Source of the DNA: a virus
Taxonomy: Duplodnaviria; Heunggongvirae; Uroviricota; Caudoviricetes
Length of the DNA stretch: 64,000 nt
Strand: one strand, 5' to 3'
IMG/VR virus record: IMGVR_UViG_3300022468_000286
Shown here: positions 1 through 64,000 of the stretch, one piece after another
Layout: every line of letters starts with the position of its first letter
How positions within the stretch are numbered: position 1 is the first letter of the stretch
Position numbers and translations under genes: made by a program
Notes under the pieces: generated by a model
Told to the model about the DNA's origin: nothing
The model's database searches: none
What the model saw: only the letters and a program-made list of their open reading frames with translations

Positions 1-1
1 T

Positions 2-133
2 GTTGCAGAACGTGCTTACCTGTGGATGTACCGTAATCCAAAGGGCACTCAGATTGACCTTGATGGTGAATTTGACGTTACTCACATGATTCGCCGTCCA
101 CAACTGGTGATCAAGGGTACGACTTCTAACTAA
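2..133 (+). CDS. 3' end of an upstream structural gene (probably the major capsid protein), C-terminal 43 aa only
   Basis: Open frame 2 running off the window start and ending at TAA 131-133. It is followed immediately by a strong intrinsic terminator, and sits upstream of the head-tail joining genes. Confidence 0.3.
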   Translation, partial: VAERAYLWMYRNPKGTQIDLDGEFDVTHMIRRPQLVIKGTTSN

Positions 134-145
134 GAGTCCTACGAT

Positions 146-169
146 AGCCCCTTCGGGGGCTTTCTATTT
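146..169 (+). terminator. Rho-independent terminator (agcccc-UUCG-ggggct + T-run)
   Basis: 6-bp GC stem with UUCG tetraloop followed by tttctattt. Confidence 0.6.
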
Positions 170-214
170 AAGCGCCTTATCTTAGGGTATTTAAATAGAA
201 TAAGGAATAGGAAT

Positions 215-640
215 ATGTCACTAACAAATGTGCAAAAAGTTAAACTTGAAGTAGCTGATATTGATCCTGCTTTCCCGATCTTATCGGATACAGATTATAG
301 TTACTTCCTAGAGAAAAATAATAACAACGTAACCCGTTCAGCTATTGACGCTGCTAGGACTATCCTTTTAGTTCTAAGTCAAAGAACTGATGAAACAGTA
401 GATATCTTTTCAGTGCGTGGAAGTAAAGCTGCTGAACAGTATAGATTGTCCCTTCAGATGTTCCTGCGTGACCCTAGTACTAACCCTGTTTTACAGAATT
501 GCACTGGCTGGGTTGGTGGAGTTAGTCGAGAAGATATTATCGAAAAACTTGCTGATGCTGATGGGTATGCAGTGACCGTGCCTAGCACTTCACCTAATCC
601 TTCTGTTATCTATCCTGCTAACATCAATCCGTACTTCTAA
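215..640 (+). CDS. Head-tail connector/adaptor protein (gp6-like, putative)
   Basis: 141 aa. It is the first of four small ORFs lying between the capsid-gene terminator and the major tail gene. The N-terminal pattern KVKLEVADIDPAFPILSDTDYSYFLE resembles head-tail connector proteins. Confidence 0.3.
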   Translation: MSLTNVQKVKLEVADIDPAFPILSDTDYSYFLEKNNNNVTRSAIDAARTILLVLSQRTDETVDIFSVRGSKAAEQYRLSLQMFLRDPSTNPVLQNCTGWVGGVSREDIIEKLADADGYAVTVPSTSPNPSVIYPANINPYF

Positions 641-648
641 GGAGCCTC

Positions 649-1002
649 ATGAACGCTCTACAGATGACCACCAAGGCCATTGCGCGCCACGGGGTAGACC
701 TACCCTACACAAGTATCGTAACGGGCCTCTATGACCCTGAACAGGCCCGTCCTGCAGTCGTTAAGACTACCTACACCCTAAAGATGTACCCAAAGCAGTT
801 CTTTGCAAATCAGTATAACTTTCCTACATTAGTAGGCAAAGAAAATATACTGTTTTACCTCAGTGCCGAAGGTCTAGGATTTATTCCTAAAGTAAATGAT
901 GAAGTCGAATACAAAGGGAAGAAGTATAAAGTCTATGATGTGCAAGAGCATTTTGCAAACGCATCTGTAGCTCTTTACAAACTAACATCTTCAAGAGGTT
1001 AA
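649..1002 (+). CDS. Head-tail joining protein (putative)
   Basis: 117 aa small ORF in the connector gene block, with tight spacing and an RBS. Confidence 0.25.
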   Translation: MNALQMTTKAIARHGVDLPYTSIVTGLYDPEQARPAVVKTTYTLKMYPKQFFANQYNFPTLVGKENILFYLSAEGLGFIPKVNDEVEYKGKKYKVYDVQEHFANASVALYKLTSSRG

Positions 1003-1003
1003 T

Positions 1004-1489
1004 ATGGTTAGTGCAGATACAGATAAACTTCTGAAAGAACTTCAAGAGTTCTATAAAGAGACAGTTCGCCGTATGGAAAATATGGTGAGAGGTTTTTCTT
1101 ATGAGATTGCTGTAACTGCAATTCAGAATACACCTTTAGGGGACTCTGTGCTGTACCGAGAACTCTATATGTCCCGTCAAGCTCCATTACCTCAAGTTGA
1201 AGGTCTTGCTAGGGGCGGTTGGCAGGTCAGTAACGATGGTACTCTTGAATTTCAATCTGCTCTTTACGGACGAGACTCTGGCAGTGCAGCAGCAAGTGCA
1301 GCAAAGATACACCTTATGAACTACAAGCTAGGTGACGTGGTATTGATTGGTAATAAAGGCCCGTACATTATGGAACTTGAAAAGAACCATAGTGAATATA
1401 CCAAAGGCCAAGGGATTATGCAACCAACCATAAGTTCAATAATGGCTGTACAACAAGCGAGTCTTCTACGGCACTACCAACAAGGATAA
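1004..1489 (+). CDS. Head-tail joining / neck protein (putative)
   Basis: 161 aa. Its start lies 2 nt after the stop of the previous gene, inside the connector block. Confidence 0.25.
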   Translation: MVSADTDKLLKELQEFYKETVRRMENMVRGFSYEIAVTAIQNTPLGDSVLYRELYMSRQAPLPQVEGLARGGWQVSNDGTLEFQSALYGRDSGSAAASAAKIHLMNYKLGDVVLIGNKGPYIMELEKNHSEYTKGQGIMQPTISSIMAVQQASLLRHYQQG

Positions 1490-1495
1490 TAGAAG

Positions 1496-1903
1496 ATGGA
1501 AATATTGAATACAAAGAAAGCGACAGAGAGGTTGCTACTAAGCATCACCCCTTCAGTTCCTACTGGATTTGAAGGTGTGGATTTTGACCCCCCTGTTGAT
1601 GCTCTATACCAGAGGTGCCAGTTCAGGATTGACCCTCCAACTGATCCAGTGTTCCCAGCAGGATACCACAGAGAGAACATGCAGATGCAAGTTTTTATCG
1701 CTGGAATCAAGGGACAAGGTACAGGGGAAGTGATTGCAAGAGCAGAACTTCTACGCCAAACATTCTACAAAGGTTTGACTCTCATTGAGGGGACAACCAG
1801 AATCCATATACTTGAAACTGCACAGATTGGCTCAGTATTTACTGCTCAAGATCGGGTGGTTTTACCTGTGCTTATCTCACTAACCGCAGAAGTATATCAG
1901 TGA
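1496..1903 (+). CDS. Tail terminator / tail completion protein (putative)
   Basis: 135 aa, the last small ORF before the major tail gene. Assignment is by position only. Confidence 0.2.
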   Translation: MEILNTKKATERLLLSITPSVPTGFEGVDFDPPVDALYQRCQFRIDPPTDPVFPAGYHRENMQMQVFIAGIKGQGTGEVIARAELLRQTFYKGLTLIEGTTRIHILETAQIGSVFTAQDRVVLPVLISLTAEVYQ

Positions 1904-1924
1904 CAGTGAACCTGATTCACTTTT

Positions 1925-1946
1925 AGCCTTCGGGCTTGTTTTATTT
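1925..1946 (+). terminator. Intrinsic terminator/attenuator (agcc-UUCG-ggct + T-run)
   Basis: Hairpin with UUCG loop followed by tgttttatttg. Confidence 0.45.
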
Positions 1947-1973
1947 GCAAATAAACAAATTAAGGAAATATAA

Positions 1974-3185
1974 ATGCCAATCGCAAAAGGTGTAAGTAAA
2001 AAAGTTGCTTACAAAAAAGAATCTACATGGGGTACACTAGCTGGCACAACTGGTTCGAAGTACCTGCGTCGTGTTACTGCTAACTTTAACCTGACAAAAG
2101 AAACATATGAGTCTGCTGAAATCCGTACAGATTACCAAGTCGCTGATATGCGTCACGGTGTACGGAGTTCGGAAGGTTCTCTGAACGGTGAACTGTCGCC
2201 TAATACTTATTCGGATTTCATGCAATCTGTGCTGGCCCGTAACTTTACAGCCGGTGGAACAGTTGCTGGTGCTTCGATTACGATTGCAGTATCTGGTCAA
2301 TTCTTCACAGTGACTCGTGCTGCAGGTAGCTGGATTACTGACGGTTTCTATGTCGGTAACGTTGTTCGTCTGACCGGCGCCGGTTTTAACGCAGCTAATA
2401 CTGGCAATAACTTGCTGGTTGTAGCTATTACTGCTCTGGCACTGACCGTTCGTGTACTATCTGCAACTCCAATGGTTGCTGAAGGTCCTATTGCTTCTGC
2501 TGGTGCTTCAGTTGTTGGTAAGCAAACATTTGCTCCACTGACTGGTCACACTGATGACTCATACACTATTGAAGAATGGTATAGCGATATCGCTCAATCA
2601 GAAGTATACACTGGTATGAAGGTCGGTACAATGTCTGTGCAGCTTCCAGCTACAGGACTTGTTACTTGTGATTTCAGCTTCATGGGTAAGAACCTTGAGC
2701 AGAAAGGCACTGCACAGTATTTCACGACTCCTACTGCTGCAGGTACTAATGGTATCTTTGCCGCTGTATCTGGCGCTCTTGTGGTGAATGATGCTCCAGT
2801 TGCTTTGATTACCTCTCTGGACTTCAGTGTAGAGCGCGGTCTTGAAGCTGCTAACGTAGTGGGTTCTAACTTTGCTGCTGACGTATTTACTGGTCGTATT
2901 CGTGCTACTGGTAACTTCAGTACTTACTTCCAAGACGGTACATTCCGTGATTACTTCGATACCGAAGCAACGATCAGCCTTGTGGTTGCTCTGTCTACCG
3001 GTTCGGAAAAGAACGCTGATGTTATCTCGTTCACATTCCCTAAAATCAAGGTTGGCTCTGCAACAAAAGCTGACTCAGAAATGGGTATTGTCCAAGAACA
3101 CAGCTTCACGGCTCTGCTGAATAGCGTAGCTGGAACTGGTCTGGTAGAATCTACCATCATGGTGCAAGACACCGCAGTAGTGTAA
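1974..3185 (+). CDS. Major tail (tube) protein
   Basis: 403 aa, Ala/Gly/Thr/Val-rich beta-type protein. It lies immediately upstream of the chaperone pair and tape measure gene (canonical V-G-GT-H order). It is preceded by an RBS and followed by a terminator. Confidence 0.5.
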   Translation: MPIAKGVSKKVAYKKESTWGTLAGTTGSKYLRRVTANFNLTKETYESAEIRTDYQVADMRHGVRSSEGSLNGELSPNTYSDFMQSVLARNFTAGGTVAGASITIAVSGQFFTVTRAAGSWITDGFYVGNVVRLTGAGFNAANTGNNLLVVAITALALTVRVLSATPMVAEGPIASAGASVVGKQTFAPLTGHTDDSYTIEEWYSDIAQSEVYTGMKVGTMSVQLPATGLVTCDFSFMGKNLEQKGTAQYFTTPTAAGTNGIFAAVSGALVVNDAPVALITSLDFSVERGLEAANVVGSNFAADVFTGRIRATGNFSTYFQDGTFRDYFDTEATISLVVALSTGSEKNADVISFTFPKIKVGSATKADSEMGIVQEHSFTALLNSVAGTGLVESTIMVQDTAVV

Positions 3186-3198
3186 ACTATTGAATTAA

Positions 3199-3232
3199 CC
3201 CCCTTGGAGAAATCCTTGGGGGTTTTCTTTTG
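3199..3232 (+). terminator. Putative intrinsic terminator (ccccc...ggggg + T-run)
   Basis: GC stem with gggggttttcttttg after the major tail gene. Confidence 0.4.
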
Positions 3233-3242
3233 TCGATTTAAC

Positions 3243-3273
3243 TTGATTATACAACATCCGTGTGGTATAATTG
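3243..3273 (+). promoter_or_regulatory. Sigma70-like promoter TTGATT-N17-TATAAT
   Basis: ttgattatacaacatccgtgtggtataat directly read upstream of the chaperone gene. Confidence 0.45.
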
Positions 3274-3322
3274 AGACTTAGATGGAATAAAATCCAAATT
3301 ATTAACCTGAGAAAGGAAAACT

Positions 3323-3727
3323 ATGCTAGACCTTAAAGTAACAAATCTTGCAGAATCTGCCGAAGCTGGCTACGAATTTGAACTCCTACTGCCCGAGTCT
3401 ATGGAAAAGACCGGGGGCTTTATTAAAGTGCGTGGCCGTATGTCCGCACCTGTACGTAATCACGCAAAGCGTAAGTACACAGAATACACCCAACGTGAAA
3501 TGCAAGCCAAGCGTAAGGGTAAAGAACTTGAAGCGATGACCATTGATGAAGCTGAAGACGCTGCAGTAGAAAACGCAATCGTGCGTATTATTAGCTGGCG
3601 TGGTATCGGTAAGGATGGCGTTGAGATTCCTTTCAATAAGGAAAATGCTGATACAGTCCTGCGCGAACATACTTGGATTCGTGACGCAGTGATGGAGGAA
3701 TCAGATAATCTGCTGAACTTTCAATGA
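3323..3727 (+). CDS. Tail assembly chaperone (gpG-like)
   Basis: 134 aa acidic protein immediately upstream of the tape measure gene. The downstream frame is open and overlaps the end of this ORF. Confidence 0.5.
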   Translation: MLDLKVTNLAESAEAGYEFELLLPESMEKTGGFIKVRGRMSAPVRNHAKRKYTEYTQREMQAKRKGKELEAMTIDEAEDAAVENAIVRIISWRGIGKDGVEIPFNKENADTVLREHTWIRDAVMEESDNLLNFQ

Positions 3728-4109
3728 TGAAGACCTTGACGATGCATTAGCTTTTGCTCGTCAAGAGTTTGAATTAGCTGAGAGACAGCAAGATGGCAAA
3801 TCCCTTAGAGAGCATTTACAAGCAGTTGTAAAGCAAGGGATTATGCCTAAGGAGTTAGAAAATCTAGTTAAACTACCAGACAGCCTTTCGCATGTTTGGT
3901 ACTGGTTTCTGGATTTACATAATACTCGGTCTTCTGGTTTTGGTGCTTCCCCTATTACTTACTGCGAAATACAAGCGTACTTTAGTTTACTTGAACTCCA
4001 AGTTGAACCTTGGGAAGTAGACTTAATAAAGCGATTTGACAGAATTGCCCTTGAGGTAACTGCCGAACAGCAAGAGAAGACGGAAAAGAAAAATAAAAGA
4101 AGTAAGTAA
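3717..4109 (+). CDS. Tail assembly chaperone extension (gpT-like). Probably expressed as a frameshift fusion with 3323..3727; the stand-alone ATG is at 3843.
   Basis: The +1 frame is open from 3717 (42 codons) with no ATG, GTG or TTG before 3843. It overlaps the last 3 sense codons plus the stop codon of the upstream chaperone ORF. Confidence 0.4.
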   Translation, partial: TFNDEDLDDALAFARQEFELAERQQDGKSLREHLQAVVKQGIMPKELENLVKLPDSLSHVWYWFLDLHNTRSSGFGASPITYCEIQAYFSLLELQVEPWEVDLIKRFDRIALEVTAEQQEKTEKKNKRSK

Positions 4110-4113
4110 TATT

Positions 4114-4135
4114 AGGCCCTTCGGGGCCTATTTTC
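4114..4135 (+). terminator. Intrinsic terminator (aggccc-UUCG-gggcct + T-run)
   Basis: Perfect 6-bp GC stem with UUCG loop followed by attttct. Confidence 0.55.
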
Positions 4136-4186
4136 TATGTGGCTTACTGAATAGGCTATATAGCAAATAATAAAGAAGGAAATGAA

Positions 4187-7100
4187 ATGCTTAATCTAAG
4201 CGAATTAGCTTTTACAGTTCGGACTGAAGCCCTTGTAGATGCGGCTAATAAAGTAGCGGCTCTTGGGGAGTCCGTAGAGAACCTTGCAGGTTCATTCCAG
4301 AAACTAGAAAAGGCATCTTCAGATGCTGAGAAAACACAATCGCGAAATGCTAAGGCTGCAGCACAAGCTGTAGAAGCTCAAGCTAAGCCAAATAAGGCTC
4401 TAAGTGAAGCTGAATCTGCTGCGCTTAAAACAACCTCTGAACGTACTGATGCTGAAACTAAGAAGGTTAAAGCTCTAAAGGCAACGACACAAGCTGTAGA
4501 TGAAAGTACAGAAAGCGCCAAGAAGAGTTTAAGTATCCTTGAGCGCCAACAAACCATTCTAGAATTCCAAGCTAATGGTTACTCTAAAGGGCAATCCTCA
4601 ATTCTTGCATATGCTAAAGCTGCCGGTGTAGCTTCGGATGAAATTCAAGAAATCGGCAGAGTTCTACAAGCACAGAGAACTCTCATGGGAGGTGATCCGT
4701 TTGATAAAAGTCTAGGAAGCCTTCGCTCACTCCAGAACGAATTTAAATCTCTGAAAGAAGTACAACGTCTTTACACTGCAGAAATACCTTTAACTAGAAA
4801 GCAGATGGAAAATCTGGCTCTCGATAAGATTCGCCTTATCGAAGCTATGAAGATCGAGGGCAAGTCGATGACTGACATTAAAAACGCCATCCGTCAACTT
4901 AATGTAGAGTATATCACAACTGCCGGTAGTATTAATAAAATGATTCAAGCTGAGAACGCAATTGATGCTGCTCATAAAGATGCAGCTAAAGCGGCCTCGT
5001 ACCTTGAACGTGAAATGCAACGTGTAAACTTTGCCCTTCAAGAACAGAACAATGAACTGAACAAAGGTACTGCTAATGCTCTTAATCGTTTTGAACAAAA
5101 CCTGAAGCGTAGTGGACTTACCCTTGATCAGCAAAGAGTAAAGATGGATGAATATCGCAAATCTTTACTTGCTCTGGAAAAGACTAAAGGCGGTGGGAAT
5201 ACGGATTATATTAGTCGTGCCCTTGGTCCACAGATTACTGATATTTTCGTTGGTCTTGCTACAGGACAAAGCCCGTTGACAGTTATGCTTCAACAAGGTG
5301 GTCAACTGCGAGATCAGTTTGCTCTTGCTGGTGTTGCTGCTGCTGATATGGGTGCTACCATGCGTACTGCTGCTAGGGAGATGGTAACATCTGTAGCCGC
5401 TGTTGCTGGTGCCTTTAAGGATTTAATTGTAGGCGCCTTCATTGATACAGGCAAGGGTCTTGTGAACATGGTTGTTCAGTTTACAGGGCTGGCTAATGTA
5501 ATTGAAAAGGCAAGATATCAATTAACTCTGTTTGCAATGTCAGACCCATCTTTTGGTAAACCCCTGCTCGCTTTCTTTGCTGCACTTCGTGTGGCTGTGA
5601 TTGGTTTTGCAGCTACTATGGCCGCTACAGGTATTGGGGCGCTTATAGCTATGGCGGTTGCTATCAAGCAAGTTATCTCTGAAAATAATACTCTAGCGCG
5701 CTCTCTAGCTCTGTCTGGTGGAAGTCTAGCATTAACTCATAGTTCTGCTGTGCAGTTTGTAGAGACACTTTCAAGCATGGGAGTTACAACTGGCGTTGCT
5801 ACTGAAGCTCTGGCTGCAATGGCTAAGGCTGGCGGTTTCACAAGAGATGAAATTCTTATGGTAGGCAAGGCCGCTGCCGAGATGTCTACATATGCTGGCG
5901 TTTCGGTAGAAGATACAGTTAAAGCCTTTGATAAGCTCAAAGATAAGCCTGTAGAAGCCCTTATAGATATTGCCAAATCAACTGGTATGGTTTCTATTGA
6001 AACTATTAAGATGGTTGCTGAATTGCAAAAGGCAGGAAAGACGACAGAAGCTGCTGCGCTGGCTATGAAGACATATGCGGACGTTACTAAAACTCAAGTA
6101 CAGCAAATGAAGGATAACTATAATGGTTTTTCTTTGTTCATGATTAACTTGGGCAAGGGAATTAAGAACTTCTTCTCTGAGACTTTCAAAGTTCTTTTCT
6201 TAGCTAGTGATCCAACTAAGGAACTAGAAAAGCAACTTAGGAATACTCAAACACTGATTAACCAGTATAAAGGCGCTGCCACTTATACCCCTGAGGGTGC
6301 CACTGGAAGACAGGTAAAAATACTGGAAGAGCGTGCTAGAATGATCTCCAGCGAAATTAGCTCACAAGTGAGGCTGAATACTGAAAAAGAGAAACAACTT
6401 CAGCAGCAATCAGAAGAGGCCAAAAACTTTGGAATCGTTTCTGATGTTATGAAAGGTGTTAGCGGCGTGCTTGATAAGCAAATCGAGAAGACTCTTTCAC
6501 TGACAGATTACACTAAAAAGTACATCGCAGAGAAAACAAAAGAAGGCAAGTTCTCAAAAGAACAGCTTGCTAATATTGAAAAAGCCGCAAAGATTGAATG
6601 GGAAGGTCTGCAAAAGAAATCAAGCAATAAAGCTGATCCTCAAGAGAAGTATTTCGAGAGCCTAATGCGTAGTCTAACAAATGAAACAATCAAGGCTACA
6701 ACAGAACAGGACAAGTTAACCAAAGCATATACCAAGATGCTTGAATTAGCTGCCGACCCTCGATTCCAGAAACTTTCTGAACAAGAGAAAGCTAAAGCAT
6801 TTGACCTGCTAAACCAAGCTCATAACGCTGAACTAGCAACTGCTGCTACTGAACGTCAGACCGCAGCCGAAGAACTTAGGAATAAAGTTCTAGGTAAGGC
6901 AGAAGGACTTGGGAAGGAATATTACGATACTCTTGCGAAGATTCAACAGTACAATAAAGACGGTGTGTACTCTGATTCAGAAGTTATTCAACTGACTGAA
7001 GCATTATATAGAGCCACTCCTGCCTATAAAGCAAATATCAAAGCTGTTGAAGAGCTTAACGGCCTTCTTTTGAAATACAAAGAAGCAGCTATGGCAAGCT

Positions 7101-10069
7101 CACAAAGCATTGAGCAAGATAATGCTGCACTTGATCTTAGAATGCAAGTTCTAGGGCAAACAGAGTCTCAACAAGTTGCAATAACTCGTGAGTATGATCG
7201 TCAAGCTAAACTGTCTAGAGTTAATCTTGACCTTGAACTTAAGCGTCTTCAGATCGCTAAAGATTTTGCAGATAATCCAGTTAAACGCTGGGAACTTGAA
7301 GAACAAGCTGAACGTGAAGCTGCAGAGAAACGCAAAGTCATTAATCGTGAAGTTGCTGTTGCGTATGCAGAAGACATGCAGAAGGAATTCGACAGAATTC
7401 GTAACGGAATTACTGACAGTATTGTTACTGCTTTGTTTGAAGGCGGTAAAGCTGGCTCTAAGAAATTGCGTGATTTGGTTGTCGGCGCATTACGTCAGAA
7501 AGTCACCATCGTTGTAGATGCAGTGGTTAATACCTTGCTCGGCAATGTCATCGGTAGCCTTCTTGGCGGTGGTGGAGGCGGCATCGGTGGCGCAGTTGGC
7601 GGAGGTGCTGGCGGTCTAATTAATGCTGGCATGCAAGGCTACAGCCTTTACAGCGGTTTAACAAGCGGCACAGGTATTCTTGGTCGTATCGGTGGGATGA
7701 TTGGACTTGGCGCTTCAGCAGGTACTACTACAACAATTGGTGTAGGAACAAGCCTTGCTAACCCCGGAATGGCTGCAGCAATTAACCCACTAGCCGGTGC
7801 AGGCGCGGGCGCTGGGGGTGGGCTAGGTGCACTGGCTACAGCAGCTCCTTACATTCTCGCCATCGTCGCTATTGCTGCAAGTTGGAAGAAACTCTTTGGT
7901 CGTGAGTTGAAAGACTCTGGTATTCAAGGTCAATTTGGTGGTAAAGAAGGTTTCCAAGGTCAAGCTTATAGATTCTATAAGGGCGGTCTGTTCCGTTCCG
8001 ATAAGACTGAACTGAGTCCAATCGACAAAGCACTTCAGAAACAACTTGGTGACGCATTCACTGCAATGAAGACTCAAGTTACGGATTTTGCTAAGGTGCT
8101 GGGTCTTAATGCTGATAAGCTGAAGAACTTCACGTCAGATATTAAGATTAGTCTTCACGGCATGAACGAGAACGACATTTCTTCAAAGATTCAGGAAGCT
8201 CTGGCTACTGTGAATAATGAAATGGCGCAGGAGATTCTGGGTGAATGGGAAGATAAGACAAGAACTGAACGTAGAGTTGTAGCAGGTACAGGCTCGGGAA
8301 GCTCCGGAAGAGGTGCTGACGATTTTGATTCAAATCCAGCACAATTCGAGGATGTAACTGTAACTGATCGCGTCTATAAAGCAAGTAAGTACGCCAAGGA
8401 GGGTGAAAAAGCAATCGACACTCTAACTCGTCTTGCTACATCTCTTTCTGCAGTCAATCAAGTGTTTGACACACTTGGTGTTAAGCTGTACGAAAGTAGT
8501 CTTGCTGGCGGTGATTTAGCTAGTCAATTGGTTGATCTATTTGGTGGTATTGACAAGTTTGTTCAAAGCACGAACTTCTATTACCAAAACTTCTACTCTG
8601 CAACAGAACGTCAAGCTACGGCTCAACGTCAACTAGAAGCAGAATTTAAGAAGAATGGACTGACACTTCCTAAGACTCGTGAAGAGTACCGTAAGCTTGT
8701 GGAATCACAAGACTTGAGTACAGAAAAGGGTCGGAAGATGTATGCACTGCTGATGCAACTTGCACCAGTATTCGCTGAGATTTCTCAGAGTGCAGAAGAC
8801 ATTGCTGCTGCTGCGAAGGATAAACTTCGTGATGCATTGGAAAGTGCTTACAGTGCTTTAGAGAAAGCTGTGAATGCTCAGAAAGAACTTCTGCAGCAAC
8901 AAGCTCAGACTGCTCAAGAGACTGTTAACCGCTTGAAGGGTATTTTTGACATGCTTTCGAAGAATGTCAGAGAACTCTACATGCAAGTGGATAGTACTGC
9001 AAAGATGCTTGCAAGTCAAGGCCGAGCAGTTATTCAGCAAGCTCTATCTTCAGGTGTACTGCCAGATCAGAAACTACTGGAAGATTCTATCGGTGCTGTC
9101 CGTTCAGATATTGAAAGCACTCAATATGCTACTCAGTTTGAACAAGACAAAGCTAGATTAGAACTTGCTGCTGAACTGCAGATTCTACAAGAACAGGCTG
9201 GTGCACAACTAAGCACTGCTGAACTAATTCTGAAGGGTATCAAGGATCAAATCGAATATCTGGATGGTCTATTAAAGACTGCCAGAGAACAGATTGATGC
9301 TGCTCTTGGAATTACCAACGCTGTGATTAGTGTCGAACAAGCTCTCAAAGACCTAGCAGATATTCTTAAGCCCGCTGCTCCAGATACTGGAACTGTAGGT
9401 AAAGGAAATAATGCAGTCGCAGGTAAGCCTGTGTTTGGTCCTACCGGCCCCGGCCCTAGTGGCCCTGCTCCCAAAGAGTTGAAGCCCGGTGAAAAGACGG
9501 CAGACGGCAAGTACGTGGTCGAAGCTTATCTTGGAAGTTACGGTACAGTTGTCCGTAGTGCTACTGACGAAGAACAATCTAGACTTGCAGCCAAAGAGGA
9601 TGCTTACCGTCAAGCTTGGGCCGTTGGTACAGAATCTGGTGATTTGGCTTCGTTCTTTATTATGGCTCGTGACAGTGGTATTTCTCTACTGGAGCTATCT
9701 GCTCTTGCAGGTTATTACTATGAAGATATGTACAAGGCTGCTACCTCTGTGGGTGTTCAGCGATTCGCTACAGGCGGCGCATTCACTAATGGAATTGTAC
9801 AACGTCCTACTAACTTCAATATGGGTCAGATGGGTGAAGCTGGACCTGAAGCTATTCTTCCGTTGACAAACGTAGGAGGTCGCTTAGGTGTTCACGCTGT
9901 AGGTTCTGGATCAGAAACTGAAGAGAGTTCTGTTCTTTCACGTAGAGTTGACAATATGAGTATTGAACTGCAAGCAATTGCTATAAATACTTCTAAGGTC
10001 GCTAGACTGCTGGAACGTGTAACACGCGACGGTGAATCACTCATTGTCAAAGATGCTGCAACAGTTTAA
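4187..10069 (+). CDS. Tail tape measure protein
   Basis: 1960 aa, with long alpha-helical coiled-coil stretches. There are hydrophobic segments around aa 480-510 and a Gly-rich segment (LLGGGGGGIGGAVGGGAGG) around aa 1125-1220. A conserved C-terminal motif (FATGGAFTNG...GEAGPEAILPL) is present. Position after the chaperone pair fits. Confidence 0.9.
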   Translation: MLNLSELAFTVRTEALVDAANKVAALGESVENLAGSFQKLEKASSDAEKTQSRNAKAAAQAVEAQAKPNKALSEAESAALKTTSERTDAETKKVKALKATTQAVDESTESAKKSLSILERQQTILEFQANGYSKGQSSILAYAKAAGVASDEIQEIGRVLQAQRTLMGGDPFDKSLGSLRSLQNEFKSLKEVQRLYTAEIPLTRKQMENLALDKIRLIEAMKIEGKSMTDIKNAIRQLNVEYITTAGSINKMIQAENAIDAAHKDAAKAASYLEREMQRVNFALQEQNNELNKGTANALNRFEQNLKRSGLTLDQQRVKMDEYRKSLLALEKTKGGGNTDYISRALGPQITDIFVGLATGQSPLTVMLQQGGQLRDQFALAGVAAADMGATMRTAAREMVTSVAAVAGAFKDLIVGAFIDTGKGLVNMVVQFTGLANVIEKARYQLTLFAMSDPSFGKPLLAFFAALRVAVIGFAATMAATGIGALIAMAVAIKQVISENNTLARSLALSGGSLALTHSSAVQFVETLSSMGVTTGVATEALAAMAKAGGFTRDEILMVGKAAAEMSTYAGVSVEDTVKAFDKLKDKPVEALIDIAKSTGMVSIETIKMVAELQKAGKTTEAAALAMKTYADVTKTQVQQMKDNYNGFSLFMINLGKGIKNFFSETFKVLFLASDPTKELEKQLRNTQTLINQYKGAATYTPEGATGRQVKILEERARMISSEISSQVRLNTEKEKQLQQQSEEAKNFGIVSDVMKGVSGVLDKQIEKTLSLTDYTKKYIAEKTKEGKFSKEQLANIEKAAKIEWEGLQKKSSNKADPQEKYFESLMRSLTNETIKATTEQDKLTKAYTKMLELAADPRFQKLSEQEKAKAFDLLNQAHNAELATAATERQTAAEELRNKVLGKAEGLGKEYYDTLAKIQQYNKDGVYSDSEVIQLTEALYRATPAYKANIKAVEELNGLLLKYKEAAMASSQSIEQDNAALDLRMQVLGQTESQQVAITREYDRQAKLSRVNLDLELKRLQIAKDFADNPVKRWELEEQAEREAAEKRKVINREVAVAYAEDMQKEFDRIRNGITDSIVTALFEGGKAGSKKLRDLVVGALRQKVTIVVDAVVNTLLGNVIGSLLGGGGGGIGGAVGGGAGGLINAGMQGYSLYSGLTSGTGILGRIGGMIGLGASAGTTTTIGVGTSLANPGMAAAINPLAGAGAGAGGGLGALATAAPYILAIVAIAASWKKLFGRELKDSGIQGQFGGKEGFQGQAYRFYKGGLFRSDKTELSPIDKALQKQLGDAFTAMKTQVTDFAKVLGLNADKLKNFTSDIKISLHGMNENDISSKIQEALATVNNEMAQEILGEWEDKTRTERRVVAGTGSGSSGRGADDFDSNPAQFEDVTVTDRVYKASKYAKEGEKAIDTLTRLATSLSAVNQVFDTLGVKLYESSLAGGDLASQLVDLFGGIDKFVQSTNFYYQNFYSATERQATAQRQLEAEFKKNGLTLPKTREEYRKLVESQDLSTEKGRKMYALLMQLAPVFAEISQSAEDIAAAAKDKLRDALESAYSALEKAVNAQKELLQQQAQTAQETVNRLKGIFDMLSKNVRELYMQVDSTAKMLASQGRAVIQQALSSGVLPDQKLLEDSIGAVRSDIESTQYATQFEQDKARLELAAELQILQEQAGAQLSTAELILKGIKDQIEYLDGLLKTAREQIDAALGITNAVISVEQALKDLADILKPAAPDTGTVGKGNNAVAGKPVFGPTGPGPSGPAPKELKPGEKTADGKYVVEAYLGSYGTVVRSATDEEQSRLAAKEDAYRQAWAVGTESGDLASFFIMARDSGISLLELSALAGYYYEDMYKAATSVGVQRFATGGAFTNGIVQRPTNFNMGQMGEAGPEAILPLTNVGGRLGVHAVGSGSETEESSVLSRRVDNMSIELQAIAINTSKVARLLERVTRDGESLIVKDAATV

Positions 10070-10090
10070 CTATTGTTGATTAATAAAGGA

Positions 10091-10112
10091 GGGGCTTCGG
10101 CCCCTTTCTTTT
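10091..10112 (+). terminator. Intrinsic terminator (ggggc-UUCG-gcccc + T-run)
   Basis: GC stem with UUCG loop followed by tttcttttaaa. Confidence 0.5.
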
Positions 10113-10122
10113 AAAGGAAATT

Positions 10123-11022
10123 ATGAAAGTAATCAAACCAGTCACTTTTACTGCTGCAATGTTAACTAGCACAAATGCTACAGAAACAGTAGCAGCTTGG
10201 AATAGTGCAACCACTTATGCTAAAGATCAGGAAGTTGATTATGCTAACTCTATTTATGTTAGCTTACAACCCTCTAACTTGAATAAACAACCGGACTTGA
10301 CTGCTAATGCTGCATGGTGGATCAGGAAAAGTTCAAATAATAAATACTCGATGTTTGACGAGTTTGTAAACACTCAAACAACAAGAAACAGTTCCTTGCA
10401 AGTAAAGTTTACCCCCGGAACTATTATTAATTCCTTAGCTCTGTTTAACCTAACAGGAGCTACTTCTTTAAATGTCTCAATTACTGACGGTCCAACTGGA
10501 CCTGTTTATTATGACAAGACAGTTAACCTAGACGATACCAGTATCATTGACTGGTACATGTATTTCTTTGAACCTTATGATGTTTTATCAGAGGTTATCC
10601 TAGACGGAATTCCCCCTTACTCTTCTGGTGTTGTGACTCTTACCTTAACTGGTGGTTCTGGTGCTGTCGGTGTAGGTAATTGCGTATTTGGAAATATGTA
10701 CACTATTGGTCTTACTCAGTATGGTGCTTCTGCTGGTATTCGAGATTACTCAGCTAAAGAGGCTAATCAATTCGGTATTACCAGTCTTGTACGTAGAGCT
10801 TTTAGCAAAAGAATGGAATCAACGATGTTTGTGCCTACGGAGAATATCCGTGTTGTTCGCAAGCTCCTTGAAGACCTCCGTGCAACCCCTGCGGTATGGC
10901 TTGGTACAGATTCTACGGATTATGATTCGCTGAATGTGTACGGGTATTATCGAGATTTTAATATTGAAATTACATATCCTTCTTATAGCCTGTGTAGGCT
11001 TGAAATCGAAGGCTTAATCTAA
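10123..11022 (+). CDS. Minor tail / tail tip protein (putative distal tail protein)
   Basis: 299 aa, the first gene after the tape measure. Assignment is by position; no diagnostic motif recognised. Confidence 0.35.
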   Translation: MKVIKPVTFTAAMLTSTNATETVAAWNSATTYAKDQEVDYANSIYVSLQPSNLNKQPDLTANAAWWIRKSSNNKYSMFDEFVNTQTTRNSSLQVKFTPGTIINSLALFNLTGATSLNVSITDGPTGPVYYDKTVNLDDTSIIDWYMYFFEPYDVLSEVILDGIPPYSSGVVTLTLTGGSGAVGVGNCVFGNMYTIGLTQYGASAGIRDYSAKEANQFGITSLVRRAFSKRMESTMFVPTENIRVVRKLLEDLRATPAVWLGTDSTDYDSLNVYGYYRDFNIEITYPSYSLCRLEIEGLI

Positions 11023-11031
11023 AGGATAAAT

Positions 11032-11703
11032 ATGACAGTCATTACTGCATTACCAATACCACCAACACGTTCTGATCCTAGTACTTTTGCAGCTAGGTCA
11101 GATACTTTCCTTACTGCATTACCTACGTTTGCCACAGAGACTAATCTAGTAGCAGCGGAAGTAAACGCCGATGCCGCCTCCGCTGCTGTATCTGCGACTA
11201 ATGCTAACGCAAGTAAATTAGCAGCACAACAAAGCGAAATAGCCGCTGCTGCATCTGTATCTGCTGCCGCAGCAGCCGCTGGCGCTGTTAAGTGGGTATC
11301 TGGCACTACATATGCTGAGGGAGTTGTTGTATGGAGCCCCTTGACATTTTTCAATTATAGGCGTAAAATAGCAGGAGCTGGTACAACTGATCCTTCGCAG
11401 GACAGTACTAACTGGTTCTTGATTGGTGCGCCGCTGGCAATGCCTCAGCAATATGTCAGTACTAGTATTACAGTATCACCGGGAGTACATTACATCCTGA
11501 CTGCGCCTGTAACCATTACTTTCCCTGCTTCACCACAGGAACGTGACGTGATTATGATCACTGACCTTTCGAATTCAGGCGCTTGCTTGGTTAATCCTAA
11601 TGGTAAAAAGATTCGTAATGATAGCACAGTTATGAAGCTTAACGCTAGGTTCATGCAGAAAGCCTTTTACTATACAACAGATGCTGCACAAGGATGGATT
11701 TAA
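11032..11703 (+). CDS. Tail fibre protein, N-terminal anchor domain
   Basis: 223 aa. The N-terminus ITALPIPPTRSDPSTFAARSDTFLTALPTFATETN is typical of conserved phage tail-fibre N-terminal domains. An Ala-rich coiled segment follows. Confidence 0.5.
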   Translation: MTVITALPIPPTRSDPSTFAARSDTFLTALPTFATETNLVAAEVNADAASAAVSATNANASKLAAQQSEIAAAASVSAAAAAAGAVKWVSGTTYAEGVVVWSPLTFFNYRRKIAGAGTTDPSQDSTNWFLIGAPLAMPQQYVSTSITVSPGVHYILTAPVTITFPASPQERDVIMITDLSNSGACLVNPNGKKIRNDSTVMKLNARFMQKAFYYTTDAAQGWI

Positions 11704-11706
11704 TCT

Positions 11707-12897
11707 ATGAGTAATTTTACTACACTATATAACACTGCAGGATTGCCTACTGGTACGATTGTTCGTGGTCGGATCAACGATCCAACTTGGCTACCTATGA
11801 ATGGTGGGCTGTACCTGAAGGCTGACTATCCTGAGTTAGACACTTCGCAGTATTTGACGTTTGGGAATAATACAGTTCAGACTGCTACTGGCACTGTAAT
11901 TATGCAAGGAACTGACCTTCAATCTTTTGCGCACAATGCAGATTATAGTAGGCTTGTCTTTTGCGATACTTCCGGGAGTGCTTGCAGAAGCACAGACGGA
12001 GGATTGACATGGAGTAATTTTACCGTTTCAGGTATTACTCCAATCTCAGGCATCAGTTTTGTAAACGGTCAGTTTGTAGCTTATAACCAAACATCTTTTG
12101 CTACGTCTACCGATTTAACTACATGGTCAGCCAGTGCGGCTTGGTCTTTCCCGTCTGGTCTACAAACCATTCACATTCTAGAATATTTTAATGGTTTGTA
12201 CATTGTTTTCGGCGTGCCGAACACAACAGGCCAGTTTGGAATTTATACGTCCGCAACTTTAACGGGAGGTTCATTTACCGGTAGATGGTCTGGAATTGAT
12301 CTCGGAACAAATTTTGTACCTTTGGCAAATAATAACCTCCGGAGAGGGGTTGTAAACGGATCGTTGTTGCGCGTCGGGCGTGGTGCTGGCACGCAGATGT
12401 TTGTCAGCACAATGGATGGTATTAATTTTAACTCCAGTTCTTTTCCTGTGACGGCGCCTATTGCGCCAAACAATACAAATATCACATCGTCCGGTTTTTC
12501 TACATCTAAAGATGGAGCTTTAATAGCCTACTCACAAGGCGCAGCAGAGTTCGGAGGGGACACTTTAGTCCGAGTATTTATCCCTTATAACCAGTCACGA
12601 CTGGTTAATTTCGGGAACTTGTTTGCGCACTATGCAGTGGGAGCCACTACTGCAGACCGACTACTTGTGAGTGAATCAAAGTATTATCTTCCTAATGTGT
12701 ATTCAGAAGTTTTACCGGCAGGTTCCAGTGCAGGTCATCGTTGCGCTTTTACGCCTACAAGGCTAATTATTGTTCCATCAAACGGGGCAAGCTCAAACAG
12801 TGTCTACTATCTGAACATTGATACAGCAAGATTCAGATTAGAACGTCCGTTTATTGACGGGCACTTCGTAGATGACGCATATATCAAAGCAGCATAA
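11707..12897 (+). CDS. Tail fibre receptor-binding protein with BNR/Asp-box repeats (sialidase-like beta-propeller)
   Basis: 396 aa. There is a perfect Asp-box STDGGLTWSNF plus degenerate copies (STDLTTWS, SKDGALIAYS). Its start is 4 nt after the fibre N-terminal gene. Confidence 0.5.
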   Translation: MSNFTTLYNTAGLPTGTIVRGRINDPTWLPMNGGLYLKADYPELDTSQYLTFGNNTVQTATGTVIMQGTDLQSFAHNADYSRLVFCDTSGSACRSTDGGLTWSNFTVSGITPISGISFVNGQFVAYNQTSFATSTDLTTWSASAAWSFPSGLQTIHILEYFNGLYIVFGVPNTTGQFGIYTSATLTGGSFTGRWSGIDLGTNFVPLANNNLRRGVVNGSLLRVGRGAGTQMFVSTMDGINFNSSSFPVTAPIAPNNTNITSSGFSTSKDGALIAYSQGAAEFGGDTLVRVFIPYNQSRLVNFGNLFAHYAVGATTADRLLVSESKYYLPNVYSEVLPAGSSAGHRCAFTPTRLIIVPSNGASSNSVYYLNIDTARFRLERPFIDGHFVDDAYIKAA

Positions 12898-12907
12898 AGG
12901 ATAAACA

Positions 12908-13354
12908 ATGGCTTATTATGATAATCAAGGATTCTACACTACTCAAGTGCTAGAAGGAAGATTCACAGAGATTGAACCAGTAGGCGCAGCACCAGAAGGT
13001 TTAGGATGGAACTGGACAGGTTACGAATGGAGGCTGCAAAGCCTTCCTACGCCGCCTGTTCCACCCACACCGGCACCTTGGCATTGGTTGATTGATATTG
13101 GCCCCTTCTTTGACCGTTTTGGTGCTGCCAAGATGGCAGTGCTGACGAGTGCTGATGTGGGTGTTCAGGCAATCCTGAAGGACACTCAAATCCGTAAATG
13201 GCTAGACCTGAAGCTCCCAGAGGTAGCTCAATCTATTGCTTATGTCGGAAGTAAAGTACCAGCAGTTACACCAGCATTGCAGCAAAGTATTCTGAATACT
13301 CCAGTGCAAGATGCTGAGAATCTAGCTTTACGTAAACTATATTTTAACCAATAG
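12908..13354 (+). CDS. Tail fibre assembly/chaperone protein (putative)
   Basis: 148 aa, immediately downstream of the fibre genes. It has a Pro-rich central segment. Assignment is by position. Confidence 0.25.
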   Translation: MAYYDNQGFYTTQVLEGRFTEIEPVGAAPEGLGWNWTGYEWRLQSLPTPPVPPTPAPWHWLIDIGPFFDRFGAAKMAVLTSADVGVQAILKDTQIRKWLDLKLPEVAQSIAYVGSKVPAVTPALQQSILNTPVQDAENLALRKLYFNQ

Positions 13355-13362
13355 GAAATAAA

Positions 13363-13896
13363 ATGAAACTAGCCTCATATAAAGGAATTCGTTCTGGTAT
13401 TATGGGGTTAGGTAGTCACTTGATTCGCTGGAGGCTCAACGATGTATACAGTCATTCTGAAATCATCTTTGAGCCCGGCGATGGGGTTGATCACCTAATG
13501 CCTGATGGAACAACAGAACCACAAGAGGGATATTACTGGGCGGTTAGCAGCACTGGACTTGAAAAGATTCCTAGCTGGTCTAATCGTAGAGCAGGGAAAA
13601 CTGGCGGTGTAAGATTCAAGCGTATTAAGTTTGAAGATGCTAAGTGGGATATTCAAGACTTACCTTCTAAGCATTTTGATGCAGTCAAGGTCGCTAAACT
13701 CGCTCGTAGAATTGAAGGTGCTCTTTATGATTGGCAACTGATTCTGGGATTTATTGCTTTCTTTATTCCTAATAAGAAGAGCAGATTCATGTGCAGCGAA
13801 GTCTGTGCTTATCTTCTGGAATACTCTGCTTCTGAAAGATACGATCCTAGTAATCTCCACAGCTTTACAGATACTCTTCTAAGGTGGCTCAAATGA
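13363..13896 (+). CDS. Hypothetical protein (possible permuted papain-fold peptidase, His...Cys)
   Basis: 177 aa with conserved-looking His (YSHSEIIF) and Cys (CSEVCAYLL) residues. Weak. Confidence 0.2.
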   Translation: MKLASYKGIRSGIMGLGSHLIRWRLNDVYSHSEIIFEPGDGVDHLMPDGTTEPQEGYYWAVSSTGLEKIPSWSNRRAGKTGGVRFKRIKFEDAKWDIQDLPSKHFDAVKVAKLARRIEGALYDWQLILGFIAFFIPNKKSRFMCSEVCAYLLEYSASERYDPSNLHSFTDTLLRWLK

Positions 13897-14642
13897 TTTG
13901 GGTTGCCTTATTAGTATTTTTGCTTTTACTTCCGGGGCTGGTAATCTTTACATTAACTACCATTGCCCTTTACGGTAAAAAGCCCTACGAGCTTCTAGAA
14001 CAAAGTACAATCCCTGAAGAGGATAAGATTAAAGCAAAAGAGAGTTTTAATGAAACCAAACGCAGGTGCAGGAAAATTACATTCTATGATTGTACTGCAC
14101 CTTACGTCATGTTATTTGTACTTCCTTTTGTAAAATGGGAAGCAGAAGAGCTACCTAAGTTCTTTCACAAATGGAACAATGAGTTTAGCCTTAATGGAGA
14201 TAGAACCTACTGGTCAGAAGACGGTAAACGCCTTCGTGTACCTTTAGAGGATACTCCAGAAGCTAGAGCATTGTGCTATTACGCTGAAGGGCATCACCCT
14301 AGAAGTTTCTGGGCCAGATACGTGTGGCTTGGCTGGAGGAATAGAGCAAGCCTAGCATCTTACGAAGAAGGCTTTGAAATGACACCAGAACTAAAAGCTT
14401 CGCATGTTTACTGGGGAGATATCAAAGTAGGTGAAAGAGTGAATGGAGAAATCACAGAGGGAGTGCTTATCCGCAGATGCGGAGAGTATTACGAACTCTA
14501 CAGTATCAAGGTACTGAACAATAAAATTGAACGCATACGCTTCGGGTATAAGATTGGTAATGCAGTTAGCGAGAATTCTGAGTTTAAGCGTGCTATGGTG
14601 GTAGGCATCGGATTGTCGTATAAGAGATATAAGAAAGAATAA
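13884..14642 (+). CDS. Membrane-anchored hypothetical protein
   Basis: 252 aa with an N-terminal ~28-aa hydrophobic segment (IWVALLVFLLLLPGLVIFTLTTIALY). Confidence 0.3.
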   Translation: MAQMIWVALLVFLLLLPGLVIFTLTTIALYGKKPYELLEQSTIPEEDKIKAKESFNETKRRCRKITFYDCTAPYVMLFVLPFVKWEAEELPKFFHKWNNEFSLNGDRTYWSEDGKRLRVPLEDTPEARALCYYAEGHHPRSFWARYVWLGWRNRASLASYEEGFEMTPELKASHVYWGDIKVGERVNGEITEGVLIRRCGEYYELYSIKVLNNKIERIRFGYKIGNAVSENSEFKRAMVVGIGLSYKRYKKE

Positions 14643-14647
14643 GTGTA

Positions 14648-15004
14648 ATGCAAAGAAATGATGATGCTACTATTCAAGTAATCGCAGAACGTATTAATTC
14701 CATGCAGAATGACGTTAGCGACCTTAGAGATACCATGAGGGACAGTATGAAAGAAATGTCTGCTGCAGTTACTAAGCTGGTTCAGATGGAAGAGAGACAG
14801 ATTTACATGAATCAGTCTTACGAACGTCTAGCTAATACTCTTGATAAAATGCAAGCCGGTACTGACGTACTGGAAAAACGTATTGATAACCTTGAAAAAG
14901 AACTTCCACTGATGAAGCAAGCCACTAAATGGGTTTATGCTGCTGTGTGGGCTGTGGTTGCTGCTGCTGCAACTTTTGCTGCCAAAACTATTGGTATTTT
15001 ATAA
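14648..15004 (+). CDS. Holin-like / lysis-associated membrane protein (coiled-coil N-terminus, single C-terminal TMD)
   Basis: 118 aa. The C-terminal TMD is WVYAAVWAVVAAAATFAAKTIGIL. It lies immediately upstream of the endolysin. Confidence 0.35.
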   Translation: MQRNDDATIQVIAERINSMQNDVSDLRDTMRDSMKEMSAAVTKLVQMEERQIYMNQSYERLANTLDKMQAGTDVLEKRIDNLEKELPLMKQATKWVYAAVWAVVAAAATFAAKTIGIL

Positions 15005-15017
15005 TAGGAAACCAGCC

Positions 15018-15557
15018 ATGTCAAAGACTAAATATTTTCCGCACTTGGCTGGTTCTCTAGTACTAGCCGCTGCGGCTGCTACAGGAATTCTACACAAGTG
15101 GGAACCTGATAAATCTTCTCCTGAAGCTCACCTTTATGTTTATGAGGATAAGCTTGCTTCAGGAATCCTCACTGTATGTTCAGGATTAACCAATGCTGTA
15201 AGCTCTAAGAGACTCGTGAAGGGTGATAAGTGGACACAGACAGAATGCGACAAGAACGAAGAAATAGCCCTCAGCGCCTTGCAAGAGAAACTTGCGATGT
15301 GCTTTAAGGTTCTTCCTCCGCAATCAGTCTTTGACGCTGCCACATCCCATGCGTGGAACTTCGGAGTGAATAAGACTTGCGGTTCTGCCGCTATGCTGCA
15401 ATGGAATCAGAAGAACTACGTTCTCGGTTGTCAGCTAATCTCTTATCAGTATGACGGTACGACACCTAATTGGAGTTTTTCAGACGGGAAGTTTAGGATT
15501 GGGCTGCATAACCGCCGTAAAGATGAGACTAGACTTTGTTTGAGAGATGTGCAATGA
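15018..15557 (+). CDS. SAR endolysin, GH24 lysozyme (P21 R-like)
   Basis: 179 aa. The N-terminal SAR-type weakly hydrophobic segment is HLAGSLVLAAAAATGI. The catalytic E-x8-D-x5-T motif is present (EAHLYVYEDKLASGILTVCSGLT). There is an RBS agga upstream of ATG 15018, and the ORF-track start at 14937 is an upstream extension. Confidence 0.75.
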   Translation: MSKTKYFPHLAGSLVLAAAAATGILHKWEPDKSSPEAHLYVYEDKLASGILTVCSGLTNAVSSKRLVKGDKWTQTECDKNEEIALSALQEKLAMCFKVLPPQSVFDAATSHAWNFGVNKTCGSAAMLQWNQKNYVLGCQLISYQYDGTTPNWSFSDGKFRIGLHNRRKDETRLCLRDVQ

Positions 15558-16108
15558 ACGCTTTACTATCCTTTTTAGGAAATTGGCAAGTTAAGTTACT
15601 TCTTGTCTTTGTTCTAGTATTCAGTGCTGGCGTTTGGCACAAAGCTCAGGTAAAGATCGCAGTAAATAAAGCAGTAACTCAAGTAGTTTCTGATATTGAA
15701 ATCCAAAGTGCAAGAGAGCGTTTCAAACTCCTTGACAAAGCTAATGAAGAAAGCATAAGGCTTAAACTTCAATTAGAGAAAAACAAACAGGAAAAAGATT
15801 ATGAAATTCAAATTGCTAATACTAAGTACAGTAATCTTCTTGAGTGGGTGCGGAACTTACCAAGTGAAACCAGCAGTGGCAATAGCACCCTCAGTCCCGG
15901 AGATTCAGAAGCTAGAGCAGAAGAAGTTGTCGCGGAACTTCGTAGACGACATGCAAGTGATCTTGCAAGATATAGTTTTGACGCAGAAGAAGTAAAAGTA
16001 CATCTTGTGCAGTGCTACAAAGATTACGATGCTGCCAAGGCATCTATAGATAAATTCCTCAAAGAGAATGCTTCCAAAAGCCCCTATAAGGCTCAGGAAG
16101 GCTTATAA
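15554..16108 (+). CDS. i-spanin (Rz-like)
   Basis: The N-terminal TMD is followed by a coiled-coil periplasmic domain. It overlaps the endolysin stop (caATGa). An alternative start is 15536. Confidence 0.65.
   Translation: MNALLSFLGNWQVKLLLVFVLVFSAGVWHKAQVKIAVNKAVTQVVSDIEIQSARERFKLLDKANEESIRLKLQLEKNKQEKDYEIQIANTKYSNLLEWVRNLPSETSSGNSTLSPGDSEARAEEVVAELRRRHASDLARYSFDAEEVKVHLVQCYKDYDAAKASIDKFLKENASKSPYKAQEGL
15801..15995 (+). CDS. o-spanin (Rz1-like lipoprotein) embedded in the +1 frame of the i-spanin gene
   Basis: 64 aa with a signal peptide and lipobox LSGC. The mature domain is Pro-rich. It is fully embedded in 15554..16108. Confidence 0.75.
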   Translation: MKFKLLILSTVIFLSGCGTYQVKPAVAIAPSVPEIQKLEQKKLSRNFVDDMQVILQDIVLTQKK

Positions 16109-16144
16109 AAATACAACCCAAGGGCAGTAGTGCTTGGACGTAAT

Positions 16145-16190
16145 AAAACCCCTAGAAGGCCGTTAAAAGCTCTCTAGGGGTTTTTTTATT
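16145..16190. terminator. Bidirectional intrinsic terminator between the convergent + and - modules
   Basis: aaaacccctaga...tctaggggttttttt: an inverted repeat flanked by an A-run and a T-run. Confidence 0.6.
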
Positions 16191-16368
16191 TGATATTCAG
16201 AACGATCATCGGAAAAGTCTCTGTATCTTCTCCGCAAAGATTAGAACTGAAAGGTATCCAGTAGCCTTTATCATCTTTAGCTAGGTAACGCAAGCAGTCG
16301 TTCTTTCTGGTGCATTCTTCGTTTGTACAACGGCAGTAATCAAATGGAAGTAAAGGATTTGTTGTCAT
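16186..16368 (-). CDS. Small Cys-rich hypothetical protein
   Basis: 60 aa with CxC and further Cys residues. Confidence 0.3.
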   Translation of the reverse strand: MTTNPLLPFDYCRCTNEECTRKNDCLRYLAKDDKGYWIPFSSNLCGEDTETFPMIVLNIK

Positions 16369-16589
16369 TCTTTATTTCTCCACCAACCATCTCCTAAGTA
16401 TTCCCAATTCTTATGATAGTTAAAACACCATGCCTCATACATATGCATAAAGTGCAGGCAAGTTTCAGAAGTACCTTTAATGATGGTCATTATTAGAAAT
16501 CCAACAAAAACAATTGGACTTGTAACCCAAAATAGAATTTTCTTTAATTTCTGCATATCAAGTCCAAAGGCAACGGAAGTATTTACCAA
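16365..16589 (-). CDS. Small membrane protein
   Basis: 74 aa with one TMD (ILFWVTSPIVFVGFLIMTIIKG). Confidence 0.3.
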   Translation of the reverse strand: MVNTSVAFGLDMQKLKKILFWVTSPIVFVGFLIMTIIKGTSETCLHFMHMYEAWCFNYHKNWEYLGDGWWRNKE

Positions 16590-17031
16590 ACAGTCTCAAG
16601 GAATTCTTGATGCGTTCATTGTGCTTCTCAAGACCTTCGTAGTCAACGGTGATATTCTTCATCATGCTTGCTAGACTTTCTTGGCACTCAGCATCTTTAT
16701 TTTCATCTTTCCAAGAATAAAACTGCTCTTCAGATTCGAAGTGCGATACCTGTGCCATTCCCCAGATCATTTCTGATACTACAAACTCCCAACGCTGGAA
16801 AAAGAACTCATCCAAGTCCCAAGAGTTTTCCTTGGGTTTAGCTGAAGAACTTCTGATATGTTCGGGAACATCCTCATCATCTACTGATGGGGCACCCTTA
16901 ATCTCTTTCTGGTAAGCACACAATACAGGATGAATGATCCGAGCCAGAGTGTAATCTACGCTCCACAGGTCAGTCTTGCTGACTACAATCTGATCCTTTG
17001 TAGGTTCTTCAATGTCAATATTTACTTGCAT
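16558..17031 (-). CDS. Hypothetical acidic protein
   Basis: 157 aa ORF in the minus-strand operon. Confidence 0.3.
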   Translation of the reverse strand: MQVNIDIEEPTKDQIVVSKTDLWSVDYTLARIIHPVLCAYQKEIKGAPSVDDEDVPEHIRSSSAKPKENSWDLDEFFFQRWEFVVSEMIWGMAQVSHFESEEQFYSWKDENKDAECQESLASMMKNITVDYEGLEKHNERIKNSLRLFGKYFRCLWT

Positions 17032-17040
17032 ATTATCCTT

Positions 17041-17349
17041 TCAGTGAACTTGTCCGTTATAGAGGTGATGGTACTCAGGGAAGAACAATGTTTCGTTAGT
17101 TTTCTGAAACATGAAACCAAAGAAGTCATCCTTCAGTAAAGGGTGAGGAAAAGCATGCGTAGCTCCCTTCTGTACGTAGTACTGCATCTTTACCCACTCT
17201 GATCTGCAGGCACTACACGCTGCAGAGTATACAGCAAATAACTCTTCGGATTTAACTTTCTCGCAGATATCTTTCATGGCCTTGTAGCGTTGAAAGGTAT
17301 GTTCAAGAAATAAGTAATAGTCCGCCAGTATAACTACATCGTTAGTCAT
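17041..17349 (-). CDS. Hypothetical protein
   Basis: 102 aa ORF. Confidence 0.3.
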   Translation of the reverse strand: MTNDVVILADYYLFLEHTFQRYKAMKDICEKVKSEELFAVYSAACSACRSEWVKMQYYVQKGATHAFPHPLLKDDFFGFMFQKTNETLFFPEYHHLYNGQVH

Positions 17350-17372
17350 TAGTCTTCTGTTCCTTTAAGTAT

Positions 17373-18014
17373 TTACCCCCACTGCTCCCCCATAGCTTCA
17401 GCAATCCCTCGGTAGGTTTTTGATCGCTCAAGCCATCGGTTTTCTGATGGTGTTAGTCTGTTCTGTCCACTATCAGTTTGGTTGGCCCACCTCTTGTAGA
17501 CTTTACCATTCTTCTGAATCAATCTAGGCTCTATTATAGTCCCCTTTTGAAGAATTGGCAAGCCTTTTGTTAACCACAATCCTGTAGATTTACTTGCATC
17601 ATCCCCGAATTCCCAAGGTTGTATCACCTGATCTGGTTTTCTGATGGCAGTACTTATAAAAGATGGAGAGGGATTCTCGATACATACAGGGTAAGGTAAG
17701 TCTAGCAAGGCTTGAAAGTTCTCCAGAGCTTCTTTCTGAGCTTGCCTTCTTTCAGCACCCACCAAGGTTCCTTCCTTTACCTTCTGATGGTACGGACCAT
17801 CACCTAGAGCCCAAGCTGCACTTACGGTCAGGTACGTACACATAGGGTGTAGTATAGCCAAGTCCCAATCTTCCGTCAAGACTTCCCAGATATCGCACTG
17901 CAGATGATTAGGCCCATCAGATGCTCGAAGGTCGCAAGTATATGTATCATGCCCTTTGTTCTCAAATGCCTGCCTTGTTATTTGACAGGTTGAATATCCT
18001 ATTAGTACTTTCAT
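17373..18014 (-). CDS. Hypothetical protein with weak cytosine-C5 methyltransferase-like motifs
   Basis: 213 aa. The N-terminus MKVLIGYSTCQ, a PC-like HPMCTYL and an ENV-like CIENPS occur in C5-MTase order, but no FxGxG SAM loop is present. Confidence 0.25.
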   Translation of the reverse strand: MKVLIGYSTCQITRQAFENKGHDTYTCDLRASDGPNHLQCDIWEVLTEDWDLAILHPMCTYLTVSAAWALGDGPYHQKVKEGTLVGAERRQAQKEALENFQALLDLPYPVCIENPSPSFISTAIRKPDQVIQPWEFGDDASKSTGLWLTKGLPILQKGTIIEPRLIQKNGKVYKRWANQTDSGQNRLTPSENRWLERSKTYRGIAEAMGEQWG

Positions 18015-18039
18015 ATTTCTCCTTCAGATAGAGAAAAAC

Positions 18040-18068
18040 CTCCGAGGTATTTCCACGGAGGTTTCTTA
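18040..18068 (-). terminator. Intrinsic terminator (cctccg...cggagg)
   Basis: Hairpin plus T-run downstream of the thioredoxin gene on the minus strand. Confidence 0.45.
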
Positions 18069-18070
18069 GG

Positions 18071-18367
18071 TTAGAGCTTAAGCCAGTCTTTAATCTGCTG
18101 TACTGTCATGGTTCCAGTTCTTCGCAGCAGTTCATTTCCATTTTCATCATATAGAATCATGGTTGGAACTCCCTTGACCCCTAGTGCTTGAAGCTGAGTT
18201 CTCTCTAAGGAATCAATATCGACTTTCTCTAGGTCAATACCATAATCATCGAAGTTAATGCTTTCAAGAGATGCTTCCAGTGACTTGCACGGAGAACACC
18301 AGATGGCTCCGTATTTCTTTAAGTATTTCATAATTTCCTTACCAAGTTTGTTTCCAGAAAGGAACAC
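18071..18367 (-). CDS. Thioredoxin
   Basis: 98 aa with the CxxC active site WCSPC. Confidence 0.7.
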   Translation of the reverse strand: MFLSGNKLGKEIMKYLKKYGAIWCSPCKSLEASLESINFDDYGIDLEKVDIDSLERTQLQALGVKGVPTMILYDENGNELLRRTGTMTVQQIKDWLKL

Positions 18368-18980
18368 TAGGTTCCTTTACTGTGTTAAGCATCCAAAGAT
18401 ACAGCAATCTTATTTCATCAATTGATGCATTCCCTTTCAGCATATTAGCCCTATTAGATATAATCTGTATATTACCTTTCAAATACCCTTTAGTTGGATC
18501 AATACGATCAATTGAATAAGTCCAATCGTGGTCGCCATAGATAAACTCTCTATCAAAAACAGGACATTTTTCAGGTAGAACAATATCCTGCAATTCTAGA
18601 TCAAAATCTATCCCGTTCTTTTTAGCCCTTGATTTAGCCCTATTGTATATGCGCTTTTCGATTGATATCTCGACCCACTGCCTTTCCGACTTTTTACATT
18701 CTTTGCATCTGGAGGTGTCATATCCGGTAATGGTAGATTTATGTTTACTGAAGTGTGTTACAGATTTTTCAAAACCACAATTATTACATCTTAGTTTTGT
18801 TTTTTCACCGACAGGTTTCCTTCGTGTCATTTTACCTCGTAACGGGATATCCTCTAACTCAAGAATTTTATACAGCATATAAGTTGTCAAAGGAGGGGAG
18901 ACTAGCTCCCTGATCTTCAGAATATCCTCACCGGCTGTATAAGCTTGAATTATTTCTTTTCTTACCATGTCACTGAACAT
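18339..18980 (-). CDS. HNH homing endonuclease
   Basis: 213 aa with a Zn-finger CNNCG...CKEC and the HNH core YSIDRIDPTKGYLKGNIQIISNRAN. It is adjacent to the RNR gene. Confidence 0.65.
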   Translation of the reverse strand: MFSDMVRKEIIQAYTAGEDILKIRELVSPPLTTYMLYKILELEDIPLRGKMTRRKPVGEKTKLRCNNCGFEKSVTHFSKHKSTITGYDTSRCKECKKSERQWVEISIEKRIYNRAKSRAKKNGIDFDLELQDIVLPEKCPVFDREFIYGDHDWTYSIDRIDPTKGYLKGNIQIISNRANMLKGNASIDEIRLLYLWMLNTVKEPSVPFWKQTW

Positions 18981-20185
18981 GCACCACCAGCACAGGCTTG
19001 ACTCCCCATAGTATCTACCTCAGTGTATACTTGCTTAGAAAGCTGTGTACTGAAGTCAATATCAATATAACTATTCCTGATAGCTTCCCACTTATGTAGA
19101 TTGAAGCAATCCTTCAAGCAGAAGGTCATCTGCATAATATCTCCATTGAAGAAGTTATTAGCAAACTTAGTGGCACGGCGAATCCAATCACGCTTCAGCA
19201 AGTCCTCAGAATTTTCCGGGTCAATCTTCAGTCCGAATCCAAGTGCAGTATCACATGCCATCCAGAGGTTGTTATTGAACGCATGCAGACCCTCAACTAC
19301 AAGTCCTGATGCAAACATACTTGCCGCACCATATCTCTGTAGAATCTGCTCTGCTGTAAGAACTTCCGTAAATGGAGCTTGAGCATATGCACGATCACCC
19401 ATAGAACTCAACAGAGAAACACCAGCAAACCACTGGCGATTATCGAACAGATATTGTTCAACCTCATCCCAGTCATCTACAGTAATGGTGTTACTGATGT
19501 TGTGCCGGAGGTTTTTATCAACACCCAGATCAACATTTGTACCAGCCTCTACCCAGAATTGTTGTGCCTTCTTGACATACTCAAGTTGCTTAACACCAAG
19601 CAGTTGATCCTTGTAAACAGAACCTTCCTTGCTTGTAATAGGGAAGCTCACAACAACGTCAGTTCCATTTGAACTCCATACAGATTTCTCAACCATCTTC
19701 GGGTTCTTCTCTGCAATAATCTTTGCTACTTCGTCATGCTCATTCATCTGTACATTTCGGAAGTACAGAGGTGAATGCTCACCGTGAATACCAGAAGCCG
19801 TGCCCAGAATAACCGAAGCGTTACCAGAAGGTTTAGCACAAGTAGTACGCGCTGCTGGATTAATTCCAATCAGTGCAGCAATCTCTCGATTAACTTCCTT
19901 GACTAGGTTAGCACCTTCAATCATGTTTTCTTCATTAAAGAGAATGTCAGGGCTATTCATCCATCCAGTAATCGACACACCAATCAATGCTTCACGTTCT
20001 GTAATTCTGCGGGTTGCATCTGTTAGATACTTGAAGTTTGTATATCCAGCTTGCAGAGTACCAAGAATAGCACTAGCGCGGCACATACGCAGGAATGTAG
20101 GAACATCCACACACATCCCGCCATTGCCCTCCGTAAGATTGCAAAATTGAAATCCACTCTCACCGTCTTCTGCTGTTGGCAACAT
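18962..20185 (-). CDS. Ribonucleotide reductase large subunit, 3' exon (C-terminal half)
   Basis: It contains the catalytic-site region FCNLTEG and a C-terminal Cys tail QACAGGACSVTW. The true exon start lies downstream of the listed ATG. Confidence 0.65.
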   Translation of the reverse strand: MLPTAEDGESGFQFCNLTEGNGGMCVDVPTFLRMCRASAILGTLQAGYTNFKYLTDATRRITEREALIGVSITGWMNSPDILFNEENMIEGANLVKEVNREIAALIGINPAARTTCAKPSGNASVILGTASGIHGEHSPLYFRNVQMNEHDEVAKIIAEKNPKMVEKSVWSSNGTDVVVSFPITSKEGSVYKDQLLGVKQLEYVKKAQQFWVEAGTNVDLGVDKNLRHNISNTITVDDWDEVEQYLFDNRQWFAGVSLLSSMGDRAYAQAPFTEVLTAEQILQRYGAASMFASGLVVEGLHAFNNNLWMACDTALGFGLKIDPENSEDLLKRDWIRRATKFANNFFNGDIMQMTFCLKDCFNLHKWEAIRNSYIDIDFSTQLSKQVYTEVDTMGSQACAGGACSVTW

Positions 20186-20995
20186 GCCAATTTCAACACC
20201 TTTATTTGTTACTCTGCTTTCGCAGGGTCAAGTCATTTCTGCTTGACTCTATATATCACTATATAGAACAGACTATATCATCACCCATTTCTGGGGTTTA
20301 TCGTCCGAGCTTATAACTAAAACTTGGCAGGGTGTATTCACCAATAAGAGCATCGAATTTCTCAACATCCCTAGCACGAAGCCTGAGATACCAATAATTG
20401 TTTTGACGGTTAATATTGAATTCAAGACCAAGCTTTTCTTTAATAGCTTGTTTCAGTAATAGATTATCTCCATAACTGAATCCCTTAGTATTCAATGTAA
20501 TGTTTGGTTTAGCATCTGGGGAGCGTTGATCTTGCACCCTACTACCATCTGCCATAAAAATAATTGCTAATGCTTCTGCATCCATAAGGGTAAGCATATG
20601 CGGGTCAATTACTTTCTTACCGTCAATATAAATTCGATTTCTAATTGTTGTTAATTTTGGATGATTTTTAGAACGTAGTGTAATCTGTGGCTTTCTGTTA
20701 AAACCATCGTCAGTTAATTTACGGTCTGAAATTGAACATCCAATCCCTGCCTCTACCAGAGTATCACGTACTTTTTCAACGTAATCGCTATTCTCTTTTT
20801 TCATATTCATGGTAAATGAAGCGTTGGTAGAATTCGCAACTAAGTATAAACCACCATCAAAGGTAGAAAAATAGTATAGTCGCTTAGTTAGTTCTTTACT
20901 CATAGTCGTTGCACCTTCCATATCGGATTGGCACAGGATTATCTCACTGAGACTTCCCCTGTTTTTAGATAAATTATTCATAAGACCTTACGATC
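20186..20995 (-). mobile_element. Group I-type intron with embedded LAGLIDADG HEG interrupting the RNR gene (boundaries approximate)
   Basis: The RNR reading frame is broken by stops on both sides of a free-standing 227-aa HEG ORF with its own RBS. An in-frame intein is excluded. Confidence 0.5.
20298..20981 (-). CDS. LAGLIDADG homing endonuclease (two motifs)
   Basis: The motifs are YYFSTFDGGLYLV and AIIFMADGS, about 100 aa apart. Confidence 0.6.
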   Translation of the reverse strand: MNNLSKNRGSLSEIILCQSDMEGATTMSKELTKRLYYFSTFDGGLYLVANSTNASFTMNMKKENSDYVEKVRDTLVEAGIGCSISDRKLTDDGFNRKPQITLRSKNHPKLTTIRNRIYIDGKKVIDPHMLTLMDAEALAIIFMADGSRVQDQRSPDAKPNITLNTKGFSYGDNLLLKQAIKEKLGLEFNINRQNNYWYLRLRARDVEKFDALIGEYTLPSFSYKLGR

Positions 20996-22006
20996 TTAGG
21001 CCGCTAGTTTTAACGGATTATAGCAGAACTCTTTATTATCAGTAAAGATAAAGCCGGGCTCACCGAAATCCTTCACAGATTTCATAATGTCTCGCCATTC
21101 ATCTCGCGTCAGTTCGTCACGGATAAGCATCACAGAGTTATTGCTGCGACCACGTTGAGGGTTCTTGGCAAACCAGTTACCAGTTTTTGCCTTCAGCATA
21201 TCCTGATCATCTTTATCGAACAGACAGATGGTAGCACTGCGACGTACACCACCAGACAAAACAGCGTCAGACATATGCATAACAAAATCATATGCAACGA
21301 TTGTAGGAATCTTGACTGCTACCTTACTATTTACCACGAGGTCTTGTAAAAGCTTTTCACACTTCACAAGGGATTCACGCAGACCATCAGGGCCGGGAGC
21401 CTTGAAACCTCCAGAAATCATCGCACCTTTTGGTCGAATCAAGCTATAATCAAAGTGAACCTGCACGCCTTGATATTCTGGGAAAGTAGCACCTTCAGTC
21501 AAATAGCTTGAAATAAGTACACCATAAGCATCAGCCCAACCCTCGATAGTGTCAGGTACGGTAAATACCTTTACTCGTTTTTCACTACGTTTCTGAATAC
21601 TTGGGATTTTATTTACATGATGTTTTTGAACTGAGAATCCTACACCGCAACCGCACAGCAGTAGGTACATTGCTTCTTGAAAGAAGGCTGGACGATCACA
21701 ATGCGAAACCGAACAATTATACATTCTAGCATTATGCTTGAATAGTTGTTCACCGCCGAATTGCAAAGCACGTTGTGCACCAAGTACAAGCTTTTCCTTA
21801 TAGGCTTCTTCTGCGTAATCAATAGCTGCAGCCAGAGCAGGAGTCATTTTATCTTTATACTTTTCCCGGTGCATGTTCATCACACGCTGTACAGATTCTA
21901 CCCATGATTCATAACGCTTATCTTCTTCAACCCACCGTGAATAGCCCATATAGAACTTAGATTGAGCCATCATGTCTTTTGTATTTTGTTCAGCTTTAAT
22001 TGTCAT
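20996..22006 (-). CDS. Ribonucleotide reductase large subunit, 5' exon (N-terminal half, no ATP cone)
   Basis: 336 aa ending ...GEPGFIFTDNKEFCYNP, just before the conserved catalytic NxCxE region. A stop follows, then the HEG. Confidence 0.6.
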   Translation of the reverse strand: MTIKAEQNTKDMMAQSKFYMGYSRWVEEDKRYESWVESVQRVMNMHREKYKDKMTPALAAAIDYAEEAYKEKLVLGAQRALQFGGEQLFKHNARMYNCSVSHCDRPAFFQEAMYLLLCGCGVGFSVQKHHVNKIPSIQKRSEKRVKVFTVPDTIEGWADAYGVLISSYLTEGATFPEYQGVQVHFDYSLIRPKGAMISGGFKAPGPDGLRESLVKCEKLLQDLVVNSKVAVKIPTIVAYDFVMHMSDAVLSGGVRRSATICLFDKDDQDMLKAKTGNWFAKNPQRGRSNNSVMLIRDELTRDEWRDIMKSVKDFGEPGFIFTDNKEFCYNPLKLAA

Positions 22007-22016
22007 ATTTTCCTTA

Positions 22017-22349
22017 TTATTCTACTGCCCCGCGAAGACGATACAAGTCCGTCAAGAGCTTTGATCCTGTGGCCTTATCCTTAGCTGCTTGTGTAGCATA
22101 CCCAGAATTTAGCCACTCTTTATCTGTCCGTTCATTACCTACGTACCTGTCACAAGTAACAATCTCTTCGAAACGATTTCGATGCTGAATGTTTTCTTGC
22201 TTTTCGATATTCTGCCGTGTTTCCATACCCAGTTCATGCAGCATTTGTTTAAACTGCTCTGGATTATTATCAATCCAGTCATAAGTGATAGTTGGCCGAA
22301 CCTTGGCAATCTCCGAAATGCTTACAAAGCAAAGTGCTGCAATACGCAT
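22017..22349 (-). CDS. Hypothetical protein
   Basis: 110 aa ORF. Confidence 0.3.
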   Translation of the reverse strand: MRIAALCFVSISEIAKVRPTITYDWIDNNPEQFKQMLHELGMETRQNIEKQENIQHRNRFEEIVTCDRYVGNERTDKEWLNSGYATQAAKDKATGSKLLTDLYRLRGAVE

Positions 22350-22428
22350 TGCTTACCTCCTGTATATGTGAGAGGAAAGACGTAGAACTCAATTGTACCA
22401 TGTCTTTCCTATAAAATCTAGTTAATTA

Positions 22429-23316
22429 TCAGTGCTTCGCATTATTAGGGATTAGCTGGCGGTACTGAATCCAATCTCTGAAATTACCAGACCAATAAAC
22501 ACCTTCTTTGTCACGATGTGTTACACCTTCAGGCCAGTAATATTTATCATCAAAGCACATAGCTTGGTGCTCAACAGGGGATGCATGTACAGGCTCTGAT
22601 TCAATCAATCGACTAAACACAGTTTCTGCTTTCTCCAGAGAAGTATCAGCTTTACGGAAAGAAGCCTGAGCGCAGCAACTTGCAGAGATTTTCAGGGCTT
22701 GCTTAATGGGAATTTGATTATGATTTTCATCGTAGTAAATCCGGCTGCCATCAATTTTAGACAAACCTGTCCCCACATAAGGTATATGCCATTCTCCGCG
22801 TTTGAGAGATAAAGGAATCGAAGCTTCTTCAGCGACTTTCATAGCATAAGCCAGAGCAGCAATCGTAGGGTCAGCATCCTTATGATCTCTCAGCCAATAC
22901 CAATTAGCCTTCTCTGTGGTTGTCATAACGGTACGCATGTGCTGGAAAGGCTCTGTAATGCGATTTACGACCTGCTTGTGTACCTTCATATCATCCATAA
23001 CTCTAGCGATGCTCACAGCCTGCCTAGCGGCTTCTAGCCATAGTGCTTTGACTGCTTCCTTGGCATTCTCATCTAGTTCCTTCTCAGCTTGCATTCCCGG
23101 CTGATTCATTCCCCAGTGAACGGGCATTGCTGGGTCTTTCTCAATCAAGTCCAACATAGCTTTGACTGGAATAGCTCTGGAGCTTGCCGCGTTACGTGAA
23201 AACTGTCGATGAGTCATAAACTCTCCATGAATGATTCTAGGGTAAATCAATTCATAAGTCGTAATTCTAACTCCCCGAGGGTTAATACTGTCTGCAATAA
23301 TCTTTGCTGAAATCAT
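22429..23316 (-). CDS. thyX: Flavin-dependent thymidylate synthase ThyX
   Basis: The ThyX RHRx7-8S signature is present (THRQFSRNAASSRAIP). 295 aa. Confidence 0.8.
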   Translation of the reverse strand: MISAKIIADSINPRGVRITTYELIYPRIIHGEFMTHRQFSRNAASSRAIPVKAMLDLIEKDPAMPVHWGMNQPGMQAEKELDENAKEAVKALWLEAARQAVSIARVMDDMKVHKQVVNRITEPFQHMRTVMTTTEKANWYWLRDHKDADPTIAALAYAMKVAEEASIPLSLKRGEWHIPYVGTGLSKIDGSRIYYDENHNQIPIKQALKISASCCAQASFRKADTSLEKAETVFSRLIESEPVHASPVEHQAMCFDDKYYWPEGVTHRDKEGVYWSGNFRDWIQYRQLIPNNAKH

Positions 23317-23663
23317 TCGTTCTCCTTCTGAATTTCACTTTCAAGCACAATAAAGGAATCAAAGGGTTCATTGAGATTCTTTACATGGTAGCGTTGGTAC
23401 CCAATAACTTCTACAATTTTCACTTGTTTACCTTCGAATCCAAACTCATCACCTTTCTTATATTTAGGTGCATCTATGTCAAGAGCCTCCCAGACAGTGG
23501 CAAATTTTTCGACTGCCTTAACTTGTTTGTCCTTAAACTGAAACTCATCGCCTTTGGCATGGATATTAATTACTTTATCTTTCTTGTTTTGCTTGTTTTG
23601 CATTATTTTCCCTTTCTTCTTCGATCCGAAGCTGGAGTTTAAACAAAAGACTGGAGATTGCAC
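23313..23663 (-). CDS. Hypothetical protein
   Basis: 116 aa. An internal Met (MQNKQ) may be the true start. Confidence 0.25.
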   Translation of the reverse strand: MQSPVFCLNSSFGSKKKGKIMQNKQNKKDKVINIHAKGDEFQFKDKQVKAVEKFATVWEALDIDAPKYKKGDEFGFEGKQVKIVEVIGYQRYHVKNLNEPFDSFIVLESEIQKENE

Positions 23664-24153
23664 AAGCTAGATGGTAGCAATCAGTGCCGCCTTCGCCGTT
23701 ATCAATAAAATCTCCACGCTGATCAGCCCAAAGGTGTCTCTGAGCAGCAGAGAAATATCTTGACTGAGGATTATCAACCAAACGCCAGTTCTCTTGATCA
23801 ATAGGCTCGTTGTACTTTATTGCCCCTTTGGTAAGGACCATCACAACCTCTTCTAGAGCGTCTGCGGGGACTAGGTTATACATAGGCTTACCTGCATCGT
23901 ATTTGCGGCCTTGTAGAGGCTTCTCAGCCTTATCTGTGGGCGTATTAACCTGAGTGATTTCCTCTTTCTGTTCTGACTCTACTTCGCTAAAATAACCTCT
24001 ATAGTAGTTTGTGCAGTTATCAAGTCCTTTATCACAACCTTCACGATCCCCGTTAAAGACGCAAAGATTGCAAGGTTCTTGCCCTTCCTCCGCAACCATC
24101 ATTATGTACTTCTTACCAAGAATCTCATACTGTTCCTGATCCGCTATTTTCAT
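23575..24153 (-). CDS. dNTP pyrophosphohydrolase-like protein (DUF550/MazG-fold type) with N-terminal Cys-rich domain
   Basis: The motif KYDAGKPMYNLVPADALEEVVMVLTKGAIKYNEPIDQENW matches the phage dATP/dGTP pyrophosphohydrolase family pattern. Confidence 0.45.
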   Translation of the reverse strand: MKIADQEQYEILGKKYIMMVAEEGQEPCNLCVFNGDREGCDKGLDNCTNYYRGYFSEVESEQKEEITQVNTPTDKAEKPLQGRKYDAGKPMYNLVPADALEEVVMVLTKGAIKYNEPIDQENWRLVDNPQSRYFSAAQRHLWADQRGDFIDNGEGGTDCYHLACAISSLLFKLQLRIEEERENNAKQAKQER

Positions 24154-24687
24154 TTAACCCCCTTTTGCTTGCTTTAGTATATTGATTGTCAGTAAAGTTT
24201 CCGCCTTAACTTTATCATCTGACCATGACACTAAATCGTTCAACGAAATTTTACCATGCATAAATGCCCAAAGGGTTGCATTTCCAAATTGCTTATGGAG
24301 CCATACATGATCTGCCAGTTTTAAGACTGCTAAGTTGTCTGGAGAATTATTCAGAACATCACAATCTCTGTGATGCACATGATGTCCTTTAGGTATTGAC
24401 TCTAGTTGAAGAATTTCACACGCTACTGCGATATGTAGTTTAATCTTCTTCTTTGAGAGTAATAAGCTCGTTTGCGGACTGAAAATCTGATAACCATCAC
24501 AATCAAAATTTCTATTCTTGTTGTTTGGATTCTTGGTCCCTAGATATGCATTACTTTTAAAGATCGCACTGCACGTAACAGAACAGAAGAAACCAAGGGT
24601 GCGTTTCTCTTTTCTCCGCGAGGGCTTGAGGTAGAAACTTCTACTACACTGCGCGCAGGTCGTATTATTTTCAATATGCTTTTCCAT
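24154..24687 (-). CDS. HNH homing endonuclease
   Basis: There is an N-terminal Zn-finger CAQCSRSF...CSVTC. The HNH core is HHVHHRDCDVLNNSPDNLAVLKLADHVWLH. Confidence 0.6.
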   Translation of the reverse strand: MEKHIENNTTCAQCSRSFYLKPSRRKEKRTLGFFCSVTCSAIFKSNAYLGTKNPNNKNRNFDCDGYQIFSPQTSLLLSKKKIKLHIAVACEILQLESIPKGHHVHHRDCDVLNNSPDNLAVLKLADHVWLHKQFGNATLWAFMHGKISLNDLVSWSDDKVKAETLLTINILKQAKGG

Positions 24688-25063
24688 TTACCTGTAACCT
24701 GTTCTCAATCTTATGATCTTCACGTTTGGCATTGTATTGTCGTTTTTCTTGAATAGCTCCTTCGAGGTCAAGATTCAAAGCCCCGCATAAATCGAGAATA
24801 CGAATAACTGCATCAGCAAGTTCAACTTCAATCATTGGACGATGTGGAAGTTTATCGTCTGGTAGATTCTTACGTGCCCCCTCCATAGCTTCGGATACTT
24901 CGCTATGGATCAGGCAAAGCTTCTCTGCTACGATTGCTTTACCGAGTCGTGTCCCAGTCAGTGCTTCATTGGCTAGGTTAAGCCCTGAATTCAAATCTGT
25001 CCACCACCCCGCTACGGCATTACCGTCGTGAACTTCTTTTTGCAAGTCTTTAATACTCCGCAT
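24671..25063 (-). CDS. MazG-like nucleotide pyrophosphohydrolase
   Basis: It has EKLCLIHSEVSEAMEG and MIEVELADAVIRILDL: an EExxE-type all-alpha NTP-PPase. Confidence 0.6.
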   Translation of the reverse strand: MRSIKDLQKEVHDGNAVAGWWTDLNSGLNLANEALTGTRLGKAIVAEKLCLIHSEVSEAMEGARKNLPDDKLPHRPMIEVELADAVIRILDLCGALNLDLEGAIQEKRQYNAKREDHKIENRLQVNGKAY

Positions 25064-25313
25064 AGTACTTTCCTTTCTTCTTAATACGTAAAATAGTCAT
25101 AACCAAGATGGTCACAATGCACACTAAGCACGCCAATATAATTCCGAAGACTGGTCCGGCATTTGCTAGTAGTGTCATGAATAGCCAAGCAATCAAGGCG
25201 ACGAAAACACAACCTAGAAACAAACCGGCTAAGAATCCTAAAAAGGTATAGTTCATCACATCCTTGGCAGCTTGCCAGTAGTCATACTTAAATTTAATCA
25301 TAGTGAACCTCAC
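25050..25313 (-). CDS. Small membrane protein (2 TMD)
   Basis: 87 aa with two hydrophobic helices. Confidence 0.3.
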   Translation of the reverse strand: MRFTMIKFKYDYWQAAKDVMNYTFLGFLAGLFLGCVFVALIAWLFMTLLANAGPVFGIILACLVCIVTILVMTILRIKKKGKYYAEY

Positions 25314-25438
25314 AATCTTTAATCAAAACAAAATTAAAGCACCTGTACTGATCAAGTTCTCTGCACCAGTACCTGTCAGAGTCAACACGTTCTACGTACA
25401 GAACCTCTCCGATGTGCTTATTGTACCACACTCTGCTG

Positions 25439-25648
25439 TCACTGCAACGAAGAATTTTTATTTTCATACCATTCCTCTGGTGTTACAACTACAAACTCCC
25501 TAGCAACATACTTAATTTCTGTACAATACTTATTGAGTTGTTGCGCTTTTCTTACTGCATCCCCAAACCTTGTGTAGTATTGGCTGGTGCGAAAACCTGT
25601 GTCAGTGCAGACTACACAGCTTACTTTGTCAAACATATAATTCTCCAA
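25439..25648 (-). CDS. Small hypothetical protein
   Basis: 69 aa ORF. Confidence 0.25.
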   Translation of the reverse strand: MENYMFDKVSCVVCTDTGFRTSQYYTRFGDAVRKAQQLNKYCTEIKYVAREFVVVTPEEWYENKNSSLQ

Positions 25649-25658
25649 TAAGAAAAAC

Positions 25659-25682
25659 CCTCAGCTTGCACCGAGGGTTTGG
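25659..25682 (-). terminator. Intrinsic terminator (ccctc...gaggg)
   Basis: aaaccctcggtgcaagctgagggttttt on the minus strand, downstream of gene 25689..26627. Confidence 0.45.
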
Positions 25683-25688
25683 GATCAA

Positions 25689-26627
25689 TTAAGCCTTCGG
25701 TGCGGAAAGCAAATTAGAACGTTTAGTTTTAGAAGTCTGGTTAGACTTGTCACGCTGAACTGTTTCGCATTCTGTACAACGTATCTCATTATATACACCA
25801 GAAGGAGTATACACCTTGCGTCCCGTGGATTCAAACTCATGATGACCGCATGAACGGCAGCGAACAATATCATCATCGTAGTAAAGAGCAGCATTGAAGC
25901 CTGAAACAAGTCCACGACTACGAAGAGCAAGGAATACTTCTACAAGAAGATCAACGTCTTGTTCGCAGTATTCTCGCATTTCTTCCATTGCTTCTTCCTT
26001 ACCTGCCTGCACATCTACCCACAGCTTAATACCGCTGTGACTAACCTTGCGACCGATATTCAGGTACGCGCCGAGAGCGTCCAGTCTATTGCTTGGGAAT
26101 CGAAACTTGCGCTTGGCAATCTCAAGAGTATCAACAACTTGTACTGTAGGTAGTGGAGGAAGGCCATTAGCCATGCATCGCAGTTCCAGCATCTTGATAT
26201 CGAAATTCTTTGCATTGTGTGCTACTACAACATCAGCGTTGGCAAACAAATCCCAGAGCATTGCACAGACAAGGTAGTCTTGATCATTGCGGATTTCAGA
26301 TTTATTATACAGTACAGTGGACTGATTTGCACCCAGCCAACGGTATCCTGCCATAAGAATCTTTCCACCTTCTTTTTCTACAGCATCTTGATTAATGAAT
26401 TGTTTATGCCTGCCAAAGCAGTAAACCAAAGCAGCACTTGTTTCAAGATCGAAGAAGAGTACTTTTGGGCCTGTGGTGGCTGCTGTATTAATAACTGCAG
26501 AGTGTCGCTTCAGAAATTCATTAACGCCACTCTTGCTCAGTCCTAGATGCGTAGCGATACTGCGACCGGAATAGCCGTCCTTGGCTTGTGCAAGGATTTC
26601 CTCTTGTAGTTCTTGGGAATATTTCAT
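25689..26627 (-). CDS. DEDD-type 3'-5' exonuclease with N-terminal HTH and C-terminal Zn-ribbon
   Basis: The exo motifs are FFDLETS, VVAHNAKNFD and YCEQDV. The HTH is GRSIATHLGLSKSGVNEFL. The C-terminus carries CRSCGHH...RCTECE. Confidence 0.55.
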   Translation of the reverse strand: MKYSQELQEEILAQAKDGYSGRSIATHLGLSKSGVNEFLKRHSAVINTAATTGPKVLFFDLETSAALVYCFGRHKQFINQDAVEKEGGKILMAGYRWLGANQSTVLYNKSEIRNDQDYLVCAMLWDLFANADVVVAHNAKNFDIKMLELRCMANGLPPLPTVQVVDTLEIAKRKFRFPSNRLDALGAYLNIGRKVSHSGIKLWVDVQAGKEEAMEEMREYCEQDVDLLVEVFLALRSRGLVSGFNAALYYDDDIVRCRSCGHHEFESTGRKVYTPSGVYNEIRCTECETVQRDKSNQTSKTKRSNLLSAPKA

Positions 26628-27139
26628 TGATTGTCCTTTACTTTCTGTATTACATTCTTGATTATATCAAAACTGAACTTTCGTGTCAATAGTGCTTTCT
26701 GGAATAACGTCTTTCGCTCTTTGGCATTTGAACCTTCAGTTTGATTTAATTCCTGTAGCACCGCTTTCTTCTGCCCTTCAGATAGACCGTTAAACCAAGT
26801 ATTAACTTTCTTCAACCACATATCGTGTCTGAATCTAGTATCGGGAGGTTTCTCTAAGAAGTTTGCAATCTGTCTTAGAGTCTGTGAAAGAGTATAAGGA
26901 CTCCACCATCTCATATATCTGATCCAAGCTCTTTCAATAACACCTAGAAAAGAATTAGCTTGCCTACTTGCTACTCCACGGACAAACATTTCATCGTCAT
27001 GAGCATGCTCTAAGATGTGTTGTTTGTCTTGGATTTCCATGCCAGTAATGATACAGGTATTGTTCTGCTCCTTCGTCAGTAATGCTCGGATGCGGGCCTT
27101 ATCTGCTGCGTTGTACAAGTCTTCAGTTTTACTTGGCAT
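26624..27139 (-). CDS. Endonuclease VII-like (His-Me finger) junction-resolving nuclease
   Basis: The motif CIITGMEIQDKQHILEHAHDDEMFVRGVASRQANSFLG resembles the T4 gp49 core. Confidence 0.45.
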   Translation of the reverse strand: MPSKTEDLYNAADKARIRALLTKEQNNTCIITGMEIQDKQHILEHAHDDEMFVRGVASRQANSFLGVIERAWIRYMRWWSPYTLSQTLRQIANFLEKPPDTRFRHDMWLKKVNTWFNGLSEGQKKAVLQELNQTEGSNAKERKTLFQKALLTRKFSFDIIKNVIQKVKDNQ

Positions 27140-27419
27140 ACAGCTTAGTGACTATCTCACGGTAGGCTGGAGTCTTAAAAAACTCCTTTAGAAATTCTTC
27201 ACTCTCTTTACGTTTCTTCTCTACATCATGCTCATACGCATAAAGGTCTGGGCCTTCAAAGTAATAAGTCATTTCAAAACCAAAACCTTCATAAGTTTCA
27301 TGAGAGAAATTTCCAGTGAACTGACCGGAACTTTCAGAGATCAATTTCGAATGTTTGCGGTCAAAATCTAAAGCATCTTGCACTTTACTGCGCAGTTCAG
27401 CAGTCTTGATAATATTCAT
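27129..27419 (-). CDS. Hypothetical protein
   Basis: 96 aa. Confidence 0.3.
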   Translation of the reverse strand: MNIIKTAELRSKVQDALDFDRKHSKLISESSGQFTGNFSHETYEGFGFEMTYYFEGPDLYAYEHDVEKKRKESEEFLKEFFKTPAYREIVTKLYAK

Positions 27420-28393
27420 AGTTTTACTCCGTACTTATCTAGCATTTCTTTAAAGTCCAGTTTGTCATTCTCATGACTCATCATTCTGGCGCACTTGTAA
27501 TATAAACCAAGAAGAAATTCATGATCTACAAATCTCTTTTCACCAAAACAATCTACATAACTGACTCCATTGCCATACCAGTTCTTGTATTGTCGAATAA
27601 CAATCTCAATGGCTTCTTTTTCATTCTGCGCTGGCTGCAAGAGTTTATACGCTCCCTTTTCGCCAAACTTAGTTCTGGAAAGCTCTGAAGGTTTATAGTC
27701 ATCTGTTGGATCGCCATTCAGCCACTGGAAAGCAAACCAAAGGAATCCAGAGCCTGCAATTTTCTTACCTGTATCGACCAATGAGCCAAAAGAAGGCATG
27801 ACCTCTAGGGTAGGTACCTCCTGTGTGAAATCGTACAGCGTAAGGCCCGTATAAGCCCTAGAGTCCTTATCCTGAGAGGCTAGGATAACGTCATACCCTT
27901 TCTCTAAGTATTCGTACCCCTTGATGATCAGATCGTCGTCAGCTTCTCTATTATTTGCAAGCAAAGAAGGGTGGTTCTTGTATAGGTACATCTTCGCTTC
28001 TTTTAGATTCAAAGGTCGGATATTGTCTACACGATTACCTTTATACTTGGAAGGTAAGGGTAGAGCATCTCTAAAATTCAGTTTTCCACTCAGACAGACA
28101 AGATACTCATCAGCAAATAACAAATCATTGATTTTCTGAATCTGATTTTTCATGATACTGCAGGTATTTGCTATAGGCTCAGGCTCTTGAATATCTTCAA
28201 ACTTATAGATCACAGGATCAAATTCTTTCCCTGCTTTAGTGATAGCTGCTTTACATTCTGTTCGGTTCTTGAATATTTTTGCTTTACCTGAAGGCTCATG
28301 AATGACCTTTACCTTACGTTCTTCTGTAGCTGCTGATGTACGATAGCTTAGTGTATCGCCATCATATATGATTATTGTTTTCTTTGCTGTCAT
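27416..28393 (-). CDS. Flap endonuclease / 5'-3' exonuclease (RNase H family, T4 RNase H / T5 D15-like)
   Basis: It has IIIYDGDTLSYR, EADDDLI and GDPTDDYKP, the FEN signature motifs. Confidence 0.75.
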   Translation of the reverse strand: MTAKKTIIIYDGDTLSYRTSAATEERKVKVIHEPSGKAKIFKNRTECKAAITKAGKEFDPVIYKFEDIQEPEPIANTCSIMKNQIQKINDLLFADEYLVCLSGKLNFRDALPLPSKYKGNRVDNIRPLNLKEAKMYLYKNHPSLLANNREADDDLIIKGYEYLEKGYDVILASQDKDSRAYTGLTLYDFTQEVPTLEVMPSFGSLVDTGKKIAGSGFLWFAFQWLNGDPTDDYKPSELSRTKFGEKGAYKLLQPAQNEKEAIEIVIRQYKNWYGNGVSYVDCFGEKRFVDHEFLLGLYYKCARMMSHENDKLDFKEMLDKYGVKL

Positions 28394-28399
28394 AGTATC

Positions 28400-28435
28400 C
28401 TTTATGCAAAAACCCCAAGGATTTCTCCATTGGGG
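28400..28435. terminator. Bidirectional intrinsic terminator (ccccaagg...ccattgggg)
   Basis: Hairpin flanked by A-runs and T-runs between genes. Confidence 0.4.
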
Positions 28436-28455
28436 TTTCTTTAGAGCTTGAAGAG

Positions 28456-28710
28456 TTATTCGCTTCGGACTTGCTCTGCTAGTTCAATAAAAGCTTCGGA
28501 CTTTTCGATAATCTCGTCAGTCTTAGCTTCAGCCATTGCCTTTGCAAGCTTGGCAAGCATAGTTGCATCGTATCCTGCGGACTTTGCTTCATCCTTGAGT
28601 TCCTTGATATTCTCCATGATGCTTTCGATTTCTGTGAACTCTCGCTGCATTGCACGGACGATTTCGGCTTTAGTCTTTGTTGGCTTACCTTGTGTATTTT
28701 GTGTAGTCAT
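28456..28710 (-). CDS. Small acidic helical protein
   Basis: 84 aa, Glu/Ala/Lys-rich. Confidence 0.3.
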   Translation of the reverse strand: MTTQNTQGKPTKTKAEIVRAMQREFTEIESIMENIKELKDEAKSAGYDATMLAKLAKAMAEAKTDEIIEKSEAFIELAEQVRSE

Positions 28711-28718
28711 ATTACTCC

Positions 28719-28928
28719 TTAATTACCGCTGCGAATTCCGCTGCGAACACCTTCACGGACAATGCCGACACCGATCAGTGACAGCCATGCAACCGAAAGC
28801 CAACTCCAGAAGTTCAGCGCAATCTGCAAACCGAACAAAGCATTGAGACTCAAGATTGTCAGCAGTGGACCAATACCAATCATCACAAGGATGAAAATCA
28901 AAGAAAGAACAAACATCAAATTACTCAT
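28719..28928 (-). CDS. Small membrane protein (2 TMD)
   Basis: 69 aa hydrophobic. Confidence 0.3.
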   Translation of the reverse strand: MSNLMFVLSLIFILVMIGIGPLLTILSLNALFGLQIALNFWSWLSVAWLSLIGVGIVREGVRSGIRSGN

Positions 28929-29113
28929 ACAACTCCTTTATTAAGATATTCAGCGTGCTTTTCTGCTTCAGTACGAAGGAAGTGCAGCTTAACATCCGTA
29001 TACTCTTGATTGTCAAAAACCTTCCAGTAATGATTACTGAACTTGACCGTGTAGCGTGTTTCCTTCATATTATTCCTTTCGCTTAGGCTTGTTAGCCTTG
29101 TTCCACTCAGCAT
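28925..29113 (-). CDS. Small hypothetical protein
   Basis: 62 aa. Confidence 0.25.
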   Translation of the reverse strand: MLSGTRLTSLSERNNMKETRYTVKFSNHYWKVFDNQEYTDVKLHFLRTEAEKHAEYLNKGVV

Positions 29114-29208
29114 TCTTGCGAAGACGCTCTGCAGCAGCCTTCTTTAGATTTTCATTACGTTCCTTTGCTTCAGCACGCATGGCTTCCAGCATTTCATTTT
29201 CGTTCATG
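29071..29208 (-). CDS. Small basic coiled protein (45 aa, not in ORF track)
   Basis: ATG with a strong RBS aaaggagg, encoding MNENEMLEAMRAEAKERNENLKKAAAERLRKNAEWNKANKPKRKE. Confidence 0.25.
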
Positions 29209-29239
29209 TATTCCTCCTTTATTTTCTAGAACCCTTATT

Positions 29240-29315
29240 TGGCGCGTCTGGAGGGATTCGAACCCCCGACAAGTGATGTAGAAGATCACGGCTCTATCCA
29301 CTGAGCTACAGACGC
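29240..29315 (-). tRNA. tRNA-Arg (anticodon UCU)
   Basis: 76-nt cloverleaf read by hand. It has the acceptor stem GCGTCTG/CAGACGC, D-stem GCTC/GAGC, anticodon loop CU-UCU-AC, T-loop GGTTCGAATCC, discriminator G and an encoded CCA. Confidence 0.8.
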
Positions 29316-29407
29316 ATCAATTAAAGGCTCTAGAATGAATTTTCACTAAGGGAAGCACCACTGGTACTTCCTTTAGATTTTCCTAGTCTTCCTGAGCCTC
29401 TGGTGGC

Positions 29408-30022
29408 TTAGAAGGGTGCGTCGTCTTCTTCGAATTCATCCTTGGGCTTTGCAGCAGGCTTTGCAGCTTTGCCCTTAGCCTTCGCAGGAACCTCGACGTT
29501 GTTACCTTCACCGTCATCAGCATTGTCATCATCAAATTCACTGCCGGGTTCGTAAGACGCTGTACGCTCATATTCAACCAGATCAGTGACCAGAATATTC
29601 TGCAGACGAGCATTGCTGCCGTAGTCATTATCATACCGATCAATACTGATTGTACCGTAAGAGCCATTACCTACCAGAGTAGTAGTGGTGATTTCATTCC
29701 GACCCTTATCTGTCTGCAGGTAAACCTTTGGACGATAGAGATCAGGGATAGGATTACCGTTGGCAAGCTTTTCGTTCTTACGTAGAGTAATCACGTAGAG
29801 GTTCTTTTCAGTACCCTCTGGTGGCTTGCACTTGTACTCTTTCTCAAACTCTGAACGCTTCACCTTGCGTGCTGGCTGCTTGGTAAAGATTTCAGCAAAA
29901 GCGTCTGCAGTGTCTTCATCAACAACCACACCAGCCTTGTATTCCTTACCCTTTTCCTTGTCGTAGCAAGGAATAGCCTTGTCAACGCACACATAAACGA
30001 GCATCCCTGTAAGTTTCTTCAT
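29408..30022 (-). CDS. ssb: Single-stranded DNA-binding protein
   Basis: 204 aa with an OB-fold-like N-terminal half. The C-terminal acidic tail ends DEFEEDDAPF, like the SSB DDDIPF tip. Confidence 0.6.
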   Translation of the reverse strand: MKKLTGMLVYVCVDKAIPCYDKEKGKEYKAGVVVDEDTADAFAEIFTKQPARKVKRSEFEKEYKCKPPEGTEKNLYVITLRKNEKLANGNPIPDLYRPKVYLQTDKGRNEITTTTLVGNGSYGTISIDRYDNDYGSNARLQNILVTDLVEYERTASYEPGSEFDDDNADDGEGNNVEVPAKAKGKAAKPAAKPKDEFEEDDAPF

Positions 30023-30083
30023 ATAGTACCTTTCTTTGTTATCTTAAATGTTGCATTTAGTGATTTTGCACAGGTTCACTAAC

Positions 30084-30437
30084 CTATTCTTCTTCAAGAG
30101 AAAGTCCATTCTCTCGAAAGAATTCAATATCTTCCTTGATGCGCTTTGAATTTGCGTCAGATACGATCCGAGCAGACTCGGTGCGCTTACCATCCACGTA
30201 GCGATGGCACATATCACCTTCAAGCAGAACTAGAGTAGGTTTCATTTGATAAGCCCTCGAAAATTCAACATTTTCCCACGAGAGGGCATAGGTTGTTTCG
30301 GGATTGTAATAATCTCCATCTGATACAGAGGATATAAACATACCTGTTGTCACGGCCTCTCTGATAAGCTCTTTCATAAACTCCGGGTCTTCTTTTGCAA
30401 GATCACGCAGTGCTTCTTTCAGTTCCTGTCTGTTCAT
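30084..30437 (-). CDS. Hypothetical protein
   Basis: 117 aa. Confidence 0.3.
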   Translation of the reverse strand: MNRQELKEALRDLAKEDPEFMKELIREAVTTGMFISSVSDGDYYNPETTYALSWENVEFSRAYQMKPTLVLLEGDMCHRYVDGKRTESARIVSDANSKRIKEDIEFFRENGLSLEEE

Positions 30438-30447
30438 ACTAACCCTT

Positions 30448-31395
30448 TCAGTTTTTAAAAGGAAGAATTTTACCTTCAGATAAAGCAGTATTAAACTTCG
30501 TCACGAAGCTTTCATGATAAAGGTCTTGGACCTTATCGTAGTTTTCCCAAGCATACTGCCGGAACGGACCAGAGGTAATGCTGGTGCAGACCTTTTGCAG
30601 AGCAATATCAAAAGCTCGCTTAGGGTCAGTGCCAAATGGAATTATAGCACGTTCTAGAGCAAGAACAAAGCTTTCTTCCAGAACTCCACATAACTTTACA
30701 ATTTCTGGAAGCTCTTTAAACTTCTGCATGTCACACAGAACTTGTTCGCCATCTTTAATGTAATACATGTAGGCTGGCTTGTCAAGCATTTTCACTGCTT
30801 CATGAATCGTATCATGATCGTACTTGTAAGGTACGCTGTCAGTAAAGAATTCTTTCTTGTCTGTATTAAGCTTCGGAAGGTTATTAGTGTACGTTAGTTT
30901 CTGACGCTTTGCAAGCATTAGTTGCAGTTCTGGACTTTCAGTAAATTCCCAGAATGCATCATTCTCGTTAGATTCAAAGTAAAGAATGTCGCTCCTAGTC
31001 TTTAAGAAATGCGGACAGTCTTTCTTAAACTTATGGCTGACCTTCATTAAGTATAGGATAATGACTGGCGCCATCATGGCATTCCCAAAAGATGTTGCAA
31101 TAAGGTTAGGAGAATTTTCTTTACAGTACTCATAAATCTCTTTATTACTCTCCGTAAGGCCACCTTCACCGTCAATATAAGACGCCTCGACAATCAAGGT
31201 TTCACTTTTACGTTGAACCTTGACAATACCTTTGTTCTTCTTAAATGACAACTCTTTGATTTTCCAATCCTTAGAGATAAGGAGCTTAACGCCATTCGTA
31301 AATTCTTCGGCAGTGCAAAACACATCCAAATCCCCCGATGTGCGGTACGGGAAACACGACCAGTAATTTGCTGCTACACTTCCAACTATTAGCAT
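30448..31395 (-). CDS. Pol-beta superfamily nucleotidyltransferase (function unknown)
   Basis: The N-terminal hG[GS]x9-13Dh[DE]h pattern is IVGSVAANYWSCFPYRTSGDLDVF. A candidate third acidic residue lies in VEASYIDGEG. Confidence 0.4.
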   Translation of the reverse strand: MLIVGSVAANYWSCFPYRTSGDLDVFCTAEEFTNGVKLLISKDWKIKELSFKKNKGIVKVQRKSETLIVEASYIDGEGGLTESNKEIYEYCKENSPNLIATSFGNAMMAPVIILYLMKVSHKFKKDCPHFLKTRSDILYFESNENDAFWEFTESPELQLMLAKRQKLTYTNNLPKLNTDKKEFFTDSVPYKYDHDTIHEAVKMLDKPAYMYYIKDGEQVLCDMQKFKELPEIVKLCGVLEESFVLALERAIIPFGTDPKRAFDIALQKVCTSITSGPFRQYAWENYDKVQDLYHESFVTKFNTALSEGKILPFKN

Positions 31396-31423
31396 TATAA
31401 CCCCTTTTCTCTATCAGATCAAA

Positions 31424-31621
31424 TCAACAACCACTATCTTCCCAAGAAGACTGATATTCTTCCTCTGCTTCACTTGGGAGCCAACTGTACAAAGTATTGG
31501 CATCGCTATCAGTTTGCACCTCTTGAAAACTTACACCTTCTGCTAGTGCCCAACTTTGGAACTTGTCAAAATCTTTTTTCAGAATAACTACAGCCTGATG
31601 CTCAGTACTAAAATCAATCAT
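31424..31621 (-). CDS. Small acidic protein
   Basis: 65 aa. Confidence 0.25.
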   Translation of the reverse strand: MIDFSTEHQAVVILKKDFDKFQSWALAEGVSFQEVQTDSDANTLYSWLPSEAEEEYQSSWEDSGC

Positions 31622-31633
31622 ATTATACTCCTT

Positions 31634-31834
31634 TTAAGAACAACTATCAGTACTTGTGTACCACTCGCCTGCACTCTTGCCTAACCAGCTATCATCTTCT
31701 AGAAGCAGCATGCCCATTCCATCAATGTGCAGTTCAAGCTTATGCTCCAGTGCAAAATTCACCAGTGCAATTTCTGCATTATCATAGTCTCTGCGCAGTT
31801 TATCAAACTCTACTTGGATTTCATCTTCTGTCAT
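31634..31834 (-). CDS. Small acidic protein
   Basis: 66 aa. Confidence 0.25.
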   Translation of the reverse strand: MTEDEIQVEFDKLRRDYDNAEIALVNFALEHKLELHIDGMGMLLLEDDSWLGKSAGEWYTSTDSCS

Positions 31835-31843
31835 ATTACTCCT

Positions 31844-32884
31844 TTAGAAATTGTAAGGGCTCTCGCAATCACGAATACGTGCAATGGTGCGACGACTCGT
31901 ATTGTACTTCAGAGCAAGAGAAGTCAACGATGCTCCATCATCAAGCTCACGCCGGATTGCAGGCACAGCGTCCATGATACCGTTTGCAACAGCAGATTGT
32001 ACCACAGGCGTTTCATCTTCAGTGTTATCTTCAGAAAAAACATTAGTATAGCCATCAGGCAGGGCCTGCACAGGAAGTCCACGAGAGCCTTCATTAGTCT
32101 CTAGTTCGCCTACCACTTCATACCGACTGCAACGACCCTTACTGTTATTATAATCCGAAGGGATACTAACAATATCTGCAGGATTGACCTTCACCACAAC
32201 GATACGCTCACCGCCAAAGCTGCTCAGGTATTCATAGCTGCAGAAGTGCAGACCAGTGCTGCAAGTCTGGTTACGATTATCGTTCACAAGATTCCGTGGC
32301 ATAGAAACAACAGTAACACCATTCTCGACAGTGACAAGGACTTCCTTTGTAGCACCCATTGGAGTTCCAAGCAAAGCCTTATCAGCCTCTGTAAGGAGGT
32401 TAGCAGGCTTATTCAGCACACTGCGGCTATGAACATCATAGTAGTCTTCGTTGACGCGCTTATAGGCCAAGAAGCAGCCATCTGGAGTGATAGGCAAGGA
32501 GCAAGCTTCACCAAAGCTTAGAGCTTCGTCAATGGCATGGCTTGCAGGGTTCTGCATCAGATTCTGCAGAAACTTAACCATAGGTTGAATATCCAGTTCC
32601 AGTCGCAGCATTTCAAAGATGCGGGTGCTGATCAAGCCAGTAACCTTTCGGCCACGGTAGGTGATCTCTCCGTCAGTGATTTGCACATCCTGCCCTGCAC
32701 CCTTCAGTGTACTGAGGATGTTCTGCTTTACTTCTAGTGCAGCAAGAACCTGATCTTCATCATTAGTCTTGATTGCATTCAAGACCGAAGGGAAAATCTT
32801 ACTGTCTCGGGTTACGGTATAGGTCTTGGACTTGAGGAATACCGTAATACTGGTAGCTCCAAGAATGTAATTAATTGAAATCAA
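31844..32884 (-). CDS. rIIB: rIIB-like protein
   Basis: 346 aa immediately downstream of rIIA. The central motif FLQNLMQNPASHAIDEALSFGEACSLPITPDGCFLAYKRV resembles the conserved rIIB core. The C-terminus has an HTH-like segment (SLTSLALKYNTSRRTIARI). Confidence 0.55.
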   Translation of the reverse strand: MISINYILGATSITVFLKSKTYTVTRDSKIFPSVLNAIKTNDEDQVLAALEVKQNILSTLKGAGQDVQITDGEITYRGRKVTGLISTRIFEMLRLELDIQPMVKFLQNLMQNPASHAIDEALSFGEACSLPITPDGCFLAYKRVNEDYYDVHSRSVLNKPANLLTEADKALLGTPMGATKEVLVTVENGVTVVSMPRNLVNDNRNQTCSTGLHFCSYEYLSSFGGERIVVVKVNPADIVSIPSDYNNSKGRCSRYEVVGELETNEGSRGLPVQALPDGYTNVFSEDNTEDETPVVQSAVANGIMDAVPAIRRELDDGASLTSLALKYNTSRRTIARIRDCESPYNF

Positions 32885-32895
32885 TTTACTCTCCT

Positions 32896-34971
32896 TTAAA
32901 TGTTAATTGCAGTGGCGTTAGTGAGGTGCTTATTGTACAACGTTTCTACGTAAGATGCAACAGCTTCACGGTCTTCTGTTGTGACTCCACGGAGCTTTTT
33001 AAGCAAAGGGTACTTGCTCAGGAGTTTACCCTCAATCTCTGTAATCTTGCTTACGAACTTACGTTCCTTCAGTTTAAAATCTTCCATCATATTAAGAGCC
33101 TCAGCCTCCTTGATAAGAACACTTGACGGCCCCTTCTGAGAACCTTCAAGAATCTTACCATAGAAAGTTCCAATGTCCGTGTTCGTATCCTTCAAGATTT
33201 CAGCGAACATAGAGTTAACATGTGAGAACACATGCTTGTACCTGTACTTAGAAAGTTCCTTGCGGTTTTCTACAGTATTCAACTCCTTCTTACGCTTCTG
33301 AATATACTCAGAAATCGAAAGAACGCCAGAAGGAATCTTATCCTTTTGAGACAGACGAACACCAATAAGCTTTGGCCTAGAGAAAATATTTCGAAATGCA
33401 GTCAATGCCGAAACATCATAAGAATTTACAATTGCTAGTCGATCAATCAGAATGTACACGTACTCATCTTTAATATCAGAAATCTCGTCTGTGCATTTAT
33501 CCCAGCTAGATGGATCGTAGTAGCCATTATACTCATAATACCGAGGAACCTTATACCCTTTGCGAGACTCTGGAATAGCAGAAGAAGTTGGAATCTCCAC
33601 TTCACTCAAAAGCTTAATAGGGCAATCGCCATACGCAGCCTTAATATCCTTCAGCATTTCATCAGACTTGTGCTCATCCTTGTCAAAATAAATAATAGGA
33701 ATGATCGAACCATGCTGTGACTTGCTTCGTACCAAATCCATACGGATAACAGAACGCTTAGGAGCATCATGCACCAGAATATAAGGCGTAGTCTCAGGAT
33801 TGACGGTATGTGAGCCAATGTACACATCCCAAGGCTTACTCCGAGTACCCACACGCAGTTCCTTGATCTCATACTTCAGTTGCCCTTTAGAGTCCCGTGG
33901 GAGCTTATCAGTCCTAAAGACAAAAGAGCTACTACGCACAGCCATCTTGAACATATTACTTGGTGCAAGAGCTTTAAGGATACTGTGAGAATTAATCTTC
34001 TTTACAGCTTCCCATTCAGTGCTGGCATCCTTGATCTCAGACTCTACGTGAGTCTTAAGATAGCTCATCACAGCTTCAAACTTCTTACGGATGTTCTCTA
34101 CTGTCGTAGGTGTGTACTCTACACCTTCGCGTGATGCAGTTACACCAATGTCCCCGATATTAAACTTAAGGACCAATCCGTAAGTAGATAGGTTTTTAAG
34201 TTGGTGCGCGTCAGCAGTACTCAAGGCATCAGACATTGCTGCATTATCCAAAGGATAGCCTACATTACCTTGCAGGATAATACTGTCAGTTCCGTAGGCT
34301 GCTCTCTTATTCAAAGAGAAATCTTCAGTGTCAAATGCATAGTCATTGCCGGGCCAGATAATCTGACCATTGATAACGTTAGGCTTTACTTTGAAATACT
34401 TCAATTGAGTAATTACTTCGTGGCGAACCTTCAAGAAATCTTGATTCTTAATGCCAAGCTTAATCTCAACACCATTAGGTTCATTGGTTTCCGAAGAAGC
34501 CATCAACTTGTAGTCAGGAACGCCAGAGGCAGTGATGAACATACCATAGATGCTTTTAATGCCATTGAATACGGAAGTAACGGTAAACTGATCCGTATAG
34601 CTGAATGGAGTCTTTGCACCAAGACCGAATGCACCAATGCTGTCATTGGAATTATCCTTAGTGCTTTCAAAGTAAACGGTAAAGACAGTCTTCACAGCTT
34701 CTGGAGATAGGCCAATGCCGTAGTCCTGCACAGCAAACCAAGGTTCAAAGTTATCAGGAAGATGAATCAAGAAAGGAGTATCTTGCTTGCTTACTGCTAC
34801 GTGAGCATCATAAGCATTGCAGGACAGTTCACGGACAATACTACCGATCTTGTTCTGGTACAGCGTGTCAGACAGAACCTTGAAAGCCTTGCCGTTCATA
34901 GCAATGCTGAAAGAGTTACTGCTAGAGCCACCGCTTGTAAGGACTTCGGTAGTGTTTGTATCGAGCTTCAA
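32896..34971 (-). CDS. rIIA: rIIA protein (GHKL/HATPase-like N-terminal domain)
   Basis: 691 aa. The N-terminal motifs are KAFKVLSDTLYQNKIGSIVRELSCNAYDAH and GAFGLGAKTPFSYTDQFTVTS. Confidence 0.75.
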   Translation of the reverse strand: MKLDTNTTEVLTSGGSSSNSFSIAMNGKAFKVLSDTLYQNKIGSIVRELSCNAYDAHVAVSKQDTPFLIHLPDNFEPWFAVQDYGIGLSPEAVKTVFTVYFESTKDNSNDSIGAFGLGAKTPFSYTDQFTVTSVFNGIKSIYGMFITASGVPDYKLMASSETNEPNGVEIKLGIKNQDFLKVRHEVITQLKYFKVKPNVINGQIIWPGNDYAFDTEDFSLNKRAAYGTDSIILQGNVGYPLDNAAMSDALSTADAHQLKNLSTYGLVLKFNIGDIGVTASREGVEYTPTTVENIRKKFEAVMSYLKTHVESEIKDASTEWEAVKKINSHSILKALAPSNMFKMAVRSSSFVFRTDKLPRDSKGQLKYEIKELRVGTRSKPWDVYIGSHTVNPETTPYILVHDAPKRSVIRMDLVRSKSQHGSIIPIIYFDKDEHKSDEMLKDIKAAYGDCPIKLLSEVEIPTSSAIPESRKGYKVPRYYEYNGYYDPSSWDKCTDEISDIKDEYVYILIDRLAIVNSYDVSALTAFRNIFSRPKLIGVRLSQKDKIPSGVLSISEYIQKRKKELNTVENRKELSKYRYKHVFSHVNSMFAEILKDTNTDIGTFYGKILEGSQKGPSSVLIKEAEALNMMEDFKLKERKFVSKITEIEGKLLSKYPLLKKLRGVTTEDREAVASYVETLYNKHLTNATAINI

Positions 34972-34993
34972 GATATTTCCTTTCGTTGATTTG

Positions 34994-35317
34994 TTAGATT
35001 AGATTGTATAGGTCTGGATTGAAGTTGTCAAGGATTAGGGCGTGAGAACCTTTGGTGATTTTTGTAGTCTTTTGAAGTGTTTTCTCAATCTCTTTTGGAG
35101 ACTTGTCAACCCAAACATACTTATCACCTGCATGAATATACTTTTGAAGTTTTGCTTGACCTGCATACGTGGTCTTCCCGTCAAGTATATAGCCCTTGAT
35201 GCCGTCTGGCAAGACTTCACGAACGTGATAAATATCAAAATAAGCAGTTCTTCCTTGCGCTTTAGCGTATGCAATGTAGTCATTCACCTTGATTTCTCGG
35301 TTAAGCTTATCTTTCAT
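34994..35317 (-). CDS. Hypothetical protein
   Basis: 107 aa. Confidence 0.3.
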   Translation of the reverse strand: MKDKLNREIKVNDYIAYAKAQGRTAYFDIYHVREVLPDGIKGYILDGKTTYAGQAKLQKYIHAGDKYVWVDKSPKEIEKTLQKTTKITKGSHALILDNFNPDLYNLI

Positions 35318-35318
35318 A

Positions 35319-35651
35319 TCAATCCTTGTATTTTTCTACTACATTATCTTGCCAGCCACATGCCTCGGGCTGGGGTGCTGCTGCGAGCATGGCGGTCCAC
35401 GCATCTTGAGCATCAAGATCGTCAAAATCTTTAATGACGTTGTAAGTGGCAGCACTCAACATACCTTGTGTCGGCTCAACTGGCACCAGCTTCCATCCGC
35501 TGGGCACTGCCGGGCCCTGTGCTGAGGGCTCGACAACGCGAGCGTGAAGGCGGCGCAGTTCTGCTGCCGCTTGTTTATGACACGCTCTTGTGTGGTAAGC
35601 GTCAAGTTCGTCAGCAAGCCTGATCGCTTCGGGTTGTGTAGTATTCTGCAT
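35319..35651 (-). CDS. Hypothetical protein in a GC-rich island
   Basis: 110 aa. The local GC content is clearly higher than surrounding DNA. Confidence 0.3.
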   Translation of the reverse strand: MQNTTQPEAIRLADELDAYHTRACHKQAAAELRRLHARVVEPSAQGPAVPSGWKLVPVEPTQGMLSAATYNVIKDFDDLDAQDAWTAMLAAAPQPEACGWQDNVVEKYKD

Positions 35652-35699
35652 AACTCTCCTTCAATGAATGTTAGATAGCTTATTGTAACTCTTATCAAA

Positions 35700-35879
35700 T
35701 CAATGTCCAGAGATTTTCATGCAGAACTCGTCTTTTTCTTCATCATGCCTTACATGAATCTCCGGGTTGTCTGCCTCTGCACACAAGGTTGAATTCAGTG
35801 GTCTTACAAAAGTACAATGCATATCGCCGTACTCTTGTAATTCCTTGTACAACTCAACAATCAACTCAGAGAGTAGCAT
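35700..35879 (-). CDS. Small hypothetical protein (59 aa, not in ORF track)
   Basis: Minus-strand ATG ORF encoding MLLSELIVELYKELQEYGDMHCTF... Confidence 0.15.
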   Translation of the reverse strand: MLLSELIVELYKELQEYGDMHCTFVRPLNSTLCAEADNPEIHVRHDEEKDEFCMKISGH

Positions 35880-35881
35880 GT

Positions 35882-36097
35882 TTAGGCTCGCTTGTAAATA
35901 CTATTCTGAGTCTCAAACTCCAGAACTTCGCCAGCCTCATCCAGCACAGACGAAACAACCTTAGATGTGGTAGCAGTACGGCCATTCGTTACATTCTTGG
36001 AGTCCGGATGATCCACTGGGATAACATCCGCGTATGTATCTTTAGTGCCGGGCCAAGTGAACAGTTGAGCCTTGGTAAATTTAACGATCTTCTTCAT
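35882..36097 (-). CDS. Small hypothetical protein
   Basis: 71 aa. Confidence 0.25.
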   Translation of the reverse strand: MKKIVKFTKAQLFTWPGTKDTYADVIPVDHPDSKNVTNGRTATTSKVVSSVLDEAGEVLEFETQNSIYKRA

Positions 36098-36228
36098 GAT
36101 TACTCCTTTTCAAAGATGATTTTCAAACGATTGTCAACAGGACTGTAGTGCCGACGAAGCCGATCATACACTTCTTTTGATATGATGTTCCAATGATTAG
36201 TTGGACGGAACCAGTAAGTTAGTTTCAT

Positions 36229-36516
36229 TTATTCCTCGTACACGTCGTCGTATACAATTCGGTAGCTTGGCTCTTTAATACTGTAAGAGGTTGGGTACAC
36301 CCTAACGTTACCTGTGTGACTAGAATCCCCAGCGGTACACGCCACGGGACCACCTTCACTCAACCACCAGATTTGCTGATTCGCATTTACCCAGCCATCA
36401 CGGACCTTGTACAGAACTCCGTTACTCTCTTTTCGCTTTTGAAGGTACTCTTCCAAAGACTTAATATCGTCCGTGGAGAGTTGTTCAATTTTACTAATAA
36501 CTTCAGTCAGGGACAT
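36229..36516 (-). CDS. Hypothetical protein
   Basis: 95 aa. Confidence 0.3.
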   Translation of the reverse strand: MSLTEVISKIEQLSTDDIKSLEEYLQKRKESNGVLYKVRDGWVNANQQIWWLSEGGPVACTAGDSSHTGNVRVYPTSYSIKEPSYRIVYDDVYEE

Positions 36517-36531
36517 TGTAACTCCTTTCTA

Positions 36532-36618
36532 TGGTGCAACAGGTGAGATTCGAACTCACGGTGGGATTTCTCCACTGGCTTATGAGGCCAGAGCCTGCAA
36601 CCGCACGGCGTCTGTTGC
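36532..36618 (-). tRNA. Type II (long variable arm) tRNA with anticodon CAU and discriminator A
   Basis: 87 nt read by hand. It has the acceptor GCAACAG/CTGTTGC, a 3-bp D-stem, anticodon stem CTGGC/GCCAG with loop CU-CAU-AA, a ~15-nt variable arm, T-arm GTGAG-TTCGAAT-CTCAC and an encoded ACCA. Position 8 is A. Confidence 0.6.
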
Positions 36619-36659
36619 ATGTGTGTATTGTATGACAGCACCTAAGCACTGTCAAGACA

Positions 36660-38801
36660 TTAGTGAACCTCTCTCCACGTCTTACCTACCTTGCCTTCAC
36701 CCACTAGAGGGACCTTGATCTTGAGTGCAGTTCCAGCAGTCGCAATAGACTTCTCAATCAACTTTGCAACCTCTTCTCCGATGCTTTCTTCGCATTCGTA
36801 TTCTAGCTCGTCGTGAAAGTATCCAATGCGACGAACGACACAGCCTTTGTAGAGGTAGTAAGGTCTGCGCTTCTCATCCCAGAGTATACCGCCCAGCCAA
36901 CGATCCATATAGCAGCCTGCGTAGTCCATGATGATACCACCACAACTTTGAAAGATAGTGTTCAGCAAAGCAGATTTCTTACGGGTCAGCAAAATTCTAC
37001 CATCAATTGCAGGAAGGTACTTTTTCTGTCCTTTGGAATTCCAGTAAGCTTCTAGGTTTTCCTTAAGCTCTTTAGTTCCGGGGTTAGCCTCCCAGAATGC
37101 ATCCAGAGCCTTTTTGCCGTACTTTTCTGCAATGCCAAGGGTAGAGGCTACCTTTGGTGCTGCAGCCCCGTACATAATGGCGTAGTACCCGTTCTTGCTC
37201 TTGCTGCGATATGGCTTCCACTTAGGATTATCTTTGTCGAAGTCCGGAGACTTATACAGAGCCGCCACTTCTGCATGAATATCTCCGTAGAAAGCAAAAG
37301 TATTCTTTGAGTGAACATCGCCTTTAAGAAGTTCTTCTGCAGTGGCACCATTATCGTACTTATAGCAGTAATGTCCTTGGACTCGACCTTCAAGAGCAGC
37401 AGCATCGCCAGCAGCGATTACAAATCCATCTTCAGAAGTCCACAATGAACGAAACTCATATCCGAGCAATACTTTAGGGTCAGCTTTAGGGACATTGACT
37501 ACTACTTGGTGTTTCTGTCTGTGAGTAGAAGCAATACCTGTACGGCCTGCTCCAATACGACCATCATAAGCTAGACGTTCATTCCCAAGCCATCCTTCTA
37601 ATACTGAAAGCCTGTTACGCATAGAAAGCCATTTAACCACCTGACGAACAATCTCACCTTCCATTGCTTCTAGGTTCACGCACAGCTTGCCAGCCTCTTG
37701 AATCTTAGGTGATGTAGGAGTTAGCTGCCTAGTAACAGGGTCACGAACGGGCTTACCTGAAGAGTCCTTCTTATAATTCCATAAAGTAGGCTCCCATCCA
37801 GATTCAAGAAACCAATCTTTCATCTGCTCTTGATTTCCCATTTCCATAGGAAGTTCAATATCTAGTATTTGGTTAGCCTTGATTGCATATTTCTTGCCAT
37901 AGAATTCCCACATTTCATTGACCTGCTTGCCGTTGTGTTTTTCTACGAACTTCAGCCATTGAGCAGAGTAATCCCCATTAGCCTTAAATGGCTTGGCGGG
38001 CATCTTATAGTCTTTCTCTTCTGTTTTCTTGAGCTTTCTCGGAGGAAGTTTAGGCTCTACCTCAGCACGAATATCTTCCATCATTTGTTTGATCTTAATA
38101 ACAAGGTCGTTTCCTGCCTTAACATCAAACTTCCATCCTGAAAGGTCTTGGCAACTCATAAGGAAAAAGCTTTTCTGCCCTGCACGGAAACTAGGAATCC
38201 AACCATCCCAAGAGCCATAAATATCAATCCATTCTAAGATCAGGTACTTGAAAGTCTTGTCTGCAATCAAAGTATCTTGCTCGCAGTAATCATCCATGAT
38301 TGGAGTATATTGCTGGAACTCCGCTCCGTCCCCTGCATCTTTTTCAATAATGCCTGCCTCAATACATTCTGCACGGAAATCCATCTTTGGAAATCCAAGG
38401 ACACCACCAAAATAATCAATAGAGTGCCGCATACGATCAGGATTAAGAAACATCGAGAGATAAAACGTATCCACGAAGTTAACCTCAATATCCTCGATAG
38501 TATCAGGGCCTACAGTAAAATCCAAATCAAGGATAAACTTCATTGCAAAAATATCATACCCTAAACCATTATGAAAAATAACATTAGGCTTATCGTAACC
38601 CTCCAGCCACGATAGAAACTTCTGGCGCGCTTTAGGATCATTGAAGGGCTTCAGCTTCAACTTCTCTCCAGTGTCCAAATCCTTGAGGCAAAGCACCCAA
38701 ATCTTCGTAGCTGCAAAGACGAATCCGTTAGCTTCAATGTCCAATGAAAATCCGTTGTACTTCATATTTCTCCTTCCAAATAACAAACGGCAGTCTACCA
38801 T
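36660..38801 (-). CDS. DNA polymerase, family A (with 3'-5' exonuclease domain)
   Basis: Exo I is LDIEANG. Motif B is RSKSKNGYYAIMYG and motif C is FHDELEYE. 713 aa. Confidence 0.85.
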   Translation of the reverse strand: MVDCRLLFGRRNMKYNGFSLDIEANGFVFAATKIWVLCLKDLDTGEKLKLKPFNDPKARQKFLSWLEGYDKPNVIFHNGLGYDIFAMKFILDLDFTVGPDTIEDIEVNFVDTFYLSMFLNPDRMRHSIDYFGGVLGFPKMDFRAECIEAGIIEKDAGDGAEFQQYTPIMDDYCEQDTLIADKTFKYLILEWIDIYGSWDGWIPSFRAGQKSFFLMSCQDLSGWKFDVKAGNDLVIKIKQMMEDIRAEVEPKLPPRKLKKTEEKDYKMPAKPFKANGDYSAQWLKFVEKHNGKQVNEMWEFYGKKYAIKANQILDIELPMEMGNQEQMKDWFLESGWEPTLWNYKKDSSGKPVRDPVTRQLTPTSPKIQEAGKLCVNLEAMEGEIVRQVVKWLSMRNRLSVLEGWLGNERLAYDGRIGAGRTGIASTHRQKHQVVVNVPKADPKVLLGYEFRSLWTSEDGFVIAAGDAAALEGRVQGHYCYKYDNGATAEELLKGDVHSKNTFAFYGDIHAEVAALYKSPDFDKDNPKWKPYRSKSKNGYYAIMYGAAAPKVASTLGIAEKYGKKALDAFWEANPGTKELKENLEAYWNSKGQKKYLPAIDGRILLTRKKSALLNTIFQSCGGIIMDYAGCYMDRWLGGILWDEKRRPYYLYKGCVVRRIGYFHDELEYECEESIGEEVAKLIEKSIATAGTALKIKVPLVGEGKVGKTWREVH

Positions 38802-38825
38802 AAGATAGCTGCCGTTGTCAATGCT

Positions 38826-39398
38826 TTAAGTTTTAAAACTCATCAGTGCATCATACGCTCTAGAATCTAGTTGAGACTTGTATTGTTCAGCAAGAAGCCT
38901 CAATTTCGCAAGTTTAGCTTTAGTGTAAATCTTAAGACAATCTTCCAGTGTGCCGATATGTAGATGGCCTGATTTTCTTTTCCCATTTACAACAGTCGAA
39001 AGCTGTGCCACATATTTACCGTTAGATTTCTTAAAATATACCCCGTGCGGAAGATTTCCGTTTGTCGTTCGGCAGTCTGAAATCAGAGTATTAATTTCGT
39101 TAGGTAGAAAACAGCAAGACATTTCTGAGTATAGCTTACCACAACCCAGTAGGTCTTTATCTAACTGCCAGTTTGGAACAAAGTTTTTCAAATACCATTT
39201 TCTGAAATTTGAATGCAGCAGCCAATCATTTCTGACATGACATCCTTCATAACTTGGCTTCTTTTCTTGATATAACTTGCTATAACATCTTCGAATCATG
39301 CTGTGCCAAACAGCATAAGAGTCTAAGCTTGAACTTAGATCATTAATGCCTTTACCAAAAATCATTAAAATTCTCCTACACCATTGTCTCGCAACCAT
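38826..39398 (-). CDS. Free-standing homing endonuclease (HNH-like N-terminus + AP2 DNA-binding domain)
   Basis: The AP2 domain is GVYFKKSNGKYVAQLSTVVNGKRKSGHLHIGTLEDCLKIY. It is inserted between the polymerase and primase-helicase genes. Confidence 0.5.
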   Translation of the reverse strand: MVARQWCRRILMIFGKGINDLSSSLDSYAVWHSMIRRCYSKLYQEKKPSYEGCHVRNDWLLHSNFRKWYLKNFVPNWQLDKDLLGCGKLYSEMSCCFLPNEINTLISDCRTTNGNLPHGVYFKKSNGKYVAQLSTVVNGKRKSGHLHIGTLEDCLKIYTKAKLAKLRLLAEQYKSQLDSRAYDALMSFKT

Positions 39399-41110
39399 GT
39401 GTCTAGGTTGAACAGTCTTGCCTTTTCATTATCATAGTACAGTGCCCCTGCTGGTCCTGTCAAGCCATATAAACGATTTTTAGTAACAAAAATCTCTGTG
39501 GTGTTTCGCTTGATCGGGTCTTCAGCCATCTTGTCACGCTTTAGCAGAATATTTGCAGAAGCAGATTTAATAATTGTACTCGAACCCATAATGTTCATTT
39601 CACTATCTGCACCTGATTTCCCAGCTTCAACCTTTCGCATATGATTAACAAATACTAGCGTACAACCGTGAGACTTAATAATACCTTTAGCCCATTTAAG
39701 GAAAAGTGCCTGCTCTTCATTTGAAAGACCGTCCAACACATCCTGCAGAACATCGAGAATAATCACCTTACACCCACAGGCTACAACCAGTTCTTCAATT
39801 GTATCTTGAATCTCTTCAACAGAGCCGTCCCGATTATCTAGTAAATAGAAACGTGGTTCCCCGTCCTCCTTTTTGAACAACTCTTCAGCTTTCTTTTTGA
39901 CATAATCACTGCTGAGGTATTTAATACGCTCTTCGGTAGAACCAATAAGTGCCAATTTCCGTTGCAGATATTGGCTCAACATTGCCTCTCCGTATTGTCC
40001 TGCATCAAGTTCCATAGATACAATCCCCAACATATGTGGGGAATTAAAAACCCAGTATTCCAACATAAAGTTTACAAGAGTTGTCTTACCAAGCCCGGTA
40101 TCAGCAGCTACGTTGATGATTGCACCCACAGGAAGCCCGCCGACAAACTTATTATTCAATTCTTCCATTTCAGGTGGGAATGGGATTTTAGGAACCTCGG
40201 CCTGTTCAAGAATGCGAGCATAAAGATCGCTAGAAGGCAGAACCCCAACAGGTACTCTCTTTTCAGCGTTGAAGAAGTCCGAAATAAATTCCTTACTCTT
40301 GCCAGCCTTCAGGTACTCATTAGCGTCTTTAAAGCGCATCTTCATGATCTTGACCTTACCCTTTGGCAAGGACGGAATCAAGGCTTCAATGGCTTCCTGA
40401 CCGGCTTTATCAGCATCATAGCAAAGGATGATATTGTCAAAGCTATCTAGGAACTTGTACTGAGCTTTGATCTGCTTCTTACTCTGAGCGCCAGTAGTGG
40501 GACTGACTACTGCAGTTTCAAAATCCCAGCCCTTAAAAGTGTTATACTCCTTGAGCATCTGGTAGGCAGATAGTTGATCAACTTCCCCTTCAGTAATCAC
40601 TACATATTTACCGCCTCGATTAAATCGAAACTGTCCGAACAGTTCACAATCAGCACCTGTCCTGCCAATGGATCGGAAATTCTTAGGAACTTCTCGGATT
40701 TTATAGCCTACCAGTTGACCTTCTTGAGTGCATGGGTAATACTGTTCTAGGACTTCACCTGTCTCTTCATCAAACGAATGCCGCACACCAAAGTAAGCAA
40801 GCGTCGCATCAGTAAGGCTCCGGAAATTATTAGCTTTGGTGCTTGTCTCGGATTTAATCTCTGCGGCTTCCTCAGTAGTCAAGGCTGGCTTAGTACTCTT
40901 TTGAACTTCTACTTCTGTATCTTGTTTCATTGCTTCCCTTCGTTTCTTTCTTTGAGAACCTGACTTACTTTCTGCAAGTATCTCTTTGTATTCATCACTC
41001 AAGGTAGCAGCTTGGCAAACAAAACAGTATGTACTGCCGTCACTATAAACTGCCTTCCCATCACTGCTGCCGCATTTGCTACATTCTTCGTGCTTAATAA
41101 ATCCAGCCAA
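39365..41110 (-). CDS. Bifunctional primase-helicase (T7 gp4-like: Zn-ribbon + TOPRIM + DnaB-family helicase)
   Basis: The Zn-ribbon is CSKCGSS...CFVCQA, the TOPRIM is YDADKAG, the Walker A is AADTGLGKTT and the Walker B is VIILDVLQD. Confidence 0.85.
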   Translation of the reverse strand: MAGFIKHEECSKCGSSDGKAVYSDGSTYCFVCQAATLSDEYKEILAESKSGSQRKKRREAMKQDTEVEVQKSTKPALTTEEAAEIKSETSTKANNFRSLTDATLAYFGVRHSFDEETGEVLEQYYPCTQEGQLVGYKIREVPKNFRSIGRTGADCELFGQFRFNRGGKYVVITEGEVDQLSAYQMLKEYNTFKGWDFETAVVSPTTGAQSKKQIKAQYKFLDSFDNIILCYDADKAGQEAIEALIPSLPKGKVKIMKMRFKDANEYLKAGKSKEFISDFFNAEKRVPVGVLPSSDLYARILEQAEVPKIPFPPEMEELNNKFVGGLPVGAIINVAADTGLGKTTLVNFMLEYWVFNSPHMLGIVSMELDAGQYGEAMLSQYLQRKLALIGSTEERIKYLSSDYVKKKAEELFKKEDGEPRFYLLDNRDGSVEEIQDTIEELVVACGCKVIILDVLQDVLDGLSNEEQALFLKWAKGIIKSHGCTLVFVNHMRKVEAGKSGADSEMNIMGSSTIIKSASANILLKRDKMAEDPIKRNTTEIFVTKNRLYGLTGPAGALYYDNEKARLFNLDTWLRDNGVGEF

Positions 41111-41296
41111 AATTACCTCACTATTATTAGTCGTACCTTTGCATTAAATCCTTATTCTTTTGGTCTAACTCCTTCAGAAGTTTATCAAGCTTTTTATGGC
41201 CCTTATCTTCTTTGTCGAAGTACAAAGCATAGGATTCACTACCCTTCATCAGTAGTATATCACGATAAGGTACGAATTTGCAACCCTCAGTGTAAG

Positions 41297-41812
41297 TCAT
41301 CCTAGTGTATACCCAAGAGGTTTCATCTTAGTCATGATACGTTCAGCATAGTCTTGGCGGTGAGAGTGATCAATGTTTGTCACCTTAATAACCTTTGTTG
41401 CCTTGGACTCATAGTACTCTACTGTTCCAACAGAATTTTTAGATTCAGTATCGTAATAAACCTGTGAAATACTCAGAGGAAAGCCACTGAGTAACTTATT
41501 CAGGTTATTTACTACAATAATCTGAACCTTTACATGTTTATATTGATACTCGTACACATTCAAAAGGTTGGGATTACCTTGATACTCTGCAGGCAGAGTC
41601 ATATTCTGTGAGTTATACAAATCAAACATATTGTTGAACTGAAACAGCTTACCCTTATAGTCTGTAAAAATATCAATATCCTTGGCAGGCATATTGTGAT
41701 CCCAATCTCTAGGTGCTCCACCAGCAGCAAAAGCAGTGAATCCAGCTTCGTTGATTTTAGATATAAAATACTCTGCTACTTCTTTTTGTTTTTTAATCAA
41801 AACTTCTTTCAT
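41297..41812 (-). CDS. Minimal nucleotidyltransferase with CCA-adding/poly(A) polymerase head-domain signature
   Basis: The motif is GGAPRDWDHNMPAKDIDIFT (GGxxRD...DxD). It is only 171 aa. Confidence 0.5.
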   Translation of the reverse strand: MKEVLIKKQKEVAEYFISKINEAGFTAFAAGGAPRDWDHNMPAKDIDIFTDYKGKLFQFNNMFDLYNSQNMTLPAEYQGNPNLLNVYEYQYKHVKVQIIVVNNLNKLLSGFPLSISQVYYDTESKNSVGTVEYYESKATKVIKVTNIDHSHRQDYAERIMTKMKPLGYTLG

Positions 41813-42024
41813 TATTTCCTCTCAAAGTTAAGCCATTCTGGCGTATCTACAAATAACACATCAAAGTCATCACTCTTATGTCCTGCCTCATGAGCTTCAT
41901 ACCTGTAGTACCACATGCCATCAGGCCACACCAGAATATCTTCTAGATCAAATGTTTTATTATCAATACTTTGCTTCATGCCACTCCTTTGGTGTAAAGG
42001 TACAAGTATAGCAGAAAAGAACAC
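41812..42024 (-). CDS. Small hypothetical protein
   Basis: 70 aa. Confidence 0.25.
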   Translation of the reverse strand: MFFSAILVPLHQRSGMKQSIDNKTFDLEDILVWPDGMWYYRYEAHEAGHKSDDFDVLFVDTPEWLNFERK

Positions 42025-42052
42025 AAGTGCAAGACTTATGTTCCTTCTTAAA

Positions 42053-43123
42053 TCACTCCAGATTGCTCATAAAGAATTCGCGGGCTTTCTTAGAGATCGC
42101 TCCGTTTACATCCTTTGGCTCAATACCTGATGCGATCATGGTAGAAAGCTCTTCCTTGAGGATATCACCTACAACCCAGCGCAGGTAGTCGCCAGTGCTT
42201 CGAACACTGTGTTCTAGGCCCATCTCTGTAAGCTTATCAAGCCCTTGCTTCAGACGGTTTTCAGTACAAGCGTAATCCACGAACTCTTGAACACTCTTAA
42301 CCTTTTCCTCGTCCACTGGAGCAATAGTCTTTACCTTACTAGCACTGTGCTTCTCACCTTTAACCTTGAAGCGAAGATCGCACAGGGTAGTATATAGTTC
42401 CTGTGAAATATCTGGATTATCATCAAGGTTTACTTCGGGCGATACAGACCAAAAAATACCTTCACCAATAAGCTCTCGGGCTTCATCTGGGCCAAGTAGT
42501 TGTCGTGCTACTGGGCAGTCCTTCTCTACACTTTCAGTCAGTGCAACCAGTTGATTTTGCACCAGTGTTGGAGTATCGAAATCAATCTCTACACTATACG
42601 TAGGAAAGTTATGCGAGAAATAAATATTATCAGGACGGCCCCTCTCATCAAAGAAAGATTCCCAACTGCGAGTGGAATGCCATTCCTTCCCTTCTGCATC
42701 TTCACTGAAGCGAATAGCAAAGACTACAAACATCTTTGGAAGATAGGACAGGCCAACACCCTTTTGGATATTACCACCGCACCATTCACCGTAGATTTGA
42801 ACGCACTCTCCGTCCTTGAGGATACCTCCAGAAAGGTCAATAGCTACATTATCCCAGTATTCCTTGTTACCGTATACCCAAGCAGCAAAGCCAGCGTTGT
42901 CGCTCTCAGGAGTGATGATACGTTCACGGCTTTGGCACCACCATTCACCTTTTTGGTTAATTACAACGGCAGCATTAGTGCCGTGCAGCTTTACAGTACC
43001 CTGCAGGCGAACTTTAGGTACAGGCACATTGTGGTACTTAGCTGTAGATTGCACTTGCTTAATAGCATCGCGGAACTGCCCGGTGCTTGGAAACTTAATG
43101 AAGGTATTCTTTTGAACTTGCAT
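42053..43123 (-). CDS. RNA ligase (Rnl2-like)
   Basis: Motif I is VKLHGTNAAV (T4 Rnl2 has KIHGTN). The size of 356 aa is compatible, and later motifs are EWCGGNIQ and ...KVKGEKHSASK. Confidence 0.55.
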   Translation of the reverse strand: MQVQKNTFIKFPSTGQFRDAIKQVQSTAKYHNVPVPKVRLQGTVKLHGTNAAVVINQKGEWWCQSRERIITPESDNAGFAAWVYGNKEYWDNVAIDLSGGILKDGECVQIYGEWCGGNIQKGVGLSYLPKMFVVFAIRFSEDAEGKEWHSTRSWESFFDERGRPDNIYFSHNFPTYSVEIDFDTPTLVQNQLVALTESVEKDCPVARQLLGPDEARELIGEGIFWSVSPEVNLDDNPDISQELYTTLCDLRFKVKGEKHSASKVKTIAPVDEEKVKSVQEFVDYACTENRLKQGLDKLTEMGLEHSVRSTGDYLRWVVGDILKEELSTMIASGIEPKDVNGAISKKAREFFMSNLE

Positions 43124-43125
43124 AT

Positions 43126-43395
43126 TTACTCCTCTACCTCAACCAACTTCATGTTGAGCTTCTTGAATCGAAAGTCTTTTGCCTTGACTGTATTTGTTGA
43201 GAAAACAGTAGATGGTGCATTTAACCAACAACCATAAACTCCATGTTCATCTTTAGGGGAATAGTTTACGACAAACAATATCCATCCAGCATAGTACCCG
43301 TGAGGGTCTGCAACACACTCATAAATCTCTCCAGCTTTCAGGTTCCCCGGCGCTACGTGAATTTTTTGCTCATCCTTAAGTCGTTCAATTTGCAT
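43126..43395 (-). CDS. Hypothetical protein
   Basis: 89 aa. Confidence 0.3.
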   Translation of the reverse strand: MQIERLKDEQKIHVAPGNLKAGEIYECVADPHGYYAGWILFVVNYSPKDEHGVYGCWLNAPSTVFSTNTVKAKDFRFKKLNMKLVEVEE

Positions 43396-43415
43396 ATTTT
43401 TCTCCTTTAGTAAGA

Positions 43416-43877
43416 TTACAACACCCAGCAGGTTTTCTTTACTTGATTCTGTGGGTCACAGTCATTGATGATGGCTTCGATTATATCCCAATCTCCACCA
43501 CCAAGTCCAGCACCAATCTTAGGGAAATGAACTTCTAGGTCAGTTGCCTTTGCCTGACGGAAAACTTCCGTGAAGGCTTTGGCAATGGCTGCATAGTTAA
43601 CATGCCTCCGATCCGTACCGAAATACTCTTGAGTAATTGCATTAGCAATAAAAAGGTTCTTGGAAAAGTCAATACAAAATTCAGGATTAAACCAAACAAC
43701 GCTTCCAAGCGGAAGAGTTTCTTCTTCATAAACCCGGCGATATTCAAGGAAGCATTCAAAGTACTTATTCTTGATTGCAAGTGCTACACCTGAACCCATG
43801 ACACCCTGAGCATTGCAGCCATGCACGATGATGCCAACTTTTACGTCAAGAAGATTGCCGCGTTTATATTCAATCAT
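43416..43877 (-). CDS. Macro-domain protein (ADP-ribose / Appr-1''-p binding or processing)
   Basis: The motifs are GIIVHGCNAQGVMGSGVALAIK and KIGAGLGGGDW. Confidence 0.65.
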   Translation of the reverse strand: MIEYKRGNLLDVKVGIIVHGCNAQGVMGSGVALAIKNKYFECFLEYRRVYEEETLPLGSVVWFNPEFCIDFSKNLFIANAITQEYFGTDRRHVNYAAIAKAFTEVFRQAKATDLEVHFPKIGAGLGGGDWDIIEAIINDCDPQNQVKKTCWVL

Positions 43878-43885
43878 TATTACTC

Positions 43886-44044
43886 CTAATCAAAAACACA
43901 AAGACACAGAGGAATTCCCCAGAGTATGAACAAGGCTATCAATGCTCCAACCCAAAAAGCACTGCCTAGTGCTGCAGAGATTGTACCACCTACGGACACA
44001 AAAAGTACATGCATCCAGAACCAGAATTGAAATTCTCCCTTCAT
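43886..44044 (-). CDS. Small membrane protein (52 aa)
   Basis: ATG at 44044 with RBS aaggag 2 nt after the ligase stop. It encodes MKGEFQFWFWMHVLFVSVGGTISAALGSAFWVGALIALFILWGIPLCLCVFD. Confidence 0.35.
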   Translation of the reverse strand: MKGEFQFWFWMHVLFVSVGGTISAALGSAFWVGALIALFILWGIPLCLCVFD

Positions 44045-44045
44045 A

Positions 44046-44939
44046 CTACTCCTTAAAATCCATAAAATCACGAATGCCTTTGAACACAGGGAATCGAGGA
44101 ACATCATATCCACCAAGGTCAAAGAACTTAACAGTAGCGAACTTTCCGATGAGTGTATCACGGATTGCCCAAAGAGCATCACGAGTCTCATCATCAAACC
44201 CGCTACCACAGCCGAATTCTACACCAGTTTTAGTCTTCAGGTACAATACCCCTAGTGTGTCCAATGGAATCATTCCTGCTTGAGCAGTACTTCGTGAAGT
44301 CCTTCCAAGTTCATTGATCTTCGCTTCGTTTGCATTGTGATACTTACAATCAAATCCGACGATTTCAAATTCCTCGTCCTTGAAAAGCTTCAACTTCAGC
44401 AGCAGACCTTCCTTCAAGGAGCTTCGACCGAACTTATATTTTCCGTCAGGCTTCTTGGTCATTGCCCCTTCATACCCTTGCTTAACATACTGCTTGCGAA
44501 GGGCCTCCAGAGCCTCTGCAGAGTGTACAAGAACTTGAGGTAGTACCGAGGTATTGCTAGGCAAGATACGCGATTCTAGAGCCTTTAGACGATCCTCAAA
44601 GCCTCCTTCAGAAACGATATCAAACGCATAGAAACTGAAATCCTGTACCTTGTCATGTGACATTACAAAACTTGCAGTTTCACGGAAGACATTCTCTGCG
44701 GTAGGGCTACCTACAATGAATTCCCCGTCTACGTTTTCAAGAGCTTGTGCATTTCGCTTGGCCCATTCCTGAATGCTTTTATTAGGGATAGGCTTCAGAC
44801 TGCGTGACAATGCTACACCATTCCGAATAACAGCACGGATACCATCAAGCTTAGGGCTGACGTATACAGGGTACTTGATATCAGCCAGAACATCTACCTG
44901 AGAAGCCAGCATTGGCTTGAATTCTTTGATCTTCGTCAT
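44046..44939 (-). CDS. ATP-dependent DNA ligase
   Basis: Motif I is SPKLDGIRAV (KxDG). 297 aa. Confidence 0.8.
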   Translation of the reverse strand: MTKIKEFKPMLASQVDVLADIKYPVYVSPKLDGIRAVIRNGVALSRSLKPIPNKSIQEWAKRNAQALENVDGEFIVGSPTAENVFRETASFVMSHDKVQDFSFYAFDIVSEGGFEDRLKALESRILPSNTSVLPQVLVHSAEALEALRKQYVKQGYEGAMTKKPDGKYKFGRSSLKEGLLLKLKLFKDEEFEIVGFDCKYHNANEAKINELGRTSRSTAQAGMIPLDTLGVLYLKTKTGVEFGCGSGFDDETRDALWAIRDTLIGKFATVKFFDLGGYDVPRFPVFKGIRDFMDFKE

Positions 44940-45093
44940 ATTACTCCTTAAGCGTCTGGATTACTCAAGACATAAAGCAACGCATTAATACTCTGGATAA
45001 TCAAATGCTGTGCATTCGGTGATAAGTCCTGCCACTTACGGGTATCTCCATATTTTTCGGCAATCTTTTGCCAGTAGATTTCAACGTCTGACA

Positions 45094-45381
45094 TTATGCG
45101 TCGATGCTTTCATTTTGAATTGCTGAGTTCAAAGCATCAACAAAAGCAGAAGCCTTGTCAAAATCCAGATCAGATTCCACTACGGTAATCATGCGGCCCT
45201 TGCTATCAGAGGCAACCACATCAACCAGTCGTGGACTAGACAGGCTGCGACGTAGATTATATTCAGAGACAATCTTAGGGTCAACCTTCTTCACTTTTGT
45301 TTGCTCCTTTTCGACCTTAGCGTCATACATGAAGTCATTACGAATGCTGTGGATTTCTTGAGTGTTTTGATAAGCTTGCAT
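45094..45381 (-). CDS. Hypothetical protein
   Basis: 95 aa. Confidence 0.3.
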   Translation of the reverse strand: MQAYQNTQEIHSIRNDFMYDAKVEKEQTKVKKVDPKIVSEYNLRRSLSSPRLVDVVASDSKGRMITVVESDLDFDKASAFVDALNSAIQNESIDA

Positions 45382-45545
45382 GTGATACCCCCTTTTTTTT
45401 TAGTAATTAATCTTCGAAAACTTCTTCGGACAGGCGACCTTTCAGAGATCGCTGAGGTTGGAGATAGTCCAGTACCTCGTCTACATCCTTGTCTGAATTA
45501 TAGTAGAAAAAATCCTGACTGTCTTCTTTATTTTTGACTTCTTTT

Positions 45546-45881
45546 TTACTTTTTGTTTGCTTCTTTTGACTCATTTGCTCTTTCTGCCTCCCGCATAGTT
45601 TCCTGTAGTTCTTTCTTGAAAGTAATACTTGGCCTGAATTTTACATTGTAACTCTTAGGAAAGTCTACCGTCTTCTTGAGTTGAAAATTATAAGCGGATT
45701 TTGGATTGATGACCTTCAAGGAAAAGAAACCAACACCGGGAAGGTTCACATCTTGCCCTTGCATGATTTCGTCAATGATTGTAGCACGAAGAACACGAAG
45801 CATATCATCGTATTCATACGCATGATACTCTGGGTTGTTCGCGTGCATTGTCCTTGCAAGCTCTCTCTGGGATTTATGCAA
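45546..45881 (-). CDS. HU/IHF-like DNA-binding protein
   Basis: The HU-fold pattern is present (DVNLPGVGFFSLKVINPKSAYNFQLKKTVDFPKSYNVKFRPSITFKKEL), followed by a Lys-rich tail. Confidence 0.55.
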   Translation of the reverse strand: MHKSQRELARTMHANNPEYHAYEYDDMLRVLRATIIDEIMQGQDVNLPGVGFFSLKVINPKSAYNFQLKKTVDFPKSYNVKFRPSITFKKELQETMREAERANESKEANKK

Positions 45882-46448
45882 TTAACGCTCCTTGTGATGA
45901 TCAGTAATGACAAGTTCTTGCCTTGCCATATAATTTGCAATATCGAATTCACTATAAAACCGATGTGAACCGAACTGATTGTAACTGTTGTCAATCCCTA
46001 CGTCAAGCATCTTCCCTGTAGGACTCTTCAGGTTTCCGTGACAGTGCCCATGCAGATGCCAAGAGCCATACCCTTGCTTGTGCCACGCCATAATAGGGAA
46101 GTGAAACAGAACAACAGGATGATCGCCAATCTTGATTTCCTTATACTGCCACCAGTTGTTAATCAGTCCATCCTTTTTAAGCCAATCATATGCAGCCGTG
46201 CTGTCGTGATTACCCTTAATCAGATTAATATTACCATTCAGCCTAGAAACGAACTTCGCAATATCCTCGTACTTACTTGCAAAGGACAGATCACCGAGAT
46301 GCCAAACTTCATCCTGTTCGGCAACATCACGATTCCAGACATTCACCAACCATTCGTCATGGTCTTCTACTGTTGTTTGCCAGCCTCGATTTGTAAATTC
46401 TACAATACGCTTATGGCGGTGGTGTAAATCACTTGTAAAAATCTTCAT
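45882..46448 (-). CDS. Calcineurin-like metallophosphoesterase
   Basis: The motifs are SDLHHRH, GDLS and GNHD. Confidence 0.6.
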   Translation of the reverse strand: MKIFTSDLHHRHKRIVEFTNRGWQTTVEDHDEWLVNVWNRDVAEQDEVWHLGDLSFASKYEDIAKFVSRLNGNINLIKGNHDSTAAYDWLKKDGLINNWWQYKEIKIGDHPVVLFHFPIMAWHKQGYGSWHLHGHCHGNLKSPTGKMLDVGIDNSYNQFGSHRFYSEFDIANYMARQELVITDHHKER

Positions 46449-47309
46449 TTAAACTCCTTTCAACTGTTCAAGAACTGACCTGCGATTAACTTCAGAAAGC
46501 TCTTTCCAGAAACTCAAATCATACACATTAGTAATAAATGCAGGAACATCTTGCCACATTTTAGGCAAGGATTCTGCAAACTTCTGAGGGTTATTGTACA
46601 TGACTTCAGAGTTCTTTGCACTCAAACGCATCAACTTCTTCTTACCTACGTAGTAAGGAGTTTTGATCTTTGCTGGACTAAGACGATCAGGATCATCCTT
46701 TAGATTGTACACCATGAAACCTTCACCTGTATTAACCTCAGCGATTGCAAGGATACCTTTGAGAGTGCCTACGTACATATCCTCTGCTTTGCCGTAAGGG
46801 CCGAATGTACCGTCTACGCTGCGCCGACCAAGATAATGCGCCCCTACAGGCTCATCAACAATATGCGGATCGTCCTTATGAACAATCTCATAAAGCAATG
46901 TGCAGTCAGGAGCCAACCAGTTCAAGTCCGGCAGAAGTTCCTTAGCATATCCAACAAAATCACTCTTAGTGCTTCCTGTGGTGCTTACGATCAGTTCGCC
47001 TTCATGCTTACTGACGCATGCCATGAATCCGTTGTACTTCTTGTAAGCAATCACTGGAGTGTCCAGAGGAACATCCTTCCACCAGCCGTTTTCCAAGTAG
47101 TTAAAGCTCTTACGTGGTGCTGCAACTACAAGCTTGCCGGTGCGATTATCATAAGTCTGTCCACGGCATTCCAGAAGGCGTTCGTCAGTATCCCAGAGGT
47201 AATCAAACATTACACGACGAGCGTACTTGAACGTATCCAAGTGTCCGTTGGTGCTTACGGTCGCCAGCTTGTTAGCAACCAACTCTTGCATTTGTTCGTA
47301 TGTATTCAT
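46449..47309 (-). CDS. Covalent nucleotidyltransferase, RNA-ligase-like (Rnl1-type candidate)
   Basis: Motif I is AYKKYNGFMACV, motif IV EGFMVYN and motif V KIKTPYYVGKKK. 286 aa. Confidence 0.45.
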   Translation of the reverse strand: MNTYEQMQELVANKLATVSTNGHLDTFKYARRVMFDYLWDTDERLLECRGQTYDNRTGKLVVAAPRKSFNYLENGWWKDVPLDTPVIAYKKYNGFMACVSKHEGELIVSTTGSTKSDFVGYAKELLPDLNWLAPDCTLLYEIVHKDDPHIVDEPVGAHYLGRRSVDGTFGPYGKAEDMYVGTLKGILAIAEVNTGEGFMVYNLKDDPDRLSPAKIKTPYYVGKKKLMRLSAKNSEVMYNNPQKFAESLPKMWQDVPAFITNVYDLSFWKELSEVNRRSVLEQLKGV

Positions 47310-47659
47310 TATTTACTCCACTTCTTCGTTTTGTAGTCCCACCCGATTTCCTTGTAGAACTCCCATAAGTTTGGAAGTTCAATCAACGTAGTGTACTCCG
47401 GAGGCGGCTCTTTGCCTAGACTTTTCTTAAAAATTTCTATTGTCTGATAGAAATCATCCACATGCTGGAAATGATACATGAGTTCATAATCGTTCAGTTC
47501 TTTACCTCCCTTCCAGTTTCTTTGTTTTGTACTATGAAAGAAAGCACCAGAGCTTACACGGGAGCGATAACATATAGGATACTTCCCGTCATCCAGATCA
47601 AAAACAAATCTCCGATTGCTACGAGGATTGCGCCTAATTTCAGTAATAATTACTCGCAT
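47309..47659 (-). CDS. Hypothetical protein
   Basis: 116 aa. Confidence 0.3.
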   Translation of the reverse strand: MRVIITEIRRNPRSNRRFVFDLDDGKYPICYRSRVSSGAFFHSTKQRNWKGGKELNDYELMYHFQHVDDFYQTIEIFKKSLGKEPPPEYTTLIELPNLWEFYKEIGWDYKTKKWSK

Positions 47660-47730
47660 AGATTCCTTTCAAAAACAAAAACCCCCAATACAGATAATGT
47701 ACTGGAGGTTTCGTTGCCTGTCAAGGCTTT

Positions 47731-49155
47731 TTACACACTGGCGTTAGCACGTACTTGATCAAAGGTCATAGAGTTCAGCACCTGACCGTTGAGGTAACGG
47801 CAGATGAGAGCCCCGTCAGAGGTATCTTCACGAGTCAGAAGGTTATCCGTCACGTACTCACCGTCATTGCCCCGGAAGAGCCACACAAGGCCCTTCTTGG
47901 ATACCTTGCCCTTATCGGTAACTGGGTCTTTGAACACGTCACGCCAATCAACAGAAGCAAAGAATCCTTCGTCTGAATCAAGCTTTTCGTTATTACCGAC
48001 AGCACTGCACTTCATGGCGTACTTCTGGTCATCCCGTGTAACAGCTTGCAGCAATGCACCGCCTTGGCCGAAGGCGAGCATATCAGCAGAGTACCCGTAA
48101 ATGTCCACAGCAGTACGCAGGATGGTTTCAATGGTGAGCTTAGTAATACCGTCGCCCCAGATCATGCGAACGTTATTCAGAACCTTGTAGCCCTTATCGT
48201 TCGTCACATATCCGAAGTATTGTTCAAGGATTCGCAAGCATGTAGGTACGACCAAAGCAGGATCGCCGCTATCAGGACGGACAACAAGAGTAGCACAGCT
48301 TGCCTTGATTTCCTCTGCAAGTTCACCCCACATATGGCATGCCTTGTAGATATCATACGAATCAGATACGCATGCAAAGATAGCACCGGGCTTGGCAAAT
48401 TTCTTAATCATATTGCGGTAAGCATCCTTTTCACCGTCACGACCCCAAGAGGTAATCGTGCTGTGTTCGCTCGCGCCGATACTGAAAATAACAGGCTCGG
48501 TAGCGTCGTAATACTTAGCAGCAAACAGTTGACCAGTCATAGTGTCAGAGCCCATGAAATTTACGGCATGCGACAGAGAGCCAAGACCAGCAGTTTCAAA
48601 GCTAGAAGCACCACGAGCGCCAAAGTCATGCAGCTTGAAATCCAGACCAGAAACATCTCCGGACTTTTCAAGGTAGCTTTTGATTACCTTCTTGATTTCC
48701 CGAGAGTTAGTAGCGACAGTAGAAGTGTACCATGCAGCGCGAAGGAGAGCAGTTTCAATCCAAGTAGTTGCGAATGGAAATTCAGGGTCAGTATTGACAA
48801 CCACAGCAAGAACATTCTTTGTCTTGACAACAGAGCCATCTGGTACTGCAAATACAGCCACAGGCCAATAACCGTTGTACTTCTTGAACATCTTACGGAT
48901 TTGTTCTTCAGGGAATACACTACCGAAAGCAGGCCAAGTCTTCACTGCAAAGTCAATATCTTCTTCAGTGAAGGGCTTAGACAGATATTCACGGATGAAA
49001 GGCTGGACAAGTCCTGCGACCACTTCATCATAAATCCCACCGCGAGATTCAATGTAAGAGTAAACGTATTGCACATCTTCAGGGTATTGGGCAAACATGC
49101 CTACCTTGTAAGAGTCCGTGTTGAGAAGAATGGATTGTGTGTTGAAATTAGTCAT
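47731..49155 (-). CDS. nadV: Nicotinamide phosphoribosyltransferase (NAMPT/NadV)
   Basis: 474 aa type II PRTase with NAMPT-family organisation and DFGARGASS. Confidence 0.8.
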   Translation of the reverse strand: MTNFNTQSILLNTDSYKVGMFAQYPEDVQYVYSYIESRGGIYDEVVAGLVQPFIREYLSKPFTEEDIDFAVKTWPAFGSVFPEEQIRKMFKKYNGYWPVAVFAVPDGSVVKTKNVLAVVVNTDPEFPFATTWIETALLRAAWYTSTVATNSREIKKVIKSYLEKSGDVSGLDFKLHDFGARGASSFETAGLGSLSHAVNFMGSDTMTGQLFAAKYYDATEPVIFSIGASEHSTITSWGRDGEKDAYRNMIKKFAKPGAIFACVSDSYDIYKACHMWGELAEEIKASCATLVVRPDSGDPALVVPTCLRILEQYFGYVTNDKGYKVLNNVRMIWGDGITKLTIETILRTAVDIYGYSADMLAFGQGGALLQAVTRDDQKYAMKCSAVGNNEKLDSDEGFFASVDWRDVFKDPVTDKGKVSKKGLVWLFRGNDGEYVTDNLLTREDTSDGALICRYLNGQVLNSMTFDQVRANASV

Positions 49156-49165
49156 AGTAAGCTCC

Positions 49166-50194
49166 TTACTTTGGGTTGATAATGAAAGAGTTATAAAAAG
49201 CAGGCAAGGGTTTTGTCTGCGTCATCACCTGAATTATATCAGAATGATCGTCATGCAGTCTATAAGTATTTACTGCATCTGAGATAGGAACCCACTTGCA
49301 CTCTGCTGCGTCGTCAGCACCATTTGCTCTTGGCAACTTACCGTCAGCATCTGGTGCGATCTTGAAGTGTACCACAAAAGTGCTGCGAGGAATACCTGAG
49401 CCGCGTGTAGGGCTATCAAAAAGTTTAGTATTTACGATTGAACCTACCAGAACTTTCTCAGGAACACGAAGATTGGTTTCCTCGAAAGCCTCGCGGATGG
49501 CGCATTCTGTAAAAGTTTCAGTATTATTCTTGAATCCTCCCGGAAGAGCCCAAGTATTACGCCCCGGTGCGTACTTCCGACGAATCAGTAGAATATGTCC
49601 ATTGCATTCAATCAGAGCGTCTGAGCAGACAAAGTTCAAAGTCTCCGGATATGGGTAGTCCTTGAAACGATGATTTTCATTAATGAAATACTTGAAGTCC
49701 TCTACAACATCCTCTGGAAGTGCAAGTCCACTGTGTTCTTTTTGATTAACGAACATGCTCCATCGAATAGTAGTTGCATTGATATTACTTGAGCTTTCGA
49801 TATTATGAAAGCCATATTGCGGGAACCACTTCAGATAATCATTACCCTCTTTATCAAACCCAAAGAGAATCCTCTTGCCGAATGATTTATGCATATTGAC
49901 GATCTCTTGTACATCAAGAATCCACTGAGTATCACTGTACTTATAGTCATTCACAGGGATTACCTGAGCGTCTTCAAAATCCAGACCATTCTTATCTAGA
50001 AAAGCCTGAATCAGTTCCTTGCGCTCGGAGTAAGTCCAAGGGTTTTTGATTGTTCGTGCTACGTTAGCACTACCTACGACGATTAGAAGCTTGTCGCAGA
50101 GCTTCTTAGCCTTCAGGATAATCTCCTTGTGTCCTTCGTGCAGAGGTTGGAATCGACCAATAATGATTCCGAGAGTCTTTGTTTTTTCTTGCAT
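49166..50194 (-). CDS. Bifunctional NMN adenylyltransferase / Nudix hydrolase (NadM-Nudix type)
   Basis: The N-terminal GIIIGRFQPLHEGH nucleotidyltransferase motif is present. The Nudix box is LPGGFKNNTETFTECAIREAFEETNL. Confidence 0.8.
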   Translation of the reverse strand: MQEKTKTLGIIIGRFQPLHEGHKEIILKAKKLCDKLLIVVGSANVARTIKNPWTYSERKELIQAFLDKNGLDFEDAQVIPVNDYKYSDTQWILDVQEIVNMHKSFGKRILFGFDKEGNDYLKWFPQYGFHNIESSSNINATTIRWSMFVNQKEHSGLALPEDVVEDFKYFINENHRFKDYPYPETLNFVCSDALIECNGHILLIRRKYAPGRNTWALPGGFKNNTETFTECAIREAFEETNLRVPEKVLVGSIVNTKLFDSPTRGSGIPRSTFVVHFKIAPDADGKLPRANGADDAAECKWVPISDAVNTYRLHDDHSDIIQVMTQTKPLPAFYNSFIINPK

Positions 50195-50222
50195 ATAAGC
50201 TCCTTAGTATGCGGTTGTTGTC

Positions 50223-50609
50223 TTAGATTTCCTGAACTGCTGCTGACTTGAAGCCTGCCTTGATTTGCAGGACAATAAATATCCTCTCAGAATTCAATCC
50301 AGCAAGACGGGCAGCTTCGGACTTCGCAGAGCTTTCTGTATCGTGCGACAGTGGATTTTGAGATACGCTGAATTTACCAATTGAATCAATACTCCCCACA
50401 ATATACTTACGATCTGCTACCATTTTAGTGTAATCTTTCATTTCATTCTCCTTTTCATCTGTGATTTTTATGAACCTGTGCTTTGAATGCCAAACCCAGA
50501 ATTCACCGTTCCATATATGATATTTATCATCTGTACTTTCTACCGCGAAATAAATCTGGCCGAGAGATAGGAAAATTGAACCAGTTGAATCAACGCATTG
50601 TACTCTCAT
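50223..50609 (-). CDS. Hypothetical protein
   Basis: 128 aa. Confidence 0.3.
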   Translation of the reverse strand: MRVQCVDSTGSIFLSLGQIYFAVESTDDKYHIWNGEFWVWHSKHRFIKITDEKENEMKDYTKMVADRKYIVGSIDSIGKFSVSQNPLSHDTESSAKSEAARLAGLNSERIFIVLQIKAGFKSAAVQEI

Positions 50610-50617
50610 AGTCTACC

Positions 50618-51070
50618 TCAAAGTTTAACCGAAAACCTGTTACGCTGGCGCTGAAGTACAGCATCGGGAACATCATGTACTGACATTGTATCATTACGAT
50701 TCTCAATAATCAAGGACACAAAGTTAGCATTGTATTCTTTTGCAATATCTTGACACACCTTCACTTCCGCTTCGGTAGTGCTGGTGTTAGACACTACGAC
50801 ATTCATACCGTATTTCAGGGCCAAGCCTGTCGTGGCTTGGCACCAAGAATGCGCCTGATGCAGCTTTGATCGGTCAAACGTATAAACTCCGTCATTCATG
50901 AAGTACATATCTGTTTCAATATGCCAAGCACCAATAGCATCGGCAAAAGCCTTAGCAAAGGTACTCTTACCTGCTCCGCTAACGCCGCGAACAAGATAAA
51001 GAGTAGATTTAGTTTTATCAAGCATTGATTTTCTCCTTTTGACTGATCTTGTTGGCAGTAATGACATCAA
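50618..51070 (-). CDS. Polynucleotide 5'-kinase-like P-loop kinase (T4 Pnk kinase-domain-like)
   Basis: The Walker A is GVSGAGKST. The DMYF, VVVSNTST and HDVPDAVLQRQRNRF motifs occur in the same order as the T4 Pnk kinase domain. It is kinase-only, 150 aa. Confidence 0.5.
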   Translation of the reverse strand: MMSLLPTRSVKRRKSMLDKTKSTLYLVRGVSGAGKSTFAKAFADAIGAWHIETDMYFMNDGVYTFDRSKLHQAHSWCQATTGLALKYGMNVVVSNTSTTEAEVKVCQDIAKEYNANFVSLIIENRNDTMSVHDVPDAVLQRQRNRFSVKL

Positions 51071-51332
51071 TAGCTGGCGGTTTCCCGCACTTCCACGTCA
51101 ATGTTTCATCAATTGCATCTTCATCAGGGTTTCCGATAGGTTTCAGTACGCTGTCTTTAATAGATTCATATCGTTCACCTTTTGGGTTATACAGGGCGCC
51201 ATCGTAGTTCCAGAAATGCCCGCGTTGACCTAGATCAAGTGTAGTAATGAAAACAATCTTCCCATAATGTTCAGAACCATACTGACTCGGACGGGTCGTA
51301 ATGATTGCCAACTCGTTACCCTTGCAATTCAT
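51018..51332 (-). CDS. Hypothetical protein (104 aa from MNCKG start)
   Basis: ATG at 51332 with RBS aaaggag. The ORF-track N-extension overlaps the deaminase gene. Confidence 0.3.
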   Translation of the reverse strand: MNCKGNELAIITTRPSQYGSEHYGKIVFITTLDLGQRGHFWNYDGALYNPKGERYESIKDSVLKPIGNPDEDAIDETLTWKCGKPPAIDVITANKISQKEKINA

Positions 51333-51333
51333 A

Positions 51334-51783
51334 CTAATCTCCTTTAAAAATTTCCACAAGTATACCAGCTTCACGAAGCAAGTCAAGACCTTTTGTATCA
51401 CGGTAAGGCTCTTTGTATATCAACCTAGTGATACCAGCATTTATCATCATAGCAGAGCATGGAACGCAGGGCGACAGTGTAACATACATTGCAGACCCAA
51501 GGCAAGAGACTCCTTCACGAGCAGCTTTCATTATACAGTTCAATTCAGCATGAATAACTTCTGGTTTTGTAATAAGTTCTGGAGGGTTCCAGTGTCCCCA
51601 CTTAAAAATCTGATCTTCGCACTCGTTAGAAAGCCCTATAGGCGTTCCATTGAATCCAGCTAGGCATACCCCTTGGCTAGTCACCAAACAGGCCCCTACG
51701 GTGGCTCTACGGGCCTTGCTGAGCTTTGCGTGCAGCATTGCTACACCCATGTATGTACTATCAAGTTCTTTTTGATTAGCCAC
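51334..51783 (-). CDS. dCMP deaminase
   Basis: The zinc motifs are HAELNCIMKAA and SPCVPCSAMMINAGI. Confidence 0.8.
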   Translation of the reverse strand: MANQKELDSTYMGVAMLHAKLSKARRATVGACLVTSQGVCLAGFNGTPIGLSNECEDQIFKWGHWNPPELITKPEVIHAELNCIMKAAREGVSCLGSAMYVTLSPCVPCSAMMINAGITRLIYKEPYRDTKGLDLLREAGILVEIFKGD

Positions 51784-52217
51784 TAAGATTTCTCCAAAGA
51801 TTCAAAAACTTTAAATTTCCTATCCAGTAGCCACAGCAAGCCATCATCCCCGTAATTATAATCATCAGGGATTCTCCAGCAGTGAGCTTTTCTATGCACC
51901 TCATCCAGCAAATCATGATTGGTATTTGCAAGATGCTTGCGGACACTGTATTCATTATCTTCGTTCATGAAGATTATATGGTCAGCCCACCATATCAAAT
52001 TCTCAGAGATAGGAATCAGTGCAAGCTTGAGATTGCTACCGCAAGAGCGAGCGTTATATCCGCGCTTAATAGCCTCTGCTGCAGCCGTAGGACTACGCAG
52101 AAGACCAACAGTGCATACGAAAAGAAGACGCTTGGCTGGACCTTGCGAATGATTATTATAAGGGCAACCATTAGCGAATAGCTTCTCTGTTTTTGTGATA
52201 TACGGCTCTACTGACAC
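51783..52217 (-). CDS. Low-molecular-weight protein tyrosine phosphatase / ArsC-fold phosphatase-like
   Basis: The CX5R(S/T) P-loop is LLFVCTVGLLRSPTAAAEA. 144 aa. Confidence 0.5.
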   Translation of the reverse strand: MSVEPYITKTEKLFANGCPYNNHSQGPAKRLLFVCTVGLLRSPTAAAEAIKRGYNARSCGSNLKLALIPISENLIWWADHIIFMNEDNEYSVRKHLANTNHDLLDEVHRKAHCWRIPDDYNYGDDGLLWLLDRKFKVFESLEKS

Positions 52218-52435
52218 GGAATACCTCCACCATTTTCATTAAGGATTTGCTGAACAGTTGTTTGCCGGGCTACATTGTGAAGATATCCAGCAATGCAGCG
52301 CTGCTCCACTGGTACTTGATATGTGTGCTGCATTGGCTCTTTATTTTGTGGAAAGAGGATTGTAGCTGCGATAGCAACAATCACTATAGCTATCAGCATT
52401 TCAATAAATCCAAATCCTTTTTGTAGGAATTTCAT
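52208..52435 (-). CDS. Type IV pilin / pseudopilin-like protein
   Basis: The class III signal is MKFLQKG|FGFIEMLIAIVIVAIAA, with Glu at +5 and a hydrophobic helix. The C-terminal Cys pair is RCIAGY...IPCQ. 75 aa. Confidence 0.6.
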   Translation of the reverse strand: MKFLQKGFGFIEMLIAIVIVAIAATILFPQNKEPMQHTYQVPVEQRCIAGYLHNVARQTTVQQILNENGGGIPCQ

Positions 52436-52496
52436 ATAACCTCCAAGAATAAACCCTGAGTATACCAGAAGTGTACTCAGGGTTAAGGCTTTAAGA

Positions 52497-53297
52497 TTAC
52501 TTGTTGATATTACCCAGAGCAGTCAGATTGCTAGGGATAATGATCGTCTGTACCTTGCCAGCCTTAACAGCTTCTGCAATCAGCAGTTGAGACTGAGCCT
52601 GCATGTAAGCAATACTTTGACCTGCATTCTCAGACAGAGCCTTTTGGCGCTTTGCTTCGGCTTCAGCAATTGCAATTTCGTTTTGCTTAATCTTCAGTTC
52701 ATTCTGAGACTTCACAAGGTCAGTAGCAGCCTTGAGAATATCAGCATTAGGCTGAATATTCCGAACCTGCACCGCAGACAGAATCAAGGAAGTATCAAGC
52801 TTTTCTTCACGAAGTTGCGCTTGAACTAGATCACGAATCTCAGCTTCAATCTTCACTCGGCTATCAGCGACTTCCAAGGACTTGTAGCCACGGACGGACT
52901 TGTAAACAGCGTTATTGACCAAGGTATTCATGTAATTATACATCAGGTAAACATCCCCGTCAGTTCCCTTCATGTGAAAACTCTTGGCTTTATTCTTGTA
53001 AAGCTCTGCAACAGCAGTAGGAGACACGCTATACACGATGCTTACATCAAAATCCGCCAGAGCAGAGTTATCAGCCGTCAAGGGCTTTGCATCATTAAGA
53101 GGGACAGTCAAATCTCGAATTGGGAATTGCAGAACATCCCCAAACAGAACTTGATGGTATCCAGTGTTGAGTTCATTACCCTCGATAGTACCGCCAGTGG
53201 TAACACGCACACCGATTTCGCCGTCAGTAATCCGTGTGCAACCAGTGCTAAATGCAGCAGCAACAACCAGAGCAGCAATCATAAAAAACTTCTTCAT
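52497..53297 (-). CDS. SPFH/band-7 (stomatin/HflK/C-like) lipoprotein
   Basis: The start MKKFFMIAALVVAAAFSTGC has an RBS aaaggag. The SPFH core and a C-terminal coiled-coil (EAEAKRQKALSE...) follow. The ORF-track start at 53360 is an extension. Confidence 0.55.
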   Translation of the reverse strand: MKKFFMIAALVVAAAFSTGCTRITDGEIGVRVTTGGTIEGNELNTGYHQVLFGDVLQFPIRDLTVPLNDAKPLTADNSALADFDVSIVYSVSPTAVAELYKNKAKSFHMKGTDGDVYLMYNYMNTLVNNAVYKSVRGYKSLEVADSRVKIEAEIRDLVQAQLREEKLDTSLILSAVQVRNIQPNADILKAATDLVKSQNELKIKQNEIAIAEAEAKRQKALSENAGQSIAYMQAQSQLLIAEAVKAGKVQTIIIPSNLTALGNINK

Positions 53298-53307
53298 ATA
53301 AACTCCT

Positions 53308-53505
53308 TTAAAGAAAAATAACAATACACATTGTAGCAAGTGCAGCAAGGATTGCAACACCTACATATAGAAACAAAGCTTTTACTGGAACTTGTGGAAG
53401 GTATTTCTTCACTCCATAGTAAATAAAAACCATTAGTACATATACTAGAGTGAAACTCAGAAGTACTTTAATCAAAGGAAGCATAGTATTATGCGTTGGT
53501 GTCAA
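53308..53505 (-). CDS. Small 2-TMD membrane protein (NfeD-like partner candidate)
   Basis: 65 aa hydrophobic, immediately upstream of the SPFH gene. Confidence 0.35.
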   Translation of the reverse strand: MTPTHNTMLPLIKVLLSFTLVYVLMVFIYYGVKKYLPQVPVKALFLYVGVAILAALATMCIVIFL

Positions 53506-53881
53506 CCAGAATCACACCGCTTTGCATAAAAGCATTTGTCATGTCAGGTGAAGACATAACACAGTGCTTCATGCTGTGCTGGAGTTCAGCCATCTTCTTG
53601 AGCTTGACCTTGAACTTTTCGGCTGACTTGTATAGCGTCGTGGCCCCCTGATGATTGCCGTAACTCTTATACAGGCGCGCAATACCCTGAGCCTCAGCAA
53701 TCATTTTTTCCAGAGCCCTGATAAGTTCCGAATTAAGCTTTCGCTGCAGTTGAACTTCTGCTTCAGTCAGAAGGGCAAAGCGGTGATCAGTGCGAGGCTG
53801 CTTCATAGGGAGAATGACTTGTGAATGTCGCACGGTGAACACCGGATCATGGACGGGTTGTGTTTGGTCTTGGTCTTGCAT
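53489..53881 (-). CDS. Hypothetical protein (start MQDQDQ)
   Basis: RBS GGAG lies 5 nt before ATG 53881. Confidence 0.3.
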   Translation of the reverse strand: MQDQDQTQPVHDPVFTVRHSQVILPMKQPRTDHRFALLTEAEVQLQRKLNSELIRALEKMIAEAQGIARLYKSYGNHQGATTLYKSAEKFKVKLKKMAELQHSMKHCVMSSPDMTNAFMQSGVILVDTNA

Positions 53882-53882
53882 G

Positions 53883-54050
53883 TTAACTCCTTTTTGGTTG
53901 AAATAAAGCACAGGTATTTGTTTGCTTAAGTTGTTTCGATAGAGCGTATTGTACGCCTTTTTGGAAGGCTGTCAACACTTGTTCTTTGTGTGGTGTATTT
54001 GCAACACTATCCAAGATAGCTTGCTTTTCTTTATGTGTAAATTTAATCAT
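53883..54050 (-). CDS. Small hypothetical protein (55 aa, not in ORF track)
   Basis: ATG with RBS gagg, encoding MIKFTHKEKQAILDSVANTPHKEQVLTAFQKGVQYALSKQ... Confidence 0.25.
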   Translation of the reverse strand: MIKFTHKEKQAILDSVANTPHKEQVLTAFQKGVQYALSKQLKQTNTCALFQPKRS

Positions 54051-54057
54051 ATAGACC

Positions 54058-54630
54058 TCAATAGTTCATAGCATCTGCAAGATTCACAAAGAAGTGAATA
54101 CCAGATTCACACTGTCTTTGATTAAAAGAAAAACCATCCTCTGGCGCTACAGAAGTACCAGTAATGTACTGAAATGTATAGTCAAAGCCAGATATAGTTT
54201 TATTCACTTCTTTGTAAAGTTCAGTCTCAAACGCACCGGGACCTGTACCGTCATACATGTGAAATCTTTGACCAACAAGAAACTGTTTATGCACAATAGC
54301 TTCTGATGCACGCATCTTCCGATAATCAATGGAGTCCCGATAATTATTTGAGGCGTAAACAACTGCCCCCTTGGGGATCAGTAAAGCAACAATACAGCGT
54401 TCCATATGTGCGATAGAATTTGTGCGCTTCCAAACTTTAATATCGTTAGTAAGTTTGAAAAAATCCTTCCTATGTGCCTTAACAGAATTCTGCTTGATGT
54501 ATGCCACACATTCTTGCAATGAAAGACATTGAGTTCGGATGATGTTTTTAGACATATTACTCCTTTGACTTGTTAATTGACTTAGCCTTGATTTTAGCTT
54601 GTTCTGTAGCTTCGTCAAGTACTTCTTCAA
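54058..54630 (-). CDS. Hypothetical protein
   Basis: 190 aa. Confidence 0.3.
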   Translation of the reverse strand: MKKYLTKLQNKLKSRLSQLTSQRSNMSKNIIRTQCLSLQECVAYIKQNSVKAHRKDFFKLTNDIKVWKRTNSIAHMERCIVALLIPKGAVVYASNNYRDSIDYRKMRASEAIVHKQFLVGQRFHMYDGTGPGAFETELYKEVNKTISGFDYTFQYITGTSVAPEDGFSFNQRQCESGIHFFVNLADAMNY

Positions 54631-54958
54631 GTTTAATTTCTACAATCTTTCCAAGTTTCTTTGCAGAATCAGAGGTCACAGCCATCTGTCCGACATAAGC
54701 ACCAGCCATCATCCAACCTGTTTTAGAGGTAGGGACAATCGCTGACAGTATTGTAGCCAGAATCAGGACAGGGACTACTCGAAATAGCCACTTCTTCACC
54801 ACAGCGTGGGCATTTGCGTCAGTTCGAGAGTCAAAAGTCACAACAGTAGCAGCAAGAAGAAGTGCAGAAAGAATTGAACTGATAGTAATAAACCCATTCA
54901 ATACAGCATGAATACCCGAGAGAGTCGAGATAAGCCAAACAATCAATGCTAATTCCAT
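54557..54958 (-). CDS. Membrane protein (multi-TMD)
   Basis: 133 aa hydrophobic. Its leader is aacaaacaaaggag. Confidence 0.35.
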   Translation of the reverse strand: MELALIVWLISTLSGIHAVLNGFITISSILSALLLAATVVTFDSRTDANAHAVVKKWLFRVVPVLILATILSAIVPTSKTGWMMAGAYVGQMAVTSDSAKKLGKIVEIKLEEVLDEATEQAKIKAKSINKSKE

Positions 54959-54982
54959 TATAACTCCTTTGTTTGTTCTCTG

Positions 54983-55399
54983 TTACTTCTTGAAAATATT
55001 TTCGGAACCTACTTCGCGGATTTCTTGGATTTGACTTTTCACATGATATTCTCCTAGATTCCCAAAATAAACCTTGTTCTCTGTCTCTTTTTTCACAACC
55101 CTAAGAACACCTTCAGGGAAGCCGGAACTATAGATTACTACAGTTTTGCCTTCAAGTGTAGGGGTAAACGGACGAACTACTGCACCTTCAATCTTAGGCT
55201 CAGAGAAGAATAGTGTACGAGGGAAAGAGGCATATCGCTTCCCATCTTTTGTGAAAGTATCCTGCCCGCGAGTTACGCCAAACGTAACTCGAACAGGGAA
55301 ATCACAGTCCATCTTGTTAGCAACATCCGTTACAAGACCCTTGCCGTAAATAACATCCCAGACCACATCACCGACTTGAAATTCGCTTGCTTTTTCCAT
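54983..55399 (-). CDS. Hypothetical protein
   Basis: 138 aa. Confidence 0.3.
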   Translation of the reverse strand: MEKASEFQVGDVVWDVIYGKGLVTDVANKMDCDFPVRVTFGVTRGQDTFTKDGKRYASFPRTLFFSEPKIEGAVVRPFTPTLEGKTVVIYSSGFPEGVLRVVKKETENKVYFGNLGEYHVKSQIQEIREVGSENIFKK

Positions 55400-55423
55400 G
55401 ATAACTCCTTTGTTTTTTTAAAT

Positions 55424-55621
55424 TTAGAAACTGTAACTGTAACGGTATACTGTTTCTTTACAATGCTGCTCAGGGCACTTGACGGATAGGAAATCGCCGT
55501 CACGATGATCTGTGTTGTATTTATACTCTTCAAACGAAAGAGTAAATACACAACCACATGACTTGCAGGTTTCAGTATACACTTTTGCAAGCTTAGGTGC
55601 CCCGGCTCGGATAATTCGCAT
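55424..55621 (-). CDS. Small Zn-ribbon protein
   Basis: 65 aa with CKSCGC...KCPEQHC. It is the first gene after promoter 55631..55682. Confidence 0.35.
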   Translation of the reverse strand: MRIIRAGAPKLAKVYTETCKSCGCVFTLSFEEYKYNTDHRDGDFLSVKCPEQHCKETVYRYSYSF

Positions 55622-55630
55622 AACTTCTCC

Positions 55631-55682
55631 TTCGTTTGTTTGTTGATGGGTGAATTGTACCTATTCTTCTGAAGAAGTCAAG
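55631..55682 (-). promoter_or_regulatory. Sigma70-type promoter TTGACT-N17-TACAAT with conserved leader (minus strand)
   Basis: The minus-strand read is ttgact-tcttcagaagaataggg-TACAAT-tcacccatcaacaaacaaacgaaggag. Confidence 0.55.
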
Positions 55683-55700
55683 ACTTCCTTCCTACAATTC

Positions 55701-56069
55701 CTACACTTCTTTGGTGAAGGTACAGTCTGCATCATACCATTTCTTGGTCCCATTCTTGAAGTGAACAACTGTCTCATATCCCTCTTGCATCCAACGACTG
55801 GGCCACTTTCGGTTAGATTTTACACCAAGGATTTCACCATAGACCATAGGGACTTTATCGCCGCTGCTATATGCACTGTACCAACGATCACCGCAGCACG
55901 GGCAGTCCCTCATAGACTGGCACCCGTCGAAATAAATACCAATCTCTTCCGCTATTTCGTCTGCCACCCTTGCGCTGTCGGCTTCGATTACAACGTGATG
56001 TGTAATGCCAGCATCTTCGTCAAAGATGAAAGAGCCGCCGGAATTATTTTGTGAATAACGATAGAACAT
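55701..56069 (-). CDS. Hypothetical Cys-containing protein
   Basis: 122 aa. Confidence 0.3.
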   Translation of the reverse strand: MFYRYSQNNSGGSFIFDEDAGITHHVVIEADSARVADEIAEEIGIYFDGCQSMRDCPCCGDRWYSAYSSGDKVPMVYGEILGVKSNRKWPSRWMQEGYETVVHFKNGTKKWYDADCTFTKEV

Positions 56070-56088
56070 ATTTTCTCCTTATTGTTTA

Positions 56089-56472
56089 TTAAGACTTGAT
56101 TTTATTATTTTTCTTGATCTCTTGGATCATCCAGTCCAACCAAGCCTGACGAGTACGTTGAAGCTTACGTTGGTTTTCCTTATTCTTCCAGAAATTCGTA
56201 TCACCATCCCACTTGTCAACACCGCGAACGTAAACATTCACCCAAGTCTTCAATGAGAATTGCGAGGTAAGAAGTTCATTAATCCAATTTTTAAGCGCAA
56301 ACTTAACCATCCTAAATTCCCAATCTGAATAGATGTTTGAAATGTTATCGCAGATGTGGGGAGAGACAGTCCGCTCGTGATCTTCAGGGAGGCGCTTTTT
56401 GACTTCCTTCAGGATTCGGATTGCTTCGATTGCCAGACTCTTATACTTGAATTTCATGGTATGCTCCTTCAC
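56089..56472 (-). CDS. Hypothetical protein
   Basis: 127 aa. Confidence 0.3.
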   Translation of the reverse strand: MKEHTMKFKYKSLAIEAIRILKEVKKRLPEDHERTVSPHICDNISNIYSDWEFRMVKFALKNWINELLTSQFSLKTWVNVYVRGVDKWDGDTNFWKNKENQRKLQRTRQAWLDWMIQEIKKNNKIKS

Positions 56473-56657
56473 TTTGTAACGACGATTTCAGCTTGAATGC
56501 AGGTAGCTTTTACTTGTGTACCGTTCTTAAACGGCAGATTGTTCAGGACATGCTCGCACGTCTGTTGTGTCTTGAAGTGCCCTACTACCGTTGTAGTACC
56601 AATACTGCCGTACCCGTAGCTGACCGAAATCAGCATCCACACCATGACTGTATTCAT
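56469..56657 (-). CDS. Small hydrophobic/secreted protein
   Basis: 62 aa. Confidence 0.25.
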   Translation of the reverse strand: MNTVMVWMLISVSYGYGSIGTTTVVGHFKTQQTCEHVLNNLPFKNGTQVKATCIQAEIVVTK

Positions 56658-56860
56658 TTAACTACCCTTCTCTGAAAGTTATTGCAATAATCCTTCAAAA
56701 CACCGAAGAATACACCATTTTGCTTGTCACTCCAATTCTTCGTACAAGTCATCCAAGGGTATCCATGAATGACACCACTCTGAGAGTGCTTGCAGTCTTC
56801 GCACTTACGTCCATTGGATAAGTCCTTGGTACCACAGCCTGAAAGGATTTCTCTTTTCAT
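56654..56860 (-). CDS. Small Cys-rich protein
   Basis: 68 aa. Confidence 0.25.
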   Translation of the reverse strand: MKREILSGCGTKDLSNGRKCEDCKHSQSGVIHGYPWMTCTKNWSDKQNGVFFGVLKDYCNNFQRRVVK

Positions 56861-57064
56861 TTATTCTCCCGTTAGTTTTTTCATCGGTTCAGCGAAGTGC
56901 TGAAAGACGGATTCTACAAAATTACATTCAAATTCGTCAAGCTCTCGAATTTTATAGTCAAAGTCCCGAGTCTCTTGCTGCCGAGGTTCACTGTACCACA
57001 GTTGCCAGTTATCAGAAGACGATCTTACAAGGTAATGCCGAGAATTCTTCAGATAGACCTTCAT
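56861..57064 (-). CDS. Small hypothetical protein (first gene of promoter-proximal operon)
   Basis: 67 aa with RBS aaaggag. Confidence 0.3.
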   Translation of the reverse strand: MKVYLKNSRHYLVRSSSDNWQLWYSEPRQQETRDFDYKIRELDEFECNFVESVFQHFAEPMKKLTGE

Positions 57065-57070
57065 GGTTTA

Positions 57071-57120
57071 CTCCTTTGTTTGTTGATGGGTGAATTGTAG
57101 CGCATGCATCGTGCATGTCA
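57071..57120 (-). promoter_or_regulatory. Consensus sigma70 promoter TTGACA-N16-TACAAT with conserved leader (minus strand)
   Basis: The minus-strand read is TTGACA-tgcacgatgcatgcgc-TACAAT-tcacccatcaacaaacaaaggag. It is near-identical to 55631..55682. Confidence 0.6.
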
Positions 57121-57324
57121 AGACGTTCGCATCGCCCTTGGTGCTACCAGTACTGTACTAAAGTATTCTATTGGAACTACTTATGTAGTTATATTTATCA
57201 ATGTAGTTTGTATAGAAAGACCAATGAAGTATTATTTAGTGTACTACTGTAGAATTCTAAGGATTGCCTTCGGATTGTACTGCTCTTGAAAATTCTTGTC
57301 AAGCTTTATTTTTGTGCCAAAGAC

Positions 57325-57352
57325 TTGCGCTGTGCCTTCGTTGTGCTACAAT
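57325..57352 (+). promoter_or_regulatory. Candidate + strand promoter TTGCGC-N16-TACAAT
   Basis: ttgcgctgtgccttcgttgtgctacaat. The -10 context gctacaattca is shared with the minus-strand promoters. Confidence 0.35.
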
Positions 57353-57553
57353 TCAGCATTGACTTCACTTCAGGAGCATCTTATGCAATCACAAAACGAA
57401 AATTCTAGCACAGAACTTGACCTGCACCGAGCGGTAGACACCTTGTCTAAGCTCTGGCTTTTTCACGTATGACACCAGAGTATCAGGAAATGTCAGACTA
57501 CGTAGACACTAAGCTTAAGAACAAGATGTGGCTGCAAGGGCAAGAAGGGTCGA

Positions 57554-57730
57554 ATGATGCTTAAGAGAACCAAAAGCCCATACACACACGAAGTGAAGTA
57601 CTGGACGCATTCCAAGATTTCAGGTAAGGTACACTCTTCGTTCAAGACTACCGCTGATGCCGTGAAGTGGCATGTAGAGCAGATGCAAAGAAGTGGTCTA
57701 TGCTTTGATATCGAAGTAAAGAAAATTTAA
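57554..57730 (+). CDS. Small hypothetical protein (58 aa, not in ORF track)
   Basis: ORF MMLKRTKSPYTHEVKYWTHSKISGK... Confidence 0.2.
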   Translation: MMLKRTKSPYTHEVKYWTHSKISGKVHSSFKTTADAVKWHVEQMQRSGLCFDIEVKKI

Positions 57731-57733
57731 ACT

Positions 57734-57907
57734 ATGAATACATTTACAGAAATTCAGGTCAAGAAACTTCTAGAATCCAGACACAAGACGGAAGACGGTA
57801 AGCCGATAGATCAGGTTTGGTTCACCAGAAAAGAAGTTCTAAAAATCCTTGACAACGCTCAAAAAGAATTGCAAAATACCACATCAAACAACATAAGGAG
57901 TAAATCA
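57734..57907 (+). CDS. Small hypothetical protein (57 aa)
   Basis: ORF MNTFTEIQVKKLLESRHKTEDGKPIDQVWF... Confidence 0.2.
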
Positions 57908-58080
57908 TGAGTTTTATTATTTTGATTATTTTGCTGGTGCTTTACTTTGTGCCAAGCATCGTAGGCTACAGCCGTAACCACAAGCAGACTACACCAATCC
58001 TGCTGCTGAACATCTTCCTCGGATGGACTGCACTGGGATGGGTTGCAGCACTGGTGTGGGCCAGCATGAAGCAAGACTAA
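57907..58080 (+). CDS. Superinfection immunity (Imm-like) small membrane protein
   Basis: 57 aa, MSFIILIILLVLYFVPSIVGYSRNHKQTTPILLLNIFLGWTALGWVAALVWA. This matches the LGWT..GW..AL.WA Imm_superinfect pattern. Confidence 0.45.
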   Translation: MSFIILIILLVLYFVPSIVGYSRNHKQTTPILLLNIFLGWTALGWVAALVWASMKQD

Positions 58081-58354
58081 ACACACTACAAGGAAAAATA
58101 AGTGAAGAATTTTGAAATGGAAGTAGGCGGTCGTGTAGCTATGGCAAACCAGCATGGTCAAACAAAGAAGCCTTACCGGCAAGAGAAGCAGAAAGAAAAG
58201 CGCAAGCCTGACTACACTGGTGCGCGCCAGCAGAAGCGAGGTGAATAATAATGAAGAAGCCTAAGATCGTTGTTGTATTTAAGGTGAAGGTAAACTATAA
58301 GTCCGGTATTTCAGAAATTCATCCATCGTAAACAAAGCAACCAAGGAGTAACTT

Positions 58355-58729
58355 ATGAAGAAATTAATCCCTGCAGTACAGAATTTTGCACCAGAAGTCG
58401 GCGATACTATCGTGACTGCTGAACGTGGAGAATATATTTGTGTACCTCTGGATGATCTGGAGTACACCAACTCACCCTCTGCTGCATTCAAAGGTACAAA
58501 TGAGTATGGCTTCTCTCGTTGGAAGTCAAACGGTGTACCTGCCTCAGAAATGGTCTATGACGATCATATAATGCAGGCATACCAAGTAGTGAAGATTATC
58601 AAGAAGAAGAATAACAAATCTCAAAATCCTGTGAGTATTCCTGAAAATAATCTAGAATTCCGTGTACGTGTCCTCGAAAAGGAAAACGAAATTCTTACAC
58701 GTCTTTTGATGAAGGAGGGTAAGCTGTGA
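58355..58729 (+). CDS. Hypothetical protein
   Basis: 124 aa. Confidence 0.3.
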   Translation: MKKLIPAVQNFAPEVGDTIVTAERGEYICVPLDDLEYTNSPSAAFKGTNEYGFSRWKSNGVPASEMVYDDHIMQAYQVVKIIKKKNNKSQNPVSIPENNLEFRVRVLEKENEILTRLLMKEGKL

Positions 58730-58995
58730 GTATGTTTTTGATTGTTTATTTGATCAGTGTTATTCTGATGTTGACTTTTTACTGGATTGATTGCAAGAAC
58801 ACAAAGTACCGAGATATTACATACGGTGATCTTTTGATTTGTTTTGTATCTAGCTTCTTGCCAGTAGTAAATACTTTCTTTGTGGCGCTATGCCTGTGGA
58901 TGTTTATTTATGGTGCAGAGTTCTGGTCCAAGACTGCTATCAAGGGCAAACAGCCCCCTGAGAAGAAACTTTATTTTGATAATGAAGGGTACTGA
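58726..58995 (+). CDS. Small 2-TMD membrane protein (paralogue A)
   Basis: 89 aa containing YWIDCKNTKYRDITYGDLL...FLPVVNTFFVAL. Confidence 0.4.
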   Translation: MSMFLIVYLISVILMLTFYWIDCKNTKYRDITYGDLLICFVSSFLPVVNTFFVALCLWMFIYGAEFWSKTAIKGKQPPEKKLYFDNEGY

Positions 58996-58996
58996 T

Positions 58997-59254
58997 ATGA
59001 GTTTACTGATTATTTCTTTTGTGGTTTATTTCTTGTCTTGTCTTATTATGGCTTCTGGGTTGTACTGGTTCAACCTCCGAGATAACATGCGTGATACCAG
59101 TCTTGGCGGTTTTACTGCGTTTGCGGTATTGGCTTTTACTCCCGTGCTTAATACTCTAATGGTGCTACTAGTTCTTTTCTTGCTATTCGAGCAGTACGTA
59201 TATGAGCCTTACATCCAGCCTGCGATGAAGTGGAAACCATTTGCTAAGGATTAA
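58997..59254 (+). CDS. Small 2-TMD membrane protein (paralogue B)
   Basis: 86 aa containing YWFNLRDNMRDTSLGGF...FTPVLNTLMVLL, the same pattern as 58726..58995. ORF-track 58880 is an N-extension. Confidence 0.4.
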   Translation: MSLLIISFVVYFLSCLIMASGLYWFNLRDNMRDTSLGGFTAFAVLAFTPVLNTLMVLLVLFLLFEQYVYEPYIQPAMKWKPFAKD

Positions 59255-59275
59255 ACTTCCTGCTACAATGCAGGC

Positions 59276-59809
59276 ATGAAAAATCTTAAACAAAAAGCTA
59301 AAGTATTTCTGGGAATCTGTCTAGTGGCACTAACACTGTCGCTGGACAACCCAGAAAATACTCTAAAGACTCGAAGCACTTCTGGATTTGTTGCAAATAT
59401 CCAACACATTGAAACAGAAAAGAAGTGCATCAAGGAAGCTCTTTACTATGAAGCTCGTGGTGAAGGTGAGCAAGGCATGCGTGCCGTACTTGCAGTCATT
59501 CATAACCGTACAAAGGCAAAGGGATTCCCTGAAACTTATTGCAAAGTAATCCACCAGCCTTTACAATTCAGCTATCGCAACGGAACACAGCCCGGCATTC
59601 ACATTGAAATAAAGCCCATTAAAGCCTCTGATAAAGTGGCGTATGACTTAGTATCAATAATTGCTGAAGATGCCGTAAACGGGCGATTAGAGCCCTTGCT
59701 AGGGCCAGATGTATTGTGGTATCATACGAAGGATGTTAAGCCGAGGTGGTCTAGGTTCATGAAGAAAGTGAAGACTATATCTAAGCATCATTTCTTTAGT
59801 AAGGAGTAA
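59276..59809 (+). CDS. Secreted SleB-type cell wall hydrolase (Hydrolase_2 family)
   Basis: A signal peptide is present. The motif is ALYYEARGEGEQGMRAVLAVIHNR. Confidence 0.55.
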   Translation: MKNLKQKAKVFLGICLVALTLSLDNPENTLKTRSTSGFVANIQHIETEKKCIKEALYYEARGEGEQGMRAVLAVIHNRTKAKGFPETYCKVIHQPLQFSYRNGTQPGIHIEIKPIKASDKVAYDLVSIIAEDAVNGRLEPLLGPDVLWYHTKDVKPRWSRFMKKVKTISKHHFFSKE

Positions 59810-59810
59810 T

Positions 59811-60005
59811 ATGAAAGAAGAAACACCAGCGACAACTTGCCAGCATCCGCTGATAACAAGCACTTACTCTGCTGGTGTGCATTGCTATAAGTGCAAAGAA
59901 CCACTTGTTAGCTTTTTCATGCCAATTTCTAGAAAAACACCTGCTGGAGCGGTGATTTATGCAATAATGCGAGACATAGACAAAGGAGAGCCACATCTTT
60001 ATTAA
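59811..60005 (+). CDS. Small Cys-rich protein
   Basis: 64 aa with CQHP...CYKCKEP. Confidence 0.25.
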   Translation: MKEETPATTCQHPLITSTYSAGVHCYKCKEPLVSFFMPISRKTPAGAVIYAIMRDIDKGEPHLY

Positions 60006-60176
60006 GAACACTGAAGCAGTCTGATCCGGCAGATGCTGGAGGCGCTAAAACAGCAGGGTGCTACCCACCATCATCTCAAGCAGCAATCACAGCAGCAAAT
60101 AAACGCCTGAACCCTTGACAGGCTCTGTAGGAAGCTTATAATTCCTTCATCAACAGCAACAACGCAGGAGTTTTAT

Positions 60177-60434
60177 ATGTGGACTAATCATTTCAGGAAC
60201 ACTGGTGAATTCATCGAAAAGGACCATGAGCACTCTTTCACTTACCGCAAGACTGATGATTTCTGGGCAGTCTCTAATGGATTGATTCATGAGATTGATG
60301 TTTATGATGGTATTCGCTTTGGTGTTGTGAAAAAGACTGTAGCGTATGTCTGCACTGACGAGGATGACAACGGCAAACCTGTACTCAACAAGTGGCAGAT
60401 CAAGAAGCACAATATTTATCCTAAAAAGCACTAA
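60177..60434 (+). CDS. Hypothetical protein
   Basis: 85 aa. Confidence 0.3.
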   Translation: MWTNHFRNTGEFIEKDHEHSFTYRKTDDFWAVSNGLIHEIDVYDGIRFGVVKKTVAYVCTDEDDNGKPVLNKWQIKKHNIYPKKH

Positions 60435-60439
60435 AAGTC

Positions 60440-60700
60440 TTGAACAGATTCCTAGAGACTGTACAATCCCTCTATCAACAGCAAAACAGGAATTTTATGA
60501 AGATCACTTGGACACGCTCTTGGCAGAATGAATCATGGGAATATCTCTCTAGCAATGGTGCTAGGGTTTATCGCTATGAAAAGAAGCCTTTCTGCCAAGA
60601 GTGGGGAGTTCAGCTTCCTACATGGAAGACCGGCGACGGTGGTTTTCGTTCGATGAAAGAGGCAAAGGAGTTTGTTCGGAAACTAGCGGAAGAATCCTAA
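60440..60700 (+). CDS. Hypothetical protein
   Basis: 86 aa. Confidence 0.3.
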   Translation: MNRFLETVQSLYQQQNRNFMKITWTRSWQNESWEYLSSNGARVYRYEKKPFCQEWGVQLPTWKTGDGGFRSMKEAKEFVRKLAEES

Positions 60701-60765
60701 AAATCCTAGACAAATTTCCAGAATCTTCTATAATTCAGCAATCATATCTAGACCAAAGGAATATT

Positions 60766-61236
60766 GTGAAAACTGTGAAGCTTGTAACTTGCATTCGCGG
60801 CATTGACTCTGTAAACGCAGATAAAAATGACTGCACAGTTCGTGCGTGGGCTAATCATTTCAATGTCTCTTACCAAGAGGCATATGAATTCTTGAAGTAT
60901 AATGGCAGGAAGGATGGCAAAGGAATGTCTGCAGATGACCTTGAAAGGCTCTATAGGAGCAACGGAGTTCCTTTGTATGCTGTTGGTACTACTCAGCAAG
61001 CTAACCGTCTGCATTACATTCTGCGCCGTCCTAGAATGAAGGGTTGTACACTGGAAAATCTCCTGAAGCGTAAGGAGTTCCAGACGGGCTTGCATTCCGT
61101 TCTGGTGAAGAATCATATCATTGCCATAAAGGATGGAAAGTGCATTGACAAGGTGAATTACTTGCGTGCAGGCACTCGCGTTACTGGGATTTTTACAACT
61201 GCACAAATCCAAGAAGTCTTGACTATATTTTCCTGA
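60766..61236 (+). CDS. Hypothetical protein (probable GTG start)
   Basis: ORF-track 60601..61236 overlaps the previous gene. A GTG at 60766 follows an aaagga RBS. Confidence 0.25.
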   Translation: MKTVKLVTCIRGIDSVNADKNDCTVRAWANHFNVSYQEAYEFLKYNGRKDGKGMSADDLERLYRSNGVPLYAVGTTQQANRLHYILRRPRMKGCTLENLLKRKEFQTGLHSVLVKNHIIAIKDGKCIDKVNYLRAGTRVTGIFTTAQIQEVLTIFS

Positions 61237-61273
61237 GTAGTATAATTCCCTCATTAACAAACGGAGAAATTTT

Positions 61274-61534
61274 ATGCAAAATGCCAAGAGTATTTCGAAA
61301 TTTGAACAACTCGTTAAGCTAGAGTGGACTGCTTCCCGTGCCCTGAACAGCATCAAGGCTTGGGCTGATGCTGATACAAAGAAGGAACTTCAGCAAGCAG
61401 AGTACATTCTGAACTGCGTTCGTGCTGCTGGGCAATTCATGCTGGATGAAAGCATTCCAGAAGAGGATAAGAGGCAGATTATGCAAGACTTGGCTGAAAA
61501 TCTCTATGGAAATGTTTTTGGGACTTTTCTGTAG
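61274..61534 (+). CDS. Hypothetical protein
   Basis: 86 aa. Confidence 0.3.
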   Translation: MQNAKSISKFEQLVKLEWTASRALNSIKAWADADTKKELQQAEYILNCVRAAGQFMLDESIPEEDKRQIMQDLAENLYGNVFGTFL

Positions 61535-61736
61535 GAATTTCGGAATTATTTCAGGAAAAATCCCAAAACATTTACAAACGCAGGTACAATACTCAAAATG
61601 ATTACGATGAGCAAGAAGAATAAAATGCAAGTACCTGCGCTAAAGCCTAGAAATCCCACTAAGGTAAAGCGCAGTACAATCAAGCATAAGAATTCCCGCA
61701 GAGAACAAGAGATCAACCCTCCAAAGGAGATTACTG

Positions 61737-62303
61737 ATGAATGAATGCGAAGATTATAGCAAGCCCCCTTTTGAAGTAGGCGATGAGGCTGCAGAAAGGG
61801 CCACTTGCCGCACTTATACTGTAGAGGCAAAGGAATTTGTTGACGAGCAGTGGCTTATTAAGGTTGGTGGTGAATCTAAGTACTGGGCTTATGCCAACGC
61901 CTTTATGAAAACCATCAAAGTATCTGTTGGGGATGTGATCATCACAAACACTGGGCATAAACTCACCTGCACGGCAAAGACGGAATCAAACATTGCTGGG
62001 TATCATGACGAAACAGCAAAGTACACTCAATGGGATAAATGCGGTAATTACGTAACAGGCGGGCAAGTTGGAAGCATCAAAGAAGTACATAGCCATACGG
62101 AGATTACAGATACAGCAGAACCAGAAGAAAAGAAATACACCTTGAAACAACTTATGGCTGCACTGGAAAGTAAGTTTCCGAATAACGGCTGGGGTAGTAC
62201 AATTGCTCACGATAGTCTTCAAAAAGCCCTAGACACATTGGCTGACCCAGAGTACAATGAATATCTTCGGTTGAAGGCAAAGTTCGATACAAAGAAAGGC
62301 TAA
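61737..62303 (+). CDS. Hypothetical protein
   Basis: 188 aa. Confidence 0.3.
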   Translation: MNECEDYSKPPFEVGDEAAERATCRTYTVEAKEFVDEQWLIKVGGESKYWAYANAFMKTIKVSVGDVIITNTGHKLTCTAKTESNIAGYHDETAKYTQWDKCGNYVTGGQVGSIKEVHSHTEITDTAEPEEKKYTLKQLMAALESKFPNNGWGSTIAHDSLQKALDTLADPEYNEYLRLKAKFDTKKG

Positions 62304-62304
62304 T

Positions 62305-62511
62305 ATGATGCTCAAGTTCAGTGCTCCACAGGCACTTGATATTCACATGCAGTGTACAATGAAGGAACTACAAAACCTTCGTAGCTGTATCGGTAAGATG
62401 AATCGTTTTGATCTTTTCAGAGCAGGCTGTACTATAGAAGAGGTACAGAGTCTTTCGGATTTTCACAATGACCTTACGCTTATCCTGTCACGAACGCAGA
62501 CTGAAGGTTAG
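62305..62511 (+). CDS. Small hypothetical protein
   Basis: 68 aa. Confidence 0.25.
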   Translation: MMLKFSAPQALDIHMQCTMKELQNLRSCIGKMNRFDLFRAGCTIEEVQSLSDFHNDLTLILSRTQTEG

Positions 62512-62626
62512 CCTAGAAATCCGCGTCAGGGCCTGCTGGAATTAAAAAGCCGTGTCGGGTCTTGACCCAAAAATCCACTTTGGGTATTGCTAGATAAGAA
62601 TGCTAAGGATAGGCTGCGACCGGGCA

Positions 62627-62760
62627 GTCACGAATTGAACGTATGAGTCGTGACTGACTAGTATGAGTCACGAATTGAACGTATGAGTCGTGACTGACTA
62701 GTATGAGTCACGAATTGAACGTATGAGTCGTGACTGACTAGTATGAGTCACGAATTGAGT
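62627..62760. repeat. Tandem direct repeat, 40-bp unit x 3.35 (iteron-like) with internal inverted repeats
   Basis: The unit gtcacgaattgaacgtatgagtcgtgactgactagtatga is repeated perfectly. It contains the palindrome arms GTCACGA/TCGTGAC. Confidence 0.9.
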
Positions 62761-63112
62761 GCAGAAGTTATAACCTGGCCGTATTAGTAATATCGGGAAC
62801 GATTCAGTCATAGATTATACCTTGGAGTTTGATTTTAATCTATCTAAGTCACAAAGCAGGCGATAAGGTATTTTCTTAAACGCATGAGTTATGGTGTAGA
62901 CTCTGCAGTCACGGAATTACTGTAGAGTAGTTTCTTAAACGCTATGGTAATAATTTATACTGGCATGTTTTCTGCTTTACAGTAAATCTGGAGTGTTGTT
63001 TTATTGTCAATCCCCAGCAAGGCCGTTTTTAGCCCTTTTGAGCGATTCTAGGTGCTACCCTTCACCCATGCACCTAGAAAAGTTTTCCCGCGATTGTGCG
63101 GCTTTTCACAGC

Positions 63113-63121
63113 TTATCCACA
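63113..63121 (+). promoter_or_regulatory. DnaA box (TTATCCACA), copy 1
   Basis: Exact 9-mer consensus. Confidence 0.4.
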
Positions 63122-63146
63122 ACAGTTTTCATAGGGGAAATACAAC

Positions 63147-63155
63147 TTATCCACA
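63147..63155 (+). promoter_or_regulatory. DnaA box (TTATCCACA), copy 2, same orientation 34 bp downstream
   Basis: Exact 9-mer consensus. Confidence 0.4.
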
Positions 63156-63468
63156 ACCCTGATTCTGGTGCTTAAAATTTAAGCATAGACAAAGCTGGCA
63201 TGGCTTTTGCTACGCGTGCGCATGTTATGTAATAGGAAAGCAGAGCAATGGAGGGGAAAATACTGTATGCAAACACATTAGGGTTTCTCCCTAGCATTAT
63301 TTTCGTTTGTGGTATCAGAACAACACTTTTATCTATAGAATTCATTCCATCGCAAGCAAAAGGGTTCCTTCTACCGATACTAGAAGGACGCAAGGGAACA
63401 AGATGGTCAACTGCCCAGCAAGCGATAAAAGTGTGATAGAATCAAGGCTTAGAAACTAGGAAACGAAA

Positions 63469-63612
63469 ATGTCCGAAAATACCAAACTGATCATCAAGGC
63501 TGCCAAGGGTTGGAAATCGTGGGGTCGGTACGCTGCAGAGCGTTTTGCAATCCGCAATAATCTCGACCTGCGTCTTGTACGTCTGGCGCGTCAATTAGAA
63601 GCATCGAATTAA
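63469..63612 (+). CDS. Small hypothetical protein (47 aa)
   Basis: ORF MSENTKLIIKAAKGWKSWGRYAAERFAIRNNLDLRLVRLARQLEASN. Confidence 0.2.
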   Translation: MSENTKLIIKAAKGWKSWGRYAAERFAIRNNLDLRLVRLARQLEASN

Positions 63613-63636
63613 TTCACACAAAAGGAGGATATACTA

Positions 63637-63720
63637 TGGCAGATAATCGTAAGCAATCAAAGCCTATCCAATCACGGGACCGTAAAGCCGCACGGGAAAA
63701 CAAACGTTTTGCAGGCTAAA
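63637..63720 (+). CDS. Micro-ORF (27 aa) with consensus RBS
   Basis: aaaggagg lies 7 nt before the ATG. It encodes MADNRKQSKPIQSRDRKAARENKRFAG. Confidence 0.25.
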
Positions 63721-63768
63721 TCTGAGTTATAATCAACCTTTCTTTTCTTTCTTCTTTTAGGATATATC

Positions 63769-63990
63769 ATGCAATACGGTAAGACAATTCTGGTTTCTTC
63801 TATCGGTGAATTCAAGGGTATTAAGCCCGGACAATGGGTCCAGATTGAAACGGGATCGCGTGGGCAATATCTCGGGACTACTGATAACGGCGCGGCGGTA
63901 ATTCGCTGGCAAAACCAGAATTTTGCGCGCCGTGATGCTGTCAATAATAAGCACCTGCGACGCTTTGCTAAAACCTACGGTAGCAAATAA
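63769..63990 (+). CDS. Hypothetical protein
   Basis: 73 aa. Confidence 0.3.
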   Translation: MQYGKTILVSSIGEFKGIKPGQWVQIETGSRGQYLGTTDNGAAVIRWQNQNFARRDAVNNKHLRRFAKTYGSK

Positions 63991-64000
63991 TCCGCAGTAA

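Follow-up and report, generated by a model that had tools for sequence, protein, structure and literature searches.

A probable programmed +1 frameshift at a conserved AAC_UUU_Y site between the G and T tail assembly chaperone frames of a freshwater phage clade

Introduction

In this work, we propose that two overlapping reading frames between the tail tube and tape measure genes of a tailed phage very probably constitute a lambda-type G/GT pair of tail assembly chaperones, which would be joined by a programmed +1 frameshift on the tetranucleotide UUU_C near the 3′ end of G. The window, namely the whole stretch of DNA analysed, comprises 64,000 nucleotides of the IMG/VR record IMGVR_UViG_3300022468_000286. 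The proposal is carried by the layout of the frames, the homology of both frames to tail chaperones, the conservation of TTT_Y among the relatives and a start-free segment that is conserved as coding sequence. A sequence-only reading of the window had suggested a G/GT-type fusion at this place, and the gene order, the profile matches, TTT_Y, the coding signature and the non-conserved initiators described below all back that suggestion.

Results

Gene context and layout of the reading frames

The chaperone frames are embedded in the gene order tube, G, T and tape measure, with the following features:

1974..3185, plus strand: tail tube (major tail) protein gene, 403 aa (PF18906 Phage_tube_2, E=1.4e-40; phrog_290)
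3201..3222, plus strand: terminator-like hairpin with T-run behind the tube gene (consensus scan, pattern match only)
3243..3271, plus strand: sigma-70-like promoter candidate before the chaperone cassette, TTGATT-17-TATAAT with a TG extension (pattern match only)
3313-3317, plus strand: AAGGA ribosome-binding site of the G frame
3323..3727, plus strand: G-type tail assembly chaperone frame, 134 aa, 15.3 kDa (phrog_313, phrog_8233)
3723..4109, plus strand: T segment, the +1 frame after the proposed shift, 128 codons plus TAA (PF23812, phrog_8233, phrog_4966)
4113..4130, plus strand: terminator-like hairpin with T-run between T and the tape measure gene (pattern match only)
4187..10069, plus strand: tape measure protein gene, 1960 aa (PF06791 TMP_2, E=1.3e-26; phrog_25966, E=3e-102)

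The promoter candidate at 3243..3271 matches 10 of the 12 hexamer positions and is the top site of the consensus scan in 1900..4400. The upstream chaperone frame (ORF1, the G frame) matches phrog_313, a 'tail assembly chaperone' profile, with E=3e-14, and the +1 frame matches the tail-chaperone domain PF23812 Phage_TAC_18 with E=1.8e-19, the match beginning at +1-frame residue 40. A single profile, phrog_8233 (271 positions), covers both frames, with its positions 8-129 matching ORF1 and its positions 136-258 matching the +1 frame, the residues of the start-free segment included. Since both frames match halves of one profile, fused family members exist in annotated phages. Searches of Pfam, NCBIfam and PDB gave no match for G, and the predicted G-T fusion has no relative in PDB.

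Frame analysis confirmed the arrangement on which the sequence-only reading was built. ORF1 occupies 3323..3727 (134 aa) and ends with GAT AAT CTG CTG AAC TTT CAA TGA, the last five codons of which, ending at 3727, had been named before; its stop at 3725-3727 is followed directly by a second in-frame TGA at 3728-3730. The +1 frame is open from 3717 to the TAA at 4107-4109, in total 130 codons. As had been claimed, its first ATG, GTG or TTG is the ATG at 3843, which is preceded by 42 sense codons that hold no initiator, and this start-free run overlaps the 3′ end of the upstream gene; the overlap between ORF1 and the +1 frame is 11 nt only. Around the end of G, the features that define the layout are:

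3714..3716, plus strand: TGA in the +1 frame, the upstream bound of the permitted shift window (sequence, frame analysis)
3716..3722, plus strand: proposed shift site AAC_UUU_C, with TTT_Y conserved in the +1 homologues
3725..3730, plus strand: tandem zero-frame stops TGA TGA closing G
3843..3845, plus strand: first ATG in the T frame; a stand-alone product would be 88 aa, 10.4 kDa

Because the +1 frame opens just 11 nt before the G stop, the shift must fall within AAC TTT CAA. The −1 frame is shut after 13 codons at the end of ORF1, and no canonical −1 slippery heptamer of the type X_XXY_YYZ is found near the end of G. The 130-codon run exceeds all of the 834 +1-frame open runs in the 51 long ORFs of the window (mean 16.7, max 127). 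By itself, a start-free run of 42 codons is unremarkable and not rare, as 14.6% of the in-frame 42-codon windows in the phage's own genes are start-free by chance.

Relatives and conservation of the proposed shift site

A megablast search with positions 1900-4300 against GenBank phages returned no match; tblastn with the hypothetical fusion returned 106 phage records, among which the nearest named phages are Limnohabitans phage DC31 (PQ492658, 50%) and Curvibacter phage P26059A (KY981271, 40%). Both are cultured freshwater siphophages of Comamonadaceae. They have the same gene order and the same +1 layout as the window, with AAC TTT CGA in the zero frame. The T frame of DC31 holds no ATG in 131 codons and has no CDS annotated in GenBank, that of P26059A is annotated in GenBank as a truncated 75-aa ORF only, and the genome papers of DC31 and P26059A mention a frameshift in neither phage. 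The IMG/VR contig 3300002461_000015, with 89% identity in G, likewise has the same +1 layout, AAC_TTT_C and gene order, with CGA after TTT.

Two scans of IMG/VR added at least 120 loci, and the best 80 of 162 relatives were listed. After the removal of duplicates, the matches listed comprise 65 distinct contexts of the +1 type and 7 of the −1 type, and the identity of G across the 65 distinct +1 homologues ranges from 37 to 89%. The sequence-only reading had named comparison with homologous chaperone pairs as a check, and this comparison found the same +1 layout together with an invariant TTT_Y in 65 distinct loci: among the matches listed, all 65 distinct +1 homologues have TTT as the Phe codon of the homologous Asn-Phe dicodon, with C or T behind it. 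Tallied over 61 distinct +1 contexts, TTT is followed by C in 59 cases and by T in 2, and it is preceded by the Asn codon AAC in 55 and by AAT in 6. Background usage in the same loci is about 52% TTT among the Phe codons and about 42% AAC among the Asn codons, and the third positions of the neighbouring codons hold 0.1-0.3 bits. Given the 52% TTT usage, finding TTT in 30 of 30 loci has a naive probability of about 1e-9, a figure that overstates independence through the kinship of the loci. With G identities as low as 37%, saturation is to be expected at synonymous sites.

ORF1 contains no TTT_Y other than the TTT_C at 3719-3722. The distance from the opening of the +1 frame to the G stop is just 11-17 nt in most loci, and this narrow span leaves TTT_Y as the sole shared shift-prone element in their permitted window. 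Exactly one sense codon separates TTT from the stop here and in about a third of the relatives, and three do so in most relatives. Across the phage's genes, TTT_Y accounts for 68/345 (20%) versus 124/278 (45%) for TTC_Y (Fisher p=2e-11). Such a depletion is expected if the host ribosome slips at TTT_Y, and it is consistent with selection against accidental slippage.

The seven −1 relatives carry textbook heptamers at the same Asn-Phe dicodon, namely A_AAT_TTT, A_AAT_TTC and, one codon earlier, G_GGA_AAC, the form found in Pasteurella Pmp13. Two more distant relatives are of the −1 type as well, namely Klebsiella K21lambda1 with T_TTT_TTC and Acinetobacter phage DMU1, which is annotated as a gpG/gpGT join. 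In a rough neighbour-joining tree without support values, one −1 locus (L122/L030) falls within the +1 clade, and the frameshift direction has probably switched more than once in this chaperone family.

The start-free segment and its initiators

The T-frame translations of the relatives can be aligned beginning with the codon that directly follows the shift, and they share the pattern xx[DE][LIV]xxAxx[FY]AxQEFxL...DGxSLRxxL. The three codon positions of the +1 frame carry an information content of 0.92, 1.12 and 0.58. This coding signature argues that the start-free segment is translated. In the 72 distinct loci, the first start-type codon of the T frame lies anywhere from codon 3 to codon 111, or there is none (L022/L093), and no consistent Shine-Dalgarno partner was found for the first T-frame start codons of the relatives. 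Outside the window, the Met of ATG 3843 recurs only in L008/L048, with 89% identity, and other relatives have I, K, L, R or H in its place; just 3 nt upstream of this ATG is an AAGGG. An in-frame initiator in homologous phages was what the sequence-only reading had named as speaking against a fusion. When the relatives were examined for it, the first starts proved to be scattered, with no consistent Shine-Dalgarno sequence, and the fusion reading stands.

The predicted shift and fusion product

What follows on the slippage itself, on how often it happens and on what G and GT do is our inference. Most ribosomes would translate 3323..3727 and stop at the TGA, releasing G of 134 aa, and a minority would shift +1 with peptidyl-tRNA-Phe on UUU 3719-3721 in the P site. 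The GAA anticodon of this tRNA would leave UUU and re-pair with the overlapping UUC at 3720-3722, the next codon would be AAU at 3723, and decoding would run on to 4109. The C before UUU in AAC_UUU would block −1 re-pairing, because CUU does not match, and the tRNA could slip forward only. Following the lambda model, G would be expected to wrap the tape measure protein and the rare GT to bring in the tube protein. The predicted GT fusion joins 3323-3721 to 3723-4109 and has 261 aa; its computed mass of 30.2 kDa replaces the value of about 27 kDa given in the sequence-only reading. For a shift at UUU, the predicted junction is ...LLNF/NDEDL... (the slash marks the junction) and the tryptic peptide is DAVMEESDNLLNFNDEDLDDALAFAR.

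Other readings of the same frames

The T protein could also be made with no frameshift at all, from ATG 3843 alone and with 88 aa, the 42 upstream codons being an untranslated spacer. This ATG is indeed present, with the AAGGG 3 nt upstream as a weak and closely spaced partner, the PF23812 match begins at residue 40, close to the Met of ATG 3843, short ORFs of this kind are annotated in GenBank for Curvibacter P26059A and Pasteurella Pmp13, and 14.6% of the 42-codon coding windows are start-free by chance. However, the 42 codons are conserved as protein, codon-periodic and aligned to the fused profile from position 136, the Met is confined to L008/L048 with the first start codon of the relatives at 3 to 111 or absent, and an independent start would leave the invariant TTT_Y unexplained. 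We regard it as very improbable that T arises in this way alone; some free T from ATG 3843 could be made in addition to the fusion. Termination-reinitiation was rejected, since the ATGs at 3724 and 3727 that adjoin the stop lie in the closed −1 frame, and it too would leave TTT_Y unexplained.

Among the readings that retain a shift of frame, one places the +1 slip a codon later, where tRNA-Gln on CAA 3722-3724 would slip with TGA in the A site, as in prfB, to give the junction ...LLNFQ/DEDL... and the peptide DAVMEESDNLLNFQDEDLDDALAFAR. A single codon does stand between TTT and the stop here and in roughly one relative in three, but most relatives have three codons before the stop, the last of which is varied (GAG, AAG, GCT), and it is TTT_Y, not the codon before the stop, that is conserved. 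Re-pairing from CAA to AAU, as judged from the anticodon, would moreover match at only 1/3 positions, and the SD-like motif does not have the 3-nt spacing of prfB, so a slip on CAA_U seems quite improbable. A shift on AAC was rejected on re-pairing grounds. The sequence-only reading had left +1 and −2 side by side; the +1 part of it is supported and the −2 part is not, as the 11-nt window offers no possible re-pairing for a −2 shift. Such a shift, resembling that of phage Mu gpGT, would reach the same frame with one extra amino acid, is formally equal to +1 in frame and is documented for Mu in PMC5009743 and PMC3498833. From AAC, TTT and CAA, however, it would land on TGA, ACT and TTC, with which the departing tRNA could not pair, and there is no homopolymer run at the site, which makes a −2 shift extremely unlikely. 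The T-run here is just 3 nt, too short for slippage by RNA polymerase, and the same +1 layout recurs in two cultured phages as well as in 65 distinct sequences drawn from numerous independent metagenomes, which speaks against a one-base sequencing or assembly error as well as against a decayed gene. Single-base indels are common assembly errors, but nothing specific favours an artefact in this case, and the chance that an error, a decayed gene or RNA polymerase slippage accounts for the frames is close to negligible. A +1 slip of tRNA-Phe on UUU_C is thus the reading that we retain.

Candidate stimulators around the proposed shift site

Two elements near the shift site were considered as stimulators:

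3694..3699, plus strand: SD-like GGAGGA in the codons ATG GAG GAA, 19 nt upstream of the shift codon
3731..3770, plus strand: stable hairpin predicted by folding, a possible stimulator, with the core stem CUUGACGA/UCGUCAAG at 3735-3765

An SD-like 4-mer at −30..−17 occurs in 59/65 of the +1 loci versus 0/7 of the −1 loci, and the Glu codon at −24..−22 is GAG in 51/60 loci versus a background GAG usage of about 24%. GAGGA is thereby kept at a synonymous site against codon bias. Stimulatory SD elements are known at a spacing of 3 nt in +1 shifts and of 9-14 nt in −1 shifts (PMC5009743), and GAGGA was rejected as a prfB-like or dnaX-like stimulator because it stands at 19 nt. It is conceivable, although unlikely, that the locus represents a dedicated +1 cassette, consisting of a C_UUU_Y core, whose 5′ C would prevent a backward slip, with GAGGA about 19 nt upstream, and that the direction has changed repeatedly from −1 to +1 or back at the Asn-Phe dicodon; if so, GAGGA could be an undescribed long-range 5′ modulator of forward frameshifting.

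The hairpin at 3731..3770 lies 9-13 nt downstream of the shift site, with z = −3.3 versus dinucleotide shuffles and a rank at the 2.8th percentile of the local 60-nt windows, and unusually stable downstream folds are present in 10/30 of the +1 loci. RNAalifold on slip-anchored alignments yielded no consensus structure upstream or downstream and no covariation support for the hairpin, of which only 4-11 of 15 pairs are kept at the homologous positions in relatives; Rfam around the shift site gave chance-level snoRNA matches only. The A-site codon after UUU is CAA in the window. [quoted passage not shown] In the relatives the A-site codon is CGN in 38/65 and the rare CGA in 27/65.

Discussion

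In lambda, G and GT are produced at a ratio of about 30:1, and both are required for tail assembly. The pair described here resembles the lambda pair in having overlapping frames flanked by the major tail gene and the tape measure gene, a downstream frame without a conserved initiator and a low-level frameshift, proposed in our case, near the 3′ end of G, and a short abundant G together with a rare G-T fusion is predicted here as well. However, lambda G/GT uses a −1 shift on the heptamer G_GGA_AAG, with counterparts in most long-tailed phages (Levin, 1993; Xu, Hendrix and Duda, 2004; reviewed in PMC5009743), whereas the phage studied here has a closed −1 frame and would shift by +1 on UUU_C. 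A further difference is that the G part matches no Pfam family, and the kinship is argued from the PHROG profiles, PF23812 for T and the gene order.

The direction of the shift is not fixed among tailed phages, which use −1, −2 or +1 for G/GT in the account of PMC5009743; phage Mu uses −2 there, and the archaeal virus HSTV-2 'very likely +1'. The T frame of the window stands in the same +1/−2 relation to G as in Mu and HSTV-2, although the −2 re-pairing that would be needed for a shift of the Mu type is impossible here. Forward frameshifts in tail chaperones and slippage on UUU_Y are therefore both already established, the latter as +1 P-site slippage in Escherichia coli argI (Fu and Parker, 1994) and Yersinia YopN-TyeA (PMC5009743). 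In influenza A virus, PA-X arises by P-site slippage on UUU_C within UCC_UUU_CGU, similar sites are present in related RNA viruses, and the authors predicted a wider UUU_C class with restricted A- and E-site codons (PMC3498833). The site proposed here shares with argI, YopN-TyeA and PA-X the same tetranucleotide, the movement of tRNA-Phe from UUU to UUC, a low expected efficiency and the circumstance that a strong stimulator is not obligatory, and with PA-X the form UUU_CGN, found in 38/65 of the relatives. It differs from this class in its gene context and, in the window, by UUU_CAA, in which the A-site codon is a common one; AAC occupies the E site here, versus UCC in PA-X.

Another set of forward shifts, in prfB (RF2) and Listeria PSA/A118/A500 tsh, takes place at CUU_UGA and CCC_UGA (PMC5009743). 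The likeness lies in a forward shift near the end of the zero-frame ORF and an SD-like sequence upstream. However, their stop follows directly after the shift codon, whereas one to three sense codons intervene in the present family, and the SD of prfB is 3 nt upstream versus 19 nt for the SD-like motif here. The prfB-type layout is accordingly not found in the window, where CAA parts TTT from TGA.

In conclusion, the general understanding of tail assembly or frameshifting is left unchanged by this work, and what it adds concerns this family of phages. The clade-wide AAC_UUU_Y, the change of direction at a single dicodon and the GAGGA linked to the +1 loci seem not to have been described before in the literature that can be searched. 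Gene callers have missed the T frame in this freshwater phage clade or cut it short, and the rule of a +1 shift at AAC_TTT_Y at the end of G would make GT recoverable in about 70 freshwater phage genomes or contigs. Homologous chaperone genes would then use either a −1 heptamer or a +1 UUU_Y tetramer on the same two codons, and the clade would add a bacterial, or phage, instance to the UUU_C(GN) class to which influenza PA-X belongs. If the reading as a dedicated cassette with switching of direction were true, these genes would constitute a natural system for asking what sets the direction of a frameshift.

Sequence context of the proposed shift site

The upstream chaperone ORF (G, 3323-3727) is closed by tandem, in-frame TGA TGA stops at 3725-3730, an arrangement common to several relatives (L008, L014-17 and L068). 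An SD-like GAGGA occupies a synonymous site at 3694-3699, 19 nt 5′ of the shift codon (TTT, 3719-3721), and at the homologous −24..−19 position in L008-L127 it is kept in 59 of the 65 +1 loci and is missing from all seven −1 relatives. This 19-nt spacing has no match among known frameshift stimulators.

Across the 51 long ORFs on both strands of the window, a pyrimidine follows TTT in 68 of 345 codons vs 124 of 278 for TTC (Fisher p=2e-11). Such strong depletion is consistent with the avoidance of accidental +1 slippage in the phage genes, and ordinary codon-pair bias could also produce it. The phage tRNA genes, listed here, decode none of the shift-site codons.

29240-29315, − strand, tRNA-Arg(TCT) gene
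36532-36618, − strand, tRNA-Met(CAT) gene

The chaperone cassette and its neighbors

Consensus pattern matching placed three candidate transcription signals around the cassette, the promoter-like one lying immediately 5′ of G.

3201-3222, + strand, terminator-like hairpin 3′ of the tube gene
3243-3271, + strand, sigma-70-like promoter TTGATT-17-TATAAT with TG extension (10/12, rated strong)
4113-4130, + strand, second terminator-like hairpin, between the +1-frame segment (T) and the tape measure gene

Flanked by terminator-like hairpins on both sides and preceded by a promoter-like element, the cassette looks like a separate transcription unit. The downstream tape measure protein (4187-10069) is very long, at 1960 aa. 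Its counterpart has about 1584 aa in Limnohabitans phage DC31, whose tail measures 203 nm, and about 1360 aa in Curvibacter phage P26059A, whose tail measures 153 nm; these figures point to a tail considerably longer than 200 nm in the window phage.

Annotation and frameshift direction among relatives

In the GenBank records of these two phages no gpGT join is annotated: the T frame is wholly unannotated in DC31 (PQ492658; L001 1909-2385) and appears only as a 75-aa stub in P26059A (KY981271; L002 2039-2266). One −1 member, IMGVR_UViG_3300033072_000232 (L122/L030), carries the heptamer A_AAT_TTT and, in a rough NJ tree, nests within the +1 clade beside the homologue L035. The position of this −1 locus inside the +1 clade suggests that the frameshift direction has switched repeatedly at the same Asn-Phe dicodon.

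Follow-up and report, generated by a model that had tools for sequence, protein, structure and literature searches.

Position of the interruption in nrdJ

The locus at 18962..22006 of the window (the whole 64,000-nt stretch of Caudoviricetes DNA analysed here; all features below lie on its minus strand) raises the question of how a ribonucleotide reductase (RNR) can be made from a gene that is broken at its catalytic site. A sequence-only reading had proposed that a group I-type intron with a LAGLIDADG homing endonuclease gene (HEG) splits the gene there, and our analysis supports this reading in its essentials. We found that the locus is a single RNR gene, nrdJ, encoding 743 aa after in silico splicing, and that the insertion point lies between bases 1 and 2 of the codon for Cys332, the thiyl-radical cysteine carried by the NPCVEI loop. 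As read from the ORF list and the junction, exon 1 (21013..22006) runs from Met1 to the first base of this codon (...AAT CCG T/, the slash marking the insertion point), and exon 2 (18962..20199) runs from /GT GTT GAA ATT ... to the stop codon, encoding E334, C351 of the CNL motif and the C-terminal C734-x4-C739 redox pair. The intron between them (20200..21012; 813 nt) starts with UAAAACUAGCGG, ends with ...AACAAAUAAAG, has its omega-G at 20200, and differs in GC content from the exons (36.5% vs 43.0%). Its extent, previously given as 20186..20995, is thereby corrected to 21012..20200. The 3' exon had been placed around FCNLTEG, and this motif is indeed in the downstream 407-aa ORF, but the first exon base is G20199, which lies 14 nt upstream of that ORF's ATG.

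Read through in silico, the spliced frame is restored: the junction becomes ...FCYNP-C-VEIGMLPTAEDGESGFQFCNLTEG, the predicted ligated-exon sequence is ...AATCCGT-GTGTTGAA..., and the predicted junction peptide is FCYNPCVEIGMLPTAEDGESGFQFCNLTEGNGGMCVDVPTFLR. Without gaps, the spliced ORF can be aligned to uninterrupted homologues of 724-741 aa, of which there are over 100 (identity 72-91% among those aligned) and in which F...NPCVEIGM is invariant. At the DNA level, the intron-less relative L001 aligns on both sides and breaks exactly at the insertion site, exon 1 being 81% identical to it in nucleotides as far as the 5' splice site. An intein, dismissed already in the sequence-only reading, was rejected because the insert has 18 stop codons in the exon-1 frame and encodes the HEG in another one.

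A permanently split gene, whose two polypeptides assemble without RNA splicing, would be another way to explain the locus. Such RNRs are documented in phages, an example being NrdA of Aeromonas phage Aeh1, which is interrupted by the endonuclease gene mobE and is not spliced (PMC3045599; PMC3653736), and here too neither flanking ORF is disrupted, with an ATG (20185) near the junction opening the downstream one. However, the break falls within the Cys332 codon: the upstream ORF (20996..22006; 336 aa) runs out of the exon as ...YNPLKLAA and terminates with ...FIFTDNKEFCYNPLKLAA before its stop, the downstream ORF (18962..20185; 407 aa) starts with MLPTAEDG, includes FQFCNLTEG and ends in QACAGGACSVTW, and without splicing both products would lack the radical cysteine and Glu334. 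The 20 nt upstream of ATG 20185 show no evident Shine-Dalgarno-like sequence, and a complete ribozyme kept by compensatory changes (see below) makes no sense unless it splices. We therefore hold a permanent split to be extremely unlikely. Our preferred reading, to which we assign a probability of about 0.88, is that nrdJ carries a mobile group I intron within the codon of its thiyl-radical cysteine and that homing is mediated by the HEG; from the sequence, we infer that the RNA self-splices.

Enzyme class and neighbouring genes

The interrupted gene had been labelled as encoding a large subunit, which proved to be a misnomer, since profile HMMs place the product among class II monomeric reductases of the RTPR type (TIGR02505, PF21995). 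The match to the NCBIfam RTPR model TIGR02505 (168.3 bits, E 2.2e-49) falls below the equivalog cut-off of 340 bits, so that the product is only distantly related to the curated equivalog and the match does not discriminate between NTP and NDP as substrate. For the class II insertion domain (PF21995, RNR-II_ins_dom) the score is 29.1 bits (cut-off 27), PF02867 matches weakly, and the RTPR structure 1L1L is matched at E 2e-20. As had been noted from the sequence, the protein has no ATP cone (no Pfam match to this domain) and ends in a Cys-containing tail, C734-x4-C739; together with NPCVEI and CNL, this pair is conserved across nrdJ homologues in the protein alignment. With an RNR barrel and NPCxE loop, the insertion domain, a C-terminal Cys pair and no ATP cone, the product is, judged by its sequence, a class II, monomeric, RTPR-like, putatively adenosylcobalamin-type reductase. 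The roles of its radical Cys, CNL Cys and C-x4-C pair we take from established RTPR knowledge. An enzyme of this class does not need NrdB, and the reported absence of an NrdB-like gene from the window is thus expected; it held in a tblastn search with one phage NrdB query (a weak test), and the window showed no second RNR gene. The ratio dN/dS of the exons against relatives is 0.04-0.11, indicating strong purifying selection, with function retained, in intron-bearing lineages. Both this selection and the in-frame restoration of NPCVEI are consistent with the predicted splicing.

Two genes follow nrdJ. A 213-aa endonuclease-like gene (18339..18980), a neighbour outside the intron, overlaps the RNR stop by 19 nt. 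It had been described as an HNH endonuclease gene abutting the 3' exon; the adjacency stands, whereas the HNH label has partial support: PHROG matches agree (3322 'endonuclease', 2.5e-31; 1035 'endonuclease VII'; 3118 'HNH endonuclease'), but no Pfam HNH model matched the product. Its product is 35% identical (E 2e-25) to that of an ORF inside a second nrdJ intron of the related locus L019, and the gene is present in L001 and absent in L008 and L010. A thioredoxin gene (18071..18367; Pfam Thioredoxin, 8.7e-11) is found shortly downstream of nrdJ in L001, L008 and L010 as well, and its product is likely the reductant for the C-terminal Cys pair of the reductase.

Ribozyme architecture

The group I assignment could be followed in the predicted RNA structure. 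A search of the insert with Rfam RF00028 gave matches to the 5' half (20835..21023; 41.5 bits, E 7.7e-9) and to the 3' part (20249..20500; 25.3 bits, E 5.5e-4), both below the gathering threshold of 50 bits, which is an operational cut-off rather than a structural property. The low scores arise because an ORF of about 600 nt splits the model core; introns at related loci exceed the threshold (L019, 96.4 bits; L013, 60 bits). We aligned 11 homologous ORF-deleted introns from metagenomic phage contigs and found 11 helices, P1-P9.2, with 59 pairs, in which 98.9% of cells pair, against 36-48% (about 40%) in slid controls. Compensatory double changes occur in 36 of the 59 pairs, and none of 500 shuffles matched the observed covariation, although this statistic overstates independence as the 11 introns are kin. 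An independent RNAalifold run recovered P1, P2 and P4-P9.2 and missed the pseudoknotted P3. The group I core that had been predicted from P3 to P7 is thus detectable: the structure alignment contains the P3/P7 pseudoknot topology with a P3-P8 core plus P1, P2 and P9, P3 covaries, and P7 is invariant among the 11 introns, which is conservation and not covariation.

At the 5' splice site, P1 (21001..21016) pairs exon/intron CCGU/UA (21016..21011) with the guide UAGCGG (21006..21001). It places a U21013-G21004 wobble, U-G in 11/11 introns, at the splice site; the neighbouring G-C pair becomes U-A in one intron (L014) along with the exon base, a compensatory change between exon and guide. The 5' half of the core (20902..20997) comprises P2 with a GNRA loop, J2/3, the 5' strand of P3 (UUUAUC, 20973..20968), P4, P5, P6/P6a, J6/7 and the 5' strand of P7 (GACUAU, 20907..20902), with compensatory changes in 6/6 pairs of P2, 5/6 of P3, and two, two and three in P4, P5 and P6. 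The 3' half (20200..20302) comprises P3' (GAUAAA, 20302..20297), P8, J8/7, P7' (AUAGUC, 20276..20271), P9 with a GNRA loop (6/7 pairs compensated), P9.1 (6/6), P9.2 and the omega-G, G20200, the base just before exon 2, which does not vary in the alignment (G226). This half also contains a 38-nt match to an intron of Lactococcus phage P1048 nrdE. Subgroup IA introns, the phage type, have extra P7.1/P7.2 elements between P7 and P3'; the present intron is putatively IA-like.

Family model R1 scores the window intron at 132 and 109 bits. Applied to an intron outside its training set, the ORF-less one of Pseudaeromonas phage vB_PpeM_KLEP7, it matched end to end (127 bits), where RF00028 gave no match at E<=1; on intron-less L001, R1 found no match.

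These data also bear on whether the intron might be a decaying, non-splicing relic in an nrdJ pseudogene. The sub-threshold Rfam score, a P8 of only 3 bp in the window copy and the failure to find, on inspection, a convincing P10 in which exon 2 pairs with the guide would fit a relic, yet every helix is intact in the window copy, the exons are under the strong purifying selection described above with no second RNR gene seen in the window, and an identical HEG protein is encoded by 12 contigs represented in the protein collection, 8 of the 10 examined being 50-200 kb. Decay is accordingly a very improbable account of this locus.

The LAGLIDADG endonuclease gene

Within the intron, the 227-aa HEG ORF (20298..20981) described in the sequence-only reading exists, but its ATG at 20981 has no conserved counterpart in relatives. 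The conserved start is Met27 (ATG 20903..20901), invariant in 25 homologues, which gives a protein of 201 aa (20298..20903) encoded between the 5' strand of P7 and P3'. The two motifs claimed for it, LYYFSTFD42G43 (in LYYFSTFDGG) and LAIIFMAD145G146 (in LAIIFMADGS), were borne out: D42, G43, D145 and G146 are invariant in the 25 homologues, down to 50% identity, and the protein matches Pfam PF03161 LAGLIDADG_2 (75.4 bits vs a cut-off of 25, E 6.5e-21) and PHROG 11023 (2e-13). Its PDB sequence matches are I-WcaI (6x1j, E 4.5e-6) and I-SceI, at 16-20% identity. An AF2 model (pLDDT 87.9, pTM 0.81; residues 1-25 disordered) predicts a pseudo-dimeric fold of two alpha-beta-beta-alpha-beta-beta-alpha halves, both of which contain an Asp-Gly motif, and Foldseek ranked I-WcaI first (6x1j, E 1.9e-14, TM 0.74), followed by I-SceI (1r7m, 2.4e-12, TM 0.73) and then I-DmoI. 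By its motifs and predicted fold, the protein belongs with the double-motif LAGLIDADG enzymes of I-SceI/I-WcaI type.

The ORF is built into the ribozyme. Its Shine-Dalgarno-like sequence, GGAAGGUG, sits in P6a/J6-7, its ATG overlaps P7 and its UAA stop is inside P3', so that HEG translation and ribozyme folding are probably mutually exclusive on one RNA molecule.

Mobility and proposed mechanism

The same intron and HEG interrupt the same codon of nrdJ genes that share only 22-35% identity with that of the window, where the HEGs are 53-88% identical, and the closest RNR relatives (87-91% identity) have no intron. Occupation of the same site in hosts with 22-35% protein identity requires recent mobility. 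Members of the lineage are also found in a class I alpha gene (SPA01), in the thiyl-Cys loop, and in nrdB (HHBS10_2).

It might be argued that the intron splices and that its LAGLIDADG protein is inactive or serves as a maturase only. LAGLIDADG maturases exist, for example in Thermotoga (PMC3984707), bI3 maturase and I-AniI are among the structural matches, and the ORF is interwoven with the ribozyme core. On the other side stand the invariance of both catalytic Asp-Gly motifs, the recent mobility that the shared insertion site demands, and the KLEP7 intron, which has a full core without any protein ORF. A protein without homing activity is therefore unlikely; most likely, the HEG cleaves the DNA of the intron-less allele and drives homing.

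For this putatively mobile and self-splicing intron we propose the following mechanism. The whole region would be transcribed as a single pre-mRNA, and the intron RNA would fold into the P1-P9.2 ribozyme with the P3/P7 pseudoknot as its core, the exon-end CCGU pairing with the guide UAGCGG in P1. An exogenous guanosine would attack after U21013, and the freed exon 1 would then attack after omega-G20200, restoring T/GT and allowing synthesis of one 743-aa reductase, whose C-terminal CAGGAC pair would probably be re-reduced by the thioredoxin of the adjacent gene. When the HEG is made, it would most likely cut intron-less nrdJ at the DNA for N-P-C-x-E (AAYCCKT/GY...GAR) in co-infecting phages, a predicted target being L001 ...TTCTGCTACAATCCTTGCGTTGAAATTGGTATGC..., and break repair would copy the intron into the cut allele.

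We found no published description of this intron lineage. A wider idea, which we regard as rather doubtful, is that the lineage is widespread and RNR-specific and combines an HEG targeting thiyl-loop DNA with a hard-wired switch between homing and host function. If it were true, the HEG would recognise the DNA for the universal thiyl-radical loop N-x-C-x-E, and the element would hop among class II nrdJ genes with a mere 25% or so of identity, and would reach class I alpha genes as well. As the ribosome-binding site and ATG (P6a/P7) and the stop (P3') are part of the core, each transcript would have to choose between endonuclease synthesis and folding and splicing for the reductase. The HEG could then possibly also be a maturase, or a weapon against co-infecting intron-less phages.

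Comparison with known systems

The introns of T4 td, nrdB and nrdD (sunY), Twort, SPbeta and Bacillus nrdE/nrdF have an HEG looped out from the ribozyme and an in-frame stop shortly after the 5' splice site (PMC3653736, PMC3984707), and the window intron is alike in both respects. Parts of its core are 80-95% identical to many phage introns over 22-42% of the intron length. It differs from T4-type introns in its host gene, a class II monomeric RTPR-type nrdJ, in its HEG, which is LAGLIDADG instead of GIY-YIG or HNH, and in the placement of the ORF, between P7 and P3', whereas T4 intron ORFs presumably lie in P6, P8 or P9 loops. The endonucleases of the T4 td, nrdB and nrdD (sunY) introns are I-TevI, I-TevII and I-TevIII.

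Closer kin are found in two Pseudomonas phages, HHBS10_2 (nrdB intron; R1 83.5+61.4 bits) and SPA01 (class I alpha-subunit intron; R1 70.3+56.8 bits), which have homologous HEGs (37-38% identity) and identical ORF placement but reside in other RNR classes and subunits; the SPA01 insertion is in the homologous thiyl-Cys loop, SNLC/QE. The introns are unannotated in both records, the SPA01 exons are labelled hypothetical proteins, and the HHBS10_2 HEG is annotated 'homing endonuclease with LAGLIDADG motif'. The closest cultured relative of the window RNR (59% identity) is that of KLEP7 (OM654377), whose 230-nt intron of the same family is inserted at exactly that position in the codon and has every helix from P1 to P9.2, without an endonuclease ORF and with a J7/3 of 1-2 nt vs about 600 nt in the window. 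Its ribonucleoside-triphosphate reductase is annotated as two CDS, and the record mentions no intron.

For the HEG, a PHROG 11023 LAGLIDADG_2 protein is encoded in the DNA-polymerase group I intron of Nitunavirus (Bastillevirinae), a single case in that survey (PMC11878797); the two HEGs share PHROG and Pfam family, while host gene and phage group differ. I-SceI and I-WcaI, of the same Pfam family and the best sequence and structure matches, are monomeric double-motif endonucleases from fungal mitochondrial rRNA introns, whereas the window HEG is in a bacteriophage and has a predicted protein-coding target. For the reductase, Lactobacillus leichmannii RTPR (1L1L) is likewise a monomeric class II enzyme with an insertion domain, NPC-x-E loop, second Cys in the CNL motif and C-terminal C-x4-C pair, although the window protein is distant from it in sequence (168 bits vs the 340-bit equivalog cut-off).

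RIR1 inteins, at the thiyl-Cys of class I/II RNRs, share their hot spot with the window intron, and inteins at this spot often contain LAGLIDADG endonucleases. The site directly N-terminal to this radical Cys is reported to be where RNR inteins insert most often (PMC2677866), and the window intron lies one base further on; RIR1 inteins are removed from the protein, whereas the window intron would be removed from the RNA.

A split class II ribonucleotide reductase gene

Three open reading frames (ORFs) lie in a row across 18962..22006 on the minus strand in the ORF list of the window: an upstream ORF of 336 amino acids (aa) (20996..22006, minus strand), which ends ...GEPGFIFTDNKEFCYNPLKLAA*, a middle ORF of 227 aa (20298..20981, minus strand), and a downstream ORF of 407 aa (18962..20185, minus strand), which starts MLPTAEDGESGFQFCNLTEG... 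and ends ...QACAGGACSVTW. All three, together with the other sequence features described in an initial sequence-only reading, are present in the window. The outer two, once joined, can be recognized from profile and sequence comparisons as a predicted class II ribonucleotide reductase (RNR) of the monomeric RTPR type. The joined protein matches NCBIfam TIGR02505 (adenosylcobalamin-dependent ribonucleoside-triphosphate reductase; E = 2.2e-49) with 168 bits, far under the equivalog cut-off of 340 bits. Pfam RNR-II_ins_dom passes its cut-off, the RNR barrel match is weak, and the nearest solved structure is Lactobacillus leichmannii RTPR (1L1L, E = 2e-20). Among cultured phages, Pseudaeromonas phage KLEP7 has the closest RNR (59% identity). 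The initial reading gave the RNR as lacking an ATP cone, and the Pfam search indeed gave no match to one. The gene had also been called an RNR large subunit; its identity as an RNR holds, while 'large subunit' is a misnomer because the profile search points to class II. Class II reductases work without NrdB, which explains the small subunit that had seemed to be missing; a single tblastn query, a weak test, found no NrdB in the window, and this is immaterial given the class.

The C-terminal tail of the RNR carries the redox pair C734-x4-C739, and a thioredoxin gene (18071..18367, minus strand) lies two genes 3' of nrdJ, beyond a 213-aa ORF; a thioredoxin gene follows close behind nrdJ in relatives as well. 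The nearby thioredoxin fits the redox tail, and we infer a link between the two. The 213-aa ORF (18339..18980, minus strand) overlaps the 407-aa ORF by 19 nt. Its PHROG matches are to families called endonuclease (2.5e-31), endonuclease VII, and HNH endonuclease, and it has no Pfam HNH match, so its nuclease reading comes from the PHROG names only. It shares 35% identity (E = 2e-25) with a 155-aa ORF in a second nrdJ intron of locus L019, is found in the intron-less relative L001, and is missing from two other relatives (L008 and L010). From these matches, it is best read as a putative free-standing homing-endonuclease-like gene. An HNH gene had been placed beside the 3' exon: the endonuclease-like neighbor is there according to PHROG, and 'HNH', which Pfam does not return, is a plausible label.

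A group I intron in the radical-cysteine codon

The junction reads ...TAT AAT CCG T|TAAAACTAGCGGCC...[813 nt]...AACAAATAAAG|GT GTT GAA ATT GGC ATG.... In-silico excision of 21012..20200 restores a TGT codon and yields a 743-aa product, ...FCYNP-C-VEIGMLPTAEDGESGFQFCNLTEG..., with the predicted ligated-exon junction ...TGCTATAATCCGT-GTGTTGAAATTGGC.... Aligned with uninterrupted homologues (724-741 aa, 72-91% identity), the spliced protein runs through the junction gap-free, and none of the sequences departs from F...NPCVEIGM. At the DNA level, identity to L001, whose contig is 85.5 kb long, is 81% on either side, and the alignment is broken exactly at the insertion site, which in L001 reads TTCTGCTACAATCCTTGCGTTGAAATTGGTATGC. 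The gap-free protein alignment and this break together place the interruption after the first base of the Cys332 codon. By homology with RTPR, we take Cys332 to be the cysteine of the N-P-C-x-E loop that carries the thiyl radical, in agreement with the earlier view that the gene is split at its catalytic site. Without splicing, Cys332 and Glu334 are missing from both ORFs. The 5' exon boundary first proposed (...FCYNP) matches the junction that restores the TGT codon; the 3' boundary had been set too far downstream, since exon 2 starts 19 residues ahead of 'FCNLTEG' and 14 nt 5' of the ATG that opens the 407-aa ORF. The exons of intron-bearing genes have a dN/dS of 0.04-0.11 with saturated dS, indicating strong purifying selection. 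An intein is ruled out, as had been concluded from the sequence, because the exon-1 frame meets a first stop after 5 codons of the insert and 18 stops overall, and the internal ORF lies in a different frame.

At the curated threshold, Rfam reports two tRNAs in the whole window and does not report the intron. The Rfam group I search proposed with the sequence-only reading does yield two matches in E-value mode (model RF00028: 20835..21023, 41.5 bits, E = 7.7e-9, spanning P1-P7; and 20249..20500, 25.3 bits, spanning P7'-P9), though both fall under the 50-bit cut-off. Since the ORF interrupts the model, these matches alone are suggestive yet sub-threshold. The protein encoded by the middle ORF (hereafter HEG) belongs to a family of 382 members in a metagenome protein collection, and all HEG-carrying contigs examined have a class II RNR gene arranged as exon, ORF, exon. 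Splice sites were mapped in 13 loci; 12 of these are interrupted in the same Cys codon, after its first base, including loci whose RNRs are just 22-35% identical to the window RNR.

To assess the structure, we deleted the ORF from 11 distinct introns and aligned them to an explicit P1-P9.2 model with a P3/P7 pseudoknot. Standard pairs occupy 98.9% of the 640 cells of this alignment, compensatory double changes occur at 36 of the 59 pairs, and none of 500 shuffles attains any of five pairing or covariation measures. Sliding the partner strands by 1-3 columns, as a control, lowers pairing to 36-48%. GNRA loops are kept in P2 and P9 while all stem pairs there vary, and none of the introns departs from the U-G pairing at the 5' splice site or from the terminal G (G20200 in the window). 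In one relative (L014), the exon base beside the splice-site U is altered (CCG to CCU) and the guide follows (GCGG to GAGG). P7 (5' strand GACUAU in the window) is invariant across the aligned introns, so its support is conservation only. RNAalifold, run blind on the alignment, regained every helix save the pseudoknotted P3; a CCU/AGG pairing that it drew over the 3' splice site, lacking covariation, was set aside. A convincing P10, in which exon 2 would pair with the guide, was not found. The helix coordinates in the window were confirmed base by base; P8 is only 3 bp, and the GC content is 36.5% in the intron versus 43.0% in the host gene. A covariance model built from the 11 introns (R1) scores 127 bits (E about 4e-36) on the 230-nt insert of KLEP7, which is naturally ORF-less, was outside the training set, and is matched end to end. 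R1 has no match in intron-less L001, and neither R1 nor RF00028 in E-value mode finds a further intron copy in the window. The P1-P9.2 covariation, the RNAalifold result, and the KLEP7 match bear out the group I assignment made from sequence alone.

A LAGLIDADG reading frame inside the ribozyme core

The HEG matches Pfam LAGLIDADG_2 (6.5e-21), falls in PHROG 11023 ('homing endonuclease with LAGLIDADG motif'), and has sequence matches in the PDB to I-WcaI (6x1j, 4.5e-6) and I-SceI. Its two motifs, LYYFSTFD42G and LAIIFMAD145G, keep the Asp-Gly invariant among 25 homologues with identity down to 50%. The AlphaFold model (pLDDT 87.9) has two alpha-beta-beta-alpha-beta-beta-alpha halves, and its best fold neighbors are I-WcaI and I-SceI (TM 0.73-0.74), followed by I-DmoI. 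Sequence and model together support its prediction as a double-motif LAGLIDADG homing endonuclease, the identity proposed at the outset. LAGLIDADG enzymes in general cut DNA to give 4-nt 3' overhangs.

The position of this ORF in the core depends on P3'. We rejected GUAAA, directly after P7, as P3' (which would put the ORF between P3' and P8) on the basis of four relatives (L019, L020, L021, and L022). The P3 5' strand in fact pairs with the hexamer that ends the ORF (GAUAAA, GAUUGG, GUAUUG, GAUAGA, and GAUUGA among the copies), with compensatory changes at 5 of 6 pairs. In the window, UUUAUC (20973..20968) pairs with GAUAAA (20302..20297), with the UAA stop of the ORF inside P3'; in relatives, the strands co-vary as CCAAUC/GAUUGG, CAAUAC/GUAUUG, UCUAUC/GAUAGA, and UCAAUC/GAUUGA. 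This covariation places the ORF in the interval between the P7 5' strand and P3', which is just 1-2 nt in KLEP7. The ATG at 20981 of the 227-aa ORF is missing in most relatives, which have TTTTGAA there, and the structure model shows disorder over residues 1-25 of the long ORF. The start codon that never varies is that of Met27 (ATG 20903..20901), which gives a 201-aa protein (20903..20301). The A and U of this ATG form the final two pairs of P7, and a Shine-Dalgarno-like GGAAGGUG lying 8 nt 5' of it consists of the P6/P6a 3' strand and J6/7. With the HEG start signals in P6/P7 and its stop in P3', a single RNA molecule should, judging from this anatomy, either be translated for the HEG or fold into the catalytic core.

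Distribution and mobility of the intron family

The HEGs are 53-88% identical while their host RNRs share 22-35%, and the nearest RNR relatives (87-91% identity) are without the intron. In its flanking DNA, every occupied site conserves essentially AAYCCKT|GY...GAR. In Pseudomonas phage SPA01 (OP875100; L004 2098..4708), the same intron lineage splits the gene for a class I alpha subunit at SNLC|QE and bears a LAGLIDADG HEG homologous to that of the window; the record calls both RNR exons 'hypothetical proteins'. The lineage also splits nrdB in Pseudomonas phage HHBS10_2 (L005 2645..4428), where the homologous HEG already has a LAGLIDADG label in the record. In KLEP7 (OM654377; L011 1146..1375), the 230-nt ORF-less group I intron occupies the same Cys codon and is unannotated, lying between two separate CDS given for RTPR. 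All eleven helices of this intron can be written out; RF00028 has no match at the locus even at E<=1, and it was the R1 model that detected the intron. A highly divergent class II RNR (L021, IMGVR_UViG_3300028601_000033, 2470..3296) carries the same intron family and HEG 26 codons 5' of NPCGE, at GAA CCG T|AT GGC, which looks like an ectopic site whose common element is just the CCGT required for P1. As read from these sequences, the distribution would be the pattern expected for an active homing element aimed at the DNA of the radical-cysteine loop. From its anatomy, covariation, and distribution, we infer with high confidence that the window intron self-splices and homes.

Second group I introns were also seen in the nrdJ genes of relatives. 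In L013 (IMGVR_UViG_3300015214_000054, about 1297..2227), such an intron scores 60 bits with RF00028, above threshold, and is inserted at ...LSGG|VRRS (residues 253/254); its HEG is a different one (233 aa, Pfam LAGLIDADG_3, 5.9e-13), located 5' of the ribozyme core. In L019 (IMGVR_UViG_3300008110_000055, 3297..about 4090), the second intron (RF00028, 96.4 bits), which holds the 155-aa ORF, lies just about 40 nt past the first, right behind the CNL motif. The LAGLIDADG ORF of the first L019 intron (240 aa) continues through P8, P7', and P9.

Genomic setting

The window is a lytic tailed-phage region for replication and nucleotide metabolism, with genes for DNA polymerase, primase-helicase, rIIA/rIIB, RNA ligase, DNA ligase, a ThyX-like protein, NAMPT, and several HNH proteins. 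A megablast search with the region found no close relative among 50,697 phage records; the sole match is 38 nt in the intron of Lactococcus phage P1048 nrdE. A 295-aa protein (22429..23316, minus strand) carries an RHR/SxR motif resembling that of ThyX. Its PHROG match is to family 85, 'thymidylate synthase' (4.7e-92), and no Pfam model matches it at E<=0.01; at this position, L001 has a 218-aa gene that Pfam clearly recognizes as Thy1. Beside it, a 110-aa ORF (22017..22349, minus strand) matches another PHROG called thymidylate synthase. Adjoining these genes is a MazZ-like dATP/dGTP pyrophosphohydrolase gene (23575..24153, minus strand; PHROG 801, 5.2e-25), with dGTP_diPhyd_N in relatives, and this neighborhood may hint at modified-nucleotide metabolism. 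The genome is rich in selfish nucleases: further genes at 24154..24687, 26624..27139, and 38826..39398 (all minus strand) encode two HNH endonucleases and one endonuclease VII, with one HNH gene between the genes for DNA polymerase (36660..38801) and primase-helicase (39365..41110). A distance of 10 kb separates the gene for the polymerase exonuclease subunit (25689..26627) from the polymerase gene. The tRNA genes are at 29243..29315 (minus strand, 65.4 bits) and, directly 3' of the polymerase gene, at 36535..36618 (minus strand, 46.1 bits, with a long variable arm). An NAD+ salvage pair (47731..50194, minus strand) consists of a nicotinamide phosphoribosyltransferase (1e-134) and a NadR-like adenylyltransferase/Nudix protein.

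Implications and comparison with known phage introns

What annotation would present as two RNR fragments and a stray ORF is one predicted functional class II reductase gene, and the same correction applies to the split or 'hypothetical' RNR pieces of at least three cultured phages (KLEP7, SPA01, and HHBS10_2). The HEG family appears to recognize a defined, highly conserved coding sequence and could be mined for meganuclease scaffolds.

Phage RNR group I introns with homing endonucleases are known from T4 nrdB and nrdD and from nrdE and nrdF of Twort and SPbeta (PMC3653736; PMC3984707). A 2013 survey listed two split phage nrdJ genes, neither given as bearing a group I intron (PMC3653736), and our search of open-access text found no published description of a group I intron in phage nrdJ. 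According to reviews, the homing endonucleases of phage introns are chiefly GIY-YIG, HNH, PD-(D/E)xK, and EDxHD enzymes (PMC3984707; PMC3943268), and a single PHROG-11023 LAGLIDADG_2 ORF turned up in a 2025 survey, where a Nitunavirus DNA polymerase gene carries it within a group I intron (PMC11878797). The window intron adds a well-supported case of a predicted LAGLIDADG enzyme within a phage group I intron. The commonest reported intein site in RNRs is beside the thiyl-radical cysteine (PMC2677866), the same place that the window intron occupies. The class II host gene, the phage LAGLIDADG enzyme, and the ORF between P7 and P3' are uncommon; every feature of the element lies inside the known repertoire, and the understanding of how such elements work is unchanged by it.

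Follow-up and report, generated by a model that had tools for sequence, protein, structure and literature searches.

The tRNA gene and its setting in the phage genome

The window, meaning the whole 64,000-nucleotide stretch of DNA that was analysed, is a tailed-phage genome. On its minus strand, 41 nt beyond the stop codon of a family A DNA polymerase gene, lies a tRNA gene that combines a long variable arm with the anticodon CAU. The features to which the text refers are these:

36532..36618, minus strand: class II tRNA gene, anticodon CAU, 87 nt, CCA encoded (ARAGORN, Rfam, covariance model R1, covariation)
36535..36535, minus strand: discriminator A73 (sequence; invariant in the family)
36560..36574, minus strand: variable arm U-GGA-GAAA-UCC-CACC, with a 3-bp stem, a GNRA loop and a 4-nt 3' tail ending in C48
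36582..36584, minus strand: anticodon CAU in the loop CUCAUAA, reading ATG on the plus strand (sequence; invariant in 16/16 copies)
36593..36609, minus strand: D arm GCC-GUGCGGUUGCA-GGC, Ser-like but with U14 and C21 (sequence)
36611, minus strand: A8, preceding the D arm
36627..36655, minus strand: putative sigma-70-like promoter TTGACA-17-TACAAT (promoter scan, 11/12 matches; a consensus match only)
36229..36516, minus strand: 95-aa ORF, with an AAAGGAG ribosome-binding site from 4 nt past the CCA of the tRNA (sequence)
29240..29315, minus strand: tRNA-Arg(UCU), the sole other tRNA in the window (ARAGORN; Rfam, 65.4 bits)

ARAGORN, run on the window, places the gene at 36532-36618 (-) and labels it tRNA-Met(cat), and the Rfam tRNA family RF00005 matches 36535-36618(-) with 46.1 bits against a gathering score of 29 (E=1.2e-6), the cloverleaf, G18G19, the T loop and U33 all being present. 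Read from the minus strand, the RNA runs GCAACAG-A-C-GCC-GUGCGGUUGCA-GGC-U-CUGGC-CUCAUAA-GCCAG-U in its 5' part and GGA-GAAA-UCC-CACC-GUGAG-UUCGAAU-CUCAC-CUGUUGC-A-CCA in its 3' part, and the minimum free energy fold is this same cloverleaf (-33.2 kcal/mol, z = -3.2 versus shuffles). The original prediction had described acceptor and D stems of 7 and 3 bp, the anticodon loop CU-CAU-AA, a stem-loop variable arm of about 15 nt, a canonical T arm, A73, an encoded CCA and an A at position 8; all are borne out in the sequence and the fold, the variable arm having 15 nt, a 3-bp stem and a GAAA loop. It had left the strand of the CAU anticodon unstated; ARAGORN gives the same anticodon (cat), and the strand is minus.

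A class II tRNA has a variable region of at least 10 nt with a stem-loop of its own; here the region has 15 nt, and covariation is seen in 3/3 pairs of its stem. The register of the stem is backed by the longer stems of the homologues L144, L149 and L137 and by an exchange of strands (UCC...GGA) in members from Cupriavidus. ARAGORN proposes an alternative register with a U44-A pair, which was rejected because C44 of other members would mispair. Where U8, A14 and A21 are usual, this tRNA has A8, U14 and C21, of which the original prediction had noted the first and overlooked the other two; A8 and U14 would most simply represent the 8:14 tertiary pair kept in swapped form. Such an A8:U14 swap occurs in about 2.7% of 733 distinct collected phage tRNAs, across several isotypes.

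Besides the DNA polymerase, the window encodes a tape-measure protein, rIIA, a primase-helicase, NAMPT, an NMNAT/NUDIX protein, an RNA ligase, an AAA_33 kinase-like protein and homing endonucleases. Its closest isolate is Pseudomonas phage vB_PsaM_M1 (Ounavirinae, from seawater), whose DNA polymerase is 64% identical. Among the relatives found through the DNA polymerase (vB_PsaM_M1 and L002-L006), none has a tRNA after the polymerase gene, and the only tRNAs of vB_PsaM_M1 are tRNA-Pro, Asn and Thr. The -10 element of the putative promoter ends 8 nt before position +1 of the tRNA, and the tRNA and the 95-aa ORF that follows it are probably co-transcribed; the ORF has no PHROG match and is not conserved among the relatives. 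A scan of the window ORFs of at least 150 aa, together with four small ORFs beside the tRNA, detected no TilS, aminoacyl-tRNA synthetase or other tRNA-modifying enzyme, the search yielding only the RNA ligase and the AAA_33 kinase-like protein.

A family carried by phages, megaplasmids and integrated elements

The same tRNA body, with A8, U14, C21, a Ser-like D arm, CRYC after a short variable hairpin, and A73, was found in 16 gene copies, and CAU, A73 and CCA are common to 16/16 of them. Twelve homologues, comprising 11 distinct sequences, were aligned over five helices, and 253/253 helix cells form standard pairs. Compensatory double changes affect 17/23 pairs, distributed over the acceptor stem (6/7), the anticodon stem (4/5), the T stem (3/5), the D stem (1) and the variable stem (3/3), the last being swapped from GGA/UCC to UCC/GGA in some Cupriavidus members. 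Neither the observed percentage of pairing nor the covariation score was attained in any of 500 shuffles, and sliding the 3' partners by 1-3 columns lowers pairing to 29-48%. Invariant across the 12 sequences are A8, C11-G15, G18, G19, U20, G20b-C21-A22, A22-G24, C48 and A73, together with all of the anticodon loop and the greater part of the T loop. Comparative sequence evidence of this kind confirms a genuine tRNA gene under selection, with structure far beyond chance, and the molecule, judged by the same evidence, is a functional L-shaped tRNA rather than a pseudogene.

The family occurs in three settings, namely contigs of related lytic phages, megaplasmids of Cupriavidus, and loci beside integrase genes in GC-rich genomes; the GC content of its carriers ranges from 35-46% in phages to about 60% in Burkholderiales replicons. 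L141 is a syntenic relative with the same acceptor stem and with rIIA and rIIB downstream of the tRNA; between its proteins and those of the window, identity is 39-81%, and the 81% orthologue is likewise encoded downstream of the L141 tRNA. Five further members (L144, L149, L137, L150 and L151) reside on phage-like contigs of 35-46% GC, several of which have the primase-helicase, Band-7 and further genes in common with the window, at identities of 27-57%. Among bacterial replicons, the megaplasmid pHG1 of Cupriavidus necator H16 carries a member at 194007-194094, and other plasmid-borne members are present in C. taiwanensis, C. pinatubonensis and C. oxalaticus; in some of the Cupriavidus plasmids the gene is near the replication initiator gene. 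At the locus L161/L168, a 43.8-kb provirus has the intact gene at one of its ends, and the other end, beside a tyrosine integrase, holds a copy of the 3' half of the gene, an arrangement that identifies the tRNA gene as an attachment site. An integrase also adjoins the gene in each of four further GC-rich loci (L176-L179), so that in GC-rich genomes the association holds in 5/5 cases, the duplicated 3' half being found in one. Judged from these loci, the family is conserved and borne on mobile elements, and it includes chromosomal or plasmid loci that temperate elements would use for integration.

A covariance model (R1) built from the first seven family sequences scores these seven at 101-110 bits (109.9 for the window), the best non-member reaching 69.7 bits. 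Two IMG/VR scans with the D-arm signature, in which the anticodon was left free, returned CAU tRNAs only (2/2 and 7/7 hits). The genome and metagenome scans used one pattern each, tied to the anticodon stem of the window, and the distribution given above is therefore under-sampled. Searches with the exact variable-arm/anticodon 26-mer in IMG/VR gave nothing, and those with the exact D-arm 17-mer gave only chance hits without tRNAs. Likewise, megablast and blastn of the locus against INPHARED phages recovered no homologue of the tRNA, the sole hit among these phage records being a Ralstonia tRNA-Ser(UGA).

Amino-acid identity and decoding

In textbook accounts, bacterial tRNAs with long variable arms are only those for Leu, Ser, Tyr or Sec, and the U8:A14 pair is nearly universal. 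The family breaks both rules, having a long arm together with CAU, and A8:U14. From the class II body and A73, the original prediction had reasoned that the molecule might be charged by LeuRS or TyrRS and decode AUG, or AUA if C34 is modified, in a non-canonical manner. The two codons are still the likely function; charging with Leu or Tyr does not agree with the known identity rules. Bacterial LeuRS, as known from E. coli and Aquifex, relies on A73 together with A15-U48, G18G19 and A20a, and U8:A14 is crucial for the Aquifex enzyme (PMC9976931); the family has G15-C48, a pyrimidine (U/C) at 20a and A8:U14, A73 being present. TyrRS needs A73, with U35 being critical (PMC9976931), and the family, with the anticodon C34 A35 U36, lacks both U35 and G34 and again matches in A73 only. 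As to SerRS, G1-C72 and G2-C71 are conserved in its substrates, G73 matters in vivo and C2-G71 is reported as an antideterminant (PMC9976931). The window tRNA has A73 and C2-G71, position 2:71 varying among C-G, U-A and G-C in the family.

It is therefore quite improbable that the class II body leads to charging by LeuRS, TyrRS or SerRS, with AUG or AUA read as Leu, Tyr or Ser by recoding or programmed mistranslation. The idea draws on the indifference of LeuRS and SerRS to the anticodon, on A73, which is common to Leu and Tyr, and on a D arm nearest to that of tRNA-Ser, which is also the sole BLAST hit among phage records and the nearest canonical match (best canonical R1 score, 69.3 bits). 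It has precedents in the allo-tRNAs (PMC5389517). The V-arm tRNAs of nematodes offer another. Apart from the identity elements just listed, a variable stem of 3 bp with a 4-nt 3' tail is unlike that of tRNA-Ser, the discriminators of sibling class II-like phage tRNAs follow the anticodon (see below), replacement of Met or Ile throughout the proteome would damage the phage itself, and the window ORFs and codon usage that were looked at bear no sign of recoding. By the identity rules, the class II body would direct neither Leu, Tyr nor Ser, and on the best explanation the anticodon loop and A73 determine identity, in that they would direct Met, or Ile once C34 is lysidinylated.

The determinants of Met and Ile are indeed present, namely CAU, C32, U33, A37, A38 and A73. 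Recognition by MetRS is dominated by CAU and A73, a tRNA-Val given CAU being charged as efficiently as the native tRNA-Met, and IleRS uses the modified position 34, A35, U36, t6A37, A38 and A73 (PMC9976931). An initiator role does not fit: tRNA-fMet is marked by a 1:72 mismatch and by three G-C pairs at 29-31/39-41, and here G1-C72 is paired, which excludes an initiator, and the anticodon stem is CUGGC/GCCAG. Taken together, an identity of Ile2 or Met by the ordinary anticodon rules is very probable, and the evidence leans to Ile2 over Met. That the molecule is a tRNA-Ile2-type reader of AUA on an unusual scaffold may well be right, and it is put forward tentatively; a long-armed elongator tRNA-Met, charged by MetRS via CAU and A73, with C34 unmodified or acetylated and reading AUG, is a serious possibility but a more doubtful one. 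In the Met version the gene would add to the Met supply or replace a host tRNA-Met destroyed by a defence nuclease.

The acceptor stem bears on the choice. The TilS of Burkholderia cenocepacia, a species from the order that also includes Cupriavidus, needs C4:G69, C5:G68 and G3:C70, the tRNA-Met of that species having C3:G70, and such identity pairs have been defined for the B. cenocepacia and E. coli enzymes (PMC12514573). (The B. cenocepacia tRNA-Ile2, with its 11-nt D loop, was considered as a possible class II precedent and rejected, the chimeras of that paper involving no variable arm.) The Cupriavidus-type acceptor stem GGGCCGG yields all three pairs, and the phage members L144 and L149 have C4:G69 and C5:G68; the Cupriavidus sequences are near-identical and were counted as one lineage. 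Conversely, the E. coli Met-set pair U4:A69 is found in no family member, and A5:U68 only in L137. In favour of Met, the window tRNA, with A3:U70, A4:U69 and C5:G68, has only 1/3 of the TilS pairs, C4:G69 and G3:C70 being absent; Met is the default outcome for any CAU tRNA left unmodified by TilS, CAU and A73 are the dominant MetRS determinants and anticodon transplants suffice (PMC9976931), and Met is the ARAGORN label. Three minor determinants of the E. coli IleRS, U12-A23, C29-G41 and G16, are also absent.

The genomic company of the gene fits Ile2 better. A tRNA-Arg(UCU) accompanies the family member in 3/6 family loci with at most three tRNAs, versus 0/52 ordinary phage CAU-tRNA loci of that size, with the qualification that the family loci are not independent, as several come from related phages; the distance between the two genes is 8 nt in L150, 133 nt in L137 and 7 kb in the window. 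Such a tRNA-Arg reads AGA, the other classic rare A-ending codon. L150 has, in addition, a second CAU tRNA of class I, and for a GC-rich megaplasmid the gain from an extra tRNA-Met is hard to see. As for codon usage, on the side of Ile2 AUA makes up 59% of Ile codons in L137, and in the window it amounts to 6.4-7.3 per 1000 codons and 11-12% of Ile codons, AGA accounting for 20% of Arg codons. A comparison of AUA use between tRNA-bearing contigs and relatives without the tRNA gave no clear excess, the window being similar to such relatives, which counts for Met.

Other accounts look beyond ordinary translation. A role outside or additional to translation, as a decoy or resistant substitute facing tRNA-targeting nucleases, as a regulatory RNA, or mainly as an att sequence, is unlikely. 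In its favour, phage tRNAs that counter anticodon nucleases are known (PMC10264068, PMC11464382, PMC11555353), and NAD-salvage enzymes, an RNA ligase and an AAA_33 kinase-like protein are among the products of the window; the integrases adjoining the gene in GC-rich genomes, the duplicated 3' half and the proximity to the replication initiator gene in some Cupriavidus plasmids count on the same side. Against this, the features of a translating tRNA are strictly kept (7/5 stems, G18G19, T loop, U33, A37, A73, CCA) and the anticodon is invariant; service as an attachment site is normal for functional tRNA genes and useless to a lytic phage; no defence system targeting CAU elongator tRNAs was identified in this analysis; and nothing points to a decoy or regulatory role. 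Unlikely as well is the bolder notion that the class II body with A8:U14/C21 is a functional device and no neutral scaffold, providing non-cognate (Ser/Leu) or dual charging, recognition by a dedicated partner, or escape from defence; were it true, a private tRNA, AUG/AUA-decoding or non-ribosomal, would travel with phages and megaplasmids, and self could be told from host by the Y-stem-GNRA-stem-CRYC module that recurs in phage tRNAs for Asn, Lys, Thr, Cys and Met. Lastly, a decaying pseudogene or a chance tRNA-like sequence, to which one might be drawn by an Rfam score of 46 bits, below the 65 bits of the tRNA-Arg(UCU), and by the non-canonical A8, is scarcely credible: perfect stem pairing in 12 homologues with many compensatory changes effectively refutes it, the tertiary nucleotides and CCA are invariant, and a near-consensus promoter lies just upstream.

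On the best explanation the gene specifies a genuine elongator tRNA, probably expressed, and, with Ile2 as the preferred identity, its working may be outlined as follows. Transcription would start from the adjacent putative promoter and run into the downstream ORF, and the transcript would be processed to an L-shaped tRNA whose core keeps the swapped 8:14 pair (A8:U14, with C21). Host TilS would then turn C34 into lysidine, and A37 would become t6A, whereupon the tRNA would be charged by IleRS and read the rare codon AUA, alongside the AGA-reading tRNA-Arg(UCU). Should the host TilS refuse the tRNA, charging by MetRS and reading of AUG would follow instead.

Known tRNA families and class II-like tRNAs of other phages

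The window tRNA resembles tRNA-Ile2, the AUA reader of bacteria and phages with lysidine at position 34, in the gene anticodon CAU within CUCAUAA, in A37, A38 and A73, in the residence of its family on AT-richer mobile DNA with a tRNA-Arg(UCU), and in the TilS pairs of the Cupriavidus members. tRNA-Ile2, however, is of class I, with a variable loop of 4-5 nt, U8:A14 and a 4-bp D stem, whereas in the window tRNA the variable arm runs to 15 nt, the D stem has 3 bp, the core is A8:U14/C21, and U12-A23 and C29-G41 are lacking. With elongator tRNA-Met it shares CAU, A73, G1-C72, C32, U33 and A37, and it differs in its class II body, in the lack of U4:A69 and A5:U68, and in D and variable arms that resemble those of tRNA-Ser and tRNA-Tyr. 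The body itself is close to that of bacterial Ser, Tyr and Leu tRNAs, as seen from the 3-bp D stem with G13/A22, the GYGGUUG-type D loop, G15-C48 and the variable-arm hairpin, often with a GNRA loop, A73 being that of Tyr and Leu; from the D arm of E. coli tRNA-Ser it departs at positions 14 and 21 only. CAU, A8:U14/C21, a variable stem of 3-5 bp with a CRYC tail, and the missing identity determinants set it apart from these bacterial class II tRNAs. On the best reading of these comparisons, it would work as an ordinary tRNA-Ile2 or tRNA-Met and yet stand outside the class I families that define those two.

Allo-tRNAs and the nematode V-arm tRNAs (nev-tRNAs) also combine a long variable arm with an anticodon other than those of Leu, Ser and Tyr. 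The nev-tRNAs are eukaryotic and charged with Leu. Allo-tRNAs are charged with Ser; their acceptor/T stems follow an 8/4 or 9/3 pattern, and most of them carry G73 or U73 (Mukai et al. 2017, PMC5389517). Unlike them, the window tRNA has a 7/5 arrangement backed by covariation, A73, and no determinants of Ser or Leu.

The nearest parallels come from phages. In phage tRNA arrays, of viral contigs as well as isolates, class II-like tRNAs are found with anticodons of Asn, Lys, Thr, Cys, Ile and Asp, examples from isolates being the tRNA-Asn of the phiKZ-like phage OMKO1 and the tRNA-Lys of Xanthomonas phage X1; the view, on which the original prediction had drawn, that class II bodies normally belong only to tRNAs for Leu, Ser and Tyr (and Sec) does not hold for phage tRNAs. 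Their discriminators (G73 in 7/9 Asn, U73 in 3/3 Cys, A73 in 3/3 Lys and A73 in 12/13 CAU tRNAs) follow the amino acid of the anticodon, so that in phage tRNAs a class II body does not imply Leu, Ser or Tyr. Many share a variable arm of the form Y-stem-GNRA-stem-CRYC, and some have an identical hairpin, GGAGAAAUCC. A sequence-specific conservation of this hairpin was discounted, because the scan had demanded exactly GGAGAAAUCC; other members show compensated variants. Like the CAU family, these tRNAs have a D stem of 3 bp, frequently with G-C21-A22, and a variable arm of the form Y-[3-5 bp stem, GNRA loop]-CRYC; they differ in U8:A14 and in their anticodons, which are those of Asn, Lys, Thr or Cys, whereas the CAU family has A8:U14 and extends to bacterial replicons.

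In the full-text literature searched, no description was found of a CAU, Met or Ile2 tRNA with a class II body or long variable arm, which by itself does not prove novelty, nor of long-arm Asn or Lys tRNAs in phages, and class II-like phage tRNAs for Asn, Lys, Thr and Cys are, as a wider set, apparently undescribed. A 'type II tRNA' in the Schlafen literature, considered as an earlier description, was dropped as a mere citation. The family offers a natural test of MetRS, TilS and IleRS on a class II body with a swapped 8:14 pair, and it is a candidate route by which mobile elements bring AUA decoding into foreign hosts; as C. necator H16, the carrier of pHG1, is genetically tractable, the question is directly testable. 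Annotation pipelines will call the genes of this family 'tRNA-Met' or flag them as anomalous. Along the same line, GenBank annotates the class II-like tRNAs of OMKO1 and X1 by anticodon alone.

Surroundings of the class II CAU tRNA and other genes of the window

Two elements flank the tRNA with the CAU anticodon and the long variable arm:

36627-36655, near-consensus sigma-70 promoter, ending 8 nt before the 5' end of the tRNA
36516-36531, ribosome-binding site and ATG of a 95-aa ORF, directly after the CCA of the tRNA

Given where the promoter ends, the 5' leader would be almost absent, and the layout of promoter, tRNA and ORF looks like that of a tRNA-mRNA co-transcript.

Elsewhere in the window, the products of five genes point jointly to RNA repair and NAD+ salvage, perhaps as a means of counter-defence:

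42053-43123, RNA ligase
43416-43877, Macro-domain protein
47731-49155, NAMPT
49166-50194, fused NMNAT/NUDIX
50618-51070, AAA_33 kinase-like protein

The replication genes are interspersed with homing endonuclease genes of the LAGLIDADG and HNH types (ORFs of this region at 20298-20981, 20996-22006, 24154-24687 and 38826-39398); the LAGLIDADG gene is directly adjacent to a ribonucleotide reductase ORF of only fragment size, and the genes for the primase-helicase and the DNA polymerase have an HNH gene between them.

Family members on contigs and plasmids

Of the fetched loci carrying the same tRNA body, L137 (=L138) is a contig of 4167 nt binned as a 'Candidatus Dojkabacteria' MAG, and it may be a phage fragment instead of host DNA. 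Over its whole length the class II CAU tRNA has just one companion, a tRNA-Arg(UCU), and the contig's codon usage is such that AUA makes up 59% of Ile codons and AGA 64% of Arg codons. In L151, another phage-like contig, a T-arm-like fragment, GGGTCGCAGGTTCAAGTCCTGC, is found in the 60 nt that follow the family member on its downstream side (5419-5478); ARAGORN made no tRNA call on it.

The class II CAU tRNA of several Cupriavidus plasmids sits no more than about 0.2-2 kb from the gene for the replication initiator, or else close to the record origin, and by virtue of this position it may belong to the plasmid backbone:

L172, 3002-3089
L173, 3001-3088
NZ_AP025173.1, 1692-1781
NZ_CP062805.1, 1219-1308

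Other CAU and long-arm tRNAs

A second set of long CAU tRNAs, unrelated to the family of the window, occurs in viral contigs:

L041 (=L139), 3391-3476
L102, 2151-2236
L105, 1234-1326
L140, 1151-1231
L145, 3579-3667
L146, 86-169
L153, 4473-4557

Their acceptor stems, CGCGGGG or UGCGGGG, are initiator-like, their D arms are class I, and the variable region bears an insertion of 13-20 nt. A class I CAU tRNA is also present in L150 (614-688), a phage-like contig that holds a family member as well; its T loop, AUCGAAA, has A54 and A60, the pattern of eukaryotic initiator tRNAs. In the locus L160, about 2.6 kb separate a 91-nt long-arm tRNA with a CUA anticodon, i.e. of the amber-suppressor type (1771-1861), from a CAU tRNA (4500-4587); the latter has the same variable arm, GGAGAAAUCC, but a canonical U8/A14 and a D stem of 4 bp.

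When positions are assigned by simple indexing, about 2.7% of the 733 distinct phage tRNAs in the viral and metagenome loci that were fetched combine A8 with U14, and these belong to Gly, Lys, Pro, Thr, Trp and other isotypes. A swapped 8:14 pair thus recurs among phage tRNAs, as a minority state.

Anticodons for Asn, Lys, Thr, Cys, Ile or Asp occur on class II-like tRNAs, 82-94 nt long, that are frequent in phage tRNA arrays; no account of these tRNAs was found in the literature searched:

L053, 885-973 and 4573-4661
L072, 4496-4580
L153-L169, e.g. L154 1352-1438 and 5808-5892, L164 738-821, L169 1804-1891
L174, 136-222
L175, 136-217

They have in common the variable-arm architecture Y-[3-5 bp stem, GNRA loop]-CRYC, their discriminators agree with the anticodon, and the array often holds the same isoacceptor in a class I version as well. 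Examples from isolates are a tRNA-Asn of the phiKZ-like phage OMKO1 and a tRNA-Lys of Xanthomonas phage X1.
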